DNA of 64,000 nucleotides from an uncultured Chloroflexia bacterium. Its GTDB lineage: Bacteria > Chloroflexota > Limnocylindria > Limnocylindrales > CSP1-4. The stretch spans positions 832,001 to 896,000 of the forward strand of contig CAVVJT010000007.1 of assembly GCA_963748625.1 (NCBI GenBank). The letters are read 5' to 3'. The number at the start of each line of letters is the position of its first letter. Within the stretch, counting starts at the first letter, position 1. Below, one piece after another: positions 1-64,000 of the stretch. The translations under genes were made by a program, and so were the position numbers. The notes beneath the pieces are model-generated. The model did not search any database and was not told the origin of the DNA. It saw only the letters and a program-made list of their open reading frames with translations.

Positions 1-372
1 GCGCATGCGGACTACAAGGCAGCGGTCGTCGCAGCGGGTGCCAACAGCACGCGGATCACCGACGCGTTCAACAACTGTCCGTTGTGTGCGTCGGCGCCGC
101 GGGCGCGCGTCCTCGTCTCGGCGATCGACGCTGTGGAAGCGATCGACGTCGGCGTGGTCGGGACGATGCAGGGCGTCGACGGGGAGTTGCTACCCGTGCC
201 GCGCCGCTCCTGGGTGCCGCCAACGGAAGACGTGAGCGGACACATCGATGCCATGGCCATGTATGCGGGCGAATCCGTCGTCCTCGTCAACGACATCGTG
301 CCGGCCGCGCAGCTTGCGCGTTCGCTCGCCGAAGGCGCCGAGGGCCTGCTCAGGCAGGCGTGCCCGAGTTGA
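1..372 (+). CDS. Nitronate monooxygenase-family flavin oxidoreductase, C-terminal part (5' truncated by window)
   Basis: Frame 1 open from base 1 (AHADYKAAVVAA...); C-terminal 'AMYAGESVVLVNDIVPAAQLARSL' is typical of NMO/2-nitropropane dioxygenase family. Confidence 0.75.
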   Translation, partial: AHADYKAAVVAAGANSTRITDAFNNCPLCASAPRARVLVSAIDAVEAIDVGVVGTMQGVDGELLPVPRRSWVPPTEDVSGHIDAMAMYAGESVVLVNDIVPAAQLARSLAEGAEGLLRQACPS

Positions 373-849
373 CCTTCGGATCGCCGTCGGAAGTAGCGCC
401 GACCGGCCGCTCCTTGTTCTCTCTCGGCTCCGCTTCTGCTCGAGATCGCCCCGACGGGGCCGCAGCGGTTGATCGGCGCCGGCGCAAGGACCTCACGTCG
501 CCTCCCGGGCGAAACGCAACATCACAGCGGCGATCCACCCGTAGGCAAGCACGATGGCGACGCGTTGCAGCAGCCCCGCGCGCCGTCGAACCGGGTGCAC
601 GGCGGCGGATCCCCGGTTCCCGTCGTGCTAGCCCCTAGAGGAACCGTTGGCTCAGAGCCTGGACTGAGCCCCCGGCGCCGAGAGGGCATGGCCCAAACGG
701 CCGAATAGCCACTGCGGCCCGGCCCCCGCACGCTTGGGGGCATGACGGCGCGCTGGTCCGATCCACACCGGCTCCCGGGCCCCCCGGCCTGTTGCGACCC
801 CGGGTACGCCCGCGCCGTCACCCCCGCGGGGGGGCGAGGAATGCGAGAG

Positions 850-1548
850 CGAGCTCCACCTCGCTCATCGGGTCGGCAGGCAACGGCAAGGGCGTCGTGC
901 CCGAGGCCGTGATCGCCGCCTCGATCGCGCTCGATGCCCTGCTGCTGCGCGGCGACCTCGCCGAGCTTCGGGCCGCCGGGATCCGGTTCCGCTCCGGCAC
1001 CGAGAGCCGCGATCACCCGCGAGCTCCGGGCGATCCCGATCGATGCGCACCACCTCATCGACCACCACTACATCGCCGGGACGGCTCAAGCCCTCCTGCT
1101 GGCGGCCCTGGGCGGACGACCCGGCGGGCTTCCCGCAGGCCCGCTACCTCGCCGCCCTCGCACCAGCGCCGCCCGCTCCGGAGGAGACCGTGAACAGCTA
1201 CCCCGTGCCCAAGGTGCCCTCGGTCGCCACCGTGCCCGCGGGCACCTGGCTGTACGCGACGTCTGCGCTCGAACCCTCGCCCGACAACATCCGGTCGACC
1301 CGGGGCGCGACATGCCCTACCTCGGCCAGCCGGCGAGCACGGTCCGCATCGTCGAGTACGTCGATGCGAAGGGCGTCCACCAGGGTCGCGCGATGTTCGC
1401 GAAGGCGACCGAGGTCACCACCATCCGCCCGGCACCCGACCTCACGCCGTTCAGCCAGGCGCAGCTCGACGCTGCCGAGAAGCTCGCGGCCGCGGCGGTC
1501 AAGGCGGCCGCCGACCGCGCGGCCGCCGCGTACGGAGCGTGCACGTGA
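850..1548 (+). pseudogene. Frameshifted phage-like endolysin/amidase remnant
   Basis: Protein-like segments spread over three frames (VIAASIALDALL; LIDHHYIAG; KPSCWRPW; C-terminal helix); directly upstream of a holin-like ORF; start uncertain. Confidence 0.35.
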
Positions 1549-1736
1549 TGGATAGCCAGCCAGGCTCGATCTGGGGCCGCGAACCTGCGATGGTGCTCGC
1601 GCTTGTCCAGGCGGTCATCGCCCTGGTCGTCGCGTTCGGCCTCAGCCTCGCATCCGATCAGATCGGCGCGATCCTCGCCGTCACCGCGGTGATCCTCGGA
1701 CTCATCACGCGCAGCCGAGTGAGCCCGGCGTCGTGA
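1548..1736 (+). CDS. Holin-like small membrane protein
   Basis: 62 aa, two TM helices, 'REPAMVLALVQAVIALVVAFGL...LITRSRVSP' resembles actinophage-type holins; start overlaps upstream stop (TGATG). Confidence 0.6.
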   Translation: MDSQPGSIWGREPAMVLALVQAVIALVVAFGLSLASDQIGAILAVTAVILGLITRSRVSPAS

Positions 1737-1999
1737 GGGACGGGTACCTGCGCGGCTCGATCCCACGGACGCCGACGGCACGGCAGGTCGACGTCCTGGC
1801 CGCCTTCGTCGCCAGCGGCGGTTCCGTCGCGGATGCGGCCGCGCGGGTCGGCGTCCGGCCCAGCACCGCGAAGCGCCACCTCGCCGATCTGCGGGCCCGG
1901 TCGGGCCTCACGACCGAGCAACTGATCTACCGGGGGCGGGCGGAGGGGTGGCTGGTGGTCGCGAGCCTGGAACCAACGCTGGCCTTCGATCACCAGTGA
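1733..1999 (+). CDS. Small HTH (LuxR-like) DNA-binding protein
   Basis: 'TARQVDVL...SVADAAARVGVRPSTAKRHLADLRAR' HTH; GTGA overlap with holin. Confidence 0.65.
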   Translation: MRDGYLRGSIPRTPTARQVDVLAAFVASGGSVADAAARVGVRPSTAKRHLADLRARSGLTTEQLIYRGRAEGWLVVASLEPTLAFDHQ

Positions 2000-2060
2000 C
2001 GGCTCCTGCAGTCGTGATGCGCCGGGTCTGCTGTCGGCACCCTACGCCGGGCGCGGCCTG

Positions 2061-2510
2061 TCAGCCGCCGACGGGAGCCGGTTCGGGACGGCCGAACAGG
2101 CCGAGCTGCATCAGCAGACCCAGCTGATCCGGGACGCCCCAGTGCTCGACGATCCGTCCGTCCCGCAAGCGCACCTGGTCGAAGACCGTGATCTCCGCTC
2201 GCCGGCCGGTGGCTGACCGGCCGAAGATGCTGCCGGTGTTGAGGCCGCGGCCGGTCGCGCGAATCCAGACCTGGTCACCCTGGGCGACGAGGTCGTCGAT
2301 GGTCAGCTCGAAGTCGCTGAACCACTCATGCAGCGTACGGATGGTCTCCTTCGTCCCCTCGGCCCCGCCCTTGAGGCCCCGCTGGTGCTCGATCGAGTCG
2401 GACGCCACGAGCTCGTCGCAGACGTCGGCATTGCCGCGGGTGAAGCCTTCGTCGAAGAGGCGACGGACCGCCGCGACGTTCCGCTCGATGGTCTCCTGGT
2501 CGACGCTCAT
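2061..2510 (-). CDS. SnoaL-like ester cyclase
   Basis: 'NVAAVRRLFDE...FSDFELTIDDLVAQGDQV...DGRIVEHWGVPDQLGLLMQLG'; GGAG RBS. Confidence 0.85.
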   Translation of the reverse strand: MSVDQETIERNVAAVRRLFDEGFTRGNADVCDELVASDSIEHQRGLKGGAEGTKETIRTLHEWFSDFELTIDDLVAQGDQVWIRATGRGLNTGSIFGRSATGRRAEITVFDQVRLRDGRIVEHWGVPDQLGLLMQLGLFGRPEPAPVGG

Positions 2511-2557
2511 GGGACGCTCCTCCTGACGGCTCAATAGAGTTATGCTCTAATGACATA

Positions 2558-3217
2558 GTGTTGTACTCTATCGAGATGCGAGACGTCAAGAGCCCCGCCG
2601 GCAGCCTGCGGGCCGAGCAGGCAGCGGTCACGACGCGCCGGATCCTTGATGCGGCGCGCCGGCGGTTCGGCGATGCCGGCTATGCGGCCACGACGCTCCG
2701 CGAGATCGCGTCCGAGGCCGGCGTTGCGGTCCAGACGGTCTACGCGGTCTTCGGGTCGAAGGCCAACATCCTGCGCGCCCTGCGCGAGTCGGTCGTGACC
2801 GATCCGGCGGCGTCTGAGGCGTTCGCCGCCGCCCTCGCGGCCCAGGACCTTGACGAGGCCCTGGGCTCGTTCGCGCGGTCGATCCGTCTGCGCTGGGAGG
2901 CAGGACATGATGTCGTGATGATCAACATGAAGGCGGCGGCGGCGAATCCAGACATCCGTGCCGAGGTCGCGGCTGCGGAGGCGGCGCGGGGCGGCGGAAT
3001 CGCGCGCCTGTCGCAGCGCCTCAGCGAGCTCGATCGCGGGCTCGATCCTCGACGCGTCGAGGCGCTCCTCGATGCCCTGACGCTCACGGCGGTGTACGAG
3101 CAGCTCGTGGCGAACCACGGCTGGTCCTCGGACGACTACGAGTCCTGGCTCGCGGGTGCCCTCCGCAGGGACGTCCGGGCCTCGACGCAGGCCATCGACC
3201 AGGGGGTCCCGCGATGA
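2558..3217 (+). CDS. TetR/AcrR family regulator
   Basis: 'RILDAARRRF...TTLREIASEAGVAVQTVYAVFGSK' HTH; divergent from cyclase; start may be 2576. Confidence 0.9.
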   Translation: MLYSIEMRDVKSPAGSLRAEQAAVTTRRILDAARRRFGDAGYAATTLREIASEAGVAVQTVYAVFGSKANILRALRESVVTDPAASEAFAAALAAQDLDEALGSFARSIRLRWEAGHDVVMINMKAAAANPDIRAEVAAAEAARGGGIARLSQRLSELDRGLDPRRVEALLDALTLTAVYEQLVANHGWSSDDYESWLAGALRRDVRASTQAIDQGVPR

Positions 3218-3780
3218 CCACCACGCAGCCGCCCTCGGCATCGGGCGAGTCGCCTCCGACCGAACCGCGCCCGATCCGCCAGCCGTCCCCGCCGACCGGA
3301 ACGCTTCGCGCACTCCTGGGGCTGCCCGTCCACCTCTACCACGCGCATCTCGGTGGCCTCCTGGGCCACCGGTTCCTGCTGCTCGTCCACACGGGCCGCA
3401 AGTCGGGGCTGCCCCGCGAGACGGTCCTCGAGGTCGTGCGATACAACCCGGCCACCCGGGAGTCCGTCGTTGCCGCTGGCTGGGGCCGGAGGACCGGATG
3501 GCTCCACAACGTCGAGGCCGGGCTGGCCCACGAGGTTCGGACCGGCCGGCAGCGTTTCACGCCAGCCTGGCGCATCCTCCCGCCAGACGAGGCAGAACGG
3601 ATCTTCGCCGACTACGAGCGCCGCAACCGGCTCATCGCACCGATCATTCGGGCGGTATTGAGCCGTCTCCTGGGCTGGCGCTACGACGGCACGTCCGCCG
3701 CCCGTCGGCGGGCAGTCGAACAGCTCTCGCTCGTGGGCTTCCGACCGCAGCCCGATAGGGAACCTGCTCCCCAGGCCTAG
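3214..3780 (+). CDS. Deazaflavin (F420)-dependent nitroreductase-family oxidoreductase
   Basis: 'FLLLVHTGRKSGLPRETVLEV...WLHNVEA' motif; ATGA overlap with TetR. Confidence 0.85.
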   Translation: MTTTQPPSASGESPPTEPRPIRQPSPPTGTLRALLGLPVHLYHAHLGGLLGHRFLLLVHTGRKSGLPRETVLEVVRYNPATRESVVAAGWGRRTGWLHNVEAGLAHEVRTGRQRFTPAWRILPPDEAERIFADYERRNRLIAPIIRAVLSRLLGWRYDGTSAARRRAVEQLSLVGFRPQPDREPAPQA

Positions 3781-3878
3781 CACCCGAGGGTCCCGCCCGG
3801 CGCCGGACCGACCCGATCGCCGCAGAGTTGGGACGCGGCCTTCGGGGCTGGGGACCAGCCAATCTCGATTGGTCAGCC

Positions 3879-3900
3879 TGGTCGGGGCGAGAGGGCTTGA
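3879..3900 (-). repeat. att-like duplicate of tRNA-Pro(CGG) 3' end
   Basis: TGGTCGGGGCGAGAGG identical to 4701-4716, then GCTTGA vs ATTTGA (20/22). Confidence 0.75.
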
Positions 3901-3930
3901 CCCCGCAGAACCTACCTCATCGACTTGGGC

Positions 3931-4272
3931 TCAGCCGGAGGCGAGGAGTTCGTCCACCTCGCGACGCAGGTCCCCGAGCCGGGTGCCGACCATATCCCAC
4001 ACCAGCATGTCGTCGACGCCGGCGTAGCCGTGGATCAGGATGTTGCGGAACGCGATGATGCGCCGATGGTCGCTGATCCGGCCGGCGGTCTCCGGGTCGA
4101 CCTTCGCCAGCTGGCCGAGCGCCTCGCCGATGACCTCGAACTGGCGCTCGACCGCGGACCGCACCATCGCATCGGCGGCGTACGTGTCGTAGTCCAGGCC
4201 GGTGGTGAAGTCCGCGATCAGCGCGGCGGCCTGCCGCATGTCATAGAGGTAGGCCTTTGCCTCACGCGGCAT
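3931..4272 (-). CDS. HEPN (DUF86/HepT-like) RNase toxin
   Basis: 'SAVERQFEVIGEA...FRNILIHGY' with R-X4-H-X-Y motif. Confidence 0.9.
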   Translation of the reverse strand: MPREAKAYLYDMRQAAALIADFTTGLDYDTYAADAMVRSAVERQFEVIGEALGQLAKVDPETAGRISDHRRIIAFRNILIHGYAGVDDMLVWDMVGTRLGDLRREVDELLASG

Positions 4273-4570
4273 AGAGCAGCGTCCTTGTCCGCTCGATATC
4301 GGCCTTGATGTACGGGTTGCGGACGGCCGAGGAGGCCACGAGGTCAACCTGGCGGCCGAAGAGAGCCTCAAGCGCTTCGCGGAGGCCAAAGTAGGCGTCC
4401 GCGTACCCGCCCACCGGCAGCGCCTCGAACTCGACGAGCAGATCGACGTCGCTCCGTTCGGGATCGAAGTCCTCTCGGGCGGCCGACCCGAACACGAACA
4501 AGCTGTGCACGCGGTACCGTCGGCACAGATCCTCGAGTGCGGCACGGTGGTCGTCGATAAACGGGCTCAT
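4262..4570 (-). CDS. Minimal nucleotidyltransferase (MNT) antitoxin
   Basis: '[23 protein letters not shown]' GS...DxD motif; overlaps HEPN gene. Confidence 0.9.
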
Positions 4571-4651
4571 GTCGGTGGCTCCTCGCTCGAAGAGTACCCG
4601 AGGCCGGATCCCACGACGACGGCTGGCGATGCGCGGCAGCGAGACACGAAG

Positions 4652-4678
4652 GAGCCCTCCTCGCCACGAGAAGGGCTC
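4652..4678 (-). terminator. Hairpin downstream of tRNA-Pro(CGG)
   Basis: GAGCCCT-CCTCG-CCA-CGAGA-AGGGCTC stem-loop, 22 nt past the CCA end; weak U tract. Confidence 0.5.
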
Positions 4679-4700
4679 TGGACCGGATGACAGCTGGATC

Positions 4701-4777
<77 letters not shown>

Positions 4778-4868
4778 ACCGAAAGTGCCCGCTGAGGGGC
4801 CGGGGAATGATAGCGCATGCTGCCTCGACCATCGAGCGGGCGGCCGGATGGCACCAACCTTGGCGCCC

Positions 4869-4936
4869 GGACGCGACCCGCCTAGGCCCCGGACGCGACC
4901 CGCCTGGTCCCCGGGCGCGACCCGCCTAGGCCCCGG
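4869..4936. repeat. Tandem repeat, ~23 bp x3
   Basis: GGACGCGACCCGCCTAGGCCCCG variants. Confidence 0.7.
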
Positions 4937-4947
4937 GCACCGGCACC

Positions 4948-5826
4948 CTACTGGGCCTCAGGTGCGACACAGGTCCAGCGCATCGTGAGCTCGAAGGTCG
5001 GCGGCCAGGGGTCGTTCGGGATCTCGAGGTTGACGTAGGTCAGTCCGGAGCCGCCATACGGGTCTGCGAAGCGGGTGCCCTGGATGCGCGCGCTGCCCGA
5101 CAGGCCCGTCTCGGTGAGCTCCATCACCCGGTAGTCATAGACCCCCAGGAATGAGAGCGGAGGCTCGGCGAGGGTGGCCCCGTCCGGCGCGGTGTACTCC
5201 AGGTAGGGGGCGGGCCGCTCCGGGACGTTCGGGGGCTCGAACGAGGGCCGGGGCTGGTCAGGCTGTGATGCGAGCGCGGGTGCTGGGGCGGCCCAGGTGT
5301 AGGTCTCGCCCGTTGCCACGTTCCGCAGGTCGAGCATCGGCACGCCATTGGCCCGCGGGTTGACGACTGCCACCGAGTCGGGGTCGCCGACGACCGGACG
5401 ACAGCTGACCGGCACGTCCACAGTCGAGCTGAGGGGCGGGCCAAACGCCAGCCGGACCGTGCCGCCGTAGGTGGGCGAACCACTTCCGGCAGCGACGGTT
5501 GCGGCGCCCACGGAGTAGGCGACCCAGCCCGCGACGAAGACCAGGCTCCAGCGCCACGGCGAAGGGCGGCCCCCCGAGTTCGGCGATTCGTCGGGACGGC
5601 GGCGGGCGGAGTAGACAAGGATGACGAGCGCGCCCGCGAGGGTCAGCACAGCCCCGATGCCCATGGACCAGCCGGGGGCCGGGCGCCCCAGGAACGGGTC
5701 GGCGAGACCCGCCAGCTGGTAGCGCATGTCGATCGTGGCCTGGTGGAAGGCGAACGCGCCAATGCCGAGGGCCACGAGCACGATCAGGACGTCTGCCCCG
5801 CTGACCCGGAGTCCGCGGTCCGCCAT
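4948..5826 (-). CDS. Hypothetical membrane protein (3 TM plus extracellular domain)
   Basis: ~292 aa ORF, hydrophobic N-terminal segments, plausible composition. Confidence 0.6.
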
Positions 5827-5994
5827 CACCCCAATCCTCGATCCGTGGGTCGCCGATGCCTGCGCAGAATGCGCGCCAGGAGCACACGGCGACAGGGCCG
5901 GACGGATCGCCTCGCGTCACTCGATCGCCGCAAATCACTCGATCGCCTCGACCCCTTGACGCAATTCCGACCTATTCGCTAGGATATGCGCCAT

Positions 5995-6100
5995 CCGAAG
6001 GGGAGTACCCCTCCAAGCGCGTCGGCGTCAATACGATCCACTGGTTGTGGATCCGCCGTCGCCAGCCGGCCGAACTGTGCCGGCTGGGGAAGACCATCGG
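5995..6100 (+). ncRNA. yybP-ykoY (Mn2+) riboswitch
   Basis: AAGGGGAGTA...CGTCAATAC...AAGACC signature elements with internal hairpins, directly upstream of TerC. Confidence 0.85.
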
Positions 6101-6135
6101 GCTGTAGTTCGCACAGCCTGGAGGTCCGCGTCAAC

Positions 6136-7110
6136 TTGTCACCTGATCTCATCGCCCTGGTCGTGCTGGGTGCCGTCATCGTCGGCATGCTCGCGCTCGA
6201 CCTGTTCGTCTTCCACCGCAAGGCCCACGAGGTCTCGTTGCGTGAGGCCGCTGCCTGGAGCGTGGTCTGGATCACCCTCGGCCTGGCCTTCGGCGGGTTC
6301 GTCTGGCTGACCCGCGGGTCCACGGCGGGCGGCGAGTACCTCGCCGGCTACGTCATCGAGAAGTCGCTCTCGATGGACAACGTGTTCCTGTTCGCGATGC
6401 TGTTCACGTACTTCGCGGTCCCCTCGGTCTACCAGCACCGCGTGCTGTTCTGGGGCGTCGTTGGCGCGATCGTGTTCCGGGCGATCTTCATCCTCGCCGG
6501 GGCCGCGCTGCTGGAGTCGTTCCACTTCCTGATCTACGGGTTCGGCATCCTGCTGCTCCTGACGGGCATCAAGATGTGGCGCTCGACGGGCCACTCGGTG
6601 CACCCTGAGAAGAACCTCGTCCTGCGCCTGGTCCGGCGCGTGATCCCGATCACGCCCGACTACCACGGCCAGAGCTTCTTCGTCCGCCACAAGGGCGCGC
6701 TGATGGCGACCCCGCTGTTCGCGGTCCTGGTGGTGGTCGAGACGACAGACATCATGTTCGCGATCGACTCGATCCCCGCGATCTTCGCGATCACGACGGA
6801 CCCGTTCATCGTGCTCTCGTCGAACCTGTTCGCGATCCTGGGCCTGCGGGCGCTGTACTTCCTGCTGGCCGGGATGATCGGCCGGTTCGTGTACCTCAAG
6901 CAGGGCCTGGCGGCGCTGCTGGTGTTCGCCGGCGCCAAGATCCTGGTCGCCGACATCTACAAGATGCCGGTTGCAGTGTCGCTGGGCGTGATCATCGCGA
7001 TCCTGGCCGTGTCCATCGGCGCCTCGCTCTGGGCGACCCGTCGCTCCGGCGGCGGTGACGCGGCGTCCCCCATCGCGCCGCATGCCGAGGGTGCGGAGGG
7101 CGCCGCATGA
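6136..7110 (+). CDS. terC: TerC/Alx family metal-homeostasis membrane protein
   Basis: 'EKSLSMDNVFLF', 'ETTDIMFAIDSIPAIFAIT', 'SNLFAILGLRALYF'; TTG start after GGAGG. Confidence 0.93.
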   Translation: MSPDLIALVVLGAVIVGMLALDLFVFHRKAHEVSLREAAAWSVVWITLGLAFGGFVWLTRGSTAGGEYLAGYVIEKSLSMDNVFLFAMLFTYFAVPSVYQHRVLFWGVVGAIVFRAIFILAGAALLESFHFLIYGFGILLLLTGIKMWRSTGHSVHPEKNLVLRLVRRVIPITPDYHGQSFFVRHKGALMATPLFAVLVVVETTDIMFAIDSIPAIFAITTDPFIVLSSNLFAILGLRALYFLLAGMIGRFVYLKQGLAALLVFAGAKILVADIYKMPVAVSLGVIIAILAVSIGASLWATRRSGGGDAASPIAPHAEGAEGAA

Positions 7111-7211
7111 GCGGAAGCCCGATGAGCCCGGCCGCACGCGTGAACCGCGTCCTCCTGGTCCTGATCACCGCCGTCGTCGTCGTGTCGATGACGCTCGGTT
7201 CCGTCCTCTGA
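7107..7211 (+). CDS. Putative 34-aa single-TM small protein
   Basis: ATGA overlap with terC stop; MSGSPMSPAARVNRVLLVLITAVVVVSMTLGSVL. Confidence 0.4.
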   Translation: MSGSPMSPAARVNRVLLVLITAVVVVSMTLGSVL

Positions 7212-7252
7212 CCTCCCCCACTCCACCAACCAGCTTCGAAAGGAGCAGACCG

Positions 7253-7792
7253 ATGACCTCCAACATGGCCCTCCGCTGCCCCAAGTGCGCAGGCGAGATG
7301 GCCTCGTACGAACGCAGCGGCATCCACGTGGAGCAGTGCCGCGAGTGCCGCGGGATCTTCCTCGACCGCGGCGAGCTCGAGCGCCTCGTCGATGCCGAGG
7401 GCGGCGCCTGGGTCGGGCCCCAGCCCGGCGTGCCGGCCGGAGCGCGGCATGCTGCGCCCATGCCGGTGCCGCCGGCGGGCTACCCGATGCCGCATGCGGG
7501 CTATCCGGGACCACAGGCGGGCTATCCGGGACCACAGGCGGGCTATCCGGGACCACAGGCGGGCTATCCGGGACCACAGGCGGGCTATCCGGGACCACAG
7601 GCGGGGTATCCGGGACCACAGGCGGGGTATCCGGGACCACAGGCGGGGTATCCGCCGCAGCCCCGCTCGGACTGGGACTCCGACGACGACGACCGTGACG
7701 ATCGCCGGGGGTTCGATCCTCGTAGCTCGTCCGGGCGACCGTCAAAGAAGCGGTCACTCTTCAGCGACCTGCTCGAGGGTCTCGGCGACTGA
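7253..7792 (+). CDS. zf-TFIIB domain protein with GYPGPQA repeats
   Basis: 'CPKC...CRECRGIFLDRGELERL'; AGGAG RBS; C-terminal 'KKRSLFSDLL'. Confidence 0.85.
   Translation: MTSNMALRCPKCAGEMASYERSGIHVEQCRECRGIFLDRGELERLVDAEGGAWVGPQPGVPAGARHAAPMPVPPAGYPMPHAGYPGPQAGYPGPQAGYPGPQAGYPGPQAGYPGPQAGYPGPQAGYPGPQAGYPPQPRSDWDSDDDDRDDRRGFDPRSSSGRPSKKRSLFSDLLEGLGD
7496..7654. repeat. 21-bp coding tandem repeat x7.5
   Basis: GCGGG(C/G)TATCCGGGACCACAG. Confidence 0.95.
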
Positions 7793-7929
7793 GGGCCGCC
7801 GTCCGCGGACGGCCCCTGTACCAGAGGGGCGGCGCCTCCCGCCCGGTCCTGACCCTGACGGGCGCACCGGGGGCCGGCACCGCCCCTCCCATTTCTTCTC
7901 GGATCCACCTCCCGCTCGGAGCACCTGCC

Positions 7930-9147
7930 ATGCTGAATGACAGCCTTCGCCTTGGGCGCCTCCGGGGCATCTCCATCGGGGTGCACTGGAGCGTGGTCTT
8001 CATCGGCGGGCTCCTCGCGTGGGGCCTCGCGACCCGCATCCTTCCCGGCGCGGCACCTGGTCAGCCGTCGGCCGCCTACTGGACCTCCGGCATCCTCGTC
8101 GCGGTCATGTTCTTCGCATCCCTCCTCGCGCACGAGCTCGCCCACGCGTACTTCGCCGTTCGGGCCGGCGTCCGCGTCGAGGGCATCACCCTGTGGCTCC
8201 TCGGGGGCGTGGCCAAGCTCGACGGGAATGCCCCGACGCCGGGGCACGATCTCCGGATCGCCGCCTCCGGGCCGCTCGTGAGCGGTGCGCTCGGCGTGGC
8301 GTTCGCCGGCGTGGCCGTGGGGCTCGCGGCCGGCGGAGCGGCGCCGCTCATCGCCGAGGCCGCCGCGTGGCTCGCGCGCGTCAACCTGGTGCTCGCGGTC
8401 TTCAACCTGCTGCCCGGCGCCCCGCTCGACGGGGGCCGCATCGTGCGGGCGGTCGCGTGGCGCCTCGGCCGGGACCGGCTCCGGGCCTCGCTCCTCGCGA
8501 CTCGGCTGGGTCGGCTGCTCGGCTTCGGCCTGGTTGCCTTCGGCATGGTCGAGCTCATCGTGGGGGCAGATCTCGGCGGGATCTGGACGATCGTGATCGG
8601 CCTGTTCCTGACCGGAGCGGCGGCCGCGGAGCGCGATCACGAGGTGACCCGGAACGCGCTCGACGGGCTCCTCGTGCGCGACGTCATTGGGCCGCCGCCC
8701 GTCCGCGTCCCGGCCGGGTTCACCGTGGACCTGTTCGCCGACTCCGTCCTGGCGGGAAAGGGCCAGACCGCCGCCCTCGCCGTCGAGGCGGGTGGCGAGG
8801 TGCTTGGCGTCGCCGGCCTTGCCGAGGCCTCTGCCCTGCGAGGCGCGCGGCGGCGCGAAGCGCGCGTCCGGGACATCACGGTGCCGCTGTCCTCGGTGCC
8901 GGTGGTGGACCGCGACGAGCCGCTCCTCCCGGCGCTCGAGCGAGCGGCGGGCGCGGCGGCTTCGGGCGCGGCCGCTTCGAGCGCGGCCCGGCGCGAGCCC
9001 GCCGGGAACTACCTCCTTGTGATGGCCGAGGGCGAGGTCGTCGCGCTGGTGTCACCTGCCGACGTTGCCCGGACCGTGGCTGCTCGTGGTGCGTCATTGA
9101 CGGCTGCAGCGACCGGGACGCCGGCGGAGAGGACCGCGGGCCGGTAG
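7930..9147 (+). CDS. Site-2 protease (M50) with CBS-like C-terminus
   Basis: HELAH zinc motif and 'FNLLPGAPLDGG'. Confidence 0.9.
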   Translation: MLNDSLRLGRLRGISIGVHWSVVFIGGLLAWGLATRILPGAAPGQPSAAYWTSGILVAVMFFASLLAHELAHAYFAVRAGVRVEGITLWLLGGVAKLDGNAPTPGHDLRIAASGPLVSGALGVAFAGVAVGLAAGGAAPLIAEAAAWLARVNLVLAVFNLLPGAPLDGGRIVRAVAWRLGRDRLRASLLATRLGRLLGFGLVAFGMVELIVGADLGGIWTIVIGLFLTGAAAAERDHEVTRNALDGLLVRDVIGPPPVRVPAGFTVDLFADSVLAGKGQTAALAVEAGGEVLGVAGLAEASALRGARRREARVRDITVPLSSVPVVDRDEPLLPALERAAGAAASGAAASSAARREPAGNYLLVMAEGEVVALVSPADVARTVAARGASLTAAATGTPAERTAGR

Positions 9148-9357
9148 CCCAGGGCTCACCGGGAGGTGGAGCGCGGCGCGTTCCCGCCACTCCTCTCCGA
9201 CCACTCCTCTCCGGCCACAACGACCCGCTGGTCCCCCGGCGGGTCGTGGCACCTCACCTGCTGAAGGCGTCGATCTGGGACCGGCAGTACGATCCGACCC
9301 GTTCGGCACAGAGACCGGCAGCCGCCGCTCGCCGACACCAGGGGATAGCCCTCCGCC

Positions 9358-10253
9358 ATGTCCGACCTTCACGGCCGCCGTTCGCGGCTCGCCGGCGTCG
9401 CCGCACTCGCGATCGCGAGCTCCCTGGCGCTGGGCGCCTGCAATGGCGAGATCGAGCTGCCGTCATTCGAGCTGCCGTCGTTCGAGCTTCCGTCCATCGG
9501 GCTGCCGTCGTTCGAGCTTCCGTCGGAGAAGCCGACCAAGCCGCCGAAGCCCACGAAGCCGCCGAAGCCGACGTCGGCCCCGACCGAGGAGCCCACGCCG
9601 GAGCCCACCCCCGAGCCGACGCCGGAGCCCACCCCCGAGCCGACGCCGGAGGCCACCCCCGAGCCGACGCCGGAGCCCACCCCCGAGCCGACGCCGGAGC
9701 CCACCCCGAGCCGACGCCGACTGCCAACCCGACGCCCGTCGTGACGCCGTCTCCAAAACCGGAAGCCACCGCCTCGCCCAGTCCGTCGCCCAGTCCGAGC
9801 CCGTCGCCGAGCACGACCTCAGAGCCCACGCAGAGCCCGGAGCCGACCGCTGAACCCAGCCCCGAGCCGAGTCCATCGCCGACCGGCCCGTATGGCCCCG
9901 GCGCCGGCGTCGATCTCCCGCCGCAGATGCTGTTCCTCCTGGGCGTGGTCGGTGTGGGCCTGCTCATCCTGCTGTGGCTGCGGCTGCGCGCAGGCCCGAC
10001 TCCACCGCCTGACGGCGGCCAGGAAGGCACCGGTGATCCGCCCGCTGGCGCTCCGGGCGACGGGCCGACGGCACCGCCCCCGCCACCGGTTCCGCCCGTG
10101 CCCCCGGCGACCGTGCAGGTGTTCCCGGTGCCGCCGCCTCAGGACGATGCGCCCACGACCGCGATCGAGCCCGTCGGCGAGCCCGTCGGCAATCCCGCCG
10201 ACCCCGATGATCTCGGGTCGCTGGTCGATCGCCGCGACAACGCGGACCGCTGA
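9358..10253 (+). CDS. Pro-rich (PEPT) lipoprotein with C-terminal TM; frameshift near 9705
   Basis: Lipobox LGAC; PEPT repeats continue in another frame to a TM helix '[18 protein letters not shown]'. Confidence 0.6.
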
Positions 10254-10322
10254 CCGCTGACCGCCCTCGAATCGAAAGACCCGCCGGTCGCCCGGCGGGC
10301 CTCCGTTCCCCCCTGCTGAGGA

Positions 10323-12470
<2,148 letters not shown>

Positions 12471-12727
12471 GGGTCTCCTGCCGGGCTGCTGAAGGGGCGA
12501 GGGTGAATGATTGCGGGGTTGGTGTCAGAAGGCATCCAGGTAGCGGTTGAGTTCCCTTCCGGTGACCTGGGCGCGGTCATCGTCCAACTCCGGCCGCTTG
12601 GCCGCGACGTAGTTGGACAGGACGTGGTCGCCGAGCTCCAGGTCGTCCAGGGCCGGACCCGGGCCCGCAGGACGCGCACCCAGCTGATGCCCGGAGTGGC
12701 ATCAGTGGCAGGGGCGTCCGCCCCGAC

Positions 12728-13150
12728 GGAGATCGCTGCCGGGAGGATCGCTGCCGGGAGGATCGCTGCCGGGAGCTCGCGGAGCGTGGGCACGCGGGAA
12801 GCCTACGCGAACTGGTCGGCGGCTCGCGGTCGCGTGGCGCGGTCGCCGGGTGCGGTCGCCGGGTGCGGTCGCCGGGTGCGGCCGCGTGGCGCGCCAGCCG
12901 CCCAGCGGGCCTTGTGTGCAGGGAAGCGCGCAGTCGTCCCGCTGGCCGGGCCGCGCAGGGTGATTCGGCGCTGAACAGGTCTCTGTCGCCCGCTGGACGG
13001 GACGAGTGTGCGGAATCATGCACGTACGGCCCGCTGGCCGGGAGCTGGCCCGGGCTGGCCGGGAGTTGGCCCGGGCTGGCCGGGAGTTGGGGCCAGGGCA
13101 GGCCGGGATCTGTACGGCCCGCTGGCCGGGAGCTGGCCGGGAGTTGGGGC
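12728..13150. repeat. Intergenic cluster of short tandem repeats (15, 13 and ~20 bp units)
   Basis: GGATCGCTGCCGGGA x3; CGGTCGCCGGGTG x3; GGCCCGGGCTGGCCGGGAG(C/T)T variants. Confidence 0.75.
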
Positions 13151-13180
13151 CCTGGCCAGGGTCCGGACGATGCGGGCGCT

Positions 13181-14680
13181 TCAGGCCCTCCGGGCCGCCA
13201 CCAGGTCCTCGAGCACCCGCCCGAACTCCCGCTGCACGTCAACGTAGCGGTCCGTCCGCATGACCAGCGCGACCTGCCCGTCGGCGGTGACCCGGGCCCA
13301 GACCCGGCGACGCGGCATCCAGAACGTGATGAGCAGGCCCGTGATCAGCAGACCGAACGCCGTCCACACGATCCCCTGCCCCGGATCGCGTTTGGCAATG
13401 AGCAGCGTGAACTCGCCGAAATCGCGCAATTCGATCGAGAAGTCCGTCCCGCCGGGCTGGGCGGTGTCGCCGCGGACGAGCACCACGGGCTCCAGGCCCT
13501 CGACCGCCGGCGATCCGTCCGGGTTCACCTCGCCCGACGCCCGGAACGGCAGGACCAGGAGGACGCCCACCCCGTCGGCGTCGCGCTGGAGCAGGAGCTG
13601 CAGGACCACGTCGCGGCCGGGCACCGCGAACTCGGCGAACGGGGAGCCGGCCGCCTGGTCGGTCATCGGGATCGGGCCGGTCCAGAGGGGATCGCCGCCT
13701 GCGTCGCGGATCACCAGCACCGGCGCCGGCCCGAAGCCGTTCTGGTGGAACGTGTAGCCGCCGGCCGCGAGCGGGTCGTTGACGCGGATCAGCTTGCGGG
13801 CCAGCAGCGCGCCATCCTGGTAGACCTCGAGGTCCGTGGTGAAGTCGGTCGGCCTGCCCGTGTCGAACCCGGGAGCCTCGAAGCCCAGGTTGCGCACCAG
13901 CAGCAGGCCCGGCGTCCCGATCGCCTGGACGGTCATCGTCTCGCCCTCTGCCACCACGAGGCCCTGCTCGTCCCCGAACCGCGAGGTCACCGCCGCCGCG
14001 ACCAGGAACAGGATCAGGCCCAGGTGGGAGATCAGGGTGGCGAGCTTGGTCCAGCGGTTGCGGTCGCCGTAGACGTAGGTCGTGCCGTCGTGGGTCGTGC
14101 CGTCGTGGGTCGCGCCGTCGTCGGTCGTGACGCCGTCGGTCGTCTCCTTCCGGACGACGAACCGGTGCCGCCGGAGCACCTCGGCCAGCGCGTCGGCCGA
14201 CACCCCTGCCATGAGCGCCCGATCCGGCAGCGTGGGGTCGAAGAAGGGGTCGGGCTGGACCACGCGGATCTCCGCGGACGAGCGCCACAGGCGCGGGGTC
14301 CGGTCGATGGTGCAGGCAATGATCGAGAGGATCAGCACCACCACGCCGATGCTGAACCAGACCGACGTGAAGACCTGGAAGAGCTGCAGCCGCTCCAGGA
14401 GCGAGACGATGTCCGGCCCGAGCGTCGGCTCGTACAAGGCCCGGAGCTTGTCCATCTCGTTCGCGTAGTCCGTCGCCGAGCGGAACGCGAACCCCGGCAG
14501 CTGCTTGAGGATCATGCCCACGACCGCGAGCAGGGCCAGGGCGATGATCTGGAGGACCGCGAAGTCCACGGAGGTCAGCAGACCCCAGATCGCATCGGCG
14601 ATGCGCGCGAGCGGATTGGGGGTGGGACGTGCGGGACGCGCCGCGCGACCCGCGGCCACCATGGTGCGGTCGTCGGTCAC
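13181..14680 (-). CDS. resB: Cytochrome c biogenesis protein ResB/Ccs1
   Basis: 'LTSVDFAVLQI...VFTSVWF...ACTIDR', 'HLGLIL', 'IRVNDPL', 'RDPGQGIVW...FWMPRRRVW'. Confidence 0.85.
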   Translation of the reverse strand: MTDDRTMVAAGRAARPARPTPNPLARIADAIWGLLTSVDFAVLQIIALALLAVVGMILKQLPGFAFRSATDYANEMDKLRALYEPTLGPDIVSLLERLQLFQVFTSVWFSIGVVVLILSIIACTIDRTPRLWRSSAEIRVVQPDPFFDPTLPDRALMAGVSADALAEVLRRHRFVVRKETTDGVTTDDGATHDGTTHDGTTYVYGDRNRWTKLATLISHLGLILFLVAAAVTSRFGDEQGLVVAEGETMTVQAIGTPGLLLVRNLGFEAPGFDTGRPTDFTTDLEVYQDGALLARKLIRVNDPLAAGGYTFHQNGFGPAPVLVIRDAGGDPLWTGPIPMTDQAAGSPFAEFAVPGRDVVLQLLLQRDADGVGVLLVLPFRASGEVNPDGSPAVEGLEPVVLVRGDTAQPGGTDFSIELRDFGEFTLLIAKRDPGQGIVWTAFGLLITGLLITFWMPRRRVWARVTADGQVALVMRTDRYVDVQREFGRVLEDLVAARRA

Positions 14681-14689
14681 CGGCGGATG

Positions 14690-15985
14690 CTACACCGGCT
14701 CGTCCGAACCCCCGGTGCCCCGGCCTGCGGGCAGCGCGCCACCCACATGGAAGGGCATCGACTCACCGCGTGCGTCCGCCCCCCGCGGCGCGCCGGACAC
14801 CCGGTCACGCCCGCCGCGCTTCGAGCGGTACATCGCCTCGTCCGCCTGCTCCAGCAGCCCGTTCACGGCCACACCGTCGTGCGGATACGACACGATGCCT
14901 ACCGAGACGGTCGTCGGCACGGGCGCGCCATCCAGCACCAGGGAAGCCTCGGCGATGCCCTGCCGGATCTGCTCGGCCACCACCCAGCCGCCGGTCGGGT
15001 CGGTCTCGGGCAGAAGCACCACGAACTCGTCGCCACCGAACCGGGCGCCGGTGTCGATCTTGCGGATACGGGACCGGATCACCTCCCCGGCGGTCCGGAG
15101 GGCCGCGTCTCCCGCCCGATGGCCGTGCCGGTCGTTGATGCCCTTGAGGTCGTCGAGATCGATCATCAGCACGCAGAAGGCCCGTCCGGTCCGCTCGCTC
15201 CGGCCCAGCTCGCGCTCGAGCGCCGCGAACACCGACCGCCGCGTGCGCAGCCCGGTGAGGTCGTCCTCGGTGGCCCGCCGGATGACCTCGTGGCGTGCGC
15301 GCCGGTGCTCCGCGGCCAGCGCCATGCCGACGTAGCCCACGAGGAACACGACAGCGAGGTTGACCGCGACCAGCGCGACCGCGAGGGGTGTCAGCGGGTT
15401 GGGTCCGCCGATGGCGACGGCTGCCAGGTACGCGATTCCTGCGGACGCGGCGACGACGACGGTGGTCCGCTCCGACACCACGACCGACGCACCGGCGACA
15501 AGCATCGCGAACACCGCCGTGAAGGGGCTCAGCGCACCGCCCGTCATGCCGACCAGGAGGCCGGCGAACAGCAGCCCCAGCACCCCCTCCGACGTGAGGA
15601 CGAGCGGATCGGGCCGACCGCCGGGCAGCAGCTCATGGACGATGAAGACGTAGACGCTGGCGATGGCGAGGAGGACGACGATCAGTGCCGCGCGATCGGC
15701 CCACAGGTTGGTGGCCGCCACGACCGCGGCGACGACGAACAGGAAGAGCCATGTGCCGACGCGCAGGACCCGGTCGAGCGCGGCGGGCCGCAGGTCACCC
15801 TCGGTGATGGAGTCCGTGCCGGCCCTCGCGTCGGCGTTGGCCTCGGCCCTGGCGTCGGCCTGTGCCGTCAGCGGGTGCGCACGATCGTGCAGGCGATGGC
15901 CCACGGGCGGCGCGAACGTGGCGAAGACGGCAAGCGCGCCGAGCAGCACGACAAGCCCCACCGCCAGGACGTTCTGCAGTTCCAC
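14690..15985 (-). CDS. Membrane-bound GGDEF diguanylate cyclase
   Basis: 'DDLTGL', 'DLDDLKGINDRHGHRAGD', 'RFGGDEF'; multiple TMs; start uncertain. Confidence 0.9.
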   Translation of the reverse strand: MELQNVLAVGLVVLLGALAVFATFAPPVGHRLHDRAHPLTAQADARAEANADARAGTDSITEGDLRPAALDRVLRVGTWLFLFVVAAVVAATNLWADRAALIVVLLAIASVYVFIVHELLPGGRPDPLVLTSEGVLGLLFAGLLVGMTGGALSPFTAVFAMLVAGASVVVSERTTVVVAASAGIAYLAAVAIGGPNPLTPLAVALVAVNLAVVFLVGYVGMALAAEHRRARHEVIRRATEDDLTGLRTRRSVFAALERELGRSERTGRAFCVLMIDLDDLKGINDRHGHRAGDAALRTAGEVIRSRIRKIDTGARFGGDEFVVLLPETDPTGGWVVAEQIRQGIAEASLVLDGAPVPTTVSVGIVSYPHDGVAVNGLLEQADEAMYRSKRGGRDRVSGAPRGADARGESMPFHVGGALPAGRGTGGSDEPV

Positions 15986-16158
15986 CTGATCGAGACCCCC
16001 GGGTGCGGACACGCCTCTCCCGTGACGCGTCCTGAGCGGATCGTACGACGCCGGGCGCTCCGGGTCACGCACCGCTGCGACATGGTGGTGTACGGAGGCG
16101 CCAACCCGTGCCGGGCGGACGCTCAGCGAGGGGCCGGCTGGCCCGGGGCCGCAGGCGC

Positions 16159-16632
16159 CTAGCGCGTCCCCCACTGGTAGGACTGCTTCATGAGCCGCAG
16201 GTAGACGAAGGTCTCCGTCTCGCGGACGCCCGGAATCTTGCGCAGCTTCTCCGAGAGGAACTGGAGGAGCGCCTCGTTGTCCTCCGCGACTGCCTCCACC
16301 AGGATGTCGTAGGCGCCCGCCGTCACGACGACGTAGTCAGTCTCGGGGAAGGCGGCGAGCGCCTCGGCGACCTCGATCAGGCGGCTGGCCTCACAGCGGA
16401 TCCCGATCATCGCCCACTGCTGGAAGCCGAGCTTGAGCGGGTCGGTGACGCCGACGACCTGGAGGATCCCCCGCTCGATCAGGCGGTTGGTGCGGGCACG
16501 AACGGCTGCCTCGGAGACGCCCAGGTCCGCGGCGATCTGCGTGAAGGGGCGGCGGCCGTCCTCCTGGAGGTGCTCGATGATCCGCTTGTCGAGCTCCGAG
16601 ATGTCGTACATCCGGTTCCGGCGGTCAGTCAT
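16159..16632 (-). CDS. Lrp/AsnC family regulator
   Basis: 'LDKRIIEHLQEDGRRPFTQIAADLGVSEAAVRAR', 'TAGAYD'. Confidence 0.92.
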   Translation of the reverse strand: MTDRRNRMYDISELDKRIIEHLQEDGRRPFTQIAADLGVSEAAVRARTNRLIERGILQVVGVTDPLKLGFQQWAMIGIRCEASRLIEVAEALAAFPETDYVVVTAGAYDILVEAVAEDNEALLQFLSEKLRKIPGVRETETFVYLRLMKQSYQWGTR

Positions 16633-16848
16633 CGCCGCGCGCTCCGGCGCGGGGCGATCGGCGAGAGCGCGCACGTGATGACGCGGGGGGCGCGCAGGTC
16701 GACGGGACGCATCATGGCGTCTCCGGCGTGGGGCGCCGCGGGTTGGAGGAGTTGGCGCCGGGCCGGGATGCTACCACTGCGGGACGGCCGCTGCGACGAG
16801 GAAACCCAACGGGCGGGACACGCGAAAGCCGGGGTGGTGCTCGACTGC

Positions 16849-17786
16849 TCAGCCCCGGTCGAGCAGCTCCAGGACCGGGGCGAGGGCCGCGACCGAGGCC
16901 TCGGTGATCGGATCCACCACCAGCTGCACATGCCCGATGCCCTGCCGGGCGTAGGCGCGCAGCTCCTCGGCCAGGTGCTCCGCCGAGCCCGTCGAGCGGC
17001 GCAACCGACATCTTCTCGGACGTGTCGCCCATCACCCGGCCCGTGCCGCCCGGCATCCGCACCAGCACCGCGACCGTGCGCTCCACCATCGACGGATCGC
17101 GGCCCGCATCGAGGCAGGCGCCGTCCACGACGTCGCGCAGGGCGCCGACCCCGGCCGGCGCAGTTGCCCGTGTCGGCGTACCACGCGTTCCACGCCGCCA
17201 CGTACGGAATCGTCGCGCGCAGCATGCGCGGCCCCGACGACCCGATGAGGATCGGCGGGCCGCCCGGCCGCGCCGGCCGCGGCAGGAGCTCGGCGTCACG
17301 GGCGGTGAAGAACTCGCCCTCGAAGTCGATCGTGCCATGGGCGAGGAGCTCGTGCACGATCGTGAACGCCTCCTCGAAACGCGAGATCCGGTGATCGAAC
17401 GGGGCACCGAGGGCCGCGAACTCCACCGGGTTCCAGCCCGCCCCGAGACCCAGGACGAGGCGCCCGCCGGAGATCTCGTCCACGGTGGCGGCCTGCTTGG
17501 CCAGCATGAACGGACTGTGGAACGCGGTGGCCGCCACCAGCGGACCCAGCGTCACGCGCTCCGTCGCCTCGGCGAGGCCGGCCAGGGTCGTCCAGGCCTC
17601 CCACGGACCGCGGGTCTCCCCGGCGTCGTACCGGTAGAGCAGGTGGTCGCCGAACCAGACGGAGTCGAAGCCCGCCTGCTCGGCGGTGCGGGCGATCGCG
17701 CGGAGCTCGGGCCAGCGGACCTCGCGCTCCACCTCGGGCAGCTGGATGCCGACGCCAAGGGGCCGGCCGGGTCGTCTCGGGATCAT
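16849..17786 (-). CDS. LLM-class flavin-dependent oxidoreductase (frameshifts near 17165, 16990)
   Basis: 'AEQAGFDSVWFGDHLLY', 'TVDEISGGRLVLGLGAGW'. Confidence 0.85.
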
Positions 17787-17852
17787 GCCCCCGACGGTAG
17801 CACCGGCGGGCGGGCGTCCGATGCGCCGCTGATGCGGCGTACGATGCGACCG

Positions 17853-19095
17853 ATGGCCACCCGCGATATCGGGCTCCTGTTCGCCGCACGCACCGTGCGC
17901 ATGTTCGGCTACGGCCTCCTTGCCGTGGTGCTCGTCCTGTACCTGGCGGCCGTCGGCTACGACGGGGCGCAGATCGGCCTCCTCCTGGCCCTCACGTTGC
18001 TCGGCGATGCGGCGATGTCGCTGTGGCTCACCACGCACGCGGACCGCATCGGCAGGCGACGCGTCCTCGCGCTCGGCGCGGTCCTGATGCTCGTGGCCGG
18101 CGGCTCGCCTTCGCCGCGACACCCGATCTTCGCCGTGCTCCTGGTCGCAGCCACCGTCGGCGTCATCAGCCCCAGCGGCAACGAGGTCGGCCCGTTCCTC
18201 GCGGTGGAGCAGGCGTCGCTGAGCCAGCTCGTCCCGGACCGCCGCCGCACGCATCTCTTCACCCGGTACCAGCTCGCGGGCTCCCTGGCCACCGCGGCCG
18301 GCACGCTGGCGGCCGGAGCGCTGGTCGGGATCGCGTCCGCGCCAGCCGGAGCACGACGGGCCCGGCGGACGTGTACCGCGGGGTGATCGTGGGCTATGCG
18401 CTGGTGGGCGCCGTCCTCGCCGTCCTGTTCTGGCGCCTGTCGCCGGCCATCGAAGTCGCCCGCACCCGGAGGCGGCCGACCAGACCGTCCGCGCGCGCCT
18501 GGGCCTCCATCGAAGCCAGCGGGTCGTGCCGAGCCTCTCCGCGCTGTTCGCCCTCGACGCCTTCGCCGGCGGCTTCGTCATGCAGGGCTTCATCGCGTAC
18601 TGGCTCGCGGACAGGTTCGGGGCCGACCCGTCGTGATCGGCGGGATCCTGTTCGGCGGCCAACGTGCTGGCCGCAGTCTCGGCGCTCGCCGCGGCCCCCC
18701 TGGCGGCACGGTTCGGCCTGGTCAACACGATGGTCTTCACCCACCTGCCGTCGAACGTGCTGCTCTGCCTCGTGCCGTTCATGCCCACGCTGGAGCTCGC
18801 CGTCCTCGTCCTGCTCGCCCGCTTCGCCATCAGCCAGATGGACGTGCCGACACGCCAGTCCTACACGATGGCGATCGTGGACCCCGACGAGCGATCGGCG
18901 GCGGCAGGGATCACGGGCATCGCCCGCAGTCTCGGCGTGGCAGCCTCACCCCTGGTCGCCGCGCCGCTCGTGGTGTCCTCGGCCGTGCCCGGTCTGCCGT
19001 TCGTGATCTCCGGCGCGCTCAAGGTGGTGTACGACCTGCTGCTGTGGCGCCGCTTCCGCGCGGTGCGCCCGCCCGAGGAACGCGTGGGCTCCTGA
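17853..19095 (+). CDS. MFS transporter (several frameshifts)
   Basis: 'ADRIGRRRVL', 'GVISPSGNEVGPFLAVEQA', 'NTMVFTHLPSN', 'SQMDVPTRQSY' across frames. Confidence 0.82.
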
Positions 19096-19134
19096 CGAGA
19101 GCCGGTGGAGCCGACCGGAGGAACTGGGCCGGGC

Positions 19135-20766
19135 CTACGGGGTGACGATCCCGTTCCCGGTGATCAGCGACAGGATCACGTCGATGTCGGCTGAGCCCGT
19201 GACGCCCGTGTACTTCGCCTTGACCGTTCCTTGGCCGTCCACCACGAACACCCACGGCTGCTCGGTGGCCGGCCAGACCTCGTCGCCCATGCCCCAGGGC
19301 AGGGTCCAGCGGTTGAGCGGCGGATCCTCGAGGCTCCCCGACAGGACGGGCTCGTCGGTGATCACCTGGTACTCGAACGGCTCGAGGTGCGCGAAGGTCA
19401 CATCCGGCCAGCGGTCGAGCAGGTAGCGGACCATGGTGATCGCACGACCGCAGGCGGGCGAGGTGCGGAACCGGTTGGAGTCGATCACGAGCACGTACGG
19501 CCGGCCCGCCTTGCGCGCGTCCGCGATGGACGTGGCGTACAGGCGCTCGTCGATCTGGGCGTCCACGACCGTGGTGATCTGCTTGAGGTCACCGCCGACG
19601 TCGGCGCTGGTGGGCGTGTCCACGTCGGGCGCCGGCTCGCCGATCCGTGCGGTGATGCCGGGGTCGAGCGCGACGATCGGGGTGTGTCCGGTCCGCCCGT
19701 CGGCCGTGGTGACGACGAGCTGCCAGCTGCCCGCCGACGGGATGGGCACGTAGCCCACGAACGAGGTGACGCGCTCCCCTTTCGGGAGGATGGCGGTCGC
19801 CGGGACCGGCGGACCGGTGGATGCATCCCCCAGACCGGTGACCTGGAACGTGACCGGGACCGAGCCATCGAGCAGCCCGCCCTTCCCGTCACCGATGTCC
19901 ACGATGACCGGCGTGGAGTCCTCGGCCCAGATCGAGGTGGACACGACGGTGAGGCGCAGGACGTCCGCAGCGGGGGCCGCCGTCGCGCCGGCGGTGGACG
20001 CCGTGGGGGCGGGCGTGGGTGCTCGGGTGGGCACCGGCGTGGCGGTCGCGCCGGGCGCAGGGGTGGGCGTGGCGGGCGGCTCGGTGGGCGGCGGCGTCTC
20101 CGCGAGGAGCTGCTTCATGATGGCCGTGATCGGCTCCGCCTGCGTGCCGAAGGGGAACGTCGCGCGGAGCCGGCCCTGGGCGTCGACGAGAAACAGGTCG
20201 GCCGTGTGCGCCATCGCGTAGCCGCCGTCGGACTCCTGGTCGATGCGGGCGTACTTGACGCCCCAGCCCGCCGTGTTGCGGCTGATCTCGTCGGGCGTGC
20301 CCGACAGGCCGTAGTAGGCATCCGGCAGGTAGCGCATGTAGTTGGCCATCGCCGCAACGTCGTCCCGCTCCGGGTCCACGGACACGAACACCACGCGCGG
20401 GCCAGGCCCGACCTCGGCGAGGACCTGGTTCACGTTGCCCACGGTGGTCGGGCAGACGTCGGGGCAGTGCGTGTAGCCGAAGAAGAGGAGGACCGGGCGG
20501 CCGGCGAGGTCGGCCAGGCGGAAGGGCTGGCCATCCTGGTCGGTGAGCTCCAGGGGGGGTGCGGGTTTCGCCTCCGCGAAGGCGAACGCCGAGGCGCCGG
20601 GCGCCGCACTCGCTGCGGTACTCCCGCTATTGCCTCCGACCAGCGCAAGGAGGGCGACGGCGACCAGGCCGAACACGACCATGGCGATGCCGCCCGCAAT
20701 CACGGCTCGCTTGTCGAGCGGCTGCATGTCGGGCGTGGGCGGCGAGGATGAGACGGGTCCGGTCAT
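19135..20766 (-). CDS. SCO family protein with large C-terminal thioredoxin-like extension
   Basis: 'FFGYTHCPDVCP', 'SVDPERD', 'MAHT'; PT linker and extra domains. Confidence 0.88.
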   Translation of the reverse strand: MTGPVSSSPPTPDMQPLDKRAVIAGGIAMVVFGLVAVALLALVGGNSGSTAASAAPGASAFAFAEAKPAPPLELTDQDGQPFRLADLAGRPVLLFFGYTHCPDVCPTTVGNVNQVLAEVGPGPRVVFVSVDPERDDVAAMANYMRYLPDAYYGLSGTPDEISRNTAGWGVKYARIDQESDGGYAMAHTADLFLVDAQGRLRATFPFGTQAEPITAIMKQLLAETPPPTEPPATPTPAPGATATPVPTRAPTPAPTASTAGATAAPAADVLRLTVVSTSIWAEDSTPVIVDIGDGKGGLLDGSVPVTFQVTGLGDASTGPPVPATAILPKGERVTSFVGYVPIPSAGSWQLVVTTADGRTGHTPIVALDPGITARIGEPAPDVDTPTSADVGGDLKQITTVVDAQIDERLYATSIADARKAGRPYVLVIDSNRFRTSPACGRAITMVRYLLDRWPDVTFAHLEPFEYQVITDEPVLSGSLEDPPLNRWTLPWGMGDEVWPATEQPWVFVVDGQGTVKAKYTGVTGSADIDVILSLITGNGIVTP

Positions 20767-20778
20767 CGGGTGCGGGTC

Positions 20779-21234
20779 CTAGTTGTCGCGGATCTCGGCG
20801 CTGAGGACGATGCTGCCGCTGCCCCGGGTCGCGATGGTGAGATCCACCCTGCCGCCCGCAGTCAGGTCCTGCTTGAGGTCCATGAGCATCACGTGCAGGC
20901 CGCCGGGCGCGAACGTGACGGTCCCGCCGGCCGGAACCGGCACGGATGCGACCTCCTGCATCCCCATCATCCCCGAGGAGTCCTCGACGGTCTCGTGCAG
21001 GCCCGCCGACCCGGCAACCGAGGACGTGACACCCGTGAGAGCGTCCTCCACGGTCTGGCCGTTGGTGACGTCGAAGTAGGCGGCGGTCATGCCGCCGGAC
21101 CCGGCGGACCGCACCCAGACGTTCCTGAAGGTCATGGGCCCGCCGGCCGCGCTGGGAGCTGTGGAGCCGCCGCAGGCGGCGACCATCACGCCCAGCCACA
21201 GGGCCATGAGCACGGCCGCGGTTCGCTTGAGCAT
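20779..21234 (-). CDS. PCu(A)C copper chaperone lipoprotein
   Basis: Lipobox VAAC; 'TAAYF', 'LHET...MGM...PGGLHVMLMDL'. Confidence 0.9.
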   Translation of the reverse strand: MLKRTAAVLMALWLGVMVAACGGSTAPSAAGGPMTFRNVWVRSAGSGGMTAAYFDVTNGQTVEDALTGVTSSVAGSAGLHETVEDSSGMMGMQEVASVPVPAGGTVTFAPGGLHVMLMDLKQDLTAGGRVDLTIATRGSGSIVLSAEIRDN

Positions 21235-21424
21235 CCGATCTGCCTCCGGAGGACGCACGGGTCGCGGGTCGGCTTGCGACCCGGATCCGCGCCGGTTGAC
21301 GTGAGCGCAGTCTCGCAGGCCGGTCGGGCTGGCCGACCGGCGTAACGTCCCGAAGGTACCGGGCCGTCCGGCATCGTGCTGGCGAGCGCACCCGACCGCC
21401 GACTGGAGCGGCCAGAATGGCGGC

Positions 21425-22255
21425 ATGCGGCACGGGATCATCCTCACCACCGGCAACCCGCGGGAGGCAGCTGGGCTCGCCGCCGCCGCGGAGGCGGCGG
21501 GCTGGGACGGCGTGTTCACCTACGACGCCATCGCCATCGGCGACGAGGACGTCTACGACCCCTGGATCACGCTCGCCGCGATGGCGACGCAGACTGATCG
21601 GGTGCAGCTGGGCGCCTACGTCTTCGCGCCCGCGCGCCGGCGGCCGTGGAAGCTGGCCAAGGAGGCGGTGACGCTGGACGTGCTTTCCGGGGGCCGGCTG
21701 GTGCTGCCGGTCGGGCTTGGGGCGCTCGACGACGCGGGGTTCGGCAACGTGGGCGAGCCCGTGGAGGCCCGGATCCGCGCGCAGCGGCTTGACGAGACCC
21801 TGGCGATCCTCGATGGGCTGCAGTCCGGCGTCCCGTTCGCGTTCGAGGGCGAGCACTACCGCTTCGGGCCGATGACGCTGCTGCCGCGCCCGGTGCAGCG
21901 GCCCAGGATCCCGGTCTGGGTGGTGGGAGCCTGGCCGCATGAGCGCTCGATGCGGCGAGCGCTGCGCTGGGACGGGCTCGCGGTCCAGGCGACCGGTCCA
22001 GACGGTGCGCCGGCGGGGCCGGGCGTGCTCGAGGAGATCACGGCGTGGGTCCGGCGCGAACGTCCAGGGGCGGCGGTCGGCGGGTCGTTCGACATCATCG
22101 TGGATGGGGTCACGCCGGCGGACGACGCAGTTGCGGCGCGGGCGATCACGGCGGCCCACGAGGCCGCGGGCGCCACGTGGTGGCTCGAGGCGGACTGGGC
22201 GACCCGCTCGGTGGATGCGTTGCGGGCCCGGATCGCGGCCGGCCCGGCCCGGTAG
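21425..22255 (+). CDS. LLM-class flavin-dependent oxidoreductase
   Basis: 'AEAAGWDGVFTYD', 'RRRPWKLAKEAVTLDVLSGGRLVLPVGLG'. Confidence 0.9.
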   Translation: MRHGIILTTGNPREAAGLAAAAEAAGWDGVFTYDAIAIGDEDVYDPWITLAAMATQTDRVQLGAYVFAPARRRPWKLAKEAVTLDVLSGGRLVLPVGLGALDDAGFGNVGEPVEARIRAQRLDETLAILDGLQSGVPFAFEGEHYRFGPMTLLPRPVQRPRIPVWVVGAWPHERSMRRALRWDGLAVQATGPDGAPAGPGVLEEITAWVRRERPGAAVGGSFDIIVDGVTPADDAVAARAITAAHEAAGATWWLEADWATRSVDALRARIAAGPAR

Positions 22256-22335
22256 GGACATGGCGGGGTAGTCCCCCTCCAGGGGGGTCCCACCGGCCCA
22301 TTGCCGCGTGACGGCAAGGGCGTACGGTATCCGTC

Positions 22336-23337
22336 ATGGGGGCCAACCGATCCGGACGTGCACTCCGCCTGCTCCTCGCGCTGGTGGTCGCCGTGCTCGC
22401 GCCCATGGCGGGCGAGGCCGGCGCGACCGCGCAGGCTGGAATCTCGGCGCCCTGCGCCGTGGGCGACACGCTGACCCGATACCGCGAGCCGGCGGACTGG
22501 TATCGCAGCGTGCTCGATACGAGGCTGCGGCTGCGTCGCTCCTACGCGCCATCGGACCTTGTGCCCGTCCTCCGGGTCGGGGTCCGCGGCGGCGGCACCT
22601 TGCGGCGGTTGGCGATCACGGACCTTGGCGCCATGTACCGGGCGGCCAAGCGGGCGGGCGCGCCCTTCGAGGCCACCTCCGCGTACCGCTCGTACGCCAC
22701 GCAGACGGCCGTGTTCTGGTCGTGGGTGCGCAAGAGCAGCCTCCGCCAGGCCCTGCTGACCTCGGCGCGTCCGGGCCACTCGGAGCACCAGCTGGGAACC
22801 GCCCTGGATCTGAAGACGCCCGGTGGCAGCGAACCCTGGTTCCACCGTGACTGGGGGAGCACGGCCGCGGGCGCGTGGCTGCGCCGGAACAGCTGGCGGT
22901 ACGGCTTCGTGCTCAGCTATCCCAAGGCGGACAGCCCGAGGAGCACCTGCTACGCCTACGAGCCGTGGCACTTCCGCTACGTGGGTCGCAGGATCGCGGC
23001 CGAGATCCACGCCTCGGGATTGGCGCCCAGGGACTGGCTCTGGAAGCATGGCGGGACGACCAGCTGGACCGGCGGTCTGCCCCACGCCACGCCGGCACCG
23101 ACGGCGACGCCCGAGCCCACCGCTTCGCCGGAGCCGACCACCACGCCCGAGCCGACGACGGGGCCGACGCCGGAACCCACTGCGACGCCGAAACCCACGC
23201 CCGAGCCGACGACGGGGCCGACGCCGGACCCCACTGCGACGCCGAAACCCACGCCCGAGCCGACGCCTGAACCGACACCGGAGATCACCCCGACGCCCGG
23301 GCCGACCACCAGTCCAACGCCCGAGGCCACGCCCTGA
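22336..23337 (+). CDS. M15B D,D-carboxypeptidase (VanY-like) with PT-rich tail
   Basis: 'SAYRSYATQ', '[15 protein letters not shown]', '[10 protein letters not shown]'. Confidence 0.92.
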
Positions 23338-23370
23338 CCTGCCACGCGGGGGCCCGGCGCAGGGCCCCAG

Positions 23371-23856
23371 CTACGACTTGGAGAAGCGACCCGTCGCCCG
23401 CCCCTGGCGAATCCAGATCGCCATGGCGACGAGGAACCGCAGGATCAGCGAGATGCCGTAGAGCGTGCACCAGATGCACACGGCCTTGATCACGAACACC
23501 TGCAGCGCCAGGAAGTAGATCTCGAAGATCACGCCCACGAGCGACAGCCCGTAGTGGACGTCGAGCAGGGCAGGCTTGTCGGTCTTGACCCAGGCGAGCG
23601 CGAGCACCAGGAGGATCGTCGACAGGATCACGCCATACACGGCGACCGGGAACGGCCCGATCCATGCGTACTCGGAGGCCGCCACTGTCTCGCAGCCGTG
23701 GAGCGGGCCGCAGTACGGCACGCCGCCCCCGAGCTCCACGGTGGAGAGGTAGAGGGCGATCGCCAGGCCGATCACGTCGAGGACGACGAGGATCCAGCCG
23801 GGATGGATGCCGCGGATGCGCGGCGTGGGGGACGTCTTGGCGGTGTCGGAAGTCAT
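23371..23856 (-). CDS. Vitamin K epoxide reductase family protein
   Basis: 'YCGPLHGCETVAASEY' and 'CIWC' motifs, 4 TM. Confidence 0.9.
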   Translation of the reverse strand: MTSDTAKTSPTPRIRGIHPGWILVVLDVIGLAIALYLSTVELGGGVPYCGPLHGCETVAASEYAWIGPFPVAVYGVILSTILLVLALAWVKTDKPALLDVHYGLSLVGVIFEIYFLALQVFVIKAVCIWCTLYGISLILRFLVAMAIWIRQGRATGRFSKS

Positions 23857-24076
23857 GACCCGCCCAGCATAATCGGTTCGCGCCGGATACCCCGCGGACC
23901 CGGTCGGCCCATCACGGCACGGCCATTGGCCCCCTGTTCGACAGGCGCATGGGCCACCCGGTGCGCCCGATGGCCCATGCGCGCCCGCGCGAATGGCGCG
24001 AACCTTGGCAGCACACATCCGCCTTCCGCGTCCCAGCCTGCCCGCCACAGCTCCGGCGGGCCCATCGAGGAACCCG

Positions 24077-26812
24077 ATGACGGCACATCTCCCGGCGTCC
24101 AGCCCCACCAGCGACGTGCTGGCCGATGCCCGCAATCCGCTCAACGCGATCTTCCATCCGCGCTCGATCGCCGTAGTCGGCGCCACCGAGAAGGAGGGTT
24201 CGGTCGGCAGGACGATCCTCTGGAACCTGCTCTCCTCGCCCTTCGGCGGGACCGTCTACCCGGTCAACCCCACCAGGCCCGCCATCCTGGGCGTCAAGGC
24301 CTACTCGTCCATCAGCGCCATCCCGGATCCCGTGGACCTCGCGGTCATCGTGACGCCGGCCAAGACCGCCCCCGGCCTCGTCGAGGAGTGCGGCCAGGCC
24401 GGGATCAAGGGCGTGATCATCATCAGCGCGGGCTTCAAGGAGGTCGGCGCCGAGGGCGCGGAACTGGAGCGTCAGGTCCTGGAGCAGGCACGCAAGTACG
24501 GCATCCGCGTCGTCGGCCCCAACTGCCTGGGCATCATGAACCCGGTCGGGCGCCTGAACGCGACGTTCGCCGCCGGCATCGCCAACCCCGGCCGTGTCGG
24601 CTTCATCAGCCAGTCGGGCGCGCTGCTCACCGCGATCCTGGACTGGGCGGCCCTGGAGAACGTCGGCTTCAGCTCCATCGTGTCGCTGGGCTCCATGCTG
24701 GACGTGGGCTGGGGCGACGTCATCGAGTACCTGGGCGACGACCCGAACACGGACTCGATCGTCATCTACATGGAGACCATCGGCGACGCGCGGGCATTCC
24801 TGTCCGCCGCGCGCGAGGTGGCGCTCACCAAGCCGATCATCATCATCAAGCCCGGCCGGACCGTCCAGGCGGCCAAGGCTGCGGCCAGCCACACGGGCTC
24901 CCTGACGGGCTCGGACGACGTCCTCGATGCCGCCTTCCGGCGCGCGGGCGTCCTGCGGGTGGACTCGATCAGCGAGCTGTTCCAGATCTCCGAGATCCTG
25001 GCCAAGCAGCCGAGGCCTCGCGGCCGGAAGCTCTCGATCGTGACCAACGCAGGCGGACCGGGCGTCATCGCGACCGACGCGCTCATCGGCGGCGGCGGCG
25101 AGCTGACCGACATCAGCCCCGAGACGATGGAGGCGCTCAACGCCGTCCTGCCCGCGGTCTGGAGCCACAACAACCCGATCGACATCATCGGCGACGCCCC
25201 GCCGGATCGCTACGCCAAGGCCCTCGAGGTCGCGGCGGCAGACCCGGAGGCTGACGGCCTCCTGGTGGTCCTCACGCCGCAGGCGATGACGGACCCGACG
25301 GCCACCGCGCGGGCCCTGGTGAAGTACGCCAGCATCGAGGGCAAGCCGGTCCTGGCCTCCTGGATGGGCGGCCTCGACGTGGAGGAGGGCGCAAAGATCC
25401 TGCGCGAGGCGGGCATCCCGACCTTCCCCTACCCGGATCGCGCCTGCGTGCTGTTCAACTACCTCTGGAAGTACGACGAGCGCCTCCGCTCGCTGTACGA
25501 GACCCCGCGCCTCCCCGTGGCCACCGATCGCGGCGAGTTCCGCGAGGAAGTGGACCGCATCATCGAGGAGGTCACCGCTGAAGGCCGGACGCTGCTCACC
25601 GAGTACGAGTCCAAGAAGGTCCTGGCGGCCTACGGCATCCCGATCACGGACACCGAGATCGCCGTGACGCCCGATGCGGCCGTCGAGGCGGCCGAGCAGA
25701 TCGGCTACCCCGTGGTCGTGAAGCTGCTCTCGCGGACGATCACGCACAAGACCGACGTGGGCGGCGTGGCGCTCAACCTCAAGTCCGCGGACGCCGTCCG
25801 CGATGCCTTCGAGAAGATCCAGGTCGCGGTCAGCGAGCGCGTCGGCGCCGAGCACTTCGAGGGCGTCACCGTCCAGCCGATGATCAACTGGACCGGCTAC
25901 GAGCTGATCGTCGGGTCCAGCGTGGACCCGCAGTTCGGCCCCGTCCTCCTGTTCGGCATGGGTGGCCAGCTGGTGGAGGTGTTCCGCGACCGGGCGCTGG
26001 CCCTGCCCCCGCTCAACACGTCGCTGGCGCTGCACCTCATCGACGAGACCCGGATCTCAGAGGCGCTGCGGGGCGTTCGCGGGCGCAAGCCCGTGGACCG
26101 CGAGGTGATGGCGTCGCTCCTTGTCCGCTTCAGCGAGCTCGTGGCGGAGCAGCCGCGCATCGCCGAGATCGACATCAACCCGCTGCTGGCCTCCCCGGAG
26201 CGGGTGATCGCGCTCGACGCCCGCGTGGTGCTCCACCCGGCCGAGATCGCGGACAAGGACCTGCCGAAGCTCGCGATCCGCCCGTACCCGTACCAGTACG
26301 AGCTCCGCACGCAGACCGAGGACGGCAGGCCGATCTGCATCCGGCCGATCCGGCCCGAGGACGAGCCTGCGGTCATCGCCTTCCACAAGGGCCTCTCGGA
26401 GGAGACGGTCGTCGCCCGCTACGGCGTCAACCGGCCGCTCGAGGAGCGCATCGACCACTCACGCATGACCCGCATCTGCTTCGCCGACTATGACCGCCAG
26501 TTCGCGCTGGTCGTCGAGAACGGCTGCGACGACGGTGCGCGTGGCGAGATCATCGGGATGTCGCGGCAGGTCCGCATGCACGCCTCGGACGATCGCCACC
26601 TGACCATGGTGGTCGCCGACGGCTGGCAGCGGCAAGGGATCGGCGCCAAGCTCGTCCAGGCCCAGGAGGCCGTGGCCAGGGGCGAGGGCGTCGCCAACCT
26701 CATCTCGGAGCTCGCGCCCGAGAATGTCGGGATGCGGGAGCTGCTCGAGAGCGAGGGCTTCGCGATCGAGGAGCAGGAGGGACACCTGCGGGCGAGGCTC
26801 GCGATCTCCTGA
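24077..26812 (+). CDS. Bifunctional acyl-CoA ligase (NDP-forming)/GNAT acetyltransferase (Pat-like)
   Basis: 'GPNCLG', 'SQSGA', 'AASHTGSL', ATP-grasp 'HKTDVGGV', C-terminal GNAT 'WQRQGIG'. Confidence 0.93.
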
Positions 26813-27188
26813 GGAACGCCCCTCCCGCAGATCATCGCAACTCCTGGCCCCGGGCCTCGCCGAGCAGGCGGTGCCCGGGGCTTGTTCATGGGCGGGGTTT
26901 GTTCATGAGCGGGGCTTCGTCGTGGGCGGGGCTTGTTCGCGCCCGGGGGCTTCTTCGTGGCGCGGCGCCCGAACCCCGCGGCCAGCCGCCCAGCGGGCCC
27001 TGCGAGCAGGATTCCGCGCAACCCGCCCGCCGGGCGGCACGATCGGGCTCCGGAACGCCCGAAACGCCCGAAACGCCGGGAATCTGCCGCTGTGCGGGCA
27101 GGCTGCGCAATACCTCGCACGTGCGGCCCGCCGCACGGGAGGGCAGCCTCTCCGATACGCCGCGCCAGCGCTCGTGGTCCGGCGTCGC

Positions 27189-27297
27189 CCCCACCCATGG
27201 GGCGATACCGCCGCTCGCCCTCGTACATCAACCCCCGAAGCGACGAACGGGGCGTCGATCCCTGCGTGCATGGGCCCCTGACGCCCCCGTGGTGGGG
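27189..27297. repeat. Dispersed ~110-bp element with terminal inverted repeats, copy 1
   Basis: CCACCCATGGGGCG...CCGCCGCTCGCC...AACGGGG.GTCGATC...CGCCCCC.TGG.GGGG shared with 29013-29123. Confidence 0.7.
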
Positions 27298-27493
27298 ATC
27301 GGCGGGTTGCAGGTGGCCCAAGGCGGGCCCGGCGCCGGGCCGACCAGGAGCGCCTGACTGGACGACCAGGGGTGCCGGACCCGCCGCGACGCTTGTGTCA
27401 CCCAATCTCATGACTCAACAGCATTCCGGATCGGCCACAATCGGACCTGCCGCCGGAACCCGGGACATACGGGCGGCACCTTCGGATTGCCTG

Positions 27494-28930
27494 ATGCCTG
27501 ATCACCGTCCGCCGCTTCGTCCGCGGGCCGTCGCCGTTGCGACGGCCCTCCTCCTGCTTGCCCTGCTCGGACCGGTCGCGGCGGTGCGCCCGCTGGGGGT
27601 TGTGGCAGCGGACCCGGGTGTGGATCCGTCAGCGTCGGCATCGGTAGAGCCGTCCGCTTCGGTCGCGCCGTCCGCTTCGGTCGCGCCGTCCGCAGCGGCT
27701 GAGGCGTCGACGCCGGTCGAGCCCGCCGCCGCGGCGTCGGAATCGGCTTCGGCATCAGCGGCGCCGTCGGTGTCGGTCGAGCCGTCGGCATCGGCATCGG
27801 CATCGGTTGCGCCCACCGCGTCACCCTCGGCATCGGCGTCGGCGGAGCCAACCGCAACCCCGACCATCTCGCCCAGCCCGACGGCGAGCCCCACACCCCG
27901 GCCGACCCCGACCGCGCCCCCGTCGGACAGCCTCCGCCTCACACGCCTCAAGGTGATCCGCGGTTCGATCACCCCCAAGTCGATCGTCGCCACGCAGACC
28001 GGCCTGTTCTTCGCCCAGAACATGATGTACCGGCACACGATGACCGTGTACAACCGCAGGGGCGACCTGGTGAAGACCATCTCCGACCGGGTGACGCTGG
28101 CCAACTTCGGCTTCCCGGCATGGCCATATCCCGTGAACGGCGCGCCCGTCGAGGCCGCTGTTGCGCCGGACGGCAGGCACATGTACGTGAGCCAGTACTC
28201 GATGTACGGGCGCGGGTTCCCGCACCCCGGCTGGGACACGGGCTGGGTTGACGACGTGATCGACCGCTCGTTCGTCTACGAGATCAGCACCTCGACCTTG
28301 CGCAAGACCAGGGTCTTCCGTGTCGGCCCGGTCCCCAAGGCCGTGGCCGTCAGCCCGGATGGCCGCTGGCTGCTGGCCGGCAACTGGACCAACCGCGACG
28401 TGTCCGTGGTCGACCTGCGGAAGGGTCGCGAGGTGAAGCGCATCGTGGTGGGCGGCAACCCCCGGGGCATCGCCTTCACCGCCGACGGCGCAACCGTGTA
28501 CCTCTCGGCCGAGTCGGGCCAGCGGATCCTCCGCTACAGCTTCCGGACCGGGTCGCTCACCACCCTCATCCCCCTGCTGCCCGGCGAGCCCCGCCACCTG
28601 GTGATCGATCGCAGCGGACGCTACCTCTACGCGTCGCTCAACAAGGGCGGCGGAGTGGTCAAGATCGACATCGCGCAGCGCAGGGTTGTGGACCGGACGA
28701 ACACGGGCAGCAACCCGCGCACGATCGTGCTAGCCCCCGACGGCCGCAGCCTGTACGTCGTCAACTACGAGAGCCAGACGGTGACCAAGGTCCGCACCAG
28801 GGACATGCTGGTCATCCAGCGGCTCAAGACGGCGGGCGTGCACCCCGTGGGCATCGACTACGACATCAAGTCACGGACGATCTGGGTGTCGTGCTACCGG
28901 GGCACGATCGAGCGGTTCGCCGATCGCTGA
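27494..28930 (+). CDS. Secreted YncE/YVTN-type beta-propeller with Ser/Ala/Pro linker
   Basis: Signal/TM, low-complexity linker, repeats 'VGPVPKAVAVSPDG', 'VGGNPRGIAFTADG', 'TGSNPRTIVLAPDG'. Confidence 0.85.
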   Translation: MPDHRPPLRPRAVAVATALLLLALLGPVAAVRPLGVVAADPGVDPSASASVEPSASVAPSASVAPSAAAEASTPVEPAAAASESASASAAPSVSVEPSASASASVAPTASPSASASAEPTATPTISPSPTASPTPRPTPTAPPSDSLRLTRLKVIRGSITPKSIVATQTGLFFAQNMMYRHTMTVYNRRGDLVKTISDRVTLANFGFPAWPYPVNGAPVEAAVAPDGRHMYVSQYSMYGRGFPHPGWDTGWVDDVIDRSFVYEISTSTLRKTRVFRVGPVPKAVAVSPDGRWLLAGNWTNRDVSVVDLRKGREVKRIVVGGNPRGIAFTADGATVYLSAESGQRILRYSFRTGSLTTLIPLLPGEPRHLVIDRSGRYLYASLNKGGGVVKIDIAQRRVVDRTNTGSNPRTIVLAPDGRSLYVVNYESQTVTKVRTRDMLVIQRLKTAGVHPVGIDYDIKSRTIWVSCYRGTIERFADR

Positions 28931-29012
28931 CGGGCTCCCCGTTCGCTGCTCCCCGTTCGCTGCGCCCCCGCCGGCCGCCCCCGTCGCCGCGGCGCCCGCT
29001 GGCCGGCTCCGT

Positions 29013-29123
29013 CCTCCACCCATGGGGCGAATCCGCCGCTCGCCGTCGTAGGTCGATCGCTGGATCGACAAACGGGGAGTCGATCTCCTCGTGCGTGCGC
29101 CGTTGGCGCCCCCATGGCGGGGG
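29013..29123. repeat. Dispersed ~110-bp element with terminal inverted repeats, copy 2
   Basis: Collinear with 27189-27297. Confidence 0.7.
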
Positions 29124-29192
29124 AACGCCGGGTGGCAGGCGGCCTAACGCTGGTGCCGGGCACGGCGGGCGTGGACGGTCACGCCTTGAAGG

Positions 29193-29459
29193 TCACGCGC
29201 TGAAGGTCACGCGCCAGGCGTTCGCAGCTGCCGGATCCCGCCAGCGCTCGCGCAGGATGGCGGCGAGAGCACGGACGGGCTGCGGCGTGTCACGGGCGGT
29301 GTACGCCTCGTCGAGCAGCTCGGCCTGGTCCTCGTCAAGCTCGCCCTCGAACCAGCCCTCGCCCTCCGCGAACTCGAGGCCCAGCCAGTCGAGTGCGGAC
29401 TCCGCCTCGTCGATGTCGGGGAAGGTCATGACGGTCTCTGGGGTCCGGGTGTCGCTCAT
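29193..29459 (-). CDS. Hypothetical acidic protein
   Basis: 88 aa, plausible composition, follows LuxR gene. Confidence 0.55.
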   Translation of the reverse strand: MSDTRTPETVMTFPDIDEAESALDWLGLEFAEGEGWFEGELDEDQAELLDEAYTARDTPQPVRALAAILRERWRDPAAANAWRVTFSA

Positions 29460-29480
29460 CGGTGCATCCTACCGGCGCGC

Positions 29481-32400
29481 TCAGGAACGGACCGGATCGC
29501 CATCGACCAGGCCGAGCTGCTGGGCGACGAGTGCGGCCTCCAGGCGCCCGTCCACGCCCAGCTTGCCGAGGATCGCGGACACGTGGACGCTCGCCGTCTT
29601 GGGCGAGATGAAGAGCCGCTCGCCGATCTCGCGGTTCGTGAGGCCTCCAGCCACCAGGCGCAGGACCTCGACCTCGCGCTCGGTGAGGCCGAGTGGGGCG
29701 ACGGACTGGCCGGCCGTCGTGACCCCGTCGCCGGCGACTGCGCCCGCAGCGGGGTCGGCCGGATCACGGTCCACGGCGAGCCGGGCGCGCCGCGCGAGGA
29801 GGCGGAGGTCCGCCTCCAGCGCAACGTGGCCCCCGGCAGCGGCAAGACCCACACCCTCGCGGACCAGGGCCGTGGCCTCCGCGCGACCGCCGGGGGCGAG
29901 GACGAGCGCCTCGGCCAGCCGGAGACACGCATAGGCCCGCGCGGCTGGACGGCGTGGAGTGCATCGCGCCTCCTCCTCGAGGGCCTCCCGCCAGCCGGCG
30001 ACGGCAGCCTCGCCCGTCGGGTCATCGGCGCGGGCGAGCTCGGCCGCCGCGAGTGCGAGATGGACGGCCTGGGCGCGGCGCAGCTCCTCGTGCGCGTGCA
30101 GGAAGCGCATCATGCGGACGAGGCGGGCACGGTCACCGCCACCCGGGTCAACCCCAGCCGATCCGCCGGACCCACCCGTCGTGCGGGCAAGTCCCGCCGC
30201 CTCGGCCACGGCCTGTGCCCCGAGATGCAGCAGCGGACCCACGCTGGCGCCGAGGACCACCAGCGGAACACCCGCACCGTCGCGCTGCGCCGACGATGCC
30301 TGGCGGGCTCCGGCGTCGGACAGCGAGCGCAGCGTGGCCAGGGCATGGGCGGTCCCGCCACGCCGCAGGGCCAGGCCGACCTCCGCGACCGACAGCCAGC
30401 CGAGCGCATCGAGGCCCCGTGCCGGACCGGCGAGCTGGACAGCGCTCCGAAGCGCCGTCTCGGCGTCGGCTACGCGACCCTGCTCGAGGGCCACCAGTGC
30501 GGAGGCGACGTGCAGGGCGACATGACCGGGGCCCACGGGACCGATCGCCATCCCGGCCTCGACCTGCGCCGCCGCCTCCCCGACGCGGCCGAGCGGCACG
30601 AGGCACCGGGCGGCGTCTGCGGCGAGCAGCGCCCCGTAGGTGCGCCCGAGCCCTGACGCGCGGCAGAGGTCCACGCCCGCAAGCGCGGTCGCAGCGGCCT
30701 CGTCGAGAAGGCCCGCCATCTCCAGTGCGCGCGACAGGTGGTCGGCGGCCAGGGCGCGCCCCCGGACCTCGCCGATGCCTGCCGCTGCGGCCGCCCCGAG
30801 CCGGATCAGCCCGAGCGCGTCCTCCACCCGGCCCGCGTACATCAGGCTCCAGCCCAGCACCCCGCCCGCGAGCGCCTGCTCCTCGCGGGCACCGGCAGCT
30901 CCGGCGACCTCGAGCGCGCTGATCGCCGTGGTGCGCGACCGGCGCACGTCGCCGGTGTAGAGGTAGAGGCCGGCGAGATGGGCAAGCACGCTGGCTCGCG
31001 CCCGGCCGGCGCCGGCGTCCACGATCCCGGCCGCCCGTTCGGCCTCGGCCAGGGCGCCGGCCGTGTCACCGGATTCCCACATGGACCGCCGCAGCCGTTC
31101 CAGGGCGGTCACGACGCGCGGGTCCCCGGACTCCAGCCCCAGCTCGGCGACCACCCCGCGCTCCAGGTCGATCGCGTGGGCGTGATCGCCGGCCATCGCT
31201 GCGGCGCCTGACGCCGCCTGCGCAAGGTCCACCCGGTCGAACGCCGAGAGGTCATCCGCTGCGGGCACGGCCGGCCACAGGGCGAGCGCCCGGTCGAAGT
31301 GCTCCTGGGCGGTCTCGAACCCGAAGACCTCCCGTGCTGCCAGCCCAGCGCCGATGTGCGCCTGGAGGGCCCGGCCCGGCTCACCGGCCGCGTCCCAGTG
31401 ATAGGCGAGCTCCGCCTGGTCGGCGGGCCACGCCCGGCCCGACGTCAGGGCAAGGGCGAACGCCTCGTGCAGCCGGGCGCGCTCGCCGGGCAGCAGCTCC
31501 GCGGCCACCGCCTCGCGCACGAGATCGTGGCGGAACGCGTATCCGTCCCGACCGGACGTGCGGGCGGGAACCAGGAGGCCCTCGGCGATCGCGGCTCGGA
31601 TCCCCGCGTGCACCTGGGGCGCCGCGAGACCGGTCGCATCCACGAGGAGCTGGTCATCCACCATGCGTCCGGCCGCAGACGCAAGGCGCAGCACGTCGTG
31701 GGCCTCCCGGGGCAGGCCGGCGATCCGAGAGGCGACCAGGTCCCGCAGCCGGGGCGAGGCCGAGGAGGACCAGGCACCCCCGGCCTCGATCCAGGCGAGC
31801 AGTTCGGAGGCGAACAGCGGGTTGCCCCCGGCCCGCTGCTGGATCCGCGCGACGAGATCGGGGTCTGGCGCCCGGCCGAGGAGTGCGGCCACCTGGGCGC
31901 TGGTTGCCCCGAGCCCGAACAGGGCGAGCTCAAGGCGCTCCACGCGGGTGCTCCGGTCGAGGCCGGCCGACGAAGGCTGCCGCCACCTCCGGCAGGCCGC
32001 CCATGCCGCCGGTGCGCGCGGTCATGACCAGCAGGATGCGGGCGTCGCGGAGGTTGCGCACAAGGAACGTGACGAGGTCCAGGGACGCGCGATCGGCCCA
32101 CTGGATGTCCTCGAGGACCACGAGCAGCGGGGTCCGCGCGGCCATCCGCTCGGTCATGCGCAGCAGCGACTCGAACAACTGCAGGCGGGCAACCTCGGCG
32201 GAAGCCTCGCCGGCGGGGGAAGGGGCCAGACCGGCGGGGGATGGCGCCAGGTCGGACGGCCCGGGACCCTGCACCCGCGCCGAACCCTGCGCCCGCCCCG
32301 GTCGGTCGAACCCGAGCAGGGGTTCCACGACGTCACCGCCCGGACCGAGGAGGGCGGCCCGCTCCTGGTCGGACAGGCCGCGCACCGCATCACGGAGCAT

Positions 32401-32628
32401 CTCGGCGAATGGCAGGTAGGCGACCGTGGAGCCTAGCTCCAGGCACGCCCCGATGAGCACCCTGAAGCCCGCCGTCGCTGCGTCGTCGGCCACGGCCCGC
32501 ACCAGGTGGGTCTTGCCGATGCCCGCCTCGCCTGTCACGAGGACGAGACCCAGGCGTCCTCCCCGTGCAGCCTCGAGCGCGCGGGCCAGCGACGCGACCT
32601 CCTCCGTCCGGCCCACCACGGCGCTCAT
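29481..32628 (-). CDS. AAA ATPase-TPR-LuxR (LAL/STAND-type) regulator (frameshift near 31950)
   Basis: Walker A 'GEAGIGKT', 'VVLEDIQWAD', 'GGNPLF', C-terminal 'LTEREVEVL...TNREIGERLFISPKTASVHVSAILGKL'. Confidence 0.9.
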
Positions 32629-32813
32629 TGGTGGATCGTGCCCCGATCGTGCGGGCGGGCGCAAGGTGCCACTAGGCCGGGTATCGCCACGATTCGGGAT
32701 GGGCAGGCCGCGATTCGGGACACGCGCGACCGCGCGGACTGGGCACCTGCCTGATGTCCACCACCCCTACTTAGGCCGACGGTCACCTCGACACCACCAC
32801 CGAGGAGTGCACC

Positions 32814-33398
32814 GTGTACGACCTGCAACAGCTCTCCACCCTCCAGCCCGTCGCCCTGACGCCTCGCGCCGAGGACCCGGATGACATCCTGACCCAGGCG
32901 TACCTGGAGCACCGCGAGCCGATCCGTCGCTGGCTGGTCGCCCGCAGCCGCGACGAGGACCTCGCCGAGGAGCTCCTGCACGAGGCGTACCTGCGCCTCA
33001 TGCGCGAGCTGCGGCGGGGCGTCATCATCGAGAACCCGCGTGCCTGGCTGTTCCACGCGGCCACCAACCTGCTCGTGAGCAACGTCCGGCACGCGCGCGT
33101 GGTCGAGCGCCACGTCCCGACCGAGCCCGCCTTCGAGGCGGCGTCTGCGGAGACGGTGGTGCTGGCCCAGGAACGGATGGAGCACCTCACGCGGGCGCTG
33201 AGCCTCCTGTCGGAGAGCGACCGCGGGCTGCTCGTCGCCGCCGGCATGGGCGGGGATGGCCCAGAGCTCGCCGACCAGGCAGGGATCAGCCAGGTCGCGC
33301 TGCGGACTCGACTCTGCCGTGCCCGCAAGCGCCTCCGCGACCAGGTCGTGGCGGACCAGGCGTCCTGCCTGACCAGCTACGCAGGACTGTCCGCCTGA
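32814..33398 (+). CDS. ECF sigma-70 factor (no coupled anti-sigma)
   Basis: 'DLAEELLHEAYLRL...RAWLF', region 4 'LRTRLCRARKRLR'; GAGGAG RBS. Confidence 0.88.
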   Translation: MYDLQQLSTLQPVALTPRAEDPDDILTQAYLEHREPIRRWLVARSRDEDLAEELLHEAYLRLMRELRRGVIIENPRAWLFHAATNLLVSNVRHARVVERHVPTEPAFEAASAETVVLAQERMEHLTRALSLLSESDRGLLVAAGMGGDGPELADQAGISQVALRTRLCRARKRLRDQVVADQASCLTSYAGLSA

Positions 33399-33784
33399 CC
33401 ATGGGGCCCGCCTGACCGTGCGGCTTGCCCGCCATCACCCAGGGCTCGCCGTCACCACCCGGCCCCTTAAACACGAAAGCCCCGGCGAAGACCGAGGCTG
33501 TCAAGAAGAACGGGCGGGTGCCGGGCGTCCCCTCCGACACCCGCCGTAATGGGAGTCTGCCGCCCGGACGGCTCGCGGTCCATGCGTCCTTCGATATAGA
33601 AACGCGACATCGTGGGCATGTGCCTTGCTCTCGGGCCGCCGCCAGCCCGAGCAGGAGGCTATCGGGCGATACAGGGCGCGGCCGTCGGGGGACGCCCACG
33701 ACGGCCGCGCGGGCAGAGCATCCCAGCGATCGCGCCTGACCGCAAGTCCGCAGCCCGGCGCAGCCTCAGCCCTCCCCGCTCGCC

Positions 33785-34105
33785 TCAGCTCTCCCCGCTC
33801 CCTGTGCGCCCGCGGGACATGCCGTCGAGCGGATGGCCGTCGGGCTTGCGCCCAAGCTTCGCGGCCTCCTCGGCGATCACGGCCTCCACGATCTCCTCCG
33901 CCGCGCCCGCACGTTCGACGGGTGCCGTCCACGCGAACTCGTCCAAGTAGTCGTCCGTGCCCGCCAGGCCCTCGCGCATGGTGATCCGGCTGATCTCCTG
34001 CATGAACCAGCGGGGCATCGGGCGCTTGGCGACCATGCCGTCATCAGCGGTGACCTCGACCTGGGTGGGGATCTCGCGCCAGGCGAGGACCCGATACGTG
34101 CTCAT
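33785..34105 (-). CDS. Virulence-factor domain (CvfA-like) small protein
   Basis: 'YRVLAWREIPTQV...FMQEISRITMREGLAGTDDYLDEFAW'. Confidence 0.75.
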   Translation of the reverse strand: MSTYRVLAWREIPTQVEVTADDGMVAKRPMPRWFMQEISRITMREGLAGTDDYLDEFAWTAPVERAGAAEEIVEAVIAEEAAKLGRKPDGHPLDGMSRGRTGSGES

Positions 34106-34183
34106 GGCAGAACCTTCATAGGCAGGCGACGGACAACGTGAACCACGACGGTAGCGCGGGTGGGCACAAGGGTATACACTACT

Positions 34184-34213
34184 TGCGTACTTGCGCAACT
34201 AGCCAAGTACGCA
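34184..34213. promoter_or_regulatory. Putative operator (perfect 10-10-10 inverted repeat)
   Basis: TGCGTACTTG-N10-CAAGTACGCA in an AT-richer divergent intergenic region. Confidence 0.55.
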
Positions 34214-34272
34214 CATGACATCCCCGCACCGCGGCCGGCCTCCGGTCGCGACCGATCCAGGAGACCCTCCCG

Positions 34273-34680
34273 ATGGAGATGGTGATCGACTTCCCCGGCG
34301 GCGCCCGCGTGGACGCCCACTTCGGGCCGTTCACGGTGCCGACGGACCAGCCGCCGTCCGGAGGCGGCCAGAGCTTGGCCCCGACGCCGTTCCTGACCTT
34401 CCTCTCGACGATCGGGACATGTGCCGGCATCTACGTGCTGGGCTTCTGCCGCCAGCGCGGAATTCCCACCGATGGCATCCGCCTCGTGCAGCATGTCGGC
34501 GCGAACCCCGCCACCGGCATGGTGGACGACGTCCGGCTCACGATCGAGCTGCCGGAGGGCTTCCCGGCCAAGTACGCCGATGCCGTCGTTCGGGCCGCCG
34601 ACCAGTGCGCAGTGAAGAAGCACTTCGAGCACCCGCCGGTGATCACGGTCACGAGCACCTTCGCGTCCGCCGTGGCCTGA
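34273..34680 (+). CDS. OsmC family protein
   Basis: 'TDQPPSGGG...PTPF..FL..IGTCAG' and 'DQCAVKK' Cys pair. Confidence 0.9.
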   Translation: MEMVIDFPGGARVDAHFGPFTVPTDQPPSGGGQSLAPTPFLTFLSTIGTCAGIYVLGFCRQRGIPTDGIRLVQHVGANPATGMVDDVRLTIELPEGFPAKYADAVVRAADQCAVKKHFEHPPVITVTSTFASAVA

Positions 34681-34715
34681 CGGCCTGCCGGGACGTCCTC
34701 GCCGCCCCGCCGGGG

Positions 34716-34839
34716 CGCCGCCGGGGCGCGGAAGGGACGCCGCCGGGGCGCGGAAGGGACGCCGCCGGGGCGCGGAAGGGACGCCGCCGGGGCGCGGAAG
34801 GGACGCCGCCGGGGCGCGGAAGGGGCGCCACCGGGGCGC
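34716..34839. repeat. 22-bp tandem repeat x5.6
   Basis: CGCCGCCGGGGCGCGGAAGGGA. Confidence 0.9.
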
Positions 34840-34883
34840 CGCAGCCCGGCGGGATCTCCGCCAGGCATTGGCGGTCCGAGACA

Positions 34884-36548
34884 TTACGGGCCGCGACGGA
34901 TCCGGTTGAGCAGCGTGGCGGCCACACCCGGCTGGTCGAAGTCCGGCATGTCCGCGCCGGCTCCGCCCGAGCGGCCGCTGCCCCGCACGACCGGACCGAC
35001 CGGAGCGGTGCGGCCCGCCGAGCCTGCCGCTGCGTGGCCGTCGGCGTCCGCCGCGGCGGTCCGTCCTGCCGCCCGGGCGACCGCACCGAGGCTCCGTCGC
35101 AGCAACGCGGCGCGTGCAAGTGCCCGACGGTGCTCAGCCGCCGACAGCTCCACGCCCCCGAACCGTGCGAGGCCGTAGTCGGCCGCCAGCAGCTCCAGCT
35201 CCAGCGATCCCGCCCCGGCACCACGGAGCCGGCGCGCGTGCTCCACGGGTGTCTCCCCCAATTCCCTGGCCACAATGGGCCGGCCCTCGAGATCCTCGAG
35301 CAGCGCCTGGTACGCGGTCACTGCGTCCACCGGGGTCCGTCGGCGCCCGAATCGCCGGCGCGGCTTCCTGCGCGTGTGCGTCACCTCGCCGTCGTGGGCG
35401 ATCTCGCGGACCTCGTCCTCGCCCGGGGGCCGCGGTGAGGGCCGGCTGAGCCACAGCTTGGCGAGCGCCGCCACGAGGATCACGGCCGCCGCAAGGACGA
35501 CCACCAGCACGCCGATCGCCAGTCCGGTCTGGGCCGCCGCCTCCTGCGGCGTGGAGGGCACGACGCTGCCGATCGCGGCACCCTGGCGGGCCGGGTCCTC
35601 GAAGAGCCCGAGCAGCACGCCGATCACGCCCGCGGCGAGGATGCTCACGGCCAGGATGCGCAGGCTGCGCCGGTCGAAGCCCACGATGAAGCCGACCACG
35701 AGCAGCGGGACGAGGACCGCCGCCACGGCCGTGGAGATCGCCTTGCCAGCGAACGTGGCGAGGAGCAGGGCCGCACCGATGGCCACGACGAGCAGCACCA
35801 TCACGAGGGCCAGCCAGAGCGGGTTGCGCCGCCAGTCGAGCGAGGCACCGGGCGCCATCGCTGCCAGGCGGGCCAGGGCGAGCGACGGGATCGCCGACGC
35901 GAGGAACACGACGGCATCGGTCCTGACCGCGTCCAGGTACGCGGACCCCGTCGGCTCGCCGATCATCCCGCCCAACACCGCGCAGACCGCGATCAGCGGC
36001 ACGCCAGCCGCCAGGAGCGTCGCCACGCGGTGCGGTTCGAGCGGGACGCGGGCGTAGGCCATCCCACGGACGAACGCCGGCCACAGCAGCCAGCCGCCCG
36101 GGTGCACCGCGAGTGCCGGCAGGATTCCAGCGAACCCGTCGGCCGCAAGGATGGCGCGGACCTCCGGCGCCGCGAGCCAGCCAGCCATGCCGCACATCGT
36201 GGCCAGTGCCACGGCCAACCCCGGCCACCGGTCGCCGAGCCGCGGCCCGAGGCGGCGCGCCGAGACCAGCCCGGCCACCGCAGCCAGCACCAGCCCGCCG
36301 ATCGAGGGGGACGGCGGCTGGAGCACGATGGCCTGCAACAGCCCGCCGACGACGGCGAGCCAGGCCGCCTCCGCCAAAAGGGCCAGGCCGACCGGAAGCC
36401 ATGACACGAGGCCGCGCCCCAGCCGGTCGCGCATCGGGCGGTCAGCGTCCGGCATCGGGCGATCGGGCCCCGGTCGGTCGGTCATCGGGCGTTCAGGGTC
36501 GGTCATCGGGCGTTCAGGGTCGGTCATCGGGCGTTCAGGGTCGGTCAT
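34884..36548 (-). CDS. DUF4129-domain membrane protein
   Basis: Multi-TM, 'AYQALL...ETPVEHARR...YGLARFG'; third gene of MoxR operon; N-terminal MTDPERP repeats (21-bp x3) make the start uncertain. Confidence 0.75.
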   Translation of the reverse strand: MTDPERPMTDPERPMTDPERPMTDRPGPDRPMPDADRPMRDRLGRGLVSWLPVGLALLAEAAWLAVVGGLLQAIVLQPPSPSIGGLVLAAVAGLVSARRLGPRLGDRWPGLAVALATMCGMAGWLAAPEVRAILAADGFAGILPALAVHPGGWLLWPAFVRGMAYARVPLEPHRVATLLAAGVPLIAVCAVLGGMIGEPTGSAYLDAVRTDAVVFLASAIPSLALARLAAMAPGASLDWRRNPLWLALVMVLLVVAIGAALLLATFAGKAISTAVAAVLVPLLVVGFIVGFDRRSLRILAVSILAAGVIGVLLGLFEDPARQGAAIGSVVPSTPQEAAAQTGLAIGVLVVVLAAAVILVAALAKLWLSRPSPRPPGEDEVREIAHDGEVTHTRRKPRRRFGRRRTPVDAVTAYQALLEDLEGRPIVARELGETPVEHARRLRGAGAGSLELELLAADYGLARFGGVELSAAEHRRALARAALLRRSLGAVARAAGRTAAADADGHAAAGSAGRTAPVGPVVRGSGRSGGAGADMPDFDQPGVAATLLNRIRRGP

Positions 36549-37777
36549 CGCGCGATCACCAGGTGCCCCGCTTTCCGCCAGTGGCCGTCCATCAAAGCCG
36601 TCCGCGCAGCGAACCCCGCCGCACGCGCGACAGCCGCATCCCGCGCCGCATGCCGGCCGCAGGCCACCAGGACCACATCCGCTCCCGACGAGCGCAGCCG
36701 GCGCAGCGCGGGCAGGAACGGGCGCGGGTCCCGCGCGGTGAGCACCAGCACCGTCGTCCCGGGGCGGACCGTGCGGCAGGCCGTCAGGATCAGCCGCTCG
36801 AACGGCATCGACGCGTGGGCGGACAGGCGCGCGAGCAGGTCCAGCACCCGCTCGGCCTGGCCCGGGGCCGACGAGACCGGCACCGACGCGATCCTGGTCT
36901 CGGCACCCGTGTAGCCCGCGGCGAGGATCCCGAAGGCAACGCGCCGCAGGGCGAGTGTCCGGGTGATGGACGCGGCGACCACGTACAACTGCTCCGTGTC
37001 GTCATCGCCCCAGCCCGCCTCCCAGGCGGCGCCCTCCCCCGTCTGCACGTCGAGCGCGAGCAGCACCTCCCGGTCACGGGACGGCTCGAACCGCTTGGTG
37101 ACCGGCCGGTCGATCCGCGCGCTCGCCCGGGCGTGGATCCGGCGCAGCGGGTCGCCAGGAGCATACGGCCGGACGCCCGCGAACCGGCTCGGATCCTCGG
37201 CCAGGCCGCCGCTGGCGCGCTCGCGGTCGCCCCAGCGGTCGGGCGGCTCCAGCTCCGTGGTGGGGATCGTGCGGGGCCAGACCAGGAACGTGTCGATGTC
37301 GGCGCGCGTCTCCTCGGCCACGCGCCGCGCGAAGGGATCGCCGGCCGACAGCGTCACGGGTCCCAGCGCGAACACCCCGCGCCGCTCGGCTCCGACGTGG
37401 AAGCGGCGCCGGACGCGCTCCCATGGCCGCAGCGTCCAGGCGTTGCGCAGGACGCTCTGGTCCGGCTCGGCGCCCGGATCGAGCTCGCGCTCCGCGACCA
37501 CGACGCCCTCGCCCGCCTCGTCGTCGGCGCGGACCCAGGCAAACGGCAGGCCGCCCCGGTTCCAGACCTCCACCTCCAGGGGGATCGCCTCACCGAAGGG
37601 CGTGCGCCGGGCAGCCAGCTCACGGCGGTACCTGATGGCGCGCAGGCCGTTGCGCCCCCACGCGGCGTTGACCACGTCGAGCAGGAGCACCACGACGCCC
37701 AGCAGGAGCACGATCGGGACGTCCAGCAGGCTCCCGACCAGGATGAGCGCGATCGACCCCGCGACGCGCGCCGCCAT
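36545..37777 (-). CDS. DUF58 family protein
   Basis: 'RRGVF..GP....GDPF', 'FAGVRPYAPGDPLRRIHARASAR'. Confidence 0.9.
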   Translation of the reverse strand: MAARVAGSIALILVGSLLDVPIVLLLGVVVLLLDVVNAAWGRNGLRAIRYRRELAARRTPFGEAIPLEVEVWNRGGLPFAWVRADDEAGEGVVVAERELDPGAEPDQSVLRNAWTLRPWERVRRRFHVGAERRGVFALGPVTLSAGDPFARRVAEETRADIDTFLVWPRTIPTTELEPPDRWGDRERASGGLAEDPSRFAGVRPYAPGDPLRRIHARASARIDRPVTKRFEPSRDREVLLALDVQTGEGAAWEAGWGDDDTEQLYVVAASITRTLALRRVAFGILAAGYTGAETRIASVPVSSAPGQAERVLDLLARLSAHASMPFERLILTACRTVRPGTTVLVLTARDPRPFLPALRRLRSSGADVVLVACGRHAARDAAVARAAGFAARTALMDGHWRKAGHLVIAR

Positions 37778-37779
37778 CG

Positions 37780-38835
37780 TCAGCTGCCGTTGAGCTGGGA
37801 CACGGTTGAAACCGGGGACAACGGGGGTACCGGGAGCGTCGCCAGGATCGAGCCCAGGGCCCCCTCGGCCGTCGCGCCGTGGAGGCTTCGGTCAAGGTCG
37901 ACGACCAGCCGGTGCACCAGGACCCCCGGGGCCACCGCCTTCACGTCGTCCGGGGTGACGAACGCGCGGCCCTCGAGCACGGCCCAGGCCTGCGCGACCC
38001 GGTACAGCGCGACCGACGCCCGCGGGCTGGCACCAAGCGCGAGGTCGGGATGGGATCGCGTCGCCCGCACGATGGCGACCAGGTAGGCCTCCACCTCGTC
38101 GGCGACATGCACCCCGCGCACGAGGTCGCGGAGCTCGAGCAGGCGGTCACGCTCCAGCACCGGCTCGATGGCATCGAGCGGCTCCGCGGTGTCGTGGTGG
38201 CGGCGGGCGATGGCTCGCTCCCCGTCGCCGTCGGGGTAGCCCACGCGGGTGCGCAGGAGGAAGCGGTCCAGCTGGGCCTGGGGCAGCGCGAACGTCCCCT
38301 CGAACTCCACCGGGTTCTGCGTCGCGATCACCAGGAACGGGTCCGGCAGGCGGTGCGTGGTGCCCTCGATCGAGACCTGGCGCTCCTGCATCGCCTCGAG
38401 CAGCGCCGACTGCGTGCGCGGCGTCGCGCGGTTGACCTCATCCACCAGCAGCACGTTGGTGAACACGGGGCCTGGCACGAAGCGCAGGCCACCCGGCTCG
38501 AAGAGGCTGGAGCCGGTCACGTCCGACGGCAGCAGGTCGGGCGTGCCCTGGATGCGGGTCATCGTCAGGTCCAGGCTGCGAGCGACCGCGCGGGCCAGCA
38601 GCGTCTTGCCGGTGCCGGGCACGTCCTCGAGCAGCACGTGCCCGTCGGCGAGGAGCGCCGTCATCAGCATGCGGAGCGGCTCGTCCGCGCCCACCACGGC
38701 CTTGGCGACCGAGCGGCGAAGGTCGTCCCACGCCCGGCGGCCGGCTGTGGCCACGGCCGCGGCGGCGGTCCTGTCGTGGGGCGCCGGCGCGTCCGTGCCT
38801 GGCTCGTTCGGTCCGGCCGTCGTCGCCAGATCCAT
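37780..38835 (-). CDS. moxR: MoxR family AAA+ ATPase
   Basis: 'GHVLLEDVPGTGKT', 'DEVNRATPRTQSALLEAMQE', 'ATQNPVEFEGTF.LP.AQLDRF'. Confidence 0.95.
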   Translation of the reverse strand: MDLATTAGPNEPGTDAPAPHDRTAAAAVATAGRRAWDDLRRSVAKAVVGADEPLRMLMTALLADGHVLLEDVPGTGKTLLARAVARSLDLTMTRIQGTPDLLPSDVTGSSLFEPGGLRFVPGPVFTNVLLVDEVNRATPRTQSALLEAMQERQVSIEGTTHRLPDPFLVIATQNPVEFEGTFALPQAQLDRFLLRTRVGYPDGDGERAIARRHHDTAEPLDAIEPVLERDRLLELRDLVRGVHVADEVEAYLVAIVRATRSHPDLALGASPRASVALYRVAQAWAVLEGRAFVTPDDVKAVAPGVLVHRLVVDLDRSLHGATAEGALGSILATLPVPPLSPVSTVSQLNGS

Positions 38836-38997
38836 GGGTCGCGGGTCCTCCAGGGCCGGCGACCTCGCAGCTGCCTCAGCTGGGCCGTGGCACGACGGCG
38901 CCGGTGGACCCGACTATAGCCACCCGTTCGAGGCCGGGCTCGCCGGCGCCCCGCCGAAGCCGGCATCGCGGCCCGGTCCGACGCCGGTGACCGGGGT

Positions 38998-39227
38998 CCT
39001 GCTCGGCACCGCGCCCCGGTCGGGCTCCGCGGCCTGCTCGGCACCGCGCCCCGGACGGGCTCCGCGGCCTGCTCGGCACCGCGCCCCGGTCGGGCTCCGC
39101 GGCCTGCTCGGCACCGCGCCCCGGTCCGAGTTCGCGGCCTGCTCGGCACCGCGCCCCGGTCCGAGTTCGCGGCCTGCTCGGCATCTCGCCCCGGTCCGAG
39201 TTCGCGGCCTGCTCGGCATCTCGCCCC
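38998..39227. repeat. 35-bp tandem repeat x6.5
   Basis: GCTCGGCACCGCGCCCCGGTCGGGCTCCGCGGCCT at 39001, 39036, 39071, 39106, 39141, 39176, 39211 (partial). Confidence 0.92.
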
Positions 39228-39367
39228 ACGTGGGGGCCGTTTCGCGCGATCGCCCGCACGACCTGCGCAGCAAACCTCGACTTCCGTGCCCGGACCACGC
39301 TCAGAACCCGCCGATTCGGCTCCCAGGTGGGGGGCGCGCAGAGATCTGGAGCGCGATGAGGTAGAAG

Positions 39368-39442
39368 TGGTCGGGGCGGTGGGATTCGAACCCACAGCCT
39401 CGTGCTCCCAAAGCACGTGCGCCACCGTTGCGCCACGCCCCG
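39368..39442 (-). tRNA. tRNA-Pro(TGG)
   Basis: Reverse complement CGGGGCG...CGTGC-TTTGGGA-GCACG...GGTTCGAATC...CGCCCCG-A-CCA cloverleaf. Confidence 0.96.
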
Positions 39443-39560
39443 ACAGGTTTCGTGCTCAGGAAGCGCATGTGCTTCCTGATTTCGGCCTCGCGGCTGGGCC
39501 TACACCGCTCCAATCGCATATGCTGGTCCTGCGGGAACCCATCTAGCGACCGGAGTTGGC

Positions 39561-40511
39561 GTGGTCACATCGCCGTCCAGCGAGCCCCATCATACGGCCC
39601 TCCCGGACCTCGTCCCGTTGCTTGCGTCATGGCGGCGGCATCTCGCCGCCCAACGGATGAGCCCGGCCACCCTCTCCACCTACTCTGCGGCGGTTGGCCA
39701 GCTCGACAAGTTCCTCGAGGCGCAGGCGATGCCGAGAGCGGTCGCTGCGATCCGGCGCGAGCATGTCGAGGCCTTCATCACCCACCTGCTGGGCAAGTTC
39801 AAGCCGAATACGGCCCACAACAGGTTTCGGGGGCTGAAGACGTTCTTCGCGTGGCTGGTGGACGAAGGTGAGATCTCCGATAGCCCCATGGCGCGGATGA
39901 AGCCCCCCAGGCTCACCGAGGAGCCCCCGCCCGTCCTCCGGGAGACGGACTTCACCCGCCTGCTCGAGGTCTGCGAGCGGGACAAGACCTTTGTCGGCCG
40001 CCGCGACGACGCCATCCTCCGCGCGTTCATCGACACCGGGGTCCGGCGCGGCGAGCTGCTCGGGCTGAAGCTCGAGGACGTGGATCTCGATCAGGGCCTC
40101 CTCAGGGTCACCGGCAAGGGGAGCCGCACCAGGATGGTGCCCGTGGGGGCCAAGACGGTGCGCTCGATCGACCGCTACCTGCGCGCTCGCAGCAAGCACC
40201 CCGACGCTGCTCGCCCCGAGCTGTGGCTTGGCCGGCGTGGGGTCCTGCGAGAGTCAGGCTTGGGGGACCTGATCCGCGACCGGGGCAACGAGGCCGGGCT
40301 CACGCTGCGCCTGCATCCGCACCTGTTCCGCCATGCCTACGCCCACTCGATGCTGGCCGCCGGCATCCAGGAGACCGACCTCATGGCGGTCGTCGGCTGG
40401 AAGAGCCGCGAGATGGTGTCCCGCTACGCGGCATCCACCCGGGCCGAGCGGGCCATCTCTGCGGCCCGGAAGCTCAGCCCTGTTGACCGGCTCGACGAGA
40501 CCAGGCGGTGA
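39561..40511 (+). CDS. Tyrosine recombinase/integrase (XerC/D-like architecture)
   Basis: SAM-like N-domain; catalytic R (TGVRRGE), K (GKG), HxxR (HLFRH), W (VGW), Y (SRY). Confidence 0.95.
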   Translation: MVTSPSSEPHHTALPDLVPLLASWRRHLAAQRMSPATLSTYSAAVGQLDKFLEAQAMPRAVAAIRREHVEAFITHLLGKFKPNTAHNRFRGLKTFFAWLVDEGEISDSPMARMKPPRLTEEPPPVLRETDFTRLLEVCERDKTFVGRRDDAILRAFIDTGVRRGELLGLKLEDVDLDQGLLRVTGKGSRTRMVPVGAKTVRSIDRYLRARSKHPDAARPELWLGRRGVLRESGLGDLIRDRGNEAGLTLRLHPHLFRHAYAHSMLAAGIQETDLMAVVGWKSREMVSRYAASTRAERAISAARKLSPVDRLDETRR

Positions 40512-41755
40512 AGGGCGACCTGATCGAGACCGACTGCAGGGCCTGCGGTCAGCTCGTCCACATCGTCGAGGGTGGTGACTGCCCGGCCTGTGGCGCGGGC
40601 CCGGCTGTGCCCTCGGATGAGCGCGTCACCATTGTCAGCGGCCGTGCCGTGAAGGTCCCGAGGGACTTCTTCGGACGACAGGCAATGTGGCTCAGCACCA
40701 GACCCGCACGCCAGACGATCGCCGTCGACAGCAGGCGGCGGGTTCGAGATGTCCCATCTCCTTCCAGGAAGCGGCGACGCGGGCGGATTTCAGGCGATCG
40801 TGCTTGGAAGGCCGTCCTATCGCGCATAGGCCCGCGAACCTCCAACAACCGGCCACAGCCGTTCGTTACGCTACCGGTGGCAGTTGACCGCGCACCCCCG
40901 GTGCGGCGAGGGGCGTCGAGCAGAGGGCAGCCGATGGAGTTTCTGATCCTGACGGTGTTCTGGGGGTGCATCTGGGGCGCCCTATGTGCCTGGTTGGCGG
41001 GCGAGAAGGGCCGCGACGGAACGACCTGGTTCGTCCTAGGCTTCCTGTTCTCTCTTGTCGCCTTGCTCGTGCTCGGCTTCTCACCGTCAGGCGAACCGCC
41101 GCAGACCGTCGCGAGATCAACTGCCACGTTCGGGTCGCTCGACCTGGCACGCACACCACCGCCGGCGAGGGCGAGCACGTCCGGGGCACCAAGAAGCAAT
41201 GCCTCGAAGCGGTGCCCGGACTGCGCCGAGGAGGTGAAGGCCGAAGCCAGGATCTGCCGGTTCTGCCGCTATGAGTTCCCACCGACGCCAGAACCTCAGT
41301 TCGAGCCCGAGTCGGCCGCCGACGAGCAGTTGCTGCCACCAGTCGTGCTGGACCTGGGGCGCTGGGAGATGGCGTCTGCGGACACCGGCTTCCGGATGGG
41401 CGAGACCATCACTCTGTGCCGTGATGGCACGGCCCTCGAGGTCCGCTCCGCGCGGTTTACACGCCGGATCAGCATTCCCGACCGCGACCGCATCCAGGCC
41501 GAGGCCGACCGCCTGCGAGTCTACGATCCGATCTATGCGATGTCGTTCGCACCCTTGGACTCCCAAAGCACGTGCGCCACCGTTGCGCCACGCCCCGACA
41601 GGGAACTAGGCTACACCGCTTGCTCGTTGGGCCACCGGGCAGACGGCGCAGGAGTCACGCCGATACCGCCCCGTCGGCAACCGCCTACGGAGAGCGTCCG
41701 ACGAGAAGCAGCACGACAGCCGGAACGAGGCCGACCGCGACCACCAGCGAGATGA
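40508..41755 (+). CDS. Zn-ribbon/membrane protein ORF; probable internal start at 40934; reads through att copy
   Basis: N-terminal CxxC-CxxC with GTGA overlap on the integrase; 'MEFLILTVFWG...EKGR' TM hairpin; 'KRCPDCAEEVKAEARICRFC' zinc ribbon. Confidence 0.6.
   Translation: MKGDLIETDCRACGQLVHIVEGGDCPACGAGPAVPSDERVTIVSGRAVKVPRDFFGRQAMWLSTRPARQTIAVDSRRRVRDVPSPSRKRRRGRISGDRAWKAVLSRIGPRTSNNRPQPFVTLPVAVDRAPPVRRGASSRGQPMEFLILTVFWGCIWGALCAWLAGEKGRDGTTWFVLGFLFSLVALLVLGFSPSGEPPQTVARSTATFGSLDLARTPPPARASTSGAPRSNASKRCPDCAEEVKAEARICRFCRYEFPPTPEPQFEPESAADEQLLPPVVLDLGRWEMASADTGFRMGETITLCRDGTALEVRSARFTRRISIPDRDRIQAEADRLRVYDPIYAMSFAPLDSQSTCATVAPRPDRELGYTACSLGHRADGAGVTPIPPRRQPPTESVRREAARQPERGRPRPPAR
41560..41602 (-). 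repeat. Junction J1: tRNA-Pro(TGG) 5'-half copy
   Basis: 43 nt identical to 39405-39447. Confidence 0.95.
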
Positions 41756-42539
41756 CGGCCATCGGGCGGAACCAGGTGAGGCAGCCTGCGTGCTCCCTGT
41801 CCACAATCCTGCCTTCCGATCCGTAGAGCCGCCTCAACGCCCGGCTCTCGCGTCGCTGAAGCGCCTCGAAGTCCCGAACGCTGAGACCCAGCGCCAGCGC
41901 TTCGGCCTCAACCCGCAGTTGATCGCCGTCCCGCATCTGGCGCTCGTACTCCTCCATCGGGATCAGATCGCCCCTGGGGCCCCGCGAGCGTTCAAGGTCG
42001 GAGTACCTCCGCACCCGATCGCTCCGCTGCCGCTTGAGGTTCGCCATGTACTCCAGATAGGTGACCCCAGCCGCGCGAGCGGCGGCAGCGTACAGCTCGC
42101 GCCGCTGTGCATCCTGGGCCTCGAGCACCGGCAGCAGCCGGAGGCGAAGGGCGTTGTAGTCCCGCCGGTACTCCGCGACACGAGCCCAGGCCGCGTCCTG
42201 GTAAGCCTCGGTGCCTTCTGCCGCCCGGGCGCGTCGGTGCCACCACTTCGCCTCGTAGTCGAGCCGCCACAGGGCTGCGTCGGCGGTCGCCCAGCTGGGC
42301 TCACGCGTGAGCGTGCCCGAGCAGTCCGGGCATGTCCTGAACGTGCCAGGGCTCCACCGCTCGCAGTCGACGCAGACGGGCATGCCGCGAGTCTTGTGGG
42401 GGTCGATCACCGCAGGCCAGAGCCGATCGTCCCAAGTCGGCGGCATCGGCCGGCGCGGCAACCTCCTGAACACAGGCTCGAAGGGATGCTCCGGGCACCA
42501 GATGCACGTGTCAACGCGGCCGCGGGAGGCGGCGGCCAT
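41685..42539 (-). CDS. Hypothetical Zn-ribbon protein with C-terminal TM
   Basis: 'CVDCERW...CPDCSG'; fills the J1-J2 interval. Confidence 0.55.
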   Translation of the reverse strand: MAAASRGRVDTCIWCPEHPFEPVFRRLPRRPMPPTWDDRLWPAVIDPHKTRGMPVCVDCERWSPGTFRTCPDCSGTLTREPSWATADAALWRLDYEAKWWHRRARAAEGTEAYQDAAWARVAEYRRDYNALRLRLLPVLEAQDAQRRELYAAAARAAGVTYLEYMANLKRQRSDRVRRYSDLERSRGPRGDLIPMEEYERQMRDGDQLRVEAEALALGLSVRDFEALQRRESRALRRLYGSEGRIVDREHAGCLTWFRPMAVISLVVAVGLVPAVVLLLVGRSP

Positions 42540-42582
42540 GGAGCACGTCGCCTAGGAGGTGACCGAGTTGTTGTCCGTGATT

Positions 42583-42770
42583 GTGCTCGCGAAGCCCCTA
42601 ATACTCGGTGCCTACGCCGCTCAGCAGTTCGTGCTTGGAGGGGCCGACCCTACCCCGCATAGGCCCCAGCGGCTCCCAAAGCACGTGCGCCACCGTTGCG
42701 CCACGCCCCGACAGATTCCACGCTCAGGAAGCGCAAGTGCTTCCGCACGAGCCCCACAAGGCTAGCCTGC
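42583..42770 (-). repeat. Junction J2: left arm + tRNA 5' half (42673-42712) + right arm
   Basis: 40/40 tRNA-derived core; conserved flanks shared with J3-J5. Confidence 0.93.
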
Positions 42771-42847
42771 CGCGCGGCGCTCCCGGGTGCTGCAACAGGG
42801 CCGGCTCCTGCGTCGTCATATGCACGCGTCCGCGGAAGGCAGGGGTC

Positions 42848-43849
42848 ATGCGGCGACACCTCCATCTTCTCGTCATGACGGCGATCCTCATCGGATGTGG
42901 ACCGGCTGGCCGGGAGGCGGCGGCTCCTGATCCGTCGATCCTGAACCCCAGGATCGCGTCGCCGGGTATGTTCGGGTCCGGTGGCCAGTCACAGGAGCCC
43001 TCCCTCAGGCCGTCGACCGCGCCGACGACCGGGCCATCGATGGCACCCTCATCATCGCCCGTGACGACACCATGCCCTGCAGTCTCGCCAGCCGCGGTCG
43101 CAGGCACCCGGGTCCGCCCGAAGGTGGACAGCCTCGCCGCCGTGATGACCGACAGCCTTCGCGTGCGGTCACAGCCCGGGCTCGCGGCAGACTCGAAGGT
43201 GCTGCACCGGAGGCTCATGCGCCGCGACGTGGTGTACGTGGTGGCGGGGCCGGTCTCGGCATCGTGCTACGCCTGGTACCAGGTCTACATCCCGTACGAC
43301 CCGGCACACGACCGGGACGAGACGTTCGGATGGGTCGCTGCGGCCAGCATCGAGGGCGAACCGTGGCTCGTCGGCGGTCAGCACCTCTGCCCAGAGCCGC
43401 CCAGGACCGTGTCGGACCTGGCTGACCTGCCGAGCAGCGTTGGCCTGGCGTGCTTCACAGGGCGACGGCTCACCTTCGAGGCATGGCTGGGCACCTACGA
43501 GACGTGCGGGATGTCCGAGGGGTGGACCATCGAGCCTCGCTGGCTTGGCGACACCTGCGCCGGCAACGACTACATGTGGATCGCCGACCGGAGAGCTCGT
43601 AACGCCAGCGACTTCGGCGCGAACGAGCCGGTCCCCGCCGTCATCGCGCCGAAGGTGGACACGTCGCGATTCCACCCGGGCAATCTGCCGAAGGAGTGGA
43701 TCCCAGTCAAGGTGACCGGGATCTTCGACCACAGGGCTGCGAGATCGTGCCACGGCGTCTCCGAAGGGGAGACCGTACCGATCACCGACGACCAAGCCGT
43801 CCTGCAATGTCGCGCCGAGTTCGTGATCACCTCGATCCAGAGGCGATGA
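42848..43849 (+). CDS. Lipoprotein with SH3-like domain and Cys-rich C-domain
   Basis: Lipobox LIGC; 'LRVRSQPG...WYQV...GWVAA'; paralog of 57297-58262. Confidence 0.75.
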   Translation: MRRHLHLLVMTAILIGCGPAGREAAAPDPSILNPRIASPGMFGSGGQSQEPSLRPSTAPTTGPSMAPSSSPVTTPCPAVSPAAVAGTRVRPKVDSLAAVMTDSLRVRSQPGLAADSKVLHRRLMRRDVVYVVAGPVSASCYAWYQVYIPYDPAHDRDETFGWVAAASIEGEPWLVGGQHLCPEPPRTVSDLADLPSSVGLACFTGRRLTFEAWLGTYETCGMSEGWTIEPRWLGDTCAGNDYMWIADRRARNASDFGANEPVPAVIAPKVDTSRFHPGNLPKEWIPVKVTGIFDHRAARSCHGVSEGETVPITDDQAVLQCRAEFVITSIQRR

Positions 43850-43876
43850 CCGCCGACCAGTAGTCGCCGTCGACCC

Positions 43877-44085
43877 GTGCTCGCGTAGCCCCAAATAGTC
43901 GGTGCCTACACCGCTCGGGGATCCACGCTCAGGACCACCGATCCTACAACGCTTACGCCCCCGGGACCCCCAAAGCGCACGTGCGCCACCGTTGCGCCAC
44001 GCCCCGACTGATTTCGTGCGCAGAAGCGCCTGCGCTTCGCGAGCGGCGCCCACAAGCCTTGCCTGCCGTGCTCCCAGCGCACGAT
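43877..44085 (-). repeat. Junction J3: left arm + tRNA 5' half (43967-44008) + right arm
   Basis: Core with one substitution and a 2-nt insertion; conserved flanks. Confidence 0.9.
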
Positions 44086-44312
44086 GCGTGCCTGCGGGAG
44101 GGCAGCCTGGGCCCGGCGTGGTCGCCGGTCCGGGGCCCTTCGCCTCTCGACACTCCGGCGCGTCACGATCATCGTTGCCGCCAGCAAGACACATCGATGC
44201 GTGGCCCATACCAAGGGCCGCTGGACCCCGCTGAGCCACCGATCGGCCGCACCGGAAGGGCGTTCCCGGCGACACCGTGTAGCAGATCTGCTCCCGGACG
44301 CATCTATAGGGC

Positions 44313-44852
44313 ATGAACGGTCAGGTGATGGGCGGTCAGAGGGTCGTCACCACGGTCGAGCTCGCGGGGGCCGGCGACGAGGCGGCCTTCGCCCAGTTGG
44401 TGGCGACCTATCACGCCGACATGGCCCGGGTCGCGTTTGTCGCCTGTGGCGACAGGGACCTGGCCGAGGACGCGGTCCAGGCGGCCTGGCTCGTCGCCTG
44501 GCGCAAGCTCCACTCGCTGCGGGATCCAGATCGGGTCCGCCCATGGCTCCTCTCGGTGACCGCCAACGAGGCCCGCCAGATCGTCCGCCGGCGCCGCGGT
44601 CCGGTCATCGAGATCGATGTCGAGGCGGCCGGCGATCCCCGCGGCGACCCGTCGGACGGTATCGAGCGCCTCGACCTCCGCCGGGCGCTGGCGCACCTCT
44701 CGCCCGACGACCGCACCCTGCTCGCCATGCACTACCTCGTCGACCTCAGCTCGGACGAGCTCGGCGCGGCCGTCGGCACGTCGTCGTCGACCGCCCGCAC
44801 GCGGCTCTCACGGGCCGTCGAGCGCCTCAGGAAGGAGCTCCGCGATGGCTGA
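44313..44852 (+). CDS. ECF sigma-70 factor
   Basis: 'GDEAAFAQLV', 'LAEDAVQAAWLVAWRKLHSLRDPDRVRPWL', 'TARTRLSRA'. Confidence 0.92.
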   Translation: MNGQVMGGQRVVTTVELAGAGDEAAFAQLVATYHADMARVAFVACGDRDLAEDAVQAAWLVAWRKLHSLRDPDRVRPWLLSVTANEARQIVRRRRGPVIEIDVEAAGDPRGDPSDGIERLDLRRALAHLSPDDRTLLAMHYLVDLSSDELGAAVGTSSSTARTRLSRAVERLRKELRDG

Positions 44853-46650
44853 TCGCGATCGCTTCGAGCTCGACCTCGCCGTGGCTCTCCGCGCCTACGC
44901 GGAGGACGCGCCGACGCAGATCCGTCCGACGGAGCTCGCCCGGCACTTCGCCACTGCGTACCCCCACGGGCGAACCGCGATCGGTCGCTGGGGTCTGGTG
45001 GCCGTCCCGCGCCGCGCCTGGGCCCTGCTCCTGCTAGCGGCCCTGCTCGCCGCGATGCTCGGCGGCATGAATCTCGTCGGCTCGCCGATGCTGCGAAGGC
45101 TCCCGGCCGTCGTGACGCCCGTCGGCCAGGTGTTCGAATGTCCGACCGGATCGACGCCCGACGAGCCCGGCCCGATCGACCAGGCCCGGCCGGCCCATGA
45201 ACCGGCAACACTCTCGGCGATGGCGTTCGACCGCCGGGCCGGCAGACTCGTGACTCTCGCGGACATCCTCACGGGCGACGAGGTCACTGGCACCCAGACG
45301 TGGACGTTCGACGTGTGCACGAACACCTGGACGCGTATGCACCCGGACCGGGAGCCGCCCAGCTCAAGCCATGGGCTCGTCTACGACGTCGACTCCGACG
45401 TGACGATCCTGGTCACCGCCCGGGAGGTGTGGGCCTACGACCTCGGGGCCGACACCTGGACGCTGAAGGGCTCCGTCCCTCCGTTCGACCCGACGGCTTC
45501 CGACCTGGCGGCGTCCTGGGCCTACGACCCGGTCACGGGCCTGGTCGTCACCGCGGCAGCGGAGTTCGCCGCGGGACCCGACTACAGAGCCCGTCCGCCG
45601 CGGCTCTGGACCTACGACGTCGCCACCGACACGTGGACGCCGATCCGCCAGGACAGCCCGCCGGCCTCCTGGGATCGCGGTGTGGGCTTCGCCTACGACG
45701 CGTCAGCGGACAGGTTGATCGCGTTCGGCGTCTATCAATCGACGGGACGCCGGGACGAGACGTGGACCTTCGACCTCCGCACCGGCGCCTGGTCGAGGGC
45801 CGGCGCCGACACGCCGCAGATCGTGGGCGTATGGGGGATGGCAGAGTATCCCCCGGTGATGGTCTACGACGAAGCGGAACAGCGGACCCTCGTCTCCGGC
45901 CATGGCGGCCTGGCCGCTTACGATGCGACCGCGGATCGCTGGGAGAACCTGAACGGGATCGATGCCCGTCAGGGATCGGTCGAGTTCGGCGAGTTGGGCC
46001 CCTCAGCCGAGTGGTCAATGGACATGTACGACTCCGTGAACGGACGGCTCGTCGGCCTCGGCGGCGGCAACGGCATCTGGGCGTTCGACCCGGCGACCGG
46101 CCAGTGGACAGTCCTGCTCGAAGGGCGTGAGGTGGTGAACCCACCGACCGACGACGAGGTGGGTATGGCCGTGTCACCTCGGCCGGGCTGGGCCCCGGAG
46201 CTCGAGGCGCTGCTCCCTTCGAACGTGGACGGCGTGACGTTCACGAAGACGAGCGTGGCCGGCCGGCCTCTCTCGACCCGCCTCGGCAAGGGCGGTTGGG
46301 GGTCGGTGCCGCTCGGGTCCGACGAGCTGAACCCGTTCCTGGGTGACCACGGGAAGGGACTCACCGACCTGAGCATCGCCGTCGCGACCCCGATCGATCG
46401 GTCGCGGGCGGACACCTTCGCCATCGCGTTCCAGGTGAAGGGCGTCGAGGCGACGGAGTTGGCCAGGCTCCTGGCAGACCCCTACACCGCCATCGACGCG
46501 AGGTCCGCCATCGTCGGCGGGAAGGAGGTCCAGAGAATCCGGGAGACCCGGGGGATGGGCTTCGACCTGTACGTCAAGGACGATGTCCTGTTCTACGTCT
46601 TCACCGACGGCACCCCGCTCATCGACGGGATCGTCGCGGCCCTGCCCTGA
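44845..46650 (+). CDS. Putative anti-sigma factor with extracellular Kelch-like beta-propeller
   Basis: 8-bp overlap with sigma; short cytoplasmic N-terminus, TM, repeated 'W(T/A)(Y/F)D....TW' blades. Confidence 0.8.
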   Translation: MADRDRFELDLAVALRAYAEDAPTQIRPTELARHFATAYPHGRTAIGRWGLVAVPRRAWALLLLAALLAAMLGGMNLVGSPMLRRLPAVVTPVGQVFECPTGSTPDEPGPIDQARPAHEPATLSAMAFDRRAGRLVTLADILTGDEVTGTQTWTFDVCTNTWTRMHPDREPPSSSHGLVYDVDSDVTILVTAREVWAYDLGADTWTLKGSVPPFDPTASDLAASWAYDPVTGLVVTAAAEFAAGPDYRARPPRLWTYDVATDTWTPIRQDSPPASWDRGVGFAYDASADRLIAFGVYQSTGRRDETWTFDLRTGAWSRAGADTPQIVGVWGMAEYPPVMVYDEAEQRTLVSGHGGLAAYDATADRWENLNGIDARQGSVEFGELGPSAEWSMDMYDSVNGRLVGLGGGNGIWAFDPATGQWTVLLEGREVVNPPTDDEVGMAVSPRPGWAPELEALLPSNVDGVTFTKTSVAGRPLSTRLGKGGWGSVPLGSDELNPFLGDHGKGLTDLSIAVATPIDRSRADTFAIAFQVKGVEATELARLLADPYTAIDARSAIVGGKEVQRIRETRGMGFDLYVKDDVLFYVFTDGTPLIDGIVAALP

Positions 46651-46700
46651 CGTTGGCGGAACCGCCATCGACCGTGAGAGCGTCCCGAAGGAGAGAAGGG

Positions 46701-46982
46701 ATGAAGGCGCGCAGCTCGCCCGTTCGGCTGCTGGTCGCCCTGGCCTGTCTGGCCCTGCTGGCCGGGTGCGCCGCCCCCGCGAGTCCGACTCCAGCTTCGG
46801 CAACCCCGGATTTCAGCGAGCCTCCCCTCGGCGGCGGTCACGACACCGGCGACTGCCACAACGGCTACCACGGCCCCCACGCCGGCTCCCACACCGAGCG
46901 TCGAAGTGGCGGTTCGTGCTTGGAGGGGCCGACCCTACACCGCATAGGCCCCAGCGGCTCGGGCACCTCGCCTCTGGCCTGA
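46701..46982 (+). CDS. Small lipoprotein, probably truncated by the half-junction
   Basis: Lipobox LAGC, good RBS; C-terminus is encoded by junction arm sequence. Confidence 0.45.
   Translation: MKARSSPVRLLVALACLALLAGCAAPASPTPASATPDFSEPPLGGGHDTGDCHNGYHGPHAGSHTERRSGGSCLEGPTLHRIGPSGSGTSPLA
46912..46960. repeat. Half-junction (left arm only)
   Basis: 48/49 identical to 42627-42675; stops just inside the tRNA core. Confidence 0.9.
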
Positions 46983-47013
46983 AACACCGGGAGGGCCGTG
47001 GCGTCTCATCGCC

Positions 47014-47586
47014 GTGGATCCCGTGATCTCTCCCCTCGAGGCGGTCGATGCCGCAGGCGCCCACCGCGCCGCGCAGGCGGATGCGGCCGTCGTGGCCGCG
47101 TGGACCGCCCACCACGCGGAGGTCTTCGCGTTTCTCGTCCGGACCACCCGCAGCCCGGAAGCTGCCGAGGATCTCCTCCAGGAGGCGTACCTGCGCCTGA
47201 CCACCGAGATCCGGGCCGGCCGGGCGCCGGACAACACCCGGGCCTGGCTCTACCGCGTGAGCGCCAACCTCGCGGTCAGCCGCGGGCGGCGCCTCTCGGC
47301 CGCCTTCCGGGGGATCGTCAGGATCCGCAGCACCTCCGCGCCACTCACGACGACCTTCACCCCGGAGGCGAGCTACCTCGGTCGCGAGGGCCGGGCCGGC
47401 CTCCTCGCGGCCCTCGCGGACCTGGCGCCCGATGCCCGGGCCGCGCTCCTGCTGTCGGCCGAGGGCTTCACCGGTGCCGAGATCGCCGCCGCGATCGGGC
47501 GCTCCGATGCCGCAACCCGGACCCTGCTCTGCCGGACCCGCGTCCAGGTCCGTGGCCGGCTCGAAGGGGCGGAGGCCGTCCGATGA
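47014..47586 (+). CDS. ECF sigma-70 factor
   Basis: 'AAEDLLQEAYLRL...RAWLYRVSANL', 'EIAAAIGRS..ATRTLLCR'. Confidence 0.9.
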   Translation: MDPVISPLEAVDAAGAHRAAQADAAVVAAWTAHHAEVFAFLVRTTRSPEAAEDLLQEAYLRLTTEIRAGRAPDNTRAWLYRVSANLAVSRGRRLSAAFRGIVRIRSTSAPLTTTFTPEASYLGREGRAGLLAALADLAPDARAALLLSAEGFTGAEIAAAIGRSDAATRTLLCRTRVQVRGRLEGAEAVR

Positions 47587-49424
47587 CGTCCCACGACACG
47601 TTCCTGCAGCTCGCCGCCATCGCGGTCGACTACCCGCTCTCGTCCGGCGATCGCGGCCGCCTCGAGGCGCACCTCGCCTCGTGCCCGGCCTGCGCCCGCT
47701 CGGCCCACGGCTTCCGGGCCGACGCCATCGCCTTCGGGGACCTGCCGCCCGCCGTCCTGCCGGAGCGCCGCGGGGCCGAGATCCTCGCCGCGGCCATGCA
47801 CCCGGCGACCGTCCGGCACCCGCTCCGGCTGGTGCTCGTCGCCGCCCTGCTTGCCCTGCTGGCCCTCGGCTCGCTCGTCGCCGGGGCGGAGCTGCTACGG
47901 CGGAGCCAGGACGACGACCTCTCGGTCGTGCCCCCGGTACCGACGGAGACGCCCGTCGCGACGGAGACGCCCGGCCCGGTGCCGTCGGCCTCGGTCATGC
48001 CGTCGGTCTCCCTCGCGCCGTCGGCCCCGCCGGTGAACAGGCCCGTGGTCACTCCGGCCTCGTTGCCGCTGCCATCGGGCTCCGTCTCGCTCGCACCGGC
48101 CGCGGCCGGCGGCGTCTGGGTCCTTGTGAACGACCTGCCCAACCTCTCCAGTGAGTCGGGCCGAGCGGTCCTCGCGCTTCTCACCAAGGACGGCGAGCCC
48201 GCCCCGGGCTGGCCGCAGGAGATCCAGGATGTGGACTGCAGCATGTGGGCCGGCAGCGAGTGGGCCGGCATCCCGGCATCGCCGGCGTCGCAGCTGCCGG
48301 TTGTCGCCCCGGACGGCAGCGTCCGCCTCCTGTGCTGGACGGCACCCCCGGATGCGACATCAGCCGTGTTCGCGCTCTCGTTCGACGCCGCCGGCGCAGC
48401 GTCCCCCGGATGGCCGGTCATGCTGCCGTCTGACCCGGTCGACGCCCGGCTGATCGACGACACGCTGGTCATTGCGACATCTTCGCTGACCACCGACGCT
48501 GAGGGGAACGTGCTGGAGGTCGAGTATCGGATCCTGCGGATCAGCGCGGCCGGGCAGCTCGAGCAGGGTCAGGCGGTTGCGCCGGTCGATCTGGGGAACT
48601 ACGCGCCGAACCTGAGGATAGATGGGGCGCCGAACCTGGCCGCCGATGGGGTCGCGTTCCTCAGATGGGTCCGTGACGAAGGCCCCGAACCGGCAACCGA
48701 CATCCTGGCGTTTGGGTTTGACGGCGCACTGCCGGGCTGGCCGGTCTCGGTGCCCGGAATCGTCTCGGCCGTCGTCACCGGGCCGGATGGGCGCTACTAC
48801 GCGACTGCCTCGGCGAGGGCCAAGGATGCGGACGCGCTCGCCCCAAGCCAGAAGCTCGTCGCGCTCACCCCCAGCGGGACGCTGTCCGTCGGGTTGGATC
48901 TGCCCGTGGCTGGAATCTCCGCGGCCACGTTTGCGGGCGGGTACGCACCGCTCAGGCCCACGCTCGGGCCCGGCGGATCCGCGTGGGTCCCGGGCGTCAA
49001 CACCCGCGACAACGTCGTCGTCCACGCGCTCGGACCGGACGGCATGGTCCGCGACGGGTGGCCGTGGCGGGCCGGTGCGCCTATCGAGGAGCAGGGCGAG
49101 TGCGGGCAGGGCGAGACAGGATGCGGCGTGTGGCGGACCGTGCCAGCCCTCGGACCCGGTGAGGTGCTCCTGGTCCTCCTGGGGCCGGCTGATCGGACGA
49201 GCGGCGGGCAGGTCGTCGCGGTCGGGCCGGATGGGCGGGTCGTTGACGGCTGGCCGGTGACGCTCACGAACCCGGCCGGGCGCTGGGATGTGGTGGTGGC
49301 CGGCACCGACGGGACGGTCTACGCGACGGCGATCGAGTCCGGCGCCCGCACGTCGACGACCACGCTTCTCGCGATCGCGCCGGACAGCGAGGTGGTCTGG
49401 CGGTCGACGCTCGTCGGCAAGTGA
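47583..49424 (+). CDS. Zinc-binding (zf-HC2) anti-sigma factor with large extracellular repeat domain
   Basis: ATGA overlap; HxxxCxxC 'HLASCPAC'; TM; recurring 'PGWP' repeats. Confidence 0.85.
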   Translation: MTSHDTFLQLAAIAVDYPLSSGDRGRLEAHLASCPACARSAHGFRADAIAFGDLPPAVLPERRGAEILAAAMHPATVRHPLRLVLVAALLALLALGSLVAGAELLRRSQDDDLSVVPPVPTETPVATETPGPVPSASVMPSVSLAPSAPPVNRPVVTPASLPLPSGSVSLAPAAAGGVWVLVNDLPNLSSESGRAVLALLTKDGEPAPGWPQEIQDVDCSMWAGSEWAGIPASPASQLPVVAPDGSVRLLCWTAPPDATSAVFALSFDAAGAASPGWPVMLPSDPVDARLIDDTLVIATSSLTTDAEGNVLEVEYRILRISAAGQLEQGQAVAPVDLGNYAPNLRIDGAPNLAADGVAFLRWVRDEGPEPATDILAFGFDGALPGWPVSVPGIVSAVVTGPDGRYYATASARAKDADALAPSQKLVALTPSGTLSVGLDLPVAGISAATFAGGYAPLRPTLGPGGSAWVPGVNTRDNVVVHALGPDGMVRDGWPWRAGAPIEEQGECGQGETGCGVWRTVPALGPGEVLLVLLGPADRTSGGQVVAVGPDGRVVDGWPVTLTNPAGRWDVVVAGTDGTVYATAIESGARTSTTTLLAIAPDSEVVWRSTLVGK

Positions 49425-49469
49425 CGCCAAGCCCACCCGTCAGCGCTGCCGGCAACACGGCTGTCTGTC

Positions 49470-49631
49470 GTGCTCCCGTAGCCCCGAATAGTCGGTGCCT
49501 ACGCCGCTCGGCTCGCCACGCTCATGACCCCCGACCCTGCACCGCATAGGCCCCGGGGACTCCCAAAGCACGTGCGCCACCGTTGCGCCACGCCCCGACT
49601 GATTTCGTGCTCAGGAAGCGCATGTGCTTCC
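49470..49631 (-). repeat. Junction J4: left arm + tRNA 5' half (49560-49599) + right arm
   Basis: 40/40 core; flanks conserved. Confidence 0.93.
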
Positions 49632-49865
49632 GGCTCGAGTCCGATGTGCCGAAGCTACAGCGCTTCCTCGTCGGCGTGCGCCGGCCGATCTGGCCGTGCC
49701 GGAGCGCGCAGCGCCATTCCATGAGCCCGAGTGCTCTCGCGCAACACCTGGATGCGGCCGATCGTTTCAGCAACGGCGGCGAGACTGGAGTCGAAGCCCG
49801 CGAGCCGGGCTCGGCCGCAGGGCGACCGGTCTCAGCCGGCAACCCAGCGTCCCGAGGAGTGCGGG

Positions 49866-52196
49866 ATGAACGGCATGGCCAGCCGGTGGTGCATCAGGAC
49901 TTCGGCCTGGTGGTTGTTCAGCCTGATCGCGGCCCTGCTCGCGGCTGGCTGTGCCGACGGAACCCCGGTGAAGCCCACTCCGCCCGTCGAGCCACCGGCC
50001 ACGATCGAGCCGGCAGTGACATCGGGGCTGCCCGCGCCAACGCCGACCAGCTCGCCGGCCCCCACACCGAAGCCCGGCTGGAACCAGGCCGCGCCCATGC
50101 CGCGCGAGCGAACCGGGTTTGATGCGGTGCTCATGGGCGACGGCACCGTCCTTGTGGTCGACGACGATCCGTCCAGCGACCTTGCTGCGCCAGGGAGCGA
50201 GCTCGTGGACGTGTACGACCCTGCGACTGACACCTGGCGCCCGGCCGAGAGCCTGAACAAGCCGCGAGCTGGCGCGGCCACGGTGGTACGCCCGGATGGG
50301 ACGGCGCTCGTGATTGGGGGGACCAACAGCGATGGGCAGGCATTCTCCAGCACGAAGGTCCTCGCCACGACGACGACCAGCTGGGAGGCGGGGCCACTGA
50401 TGAAGGTCGCGAGGATGTCGCCCGAGGCCGTGGTCCTGGGCAATGGTCACGTCCTCGTCGTGGACCAGACGGACAGCCGCCCGGTCACGACCACGAGCGA
50501 GCTCCTCGGCCCCCGCGGGAAGGCATGGACCACCCGCCGGACGCTGTCCGGCCATGTCGTCGCCGTCGACGCCCTCGTGCGGGCGGGCAACCACGGTGCG
50601 CTGGCCCTCGGCTGGGAGCGCGATGCCCATGTTGCTGACTCGATGCAGCCGGCGGCCCGCTACTACGACGCGTTCTTCGACACCTGGAAGACGGTCCCCG
50701 TTCCGAAGCTGCAGGTGCAGCCGGCGCTCGTCACGCTCCCCGACGGCAGGGTCCTCGCCGTCGGCGGCAACGGCGGCGGCGAGCTGGTGGGTCACCCGAA
50801 CACCCTGGCCACCGTCAGGGTGTTCGACCCAGCCCGGGCGAAATGGACGAATCTGGCGCCGATGGCGGAACCGCGCGAGAGCGCGCAGGTGGCGATGCTC
50901 GCCGACGGACGCGTGCTCGTCGCGGGCGGCATGCAGCGGACCACAGACGGCGGGCCGCCGCCGATCCTCGCATCATCGGAGATCTACGATCCAGGCACGG
51001 ACAGCTGGTCAACGGGCCCCGCCCTGCTCGAGCCGCGCGCCGGTGGCGCTGCGGTCACCCTTCGAGACGCGACGGTCCTCGTGCTCGGCGGGCAGGGTCT
51101 TATGGGCAGCCTCGTCACGGTCGAGCGCTTGTGGCTGGACGCCTCCACTTCCGCAGGACGGGAGCTCAACCCGACGCTCCTGCACTGGGACGCGATCGGG
51201 CAGCTTCCCTCGGAGGATGAAGGGCAGCTCATCGGCTTCGACAAAGGCTATGTCTACGTGGGCTACAGGGTGTGGTTCTCACCGGACGGCATGAGCTGGG
51301 AGGTGATCGAGCCACAACGCGCGATCTGTGACGACCCGGACTCGACCGCTCTCATCGCCAGCATCGTGTGGGCAGGAGCAACCGACGGCCACGAGGTCAT
51401 GCTCGTCGGATACCAGCTCGACGACTGCGTAGGGGGTTCACCGACGCCAGCCTCGTGGATCACGTCCGATGGCGTCACGTGGGAGCAGTCCCCGGCGGTG
51501 GAGCTGTCGAGGGGCTCTGGCGACATGCGCGAGGTGTGGGCAGTGCCGGACGGCTGGGAGGCGAGTGTCTACCTGCACAAGACCGACGACTTCGCTCGCT
51601 GGATCTCGATCGACGGCCTGACGTGGCAGAGCGCCCGGGCCCTGCCCGTCGATCTCAGCGCTGTGGCGCCTGACGGCACCCGAGTCGGCATCCGCCATCG
51701 CAAGACCGGAAGGAAGGAGACCCTCGTCGCGTCGACCGATGGACAGGCGTGGCGGGTCATCGACGCGCCCGTGCGCGGCGGGGTGGGTGCCGTGGTGCCA
51801 CCGGCGGCCGCCGGAGACCCGTGGATCGTGGTCAGCGAGACGGAGACCCAGTTGACGTTCGCCGCCTCGCGCGACCTTGTCCACTGGTCCTCGGTCTCCA
51901 CTCCGTACGCGTTCATCGACGGCATCACGCAGGCCCCACGTGGAGTCTTCCTGCTGTCGAGCGAGCCGTGCTGGGAAGGCCTTGGCGCGGGCCCTGCGCC
52001 GAGCGCGGGGCCTCCAGACTGCCCAGCGGACGGCGAGGTCGTGATCGACCTGCACATGAGCGCCGACGGTCTGCGCTGGGTGGATGTCGTCACCCCGGGC
52101 CCGCTCGTGGCAATCGCCGATGGGCCCGCTGGGACGCTGGCGGTCGAGTGGAACGACGGCAGCGGCGCTACGCGCGTCTGGCGCCTGGATCAGTAG
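49866..52196 (+). CDS. Kelch-repeat lipoprotein with C-terminal BNR-like propeller
   Basis: Lipobox AAGC; 'LADGRVLVAGG', 'EIYDPGTDSW'; 'SxDGxxW' repeats. Confidence 0.85.
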   Translation: MNGMASRWCIRTSAWWLFSLIAALLAAGCADGTPVKPTPPVEPPATIEPAVTSGLPAPTPTSSPAPTPKPGWNQAAPMPRERTGFDAVLMGDGTVLVVDDDPSSDLAAPGSELVDVYDPATDTWRPAESLNKPRAGAATVVRPDGTALVIGGTNSDGQAFSSTKVLATTTTSWEAGPLMKVARMSPEAVVLGNGHVLVVDQTDSRPVTTTSELLGPRGKAWTTRRTLSGHVVAVDALVRAGNHGALALGWERDAHVADSMQPAARYYDAFFDTWKTVPVPKLQVQPALVTLPDGRVLAVGGNGGGELVGHPNTLATVRVFDPARAKWTNLAPMAEPRESAQVAMLADGRVLVAGGMQRTTDGGPPPILASSEIYDPGTDSWSTGPALLEPRAGGAAVTLRDATVLVLGGQGLMGSLVTVERLWLDASTSAGRELNPTLLHWDAIGQLPSEDEGQLIGFDKGYVYVGYRVWFSPDGMSWEVIEPQRAICDDPDSTALIASIVWAGATDGHEVMLVGYQLDDCVGGSPTPASWITSDGVTWEQSPAVELSRGSGDMREVWAVPDGWEASVYLHKTDDFARWISIDGLTWQSARALPVDLSAVAPDGTRVGIRHRKTGRKETLVASTDGQAWRVIDAPVRGGVGAVVPPAAAGDPWIVVSETETQLTFAASRDLVHWSSVSTPYAFIDGITQAPRGVFLLSSEPCWEGLGAGPAPSAGPPDCPADGEVVIDLHMSADGLRWVDVVTPGPLVAIADGPAGTLAVEWNDGSGATRVWRLDQ

Positions 52197-52312
52197 GGAC
52201 GGTGCAGCTCGGTGTTGCCGACGGTGATCCTCGTCGGCGCAGCCTGCTTCGTGGCCACGACAGCCCTCGCGTCGAGAACGACCTCCTGGGGAGTGGACCA
52301 CGCGCCCGGCCC

Positions 52313-52518
52313 GCTCGCGTAGCCCTCAATGATCGGCGCCTTCACCGCTCGGCGGTTCGTGCCTGAAGGGGCCGAGGGTAGACCGCTCAGCTCCGCGAGG
52401 CTCCCAACGCACGTGCGCCACCGTTGCGCCACGCCCCGACAGGTTTCACGCTCAGGAAGCGCATGTGCTTCGTGAGCGACGACTCGAAGCCTTGCCTGCC
52501 GTGCTCCCGTCGCACGAT
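52313..52518 (-). repeat. Junction J5: left arm + tRNA 5' half (52401-52440) + right arm
   Basis: 39/40 core; right arm close to J0 and J3. Confidence 0.92.
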
Positions 52519-52552
52519 CCGGATGCCGTGCCGCGGCCGCGCGGCCCTTCTT

Positions 52553-53545
52553 TCAGAACGCCCGGTTGCGCCGGGCCGCCAAGAGGATTGCCTCGGCCTC
52601 CTGGTAGGTGCGATTGAGCTGGGCCGTCTCGATGAACGTCATGAACACGCGATCGGCTGGGATGAGCTGGCCGATCAGCACCGACACGACCGTGGCGGGA
52701 CCTCGATCGGCGATGCTCTCGGCCACGGCCCGATCGAACGTCGCTGACACGAAGGTCCGCGGTGGCGGGACGCGAAGCGGGCCCTCGCTGGTCAGACCCC
52801 GATACAACCAGAGCCGGTCCTGCCCAGCGGCTCGAAGCATCGCTCGCACGAAGCCAAGGCGGGCGACGACATGATCGGCGCGCCGCTCCTCGCTCCACGC
52901 ACCGGCGAAGAGGTCCGGGTCCCGCACGACCTTGCCGCGGTACGGGACAAGCCCCAGCCGGGCGATCACGATCTCGTGGCCCTTGACCATCTCGCCCGAT
53001 GACGGATTGCTGACATACCGCTCGGCGAACATCCTCTCCATGTCGGTCATCGCACGGGCGGCCATGTGGTCGGCGAGGAGGCGCTGGACGAAGGCGTCGC
53101 CGACGCGTCCGTTGACGTCGATGCGGAGCGGTGCGTCGCCAAGGATGACCGCAGCTGCGCGTTCCTCCTCCCGAAGACGGGCCTGCGTCCGGGCCCGAGC
53201 CCGGGGGTCCACCGGGATGGCGAGTGAACGGCTGAACCGGTCGACCGCCGCGGCGAAAGCGGTCAGCGTCGCGGCATCTGCGCGCCGGGCATCAAGCTCG
53301 AATTGGAAATGGCAGACCCGCTCCGCCTCGATCAGCCAGCGAGCGCCGCGATCCTCGAACGCCAGCACCTCGACCTCGAAGGTGCCCAGATCCACGTCGA
53401 CTGCCCGGATCGCCACGGGAGTTCGCCGGGTGTCGAGCATGCGGCCCGCATTGCCGGGCACGAGGTGGTGGAGCTCACCCAGCACGAAGCTGCTATCGGG
53501 CGCCTGATCGGGAGTGGACTCGTGGATCGGCTTGGATGTGCCCAC
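52553..53545 (-). CDS. Hypothetical protein with C-terminal ADP-ribosyltransferase-like motifs
   Basis: 'LYRGL...FVSATFD...QEAEAIL' (R-S-ExE); start uncertain (GTG 53545). Confidence 0.55.
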   Translation of the reverse strand: MGTSKPIHESTPDQAPDSSFVLGELHHLVPGNAGRMLDTRRTPVAIRAVDVDLGTFEVEVLAFEDRGARWLIEAERVCHFQFELDARRADAATLTAFAAAVDRFSRSLAIPVDPRARARTQARLREEERAAAVILGDAPLRIDVNGRVGDAFVQRLLADHMAARAMTDMERMFAERYVSNPSSGEMVKGHEIVIARLGLVPYRGKVVRDPDLFAGAWSEERRADHVVARLGFVRAMLRAAGQDRLWLYRGLTSEGPLRVPPPRTFVSATFDRAVAESIADRGPATVVSVLIGQLIPADRVFMTFIETAQLNRTYQEAEAILLAARRNRAF

Positions 53546-54035
53546 CAGCTGGCTCCCTGCATTCGGTCGTGCCTTCCCGCCCAGACCGCGCCAAGACGAT
53601 ACACGTGCCGGGGCGAGTCTCGATGTGGCTGCAATGGTGACTCGACCGCGGGACGCACCAGCCCGCCCAGCACTGGACCAAGAGCCCAAACCGCTTGCCG
53701 TGGGGCCGGCACCGAGCCCACGATGGGTCGCCCCGCGCAGTGGGAGCTGTGCGCCACGGGCCGATGAGCGTCACCCGGAAGCGCACCGTCCCGTCGGGCT
53801 GGATCGCCAGGGTGGTCAGCGAGGCCCTCCTCCGCAGTGCAGAGGGAGTGGAGGGGGTCTCGCGGGCGCGGGTTTGAGCCGCTCCCAGTCCGTTTGCACC
53901 TTGGCCGGACAAGGGCGAGTCACCTAAGGTGACGATGGGAGGGATGCATCGGCTACCGGCATGCGGACATCCCGCCCGAACGCGCGGAGGCACCCGAGGC
54001 AGCCCCGCGCCCGTGCGTCCCGAGGGGAGTCGAGG

Positions 54036-57000
54036 ATGGCACGCATCGCGCACCGCACCGGTCGACGGGTCCTGGTGGCACTCGTCGTCGCAGTCCTGGC
54101 GTCCGCATCGCCCTCGGCGGGCGGTCCCGGCCCCGGCGCCGGTCGCGCCACTGCCTCGACCGCCGCTCCAACGACGCCCGTGAAGGCCGTGGAGGCAGGC
54201 GGGCTCCAGACATGCGCCATCCTGGGAGACGGGACTCTGCGCTGCTGGGGCGACATGCTCCTTGTCCCGGATCCTCCGGCAGGGACATTCGAGTCGATCA
54301 GCATGTCGGCGACCAGTGCCTGCGCGATCCGCACGGACGGCGCGATGACGTGCTGGGACATCGAGGACGACGGCGGGGCGCCAGCCCCTGGTGGGACGTT
54401 CAAGCAGGTCGAGACCGGGCCCTACCACAGTTGCGCTATCCGGTCCGATGGGTCGGTCACCTGCTGGGGCACGAATTGGTACGGAGAGACCCAAGCGCCT
54501 GATGGTGAATACACCGACCTGGTGACGGGTGACTTCTGGAGCTGTGGCCTGCTCGTAGACGGATCGGTCACGTGCTGGGGCGGCGACCCCGAAGGGAGCC
54601 CCCGCCCGTCGCTGAGCGGCAAATTCGTGGCTCTCGGCGGCCCGGAACCACTCTGCGGCATCCACGACGACGGCTCCGCTAGGTGCTGGGACTGGGAGGG
54701 AGAGTACTCGGCGAGCGGCAGCTACCTCGACATCGACGGGCGCTGTGCCGTCCGCGCGGACCGCACGCTCTTCTGCTGGGGCGACGAGCCAGACGCAGGC
54801 ACCAACGGGCTCGCCCTCGTGCCGGCAGGGTCCTTCGACTCCGTGTCCACCGGCTTCTGGCACGCATGCGCGCTGGCCGGCACTGCCATGACCTGCTGGG
54901 GCAACAACTACGCAACGCAGGTCGTGCCAGCGCCCACGCCCACGATGATCGGGCCGGCCCCCTGGCGTTCGACAGCGATGACAACCGTCGAGTGGGCGGC
55001 TCGTCCCGCCTTGAGCGCGGTCACCTCGTATGACGTCAGGTATCGGCGCGCGTCCGCTACGGGCGGGTTCGGAGCCTGGACGACCTGGCTGACGGGCACC
55101 ACCCAGACGAGTGCCGCCTTCGCCACGTCGCCCGGCTACACCTACTGCTTCGCTGTGCGTGCGCACGACGCCAGCGGTGCGATCTCGTGGTGGACGAACC
55201 AGGGCTGGAATCTCGGCGAGACCGGCTGCACGACCACGCCAGTCGATGACCGCGCCCTCGTGCGCTCAGCGGGGTGGGACTCGGTCTCCGACCCGGCCCT
55301 GTTCCGGTCGACCGGGCTGCGCACCACCAGGCAGGGTGCCACGCTGAAGCTCAACGACGTCCGGGCCGGCTGGGTGGTCTTGCTGGCCACCACCTGCCCA
55401 ACCTGCGGCTCCGTCAAGGTGGCAGTCGCCGGCCACGGGTCCAGATCGCTGAGCCTGCGGTCGCCGGTCACGACGACACGCTTCCTGCCTGCCTTCTACG
55501 AGGACGTCGATGGAAGGGTTGATGTCACCGTCACGGTCACATCGTCCAGCGGGCAGGTGCAGGTTGATGGCTTGCTCGTCAGCCCGCTGGAGCTCGGTCC
55601 GGCGTGGGCGGATGCCGACAATCCGCCGCAGCCGGTCAGCGCATCGGTCACACGCGGGGCGACGGACATCAGCGCAGGCGACGGCCATACGTGTGCGGTC
55701 ACGGTCGATGGTGGGCTTGCCTGCTGGGGCAACAACTCGGACAAGCAGTCTGAAGCGCCGGCGGGACTGTTCACCTCTGTCGCGGCTGGCGGCACGCTCA
55801 GCTGCGGCGTGCGCAACGACGGGGCCGCCGTCTGCTGGGGCGGTGACAGCGCGTGGAGCTGGGACGACCCACCCGCGGCGCCGGCGGGCACGTTCAAACG
55901 CCTCGTGTTCACCTCGATGGACGACCTGTGCGGGATCCGGACGGACAACAGCCTCTGGTGCGGCGGTGGAGAGGACGAGCTGCCTCCCGGGCAATTCGCC
56001 TCGCTCGCCACAGACGGCTTGGCGGCATGCGCCGTGCGCACGGATGGCGAGCTCATCTGCTGGGGCGAGGGCCCGGTGGCGGTCGACGCACCGGGCGGAG
56101 TGTTCACCACTGTGGACGTCAGCAGGGGACACGCGTGTGCGATCGCTGATGACGGCCACCTGGAGTGCTGGGGCGACAATGAGGTCGGCCAAGCCACCGC
56201 TCCGGACGGGACGTTCAAGGCCGTTACGACCGGCTCGAGCCATAGTTGCGCCATCCGGGGCGACGGCACGATCGCCTGCTGGGGTGACGCCGAATATGGC
56301 GAACTGCTCGCTCCCTCCGGCACGTTCACCGGCATCTCTGCGGGCGGACGGCACACCTGCGCTTTCGCCGCCGAGACGGTGGCCTGCTGGGGCCAGAACC
56401 GTGACGGCCAAGCCAATCCGACACCCACCACCACCGTCGGTGCTCTCGCACCGTACACGGTGGCGAAGACGACAAGGGTGACCTGGTCCGCGTCAGGGCT
56501 GGCGCCCATCACGTCGTATGACGTCCGCTATCGCGTGGCGCCATGGAACGGATCCTTCGGCGACTGGGTGGCCTGGCAGACCGCGACCGCTGCCACGACC
56601 GCTGCGCGCAATGTGCCCGCCGGGTCGACGGTCTGTCACTCGGCCCGTGCGCGCGACGTGGACGGCGTGCAGTCCCGCTGGTCTGGCGAACGCTGCGTAC
56701 GTACGCCGGTCGACGACCGGGCGCTCGCGAGGTCGACGGGCTGGACGAAGATCACGGGAACCGCGTACTACAGGGGCACCGGCCTGCGGGCGTCGCGCAC
56801 TGGGGCGAGGCTCTCGCTCGGTGGCGTCCGGCAGTGGTCCGGCCTGTACCTGGTGGCCACCACCTGCCCCACCTGTGGCGTGGTCAGGGTGACCCTGGGT
56901 CCCTACCGCAGCAAGCGGATCAACCTGTACTCCGCGACGCGCGTGGACCGCAAGGTCATCCGCGTCGCGCCATTCAACGACGACTACGCACCGACGCGCG

Positions 57001-57092
57001 TCACGGTGAACGTGACAGTCGTCTCCTCCGGCAAGAAGGTCGTCATCGACGGCCTCCTCATCAAGGGCGCATGGGACGACCTCGCCTGGTGA
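54036..57092 (+). CDS. Secreted RCC1-repeat/Fn3 protein, internally duplicated
   Basis: Many 'HxCAIxxDGxxxCWG' repeats; two 'SYDVRYR' Fn3-like and two 'ATTCPTCG' modules. Confidence 0.85.
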   Translation: MARIAHRTGRRVLVALVVAVLASASPSAGGPGPGAGRATASTAAPTTPVKAVEAGGLQTCAILGDGTLRCWGDMLLVPDPPAGTFESISMSATSACAIRTDGAMTCWDIEDDGGAPAPGGTFKQVETGPYHSCAIRSDGSVTCWGTNWYGETQAPDGEYTDLVTGDFWSCGLLVDGSVTCWGGDPEGSPRPSLSGKFVALGGPEPLCGIHDDGSARCWDWEGEYSASGSYLDIDGRCAVRADRTLFCWGDEPDAGTNGLALVPAGSFDSVSTGFWHACALAGTAMTCWGNNYATQVVPAPTPTMIGPAPWRSTAMTTVEWAARPALSAVTSYDVRYRRASATGGFGAWTTWLTGTTQTSAAFATSPGYTYCFAVRAHDASGAISWWTNQGWNLGETGCTTTPVDDRALVRSAGWDSVSDPALFRSTGLRTTRQGATLKLNDVRAGWVVLLATTCPTCGSVKVAVAGHGSRSLSLRSPVTTTRFLPAFYEDVDGRVDVTVTVTSSSGQVQVDGLLVSPLELGPAWADADNPPQPVSASVTRGATDISAGDGHTCAVTVDGGLACWGNNSDKQSEAPAGLFTSVAAGGTLSCGVRNDGAAVCWGGDSAWSWDDPPAAPAGTFKRLVFTSMDDLCGIRTDNSLWCGGGEDELPPGQFASLATDGLAACAVRTDGELICWGEGPVAVDAPGGVFTTVDVSRGHACAIADDGHLECWGDNEVGQATAPDGTFKAVTTGSSHSCAIRGDGTIACWGDAEYGELLAPSGTFTGISAGGRHTCAFAAETVACWGQNRDGQANPTPTTTVGALAPYTVAKTTRVTWSASGLAPITSYDVRYRVAPWNGSFGDWVAWQTATAATTAARNVPAGSTVCHSARARDVDGVQSRWSGERCVRTPVDDRALARSTGWTKITGTAYYRGTGLRASRTGARLSLGGVRQWSGLYLVATTCPTCGVVRVTLGPYRSKRINLYSATRVDRKVIRVAPFNDDYAPTRVTVNVTVVSSGKKVVIDGLLIKGAWDDLAW

Positions 57093-57296
57093 GCGCCGCC
57101 AGGCCGGGATGACATCAGCCTCACCGCGCGTGCTGCGGCGTCCTTTGGACCCCGCGGCCACGAGCGGATCGGCACTGGCGACGGCGTGGCGCAGCGATCA
57201 CGGTCGTGCCGCCGCTTGGAACGTTGTCGTCCCGGCGCAGGACCGGCGGCGTGCCGGGTCGCGCCACCTGTGGTCCAGGTATCGGTGGAGTTCGGC

Positions 57297-58262
57297 ATGG
57301 CTGGTCGTCTGGCGACGCTGGTGGCGATCCTGGGCCTGGTCCTCGTGGCGTGCAGCGGCGAGGCACAGCCGACCAAGTCGGTGCGGGCCAGCCCAACCCC
57401 ATCGCAGGGCTCGTCCTCGCCGACCACCGTGACGCCGCCGCCTCCTGCCACGCCCTCTCTGGCCCCCGTGGCCACGTCAACCCCCGTGGCCACGTCAACC
57501 CCCGTGGCCACGTCAACCACCGTGGCCACGCCAACCCCCGCTGCCGCGGTCACGGCCGCGCCGCGGACGCTCGGCCCGGACCTGGTCGCGGTCGTGGTGA
57601 CCAACAACCTGGTGATCCGGAGCGAGCCAAGGATCGGCAAACGCTCCTCCGTCTACAAGCCGTACCTGGGGCGTCGTGAGCAGGTCTTCGTCATCGGTGG
57701 TCCGGTACGCGCGAGTGGGTACGACTGGTACGAGGTCATGCCTCTCTCAGCCAGGTTCGAGGACACCGGCTGGGTCGCCGCAGCAAGCGAAGCTGGCAAG
57801 CCGTGGATCAAGCCGTTGGGGGCAGCCCCAACGTGCCCGCCCGCGCCGATCACGGTGACCGAGCTCGATGCACTCACGTCCGGCGTCCGGCTTGCCTGCT
57901 TCAGCGGCGTTCCGATCACGGTGCGGGCGCAGCTGGAGGGGTGCGGCGTCGACATGCCCGATGCCATGTACGAGCCGGAGATGTTCAACGGGTTCTACGA
58001 TCCAGGCGCTGAGGATCTCGTCCCGATCGTGCTCGGCGAACCCGGAACTGACCCATGCGAGCTGGACAGGCAGCTTCGGCTCACCGTCGACCCAGCCTCG
58101 ATCTCGGCGATCCAAGTGCCGATCGGCGATGTCGCAGAGCTGACCGGCATCTTCGACCACCCCGCTGCCAGGGAGTGTGAGTTTGTCAGCTTCATCGAGG
58201 ATCTGAGTCAGCCGGAGCCCGAGTGGTGCCGACCGCAGTTCGTCGTCACGCACATCGAGTGA
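57297..58262 (+). CDS. Lipoprotein with SH3-like domain (paralog of 42848)
   Basis: Lipobox LVAC; 'LVIRSEP...WYEV...GWVAA...LACF...TGIFDHPAA..C...CRPQFVVT'. Confidence 0.75.
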   Translation: MAGRLATLVAILGLVLVACSGEAQPTKSVRASPTPSQGSSSPTTVTPPPPATPSLAPVATSTPVATSTPVATSTTVATPTPAAAVTAAPRTLGPDLVAVVVTNNLVIRSEPRIGKRSSVYKPYLGRREQVFVIGGPVRASGYDWYEVMPLSARFEDTGWVAAASEAGKPWIKPLGAAPTCPPAPITVTELDALTSGVRLACFSGVPITVRAQLEGCGVDMPDAMYEPEMFNGFYDPGAEDLVPIVLGEPGTDPCELDRQLRLTVDPASISAIQVPIGDVAELTGIFDHPAARECEFVSFIEDLSQPEPEWCRPQFVVTHIE

Positions 58263-58398
58263 TCGCTGGAACCCCCAACAGGCCGGTGCCTGGGCTGCAC
58301 CGCAGGTCGACCGAGTGGCCCGTTCTCCAGGTCGGCGTCGGCATCGCACCCCGGGCGGCAAGCGCGGGAGAACGTCTCGACCCGGTTGACGGGCACAC

Positions 58399-59622
58399 CT
58401 ATTGCGGTGCAGTCGCCGGAACGAAGCGCCACGTGTCGGGAATGGGCGTCGGGCAGCCGGGCGTGTCCGGCACCCATACCTGCCAGCCCCCGGCAACCAG
58501 CACGGAACCGTCCTCGAGCAGCACCGCCGTCGCATCGTTGCGTTGATCGGGGATCGGCTCGGACTCGGTCCAGATCCGGGCTTCGGGGTCGTAGATGGCC
58601 GTGCGTGCCCCTGCGACAGCGAGCACCCGTCCGTCTGCCAGGACCGCCATCGCCGGGCGTCGGCCCGACGCATCGAAGTCGTCCGTCGGCGCCCAGGTTC
58701 CCGTCGACGGGTCGAATCGCTCGACGATCGACGTGGGCTGGGAGGTCTCACCGCCGACGACCAGCGCACCGCCGTCGGGAATGGCGATCATCGAGAACCT
58801 GCTCCGCGGGGCAGAGAGCGTCCCGGCGGGGGACCAGTGGTTGTCGCTCGGGTCATAGATCTCGACCGAGACGAGCGGGTCATCGCCGCCCCACTCCGGC
58901 ACTCCGCCCGCGACGAGAACCCGGCCGTCCGACAGGGTCACCGCCACCGCGCCCAGGCGCGGGCTCGACATCCAGTCGATCGCCGCCCATCCGCCGGTGT
59001 CCGGGTCCCAGATCTCAGCGGAGCTGAGGGCGCCCCCCTCCCGGGAGACGTCGATGAGCAGGCCACCCGCCACCAGGACTCGGCCATCGGGCAGCGCGGC
59101 GGCCGCGAAGGCCATCCGTGCGGTGTTGAGCAAGCCTGACCGCGACCACTCCTGCGTCCGGTGGTCGAACACGACCGTGCTCGACTTGGCTACGTATTCC
59201 GAGCTCGCTCCGCCAGTGATGAGGGCGTCCCCGTCCGCGGCCGCTACCAGCATGATCCCGTTGCGCTGGGCGGGCAGGGGGGCGGCCATGCGCCAAGCCG
59301 CCGTATCCGGGCCCCAGAGCTCGGCGGTGCCAGTCTCCGCGTTCTCGATCTCGCACAGGAGATCGTCGCCAACCGCAAGCACCTCGCCCGTGCCAAGGCG
59401 TACGAGCTGGGTCCCAACGCGGTGGTCGTTGAGCGCGCCCGCCGCCACCCAGGTGCCGGAGCCGCCCGATGGGGGCGAGGTTGTCGCCGCCAGCTCGGGG
59501 GATCTGGTTGGTGTCGCCTGCGGGGAGGGGCTGGCGACCTGGCCGTCCGGGGCTGTCCCGGGACCGCAAGCTGCGAGCATGACGCCGAGGGCCATGATCA
59601 GGATCGCCCTTGCCTTGGACAT
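58399..59622 (-). CDS. Kelch-repeat lipoprotein
   Basis: Lipobox LAAC; 'LPDGRVLVAGG', 'LSDGRVLVAGG', 'EIYDP...W'. Confidence 0.88.
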   Translation of the reverse strand: MSKARAILIMALGVMLAACGPGTAPDGQVASPSPQATPTRSPELAATTSPPSGGSGTWVAAGALNDHRVGTQLVRLGTGEVLAVGDDLLCEIENAETGTAELWGPDTAAWRMAAPLPAQRNGIMLVAAADGDALITGGASSEYVAKSSTVVFDHRTQEWSRSGLLNTARMAFAAAALPDGRVLVAGGLLIDVSREGGALSSAEIWDPDTGGWAAIDWMSSPRLGAVAVTLSDGRVLVAGGVPEWGGDDPLVSVEIYDPSDNHWSPAGTLSAPRSRFSMIAIPDGGALVVGGETSQPTSIVERFDPSTGTWAPTDDFDASGRRPAMAVLADGRVLAVAGARTAIYDPEARIWTESEPIPDQRNDATAVLLEDGSVLVAGGWQVWVPDTPGCPTPIPDTWRFVPATAPQ

Positions 59623-59754
59623 GCTGCCCCGTCCTGCCGGTCGGCACCAGTCCGCCGGCGACTGTCCGTTGCTCTCCATACGCCCCGTGAGACGGGTGGC
59701 CGGGGACCGATGTTGCCCGGGGTCGAGAAGTCGGCGGGGTCGACCGGGTGGCAC

Positions 59755-60345
59755 CTACGCTGCCAGTGGACGCTCGGGGCCCCCGCCCGCGACGAGGCGG
59801 GACCCCCCGAGGGTCTCGCGCATCGTGTGACGCGTGCGGCACAGGAGTGCCCGGCATGCGAGTTGCGATCGTCCCATCGTCGCGGCGATCTCGCGTCCGC
59901 TATAGCCCTCCGCAGCCATCAGGATGCTCATCCGGGCGGCGCCTGATAGCGCAGCCAGGGCCTGGCGCAGCTCGGGGCTGAGCGACGAGGCCTCGGCTTC
60001 CATCTCAGCCGAGGTCGAGCCGGCCTCCCAGGCCGGCGAGGCGCGCTCGTCGGACGCGAACCGGACCGGACGGCGCAACTCGCTGACCACCAGGTTGTGG
60101 ACGACGCGATAGAGCCACGGACGGACGGCGAGGGGCGCTCGGCCCGCCGACGTCTCGCGGACCAGCCGCGCGAACGCCTCGTGGACCACGTCCTCCGGGT
60201 TCACGTGCCCACCGAAGCGGTGCGTGACGTACGCCTCGAGCTCGTGTGCGTACGCCACATAGACCTGGCCGATCCACACGCACTCAGCGGCTGGCGCGGC
60301 TGACCATGATGTCGCCGCCGTTTCGAATGCCTGACTCGCCGTCAT
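59755..60345 (-). CDS. ECF sigma-70 factor
   Basis: 'PEDVVHEAFARL...RPWLYRVVHNL', 'EGYSGREIAATMGRS...RALLCR'. Confidence 0.88.
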   Translation of the reverse strand: MTASQAFETAATSWSAAPAAECVWIGQVYVAYAHELEAYVTHRFGGHVNPEDVVHEAFARLVRETSAGRAPLAVRPWLYRVVHNLVVSELRRPVRFASDERASPAWEAGSTSAEMEAEASSLSPELRQALAALSGAARMSILMAAEGYSGREIAATMGRSQLACRALLCRTRHTMRETLGGSRLVAGGGPERPLAA

Positions 60346-60411
60346 CTCATGTCCCCCATCGATTGACCGCCGTACCGGCTGCTGCCGGCCTCGCGCGAAG
60401 CTCCACCGGGA

Positions 60412-62890
60412 TCATTCGATCGGACTACCGACCGACCAGGCTGCCGCGGCAGGCCCTGCGATGCGCAGCGCCTCGCCGCCGCCGACCGGGACCACCCACA
60501 CCTCGGCGTGGTCCGTGCCCCGTTCCAGCTCCCAGTTCCAGCGGTTGAACTCGAGCCAGGTCCCGTCCGGCGACCAGTCGGCGGGCCCATCGCCGTCGGT
60601 GAGCCGCGTCAGGTTCGCGCCGTCCCGATCGACGACGTAGATGGCAGGGTCGCTGCCGTCGGCGCTCGCCTGGCTGAAGGCCAGCCGAAGCCCGTCGGGG
60701 GACCAGCTCGGGCGGGCTGGCACGAGGTCACTGGTGAGCTCCGTCCGCTCGCCGCTTGCGACATCGATGGCCAGCAACCTCCCGGTGCATGTCGCCGGAA
60801 GGCGATTGTCGGAGGTGTTGTCGGGCTCGCTTGGCAGCATGTCATGCACGCAGACACGTTCCGCCAGGGCGATCGTCTTGCCATCCGGTGACCATGCCGG
60901 GCCGTTATAGCCCGTGTACCAGCGCTCCGTCGCCGTTGTCGGAGGGGCACCCACGTTGGCCTCCTGGTCGGCGATCTCCCGGGGCGGCGACCCGTCCACC
61001 GGGACGACGAGAACGCGTGACAGCCACAGCTCCGGGTCCTTCTTGCTCGGGCGCACGCCATTCGCCGCGAGCGCCGTGCCGTCAGGAGACCAGGAGAGCT
61101 CGTAGATCGCCCGCACGCCGGGCACCTTGAGCCGTGAGAGCACCTTCCCGTCGAGGTCGGAGACGACGACCGTAGGGGCGGTGCCGGTCACCTCGTCCAC
61201 CCTGGCGATGCGATCGCCCTGCCGCGAGATCGCCTCCTTGAACTGGCCGGCCGGAGGTGGCTTGACTCGATCCAGCGTGCCGGTGTCGAGGTCGACGATC
61301 GCCTGGAGGTAGAGCGCCGAAAGGAAGGCGTGCTTGCGGTCGGCCGACCATTGGACGCTCATGGGGCAGCACGTGGACTCGGTGACCGGGAGGGTGCCCA
61401 GCTTCGTCTCCAGGCCGGTCCCGACGTCGATCGTGTACACCGTCTCGGTCTTCGCGTCCGCCCCGGACAACCCGTCGAGGCGCCAGACCAGGAGCGGACC
61501 GCCGCCGAGCGGCCCCGATCCAGCGCGGCGCCGGCGACGACGTCGGGACGCTGGATGCAAGCGGAGCAGCCGATGCCGGTGCTGGCCGGAACGGCGAGGC
61601 CTGCGCGACTGCCGATGCGGCAGGTGAAGAGGTCGGGGGCGGCACGAGGGTTGCGGGCGGCACCAGGGCCGATGCCGGTCCCCAGTCCGCCACGGCGTTG
61701 TCCACGAGCGGGACGGCCTCGCCGCCCTCGCTGGGGACCACCCACAGGTCACCGAGGCTGGTGTCGGAGACGTCACGCGTGAAGGCGACCAACGTCCCGT
61801 CCGGGGACCATATCGGGTCGCGGTCACGATCCCCGAGCTCCGTGCCGGGAGACCCGGTCAGCCGGGTCAGGTTGCCGCCGTCGAGATCGATGACGTAGAT
61901 CCCGCCCTCGCCGCCACCGCGCTGGAATGCGATCCGGCCGCCGTCCGGCGACCAGGTCAACACCTCGTCCGGACCCGATGTCGTCAACTGCGTGACGAGC
62001 CCGTCGGCCACCCGCACGGTCGAGATCCCGCCGCTGCACTCTTCGCTGCATTCGAGGACGGAGTACGCGAGGGTCGACCCGTCGGGCGAGAAGCGCACGG
62101 AGCCGATGTTCCCCGCGGTGCGCGCGGCGAGCTGCCGGATGGGGCTCCCATCCAGCGGGACCAGCAGGAGCTGCCCTTCCCCGGCCAGCGCGACGGACGA
62201 CCCGTCGGGGGCCCACGCGATGTCCTCTGACACCAGGCCGGCCGGGAGCGGGATGTTCACAAGCTCCGCTCCGGCCATGTCCACCACGGACAGGCTCGTC
62301 CCCTGCTCCGCATCCCCCACCAGCCGGGCCACCCGGTCGCCCGCTGGAGATGCCTCGTCCCGCTGCCCGTCCAGCGACAGGTTCACGGGGGAGGTCTGAC
62401 CGGTCGCAAGGTCGATGACCGCGCTCAGCCGGCTGCCATCTCCGAACACGAATGCGTGTCGGCCGTCGGCTCCCCAGGCGATCCGCTGGCCGCCGATCGG
62501 CGCGGTGATCTGGACGCTTCCCAGCTGGGCTCGCTGACCGGTCGCGATGTCGAGCGTGAACACGTCCGCGTACGTCCCGTGGGCCTGGTACACGATGAGC
62601 GGACCGCCGCCACCCAGCGCGGGCCGGCGGAGCAGCAGCGACCCGACAAGCGCGCCTCCGACCAGCAGCGCGGCGAGCAGCCCGACGGCCACAAGGAGCC
62701 ACACCTGGCGACGCCCGAACCCGATTGGCCAGGCGACGCGGGGCAGAACACCTGCGCGACGCTGGGGCGTCGCCTCGACGGCCGCGACGATGTCAAGCAC
62801 GAGACCCATGGGTGCGCCTGCGCCGGCCTGCTGCTCAAGCATCCGCTCGATGAGCACGTCGGTCAGCTCGAACGGCATCTGGCGGCTCAT
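60412..62890 (-). CDS. Putative anti-sigma factor with two TolB/PD40 propellers (frameshift near 61515)
   Basis: ATGA overlap with sigma; TM; many 'WSPDG' repeats over two frames. Confidence 0.8.
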
Positions 62891-63519
62891 CGAAGCGCCT
62901 CCCCTTCGATGGCGAGCGCCCGCTGGAGAGCGAGGCGCGCATCGTGCAGACGCGACTTCGCTGTACCCACCGGGATCCCAAGCGTGGTCGCGATCACGGC
63001 CACGGGCTCGTGGTCGAAGTGGTGGAGGACGAGGATCGAGCGCTTGTCGACATCGAGCCGCGCGAACGCGCGGGCGAGGACGTCCGTGTCACTCACGCTG
63101 TCCGGGAAGTCCCCGTCTGGATCGCCCCGGTCGGATGCCGCCTCAAGGCTGATCTCGCGCACGCGCCCGCGGTGCCGAAGCTGGGCGCGACAGACGTTGA
63201 CGAGGATGCGCCTGAGCCACGCATCGAAGCTCTCGGGATCGCGGAGGCGGGGCAGCTCGCGCCACGCCGACACGAACGCCTCCTGGGTGGCGTCATAGGC
63301 ATCCGCCTCGTTGGCGAGGATCGCCTGGGCGATCCGGAAGGCCCGGTCCGCCCTGACCGTGACCAGGCGTTCGAACGCCACAGCATCCCCACGGGCCGCG
63401 CGCCGCACGAGCGCGGCATCGGCCGACACCACCTGCGCGCGAGCGGAGGCGAGAGGCTCCATGGGGCTCTCAGGCGCCACCGGGCGGGATAGTGCGGGAT
63501 CGGCGTCTCTGGCCATCAC
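62887..63519 (-). CDS. ECF sigma-70 factor
   Basis: 'GDAVAFERLV', 'DATQEAFVSAWRELPRLRDPESFDAWL', 'LGIPVGTAKSRLHDAR'. Confidence 0.93.
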   Translation of the reverse strand: MMARDADPALSRPVAPESPMEPLASARAQVVSADAALVRRAARGDAVAFERLVTVRADRAFRIAQAILANEADAYDATQEAFVSAWRELPRLRDPESFDAWLRRILVNVCRAQLRHRGRVREISLEAASDRGDPDGDFPDSVSDTDVLARAFARLDVDKRSILVLHHFDHEPVAVIATTLGIPVGTAKSRLHDARLALQRALAIEGEALR

Positions 63520-63859
63520 ACCATTGATGCACCGGCGGGCATCGAGGTTCGGTCAATCCGGGGTGCAATCCGAACTTCCCCAGCCTTTCCCTCATGGGCA
63601 CCACTGCCGCAGCCACACCAGACGAACGCCCTCGCCGCTGAGGACCGTGCGCCGGGCGGGAGCACCTGCGCCAGAGGCGTTGGTCACGGGGCGTTCCTCG
63701 GTCCGACGGGAGCGCTGACCGCCCACCCAGGTCGACTCGCCCGTCCCATCCCGACAGGCGGGCAGACGAGTGGCCTCGCCAGACCAGCACTGATCCAGCC
63801 GTCACGCCATCACCGGTGCGAGCGTCACAGGCGCGGCGTCCGAATGCTGGAGTTCAGCC

Positions 63860-64000
63860 ATGCGTCGCACGCTGCTGATCGTCCCCTGGATGCTCCTCGT
63901 GGGATGCACATCCAGTCCGCCGACCGACGCGAGCCTCACTCCGACGGCGATCGCCATCGCCCCGGCCGGGACGGTGGGCCAGACTTCCCTTGCGAACCGC
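63860..64000 (+). CDS. Lipoprotein N-terminus (truncated by window)
   Basis: GGAG RBS; MRRTLLIVPWMLLVGC lipobox. Confidence 0.55.
   Translation, partial: MRRTLLIVPWMLLVGCTSSPPTDASLTPTAIAIAPAGTVGQTSLANR

Follow-up and report, generated by a model that had tools for sequence, protein, structure and literature searches.

How did the 5' half of a tRNA-Pro gene come to stand five more times beside the intact gene, with small packets of genes between the copies and a tyrosine recombinase next to the tRNA? The locus lies in a 4.6-Mb soil genome of Candidatus Limnocylindrales (Chloroflexota), labelled G000, within a stretch of 64,000 nucleotides that we call the window. The first-pass annotation had read it as a cassette array that works like an integron, in which one resident recombinase captures and excises small gene circles at the tRNA. 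The tRNA gene and its repeats, in window coordinates, are:

39368..39442, minus strand: intact tRNA-Pro(UGG), the sole intact copy in the genome and the attB-like end of the array (ARAGORN, tgg; Rfam tRNA, 68.4 bits)
39405..39519, plus strand: J0, the tRNA 5' half (39405-39444) followed by an R arm (39445-39519) (profile positions 92-207)
41560..41632, plus strand: J1, exact core with a 'short R' arm (word and profile matches)
42582..42776, plus strand: J2, full L-core-R module (nhmmer 189.6 bits; alignments)
43876..44090, plus strand: J3, full module (nhmmer 169.3 bits)
46909..46960, plus strand: Jh, half-junction, proximal L arm only (profile positions 44-95; G081 comparison)
49469..49688, plus strand: J4, full module (nhmmer 189.1 bits)
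52312..52525, plus strand: J5, last full module, core with one mismatch (nhmmer 181.9 bits)

ARAGORN and Rfam agreed that the tRNA gene is intact. A 40-nt word, consisting of the tRNA-Pro 5' half and 2 upstream bases, was found exactly at 39405 (within the tRNA), 41560, 42673 and 49560, with one mismatch at 52401, and as an indel variant at about 43967. One copy is thus part of the intact gene and five more follow at higher coordinates, all in the same orientation, at spacings of 2155, 1113, ~1295, ~2945, ~2650 and 2841 nt. These word and profile searches confirmed the five downstream copies, the half-junction near 46912 and the interval sizes of the first-pass annotation, and the word had no match in 100 shuffles of the sequence. 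The array is restricted to one locus: all word matches (5/5) and all matches to a profile built from 30 junctions (7/7) fell at tRNA-Pro, and neither search found a 5'-half copy elsewhere in the 4.6-Mb genome, so that the repeat is not scattered. The 5'-half search gave one match inside the tRNA gene and five outside it. Every displaced fragment was a 5' half lying upstream of the tRNA in the sense of the tRNA itself and in the same orientation, which is the arrangement of a tRNA island: an intact, regenerated tRNA with a displaced fragment on the correct side.

The repeated unit proved longer than the 40 nt first reported. Alignment of 30 full junctions from 13 genomes revealed a conserved module of ~215 nt, in which an L arm leads up to the anticodon-loop boundary and the tRNA 5' half is followed by an R arm. 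This second arm matches the native upstream region of the tRNA; L arms were never found at an intact tRNA. In every copy, identity to the intact tRNA begins at the first base of the anticodon loop, the boundary expected from the earlier reading, and the crossover point would lie in this loop. Two motifs were concentrated in the modules, CCTACRCCGC (6 matches vs 0.37 expected, 5/6 inside modules) and TTCGTGCTY (5 matches vs 0.47 expected, 4/5 inside). The J0 R arm carries the palindrome GGAAGCGCATGTGCTTCC and a distal CCTACACCGC motif, and it matches the tRNA upstream region of array-less relatives. J1 lacks the common L arm, and its short R arm has GGCTACACCGC ~10 nt past the core, a form also present in G015 and on contig 13 of G085. 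The J3 core has a 2-nt insertion and one mismatch. Jh has lost its core and R arm, and the break falls exactly where the L arm meets the anticodon loop. At the far end, the R arm of J5 shares 85.8% identity with its native counterpart upstream of the tRNA in G001 and, judged by this similarity, probably represents the original upstream region of the tRNA. The R arm may serve as a promoter, and the L arm as a binding site or terminator; a search of 39300-52700 gave no sigma-70 consensus promoter. For the 30 aligned junctions, RNAalifold returned no attC-like or module-spanning hairpin (-6.7 kcal/mol on the plus strand, -20.4 kcal/mol on the tRNA-sense strand). From the stop codons it is 27-116 nt to where the next L arm starts and 118-205 nt to the next 40-nt core, which corrects the 30-50 bp to the next junction first noted for some of them.

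The first two intervals hold the integrase and further features of less certain status:

39561..40511, plus strand: Xer-like tyrosine integrase, 316 aa, divergent from the tRNA (Pfam PF00589, 1.2e-25, and SAM-like domains)
40783..40880, plus strand: tentative decayed junction, an eroded core behind a stretch resembling the L arm (nhmmer and sequence reading)
40934..41755, plus strand: ORF, predicted membrane start, zinc-ribbon motif (gene call uncertain)
41685..42446, minus strand: weak ORF of 253 aa without a family match, beyond J1 (gene caller score 25)

As the first-pass annotation stated, an intact Xer-like recombinase adjoins the tRNA: the 316-aa frame is open, with Phage_integrase and SAM-like domains. 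Its best NCBIfam matches were XerC, XerD and XerA, all below cut-offs (XerC 158.5 bits, cut-off 335; XerD 150.5 bits, cut-off 330), and the integron integrase model TIGR02249 scored 48.1 bits (cut-off 265). The alignment with XerD was collinear (247 vs 249 residues) and showed no large insertion, in line with the earlier statement that an IntI insertion is lacking. The catalytic R-K-H-R-H/W-Y set of tyrosine recombinases was found: the R, K and HxxR motifs are present and aligned to XerD, and a conserved Trp and a candidate Tyr (in ...SRYAA...) are assigned by position only. The enzyme has no arm-binding domain and the conserved arms of the module are therefore unexplained, which counts against accretion at this locus. 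The stretch at 40783-40880 matched L-arm positions 41-94 weakly (nhmmer E 0.067). The 2.2-kb interval thus probably holds two units, split by a decayed L arm and core, and the integrase unit would then be only ~1.4 kb long. The ORF at 40934..41755 runs through J1, has sub-cut-off matches to UPF0547/zinc-ribbon families and was not called by the codon-usage gene caller.

The claim of one resident recombinase failed. Beside tRNA-Pro the integrase is intact in only 9/70 genomes of the genus, and we found no integrase match in G071, G081, G082, G073, G076, G015 and G055, whose arrays have 3-8 modules, and no homologue at E<=1e-20 in the largest arrays, which may be immobile or served by another enzyme. 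Truncated N-terminal remnants lie beside R arms in four arrays (G015, G050, G063 and G080); some units have therefore lost a former integrase, and integrase-less cassettes could be products of such decay. All 23 paralog loci in the genus with a called tRNA place the integrase beside that tRNA (a 24th, L048, had no tRNA call), most paralogs are divergent from the tRNA 5' end, and more distant relatives likewise adjoin tRNAs. The family is one of tRNA-targeting mobile-element integrases found beside many different tRNAs, and the enzyme at tRNA-Pro is not a resident one but sits inside its own repeat-bounded unit. A vertically inherited recombinase, resident beside the tRNA and actively capturing and excising promoter-dependent cassettes in the service of host adaptation, is for these reasons quite unlikely, the more so given the missing hairpins and the low score with the integron integrase model. 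Such a platform would account for the position of the integrase as first gene after the tRNA in all nine genomes where it is intact, for the compactness of the cassettes, for the predicted array genes that point away from the tRNA (68/102), for the toxin-antitoxin cargo (PIN/Phd) found in arrays and for the retention of the module across genera.

Conservation of the module was assessed with J4 as the query in the genus and the wider family. Matches were obtained in 58/70 genomes of the genus, of which at least 26, counted from the match table, have one or more internal junctions. Matches that include the L arm were found in 7 other genera of the family and in none of the genomes of families f2 (0/16) and f3 (0/92). 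The module is conserved across genera, its arms being 73-93% identical, and its presence on long contigs argues against an assembly artefact. Up to 8 modules stand in one row. Modules away from any tRNA, on contig 10 of G060 and contig 30 of G071, count against accretion at the tRNA.

In 35 array segments the modules delimit 60 intervals (median 2.5 kb), of which 37 measure 3.5 kb or less; in these the gene ends sit close to the arms. Integrase similarity was present in 13 intervals (8 intact, 1 frameshifted, 4 remnants) and absent at E<=0.01 from the other 47; in G000, 1/6 intervals holds an integrase. The array could be made up of relics of separate genomic islands or prophages, each of which brought its own integrase, later deleted, while nothing moved in trans. 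The four remnants fit such a history, as do the decayed or internally deleted junctions of G000 (Jh, J1 and the stretch near 40800), fused cassettes in G071, and a 15-kb unit of G067 whose primase and HTH_17 genes are typical of an autonomous element. We consider it unlikely, because most intervals have no trace of an integrase, because so many are short with gene ends near the arms, and because full L and R arms are retained at a level of identity not expected for dead DNA. Moreover, in G050 and G080 an integrase-less cassette lies between the tRNA and the integrase remnant, the product expected if later capture occurs at the tRNA.

Beyond the integrase unit, the cassettes of G000 contain the following genes:

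43124..43849, plus strand: cassette gene, 241 aa, without a Pfam family (gene call)
44313..46650, plus strand: ECF sigma factor and Kelch-repeat cassette (Pfam; gene calls)
44313-44852, plus strand: ECF sigma factor gene of this cassette (Pfam; gene call)
44845-46650, plus strand: Kelch-repeat protein gene downstream of the sigma gene (Pfam; gene call)
47014..49424, plus strand: ECF sigma and zf-HC2 anti-sigma cassette (Pfam; gene calls)
47014-47586, plus strand: ECF sigma factor gene of this cassette (Pfam; gene call)
47583-49424, plus strand: zf-HC2 anti-sigma protein gene (Pfam; gene call)
50127..52196, plus strand: Kelch-repeat protein cassette gene (Pfam)

These are cassette-like units bounded by tRNA-derived sites, and comparison across genomes bore out the expectation of conserved junctions with different cargo in relatives. 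Cargo differs among species, and certain cassettes occupy different positions in different arrays. Between G015 and G063 both flanks are 81-85% identical and no cassette content is shared. The G000 cassette at 46959-49614 recurs in G081 as the tRNA-proximal one (84.5% identity over 2.7 kb). A stretch of ~1.4 kb, which starts at the J3 core, takes in the sigma gene and runs on for ~0.5 kb, shares 88% identity with the first cassette of G069. The sigma gene is 90.6% identical to its G058 counterpart; syntenic core genes of the compared genomes are 65-87% identical. The 241-aa cassette gene has a relative in the first cassette of G082, and the Kelch-repeat gene at 50127..52196 had no match at E<=1e-40 in the 69 other genomes of the genus. 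The two sigma factors of G000 are only 37% identical over 57 aa and are thus not recent in-place duplicates. A sister array stands at tRNA-Gly(UCC). One 8.8-kb unit there, its ends exactly at junctions, holds the fourth position in G066 and the first in G010; the two copies are 96.7% identical, the flank 87.8%. No conjugation genes were seen at the arrays, and no excised circles, excision events, empty sites or cassette-level polymorphism; the public runs comprised low-share contigs only.

The breakpoint comparison gave a divided answer: the same junctions bound variable cargo, but some breakpoints lie inside cassettes, off the junctions (G071 vs G073; G000 vs G058, where the sigma gene is common and the anti-sigma gene different), and these count against accretion. 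So does the finding that core and R-arm variants are mostly uniform per genome, as in G055, G058 and G076: three copies in G055 carry the same species-specific substitutions and an identical 30-nt R arm, and all 5 cores of G058 have one substitution in common. Such uniformity would follow from gene conversion or homologous recombination between repeat copies, to which the mosaic breakpoints of the cassettes and the duplicated junction-plus-600-nt blocks in G071 also point. It is nevertheless very unlikely that the arrays were built and reshuffled mainly by homologous exchange between the 215-nt direct repeats (recombination, unequal crossover, gene conversion), perhaps following DNA uptake, with a site-specific step for the first event only. 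In every junction identity breaks off sharply on its left side at the anticodon loop, the Jh deletion ends precisely there, L arms are absent from intact tRNAs, the 8.8-kb unit was transferred between G066 and G010 with exact ends, and cargo differs without signs of duplication.

We favor, with moderate confidence, tandem accretion of small att-flanked units, mostly integrase-less, at the single tRNA-Pro(UGG) via crossover in the anticodon loop. Small mobile units of this family would carry an attP-like module of L arm, crossover point, 5' half and R arm, and the Xer-like integrase would exchange strands in the 7-nt anticodon loop while itself riding on one such unit, placed beside the tRNA. 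Each integration would supply the tRNA with a new 5' half and upstream region and push earlier ones outward, so that the array would grow from the tRNA and every internal junction would read L-core-R. Most units, with 1-3 genes, often an ECF sigma/anti-sigma pair, and no integrase, would move only with an integrase-bearing unit acting in trans, by way of circular intermediates that are captured and excised. When the integrase is lost or decays, they would remain as fixed passengers.

Several known systems share parts of this design. CIMEs are att-flanked, non-autonomous elements found in tandem with an element encoding a tyrosine integrase; they are usually single and ICE-derived, and accretion-mobilisation of CIMEs and ICEs was reportedly described for the ICESt1 family by Pavlovic et al. 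2004. The tRNA-Pro array likewise pairs integrase-less, att-flanked units with a tyrosine integrase unit. Full L-core-R modules, functional-looking att sites, lie on both sides of units without recombination genes, and related autonomous units exist: integrase units share the R arm, and those of G083, G085 and G050 share the L arm as well, ending in the same kind of L-core junction. Unlike CIMEs, the array has up to 8 modules in a row, is family-wide, targets a tRNA 5' half and has no conjugation genes in sight. Recombinase-less units bounded by the site of a trans-supplied recombinase are also known from SCC composite islands at rlmH, which use Ccr serine recombinases at the rlmH 3' end, and from pdif modules, which use host XerCD at dif-like 28-mers. 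An XerCD/dif-dependent element (IMEX, pdif) was rejected here, the XerC and XerD scores being below cut-offs and the site being a tRNA anticodon stem-loop.

Integrons are resembled in the one-sided array of small cassettes, the highly variable cargo, the toxin-antitoxin cassettes and, in G000, a tyrosine recombinase at the proximal end. Most integron cassettes hold one ORF, share an orientation, lack a promoter and are transcribed from Pc; the corresponding observations here are 68/102 predicted genes pointing away from the tRNA, the 2.5-kb median interval and no sigma-70 consensus promoter in 39300-52700. Integrons differ in other respects: the array has neither an IntI-type enzyme nor attC hairpins, its recombinase has no fixed place there, and its sites are double-stranded modules of tRNA origin by which an essential tRNA has to be restored. 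Membership was rejected on the IntI extra domain, the attC hairpins and the fixed integrase, all three lacking.

In Dehalococcoides, which belongs to the same phylum (Chloroflexota), tandem islands downstream of the single-copy tRNA-like gene ssrA are bounded by direct repeats of a gene fragment (McMurdie et al. 2011, PMC3146451). Integration modules were reported in 16 islands and not in 15 others; the latter were proposed as cis-mobilizable elements spread by accretion, and sequence adjacent to the repeats is conserved there too. Because integrase-less tandem islands are described in it, the accretion principle is not new. The ssrA system differs in its serine recombinase (DsiB, versus a Xer-like tyrosine enzyme), its 20-bp 3'-end repeat (versus a 38-40-nt 5' half with ~175 nt of arms) and its rdhA islands, with 38 rdhA over 15 module-less islands (versus intervals with a median of 2.5 kb) (PMC3146451). 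Archaeal pTN3-like integrases use a tRNA 5' half as attB, and upstream sequence brought in by the element drives expression of the rebuilt tRNA; those plasmid and virus elements each have their own integrase, and the description drawn on here contains no arrays of integrase-less cassettes (PMC8371274). In the Islander collection (PMC4383910), tDNA islands combine a tyrosine integrase, a regenerated tRNA, a displaced fragment of the same orientation and an anticodon-centred site, traits that the tRNA-Pro array has as well. Among the islands listed there, the displaced piece is a 5' fragment in 159 and a 3' fragment in 3760, and tandems of at least three number only 4. Since its tandems require an integrase per member, which five of the six G000 intervals lack, a locus of the tRNA-Pro type would not be resolved there as an array (PMC4383910).

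Of the integron-like working first proposed, variable cassette units at tRNA-derived sites stood; 'integron-like' itself is an analogy only, and its principle was already known from ssrA (PMC3146451). The same modules around different packets in related species suggest a gene-shuffling site that resembles an integron and is not one. Tentatively, and as a possibility we hold with less than even confidence, Limnocylindria may possess a family-wide, independently evolved, integron-like cassette system. Its packets, each with 1-3 genes and often with a sensor pair of ECF sigma and anti-sigma factors, would be bounded by ~215 nt of tRNA-derived module and would be captured, shuffled and exchanged between species by a transient, minimal integrase cassette. 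Each capture would have to rebuild an essential tRNA and its promoter, so that selection would keep the sites intact; parallel arrays stand at other tRNAs, namely Gly-UCC and possibly Val-GAC.

The first-pass annotation had described this locus as an integron-like cassette array built on tRNA-Pro 5' halves beside a resident recombinase. The array itself was confirmed, and it is extended here by a longer module and by arrays in relatives. The 40-nt word reported for it was exact at 39405, 41560, 42673 and 49560 and had one mismatch at 52401, and none of 100 shuffles matched; the sixth copy, at ~43967, carries a 2-nt insertion. Searches of the whole 4.63-Mb genome (G000) found the word at this locus only, and all seven matches of a profile built from 30 junctions fell there as well. 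Copies were therefore not scattered genome-wide, the pattern that by the annotation's own account would have counted against its claim, and among the tRNAs of this genome only tRNA-Pro(tgg) carried such an array. The repeat is larger than the 40 nt first given, since aligned junctions yield a module of ~215 nt. It consists of an L arm of ~92 nt that begins GTGCTCGCGTAGCCCC, the anticodon-loop boundary, a core of 38-40 nt that is the tRNA 5' half, and an R arm of ~85 nt that holds the palindrome GGAAGCGCATGTGCTTCC and, distally, CCTACAGCGCTC. Junctions are numbered outward from the intact tRNA end (J0), and the DNA between neighbouring modules is called a unit.

Features of the array in G000
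39368-39442, minus strand: intact tRNA-Pro(tgg); the word copy at 39405 is its 5' half plus two upstream bases
J0: the tRNA 3' half stands where the L arm would be, followed by a normal R arm
39561-40511, plus strand: integrase (Xer-like tyrosine recombinase)
~40783-40880: weak L-like arm, then an eroded core
J1: core with a "short R" form, seen also in G015 and G085
J2, J3, J4, J5: full L-core-R modules
Jh (half-junction): L arm whose break falls precisely on the loop boundary
Unit contents: integrase; uncertain zinc-ribbon ORF; weak 253-aa ORF; 241-aa protein of no known family; ECF sigma factor with Kelch-repeat protein; ECF sigma factor with zf-HC2 anti-sigma protein; Kelch-repeat protein

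The weak L-like arm and eroded core suggest that the integrase unit is only ~1.4 kb long. The named module motifs are CCTACRCCGC and TTCGTGCT. Both CCTACRCCGC and TTCGTGCTY, the latter a repeat of the left half-site of the tRNA anticodon stem, were enriched, each with all but one match inside modules. The R arm matches the region upstream of the tRNA in array-less relatives, in G001 for example at 82-96% identity, and from this identity and its position we infer a promoter for the tRNA within it; sigma-70 consensus sites were absent from 39300-52700. An attC-like hairpin was considered and rejected, as no conserved hairpin is present in the module. At E<=0.1 Rfam matched the intact tRNA alone and no part of the module. 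ARAGORN placed an 89-nt tRNA-Arg(cct) at 49143-49231, inside the anti-sigma ORF; Rfam finds no tRNA there at the same threshold, and the call is probably false. Directly 3' of the tRNA-Pro gene (38928-39277) a 35-nt sequence is repeated in tandem some ten times, a period not divisible by three, and the gene caller found no gene there. Displaced tRNA fragments also occur elsewhere in the genome (contigs C2, C4 and C7). The 3' halves of Thr(CGT) and Gly(TCC) lie 18 kb and 1.2 kb, respectively, from their genes, and the Pro(GGG) 5' half is partially copied ~100 nt from its gene.

A junction query matched 58 of the 70 genomes of the genus, and at least one internal junction was present in 26 of the 70 (counted from the match table). 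We fetched 35 array segments from 30 genomes. Their modules all run in a single orientation beginning at the tRNA, and the 60 intervals between them have a median of 2.5 kb (range 0.15-14.8 kb; 37 are <=3.5 kb). Module counts include 8 (G071), 6 (G058) and 5 each (G082, G015 and G055). An assembly artefact was rejected, since the architecture recurs in many independent genomes, where it stands on long contigs, and in metagenome contigs. Seven further genera of the family gave matches that cover the L arm. With two candidates scored per genome, none occurred in 16 and 92 genomes of two other families (f2 and f3), and the two matches among 153 genomes of a third (f4) covered the tRNA part only.

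Relatives also have a sister array at another tRNA. At tRNA-Gly(UCC), G066 has five copies of the tRNA 5' half (locus L129, contig C6, 58600-78500) and G010 has three (L130, contig C8, 108000-127500); both arrays have conserved L and R arms particular to them, and neither has an integrase. One G066 unit of 8.8 kb, whose ends coincide exactly with junctions, matches the first unit of G010 at 96.7% identity, against 87.8% in the flank, and its position in the two arrays differs. On sequence comparison this unit is the clearest case of modular exchange. The 5' half of tRNA-Val(GAC) was doubled in five genomes.

The tRNA-Pro locus was compared across relatives, as the first-pass annotation had proposed, and showed the same junctions with variable cargo. 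The left flank is a MoxR/DUF58/DUF4129 operon, for which relatives show synteny and DNA identities of 65-87%. Between G015 and G063 both flanks are 81-85% identical, and nothing between the flanks is common to the two. The sigma/anti-sigma unit of G000 is the tRNA-proximal unit of G081 (84.5% identity across 2.7 kb), its sigma gene matches that of G058 at 90.6%, and the start of the J3 unit matches the first unit of G069 (88%). These cassette identities equal or exceed the upper end of what core genes show in these genomes. None of the 69 other genus genomes had a match to the Kelch unit at 49689-52311. Relatives of the G000 sigma gene outside arrays are 72-79% identical, which links the array genes to a chromosomal pool. 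The two sigma factors of G000 share 37% identity over 57 aa and are thus not recent duplicates; duplication of cassettes in place was rejected for this genome.

The 102 predicted array proteins include 11 ECF sigma factors and four integrases. Other cargo comprises PD40, Kelch, AAA_16, cyclase and PIN/Phd proteins, with singletons including an aldehyde dehydrogenase and RtcB. The wealth of ECF sigma/anti-sigma pairs is a hint that sensory modules are exchanged whole. Immediately to the right of the array, 54036-57092 encodes a large RCC1-repeat protein with five RCC1_2 repeats (8.8e-53). To the right of the last junction, at 58404-59750 and 53663-53825, there is similarity to two parts of the G058 array, a cassette end (84-90%) and a stretch that follows an R arm (79%); this DNA may be cassette-like material whose recognisable junctions were lost.

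The integrase contains PF00589 and SAM-like domains, and among solved structures XerD and XerA are its nearest relatives. Its scores against the NCBIfam models of XerC, XerD and integron integrase are all under the cut-offs. The alignment with XerD is collinear, the R, K and HxxR residues are kept, and the end reads ...VVGWKSREMVSRYAAS... Its relatives come from Candidatus Limnocylindrales/Limnocylindria, Chloroflexota, and all of them, near and distant, adjoin tRNA genes. At 23 of 24 paralog loci in the genus (within L036-L065) the integrase lies next to tRNA-Pro, Val, Thr, Ala, Met, Asn, Gly or Arg; ten tRNA species are used by the genus paralogs, the majority of which are divergent from the tRNA 5' end. 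The integrase family is a mobile-element family that targets tRNAs. Internal TGA/TAG codons in many paralogs proved to be an artefact, being the natural stop codon at the gene end. A small conserved ORF convergent to the integrase (L076, 4542-4940; L035, 11095-11520; also in G005 and G083) is absent from G000, where a CxxC...CxxC zinc-ribbon ORF instead overlaps the integrase stop codon at 40508. The convergent ORF matched no Pfam family and its assignment as an excisionase failed; a role as an accessory or directionality factor is possible. Within the integrase-bearing elements of G009 (L078, 19399-20000) and G083 (L077, 5297-5898), 602 nt are 100% identical, against species flanks of 88%, which indicates very recent transfer or cross-assembly.

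In each copy, across all 35 array segments, the first loop base (T of TCCCAAA) is where identity to the intact tRNA starts. Strand exchange in the anticodon loop, with the 5' half coming from the incoming DNA, would be expected to leave this pattern. Site-specific accretion at the loop, of units that are mostly non-autonomous, is the likeliest mechanism, and we hold it with moderate confidence: each exchange would bring in a new tRNA 5' half. The alternative put forward by the first-pass annotation, a platform at which one resident enzyme handles cassettes as in an integron, is partly supported. The variable units bounded by tRNA sequence are as it described, and in G050 and G080 an integrase-less unit has the tRNA on one side and an integrase remnant on the other, an order that favours capture in trans, being the expected product of later integration at the tRNA. 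Other results tell against the integron-like platform and its resident enzyme. An intact integrase stands beside tRNA-Pro in only nine of the 70 genus genomes (G000, G005, G009, G013, G022, G049, G067, G083 and G085), and G071, G081, G082, G073, G076, G015 and G055 have no match to it at E<=1e-20. N-terminal integrase remnants adjoin R arms in the arrays of G015, G050, G063 and G080, which shows that certain units once had an integrase and lost it. Core and R-arm variants tend to be the same throughout a genome, suggesting gene conversion or exchange inside a lineage, and some similarity breakpoints fall inside units. Modules also occur away from a tRNA, as two full ones on contig 10 of G060 (L113) and, on contig 30 of G071 (L140, 248000-267000), as an L arm and decayed core that follow a sigma/anti-sigma unit; these are secondary or translocated array pieces. 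Three of the four features that define an integron are lacking, attC hairpins among them, and both testable features of CIME-type elements are present.

Circular forms and empty sites, which the platform reading would lead one to look for, were not seen among metagenome contigs. The junction pattern retrieved nine such contigs, all linear array fragments with neither a terminal overlap nor an integrase in any of the nine. The tRNA-Pro 5'-half pattern had no match in viral_contigs. Twenty public sequencing runs matched 42800-52300, every one as Logan contigs, and the best word share among them was 0.11. Logan unitigs over the array are short, and their module-module joints, with sides of 21-32 nt at 90% likeness, are of a kind that is unreliable in metagenomes.

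The closest described case is that of the Dehalococcoides ssrA islands. In the portion of that report on which we rely, these are tandem and bounded by a repeat of the gene end; 16 have an integration module and 15 do not, and the latter were proposed to be cis-mobilizable (PMC3146451). As described there, those islands have a serine recombinase, a 20-bp 3' repeat and rdhA gene-island cargo, whereas here the enzyme is a Xer-like tyrosine recombinase and the repeat a tRNA 5' half. Archaeal pTN3-like integrases target the tRNA 5' half, and the rebuilt tRNA is expressed from element-borne sequence, according to the part of the study drawn on here (PMC8371274). The excerpted Islander account gives 159 5'-fragment islands against 3760 3'-fragment islands, with four tandems of three or more, arrays being accepted only if every member has an integrase (PMC4383910). 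Apart from the ssrA islands, the literature searched held no tRNA 5'-half cassette arrays in Limnocylindria/Chloroflexota, although supplements may list tandem 5'-fragment islands.

Island finders that demand an integrase for every tDNA fragment, and look mainly for 3' fragments, have a blind spot for such arrays. The short integrase and defined ~215-nt site are directly testable as a recombination tool, and the locus should genuinely interest those who specialise in mobile DNA. To our knowledge, gene exchange in this uncultured soil and sediment lineage is almost wholly undescribed. Mobilisation of integrase-less units in trans is the step that would make the locus important. If it occurs, these arrays would represent a second, independently evolved route to integron-like cassette arrays, one that uses double-stranded tRNA-derived sites, which would be kept intact because an essential tRNA has to be rebuilt.
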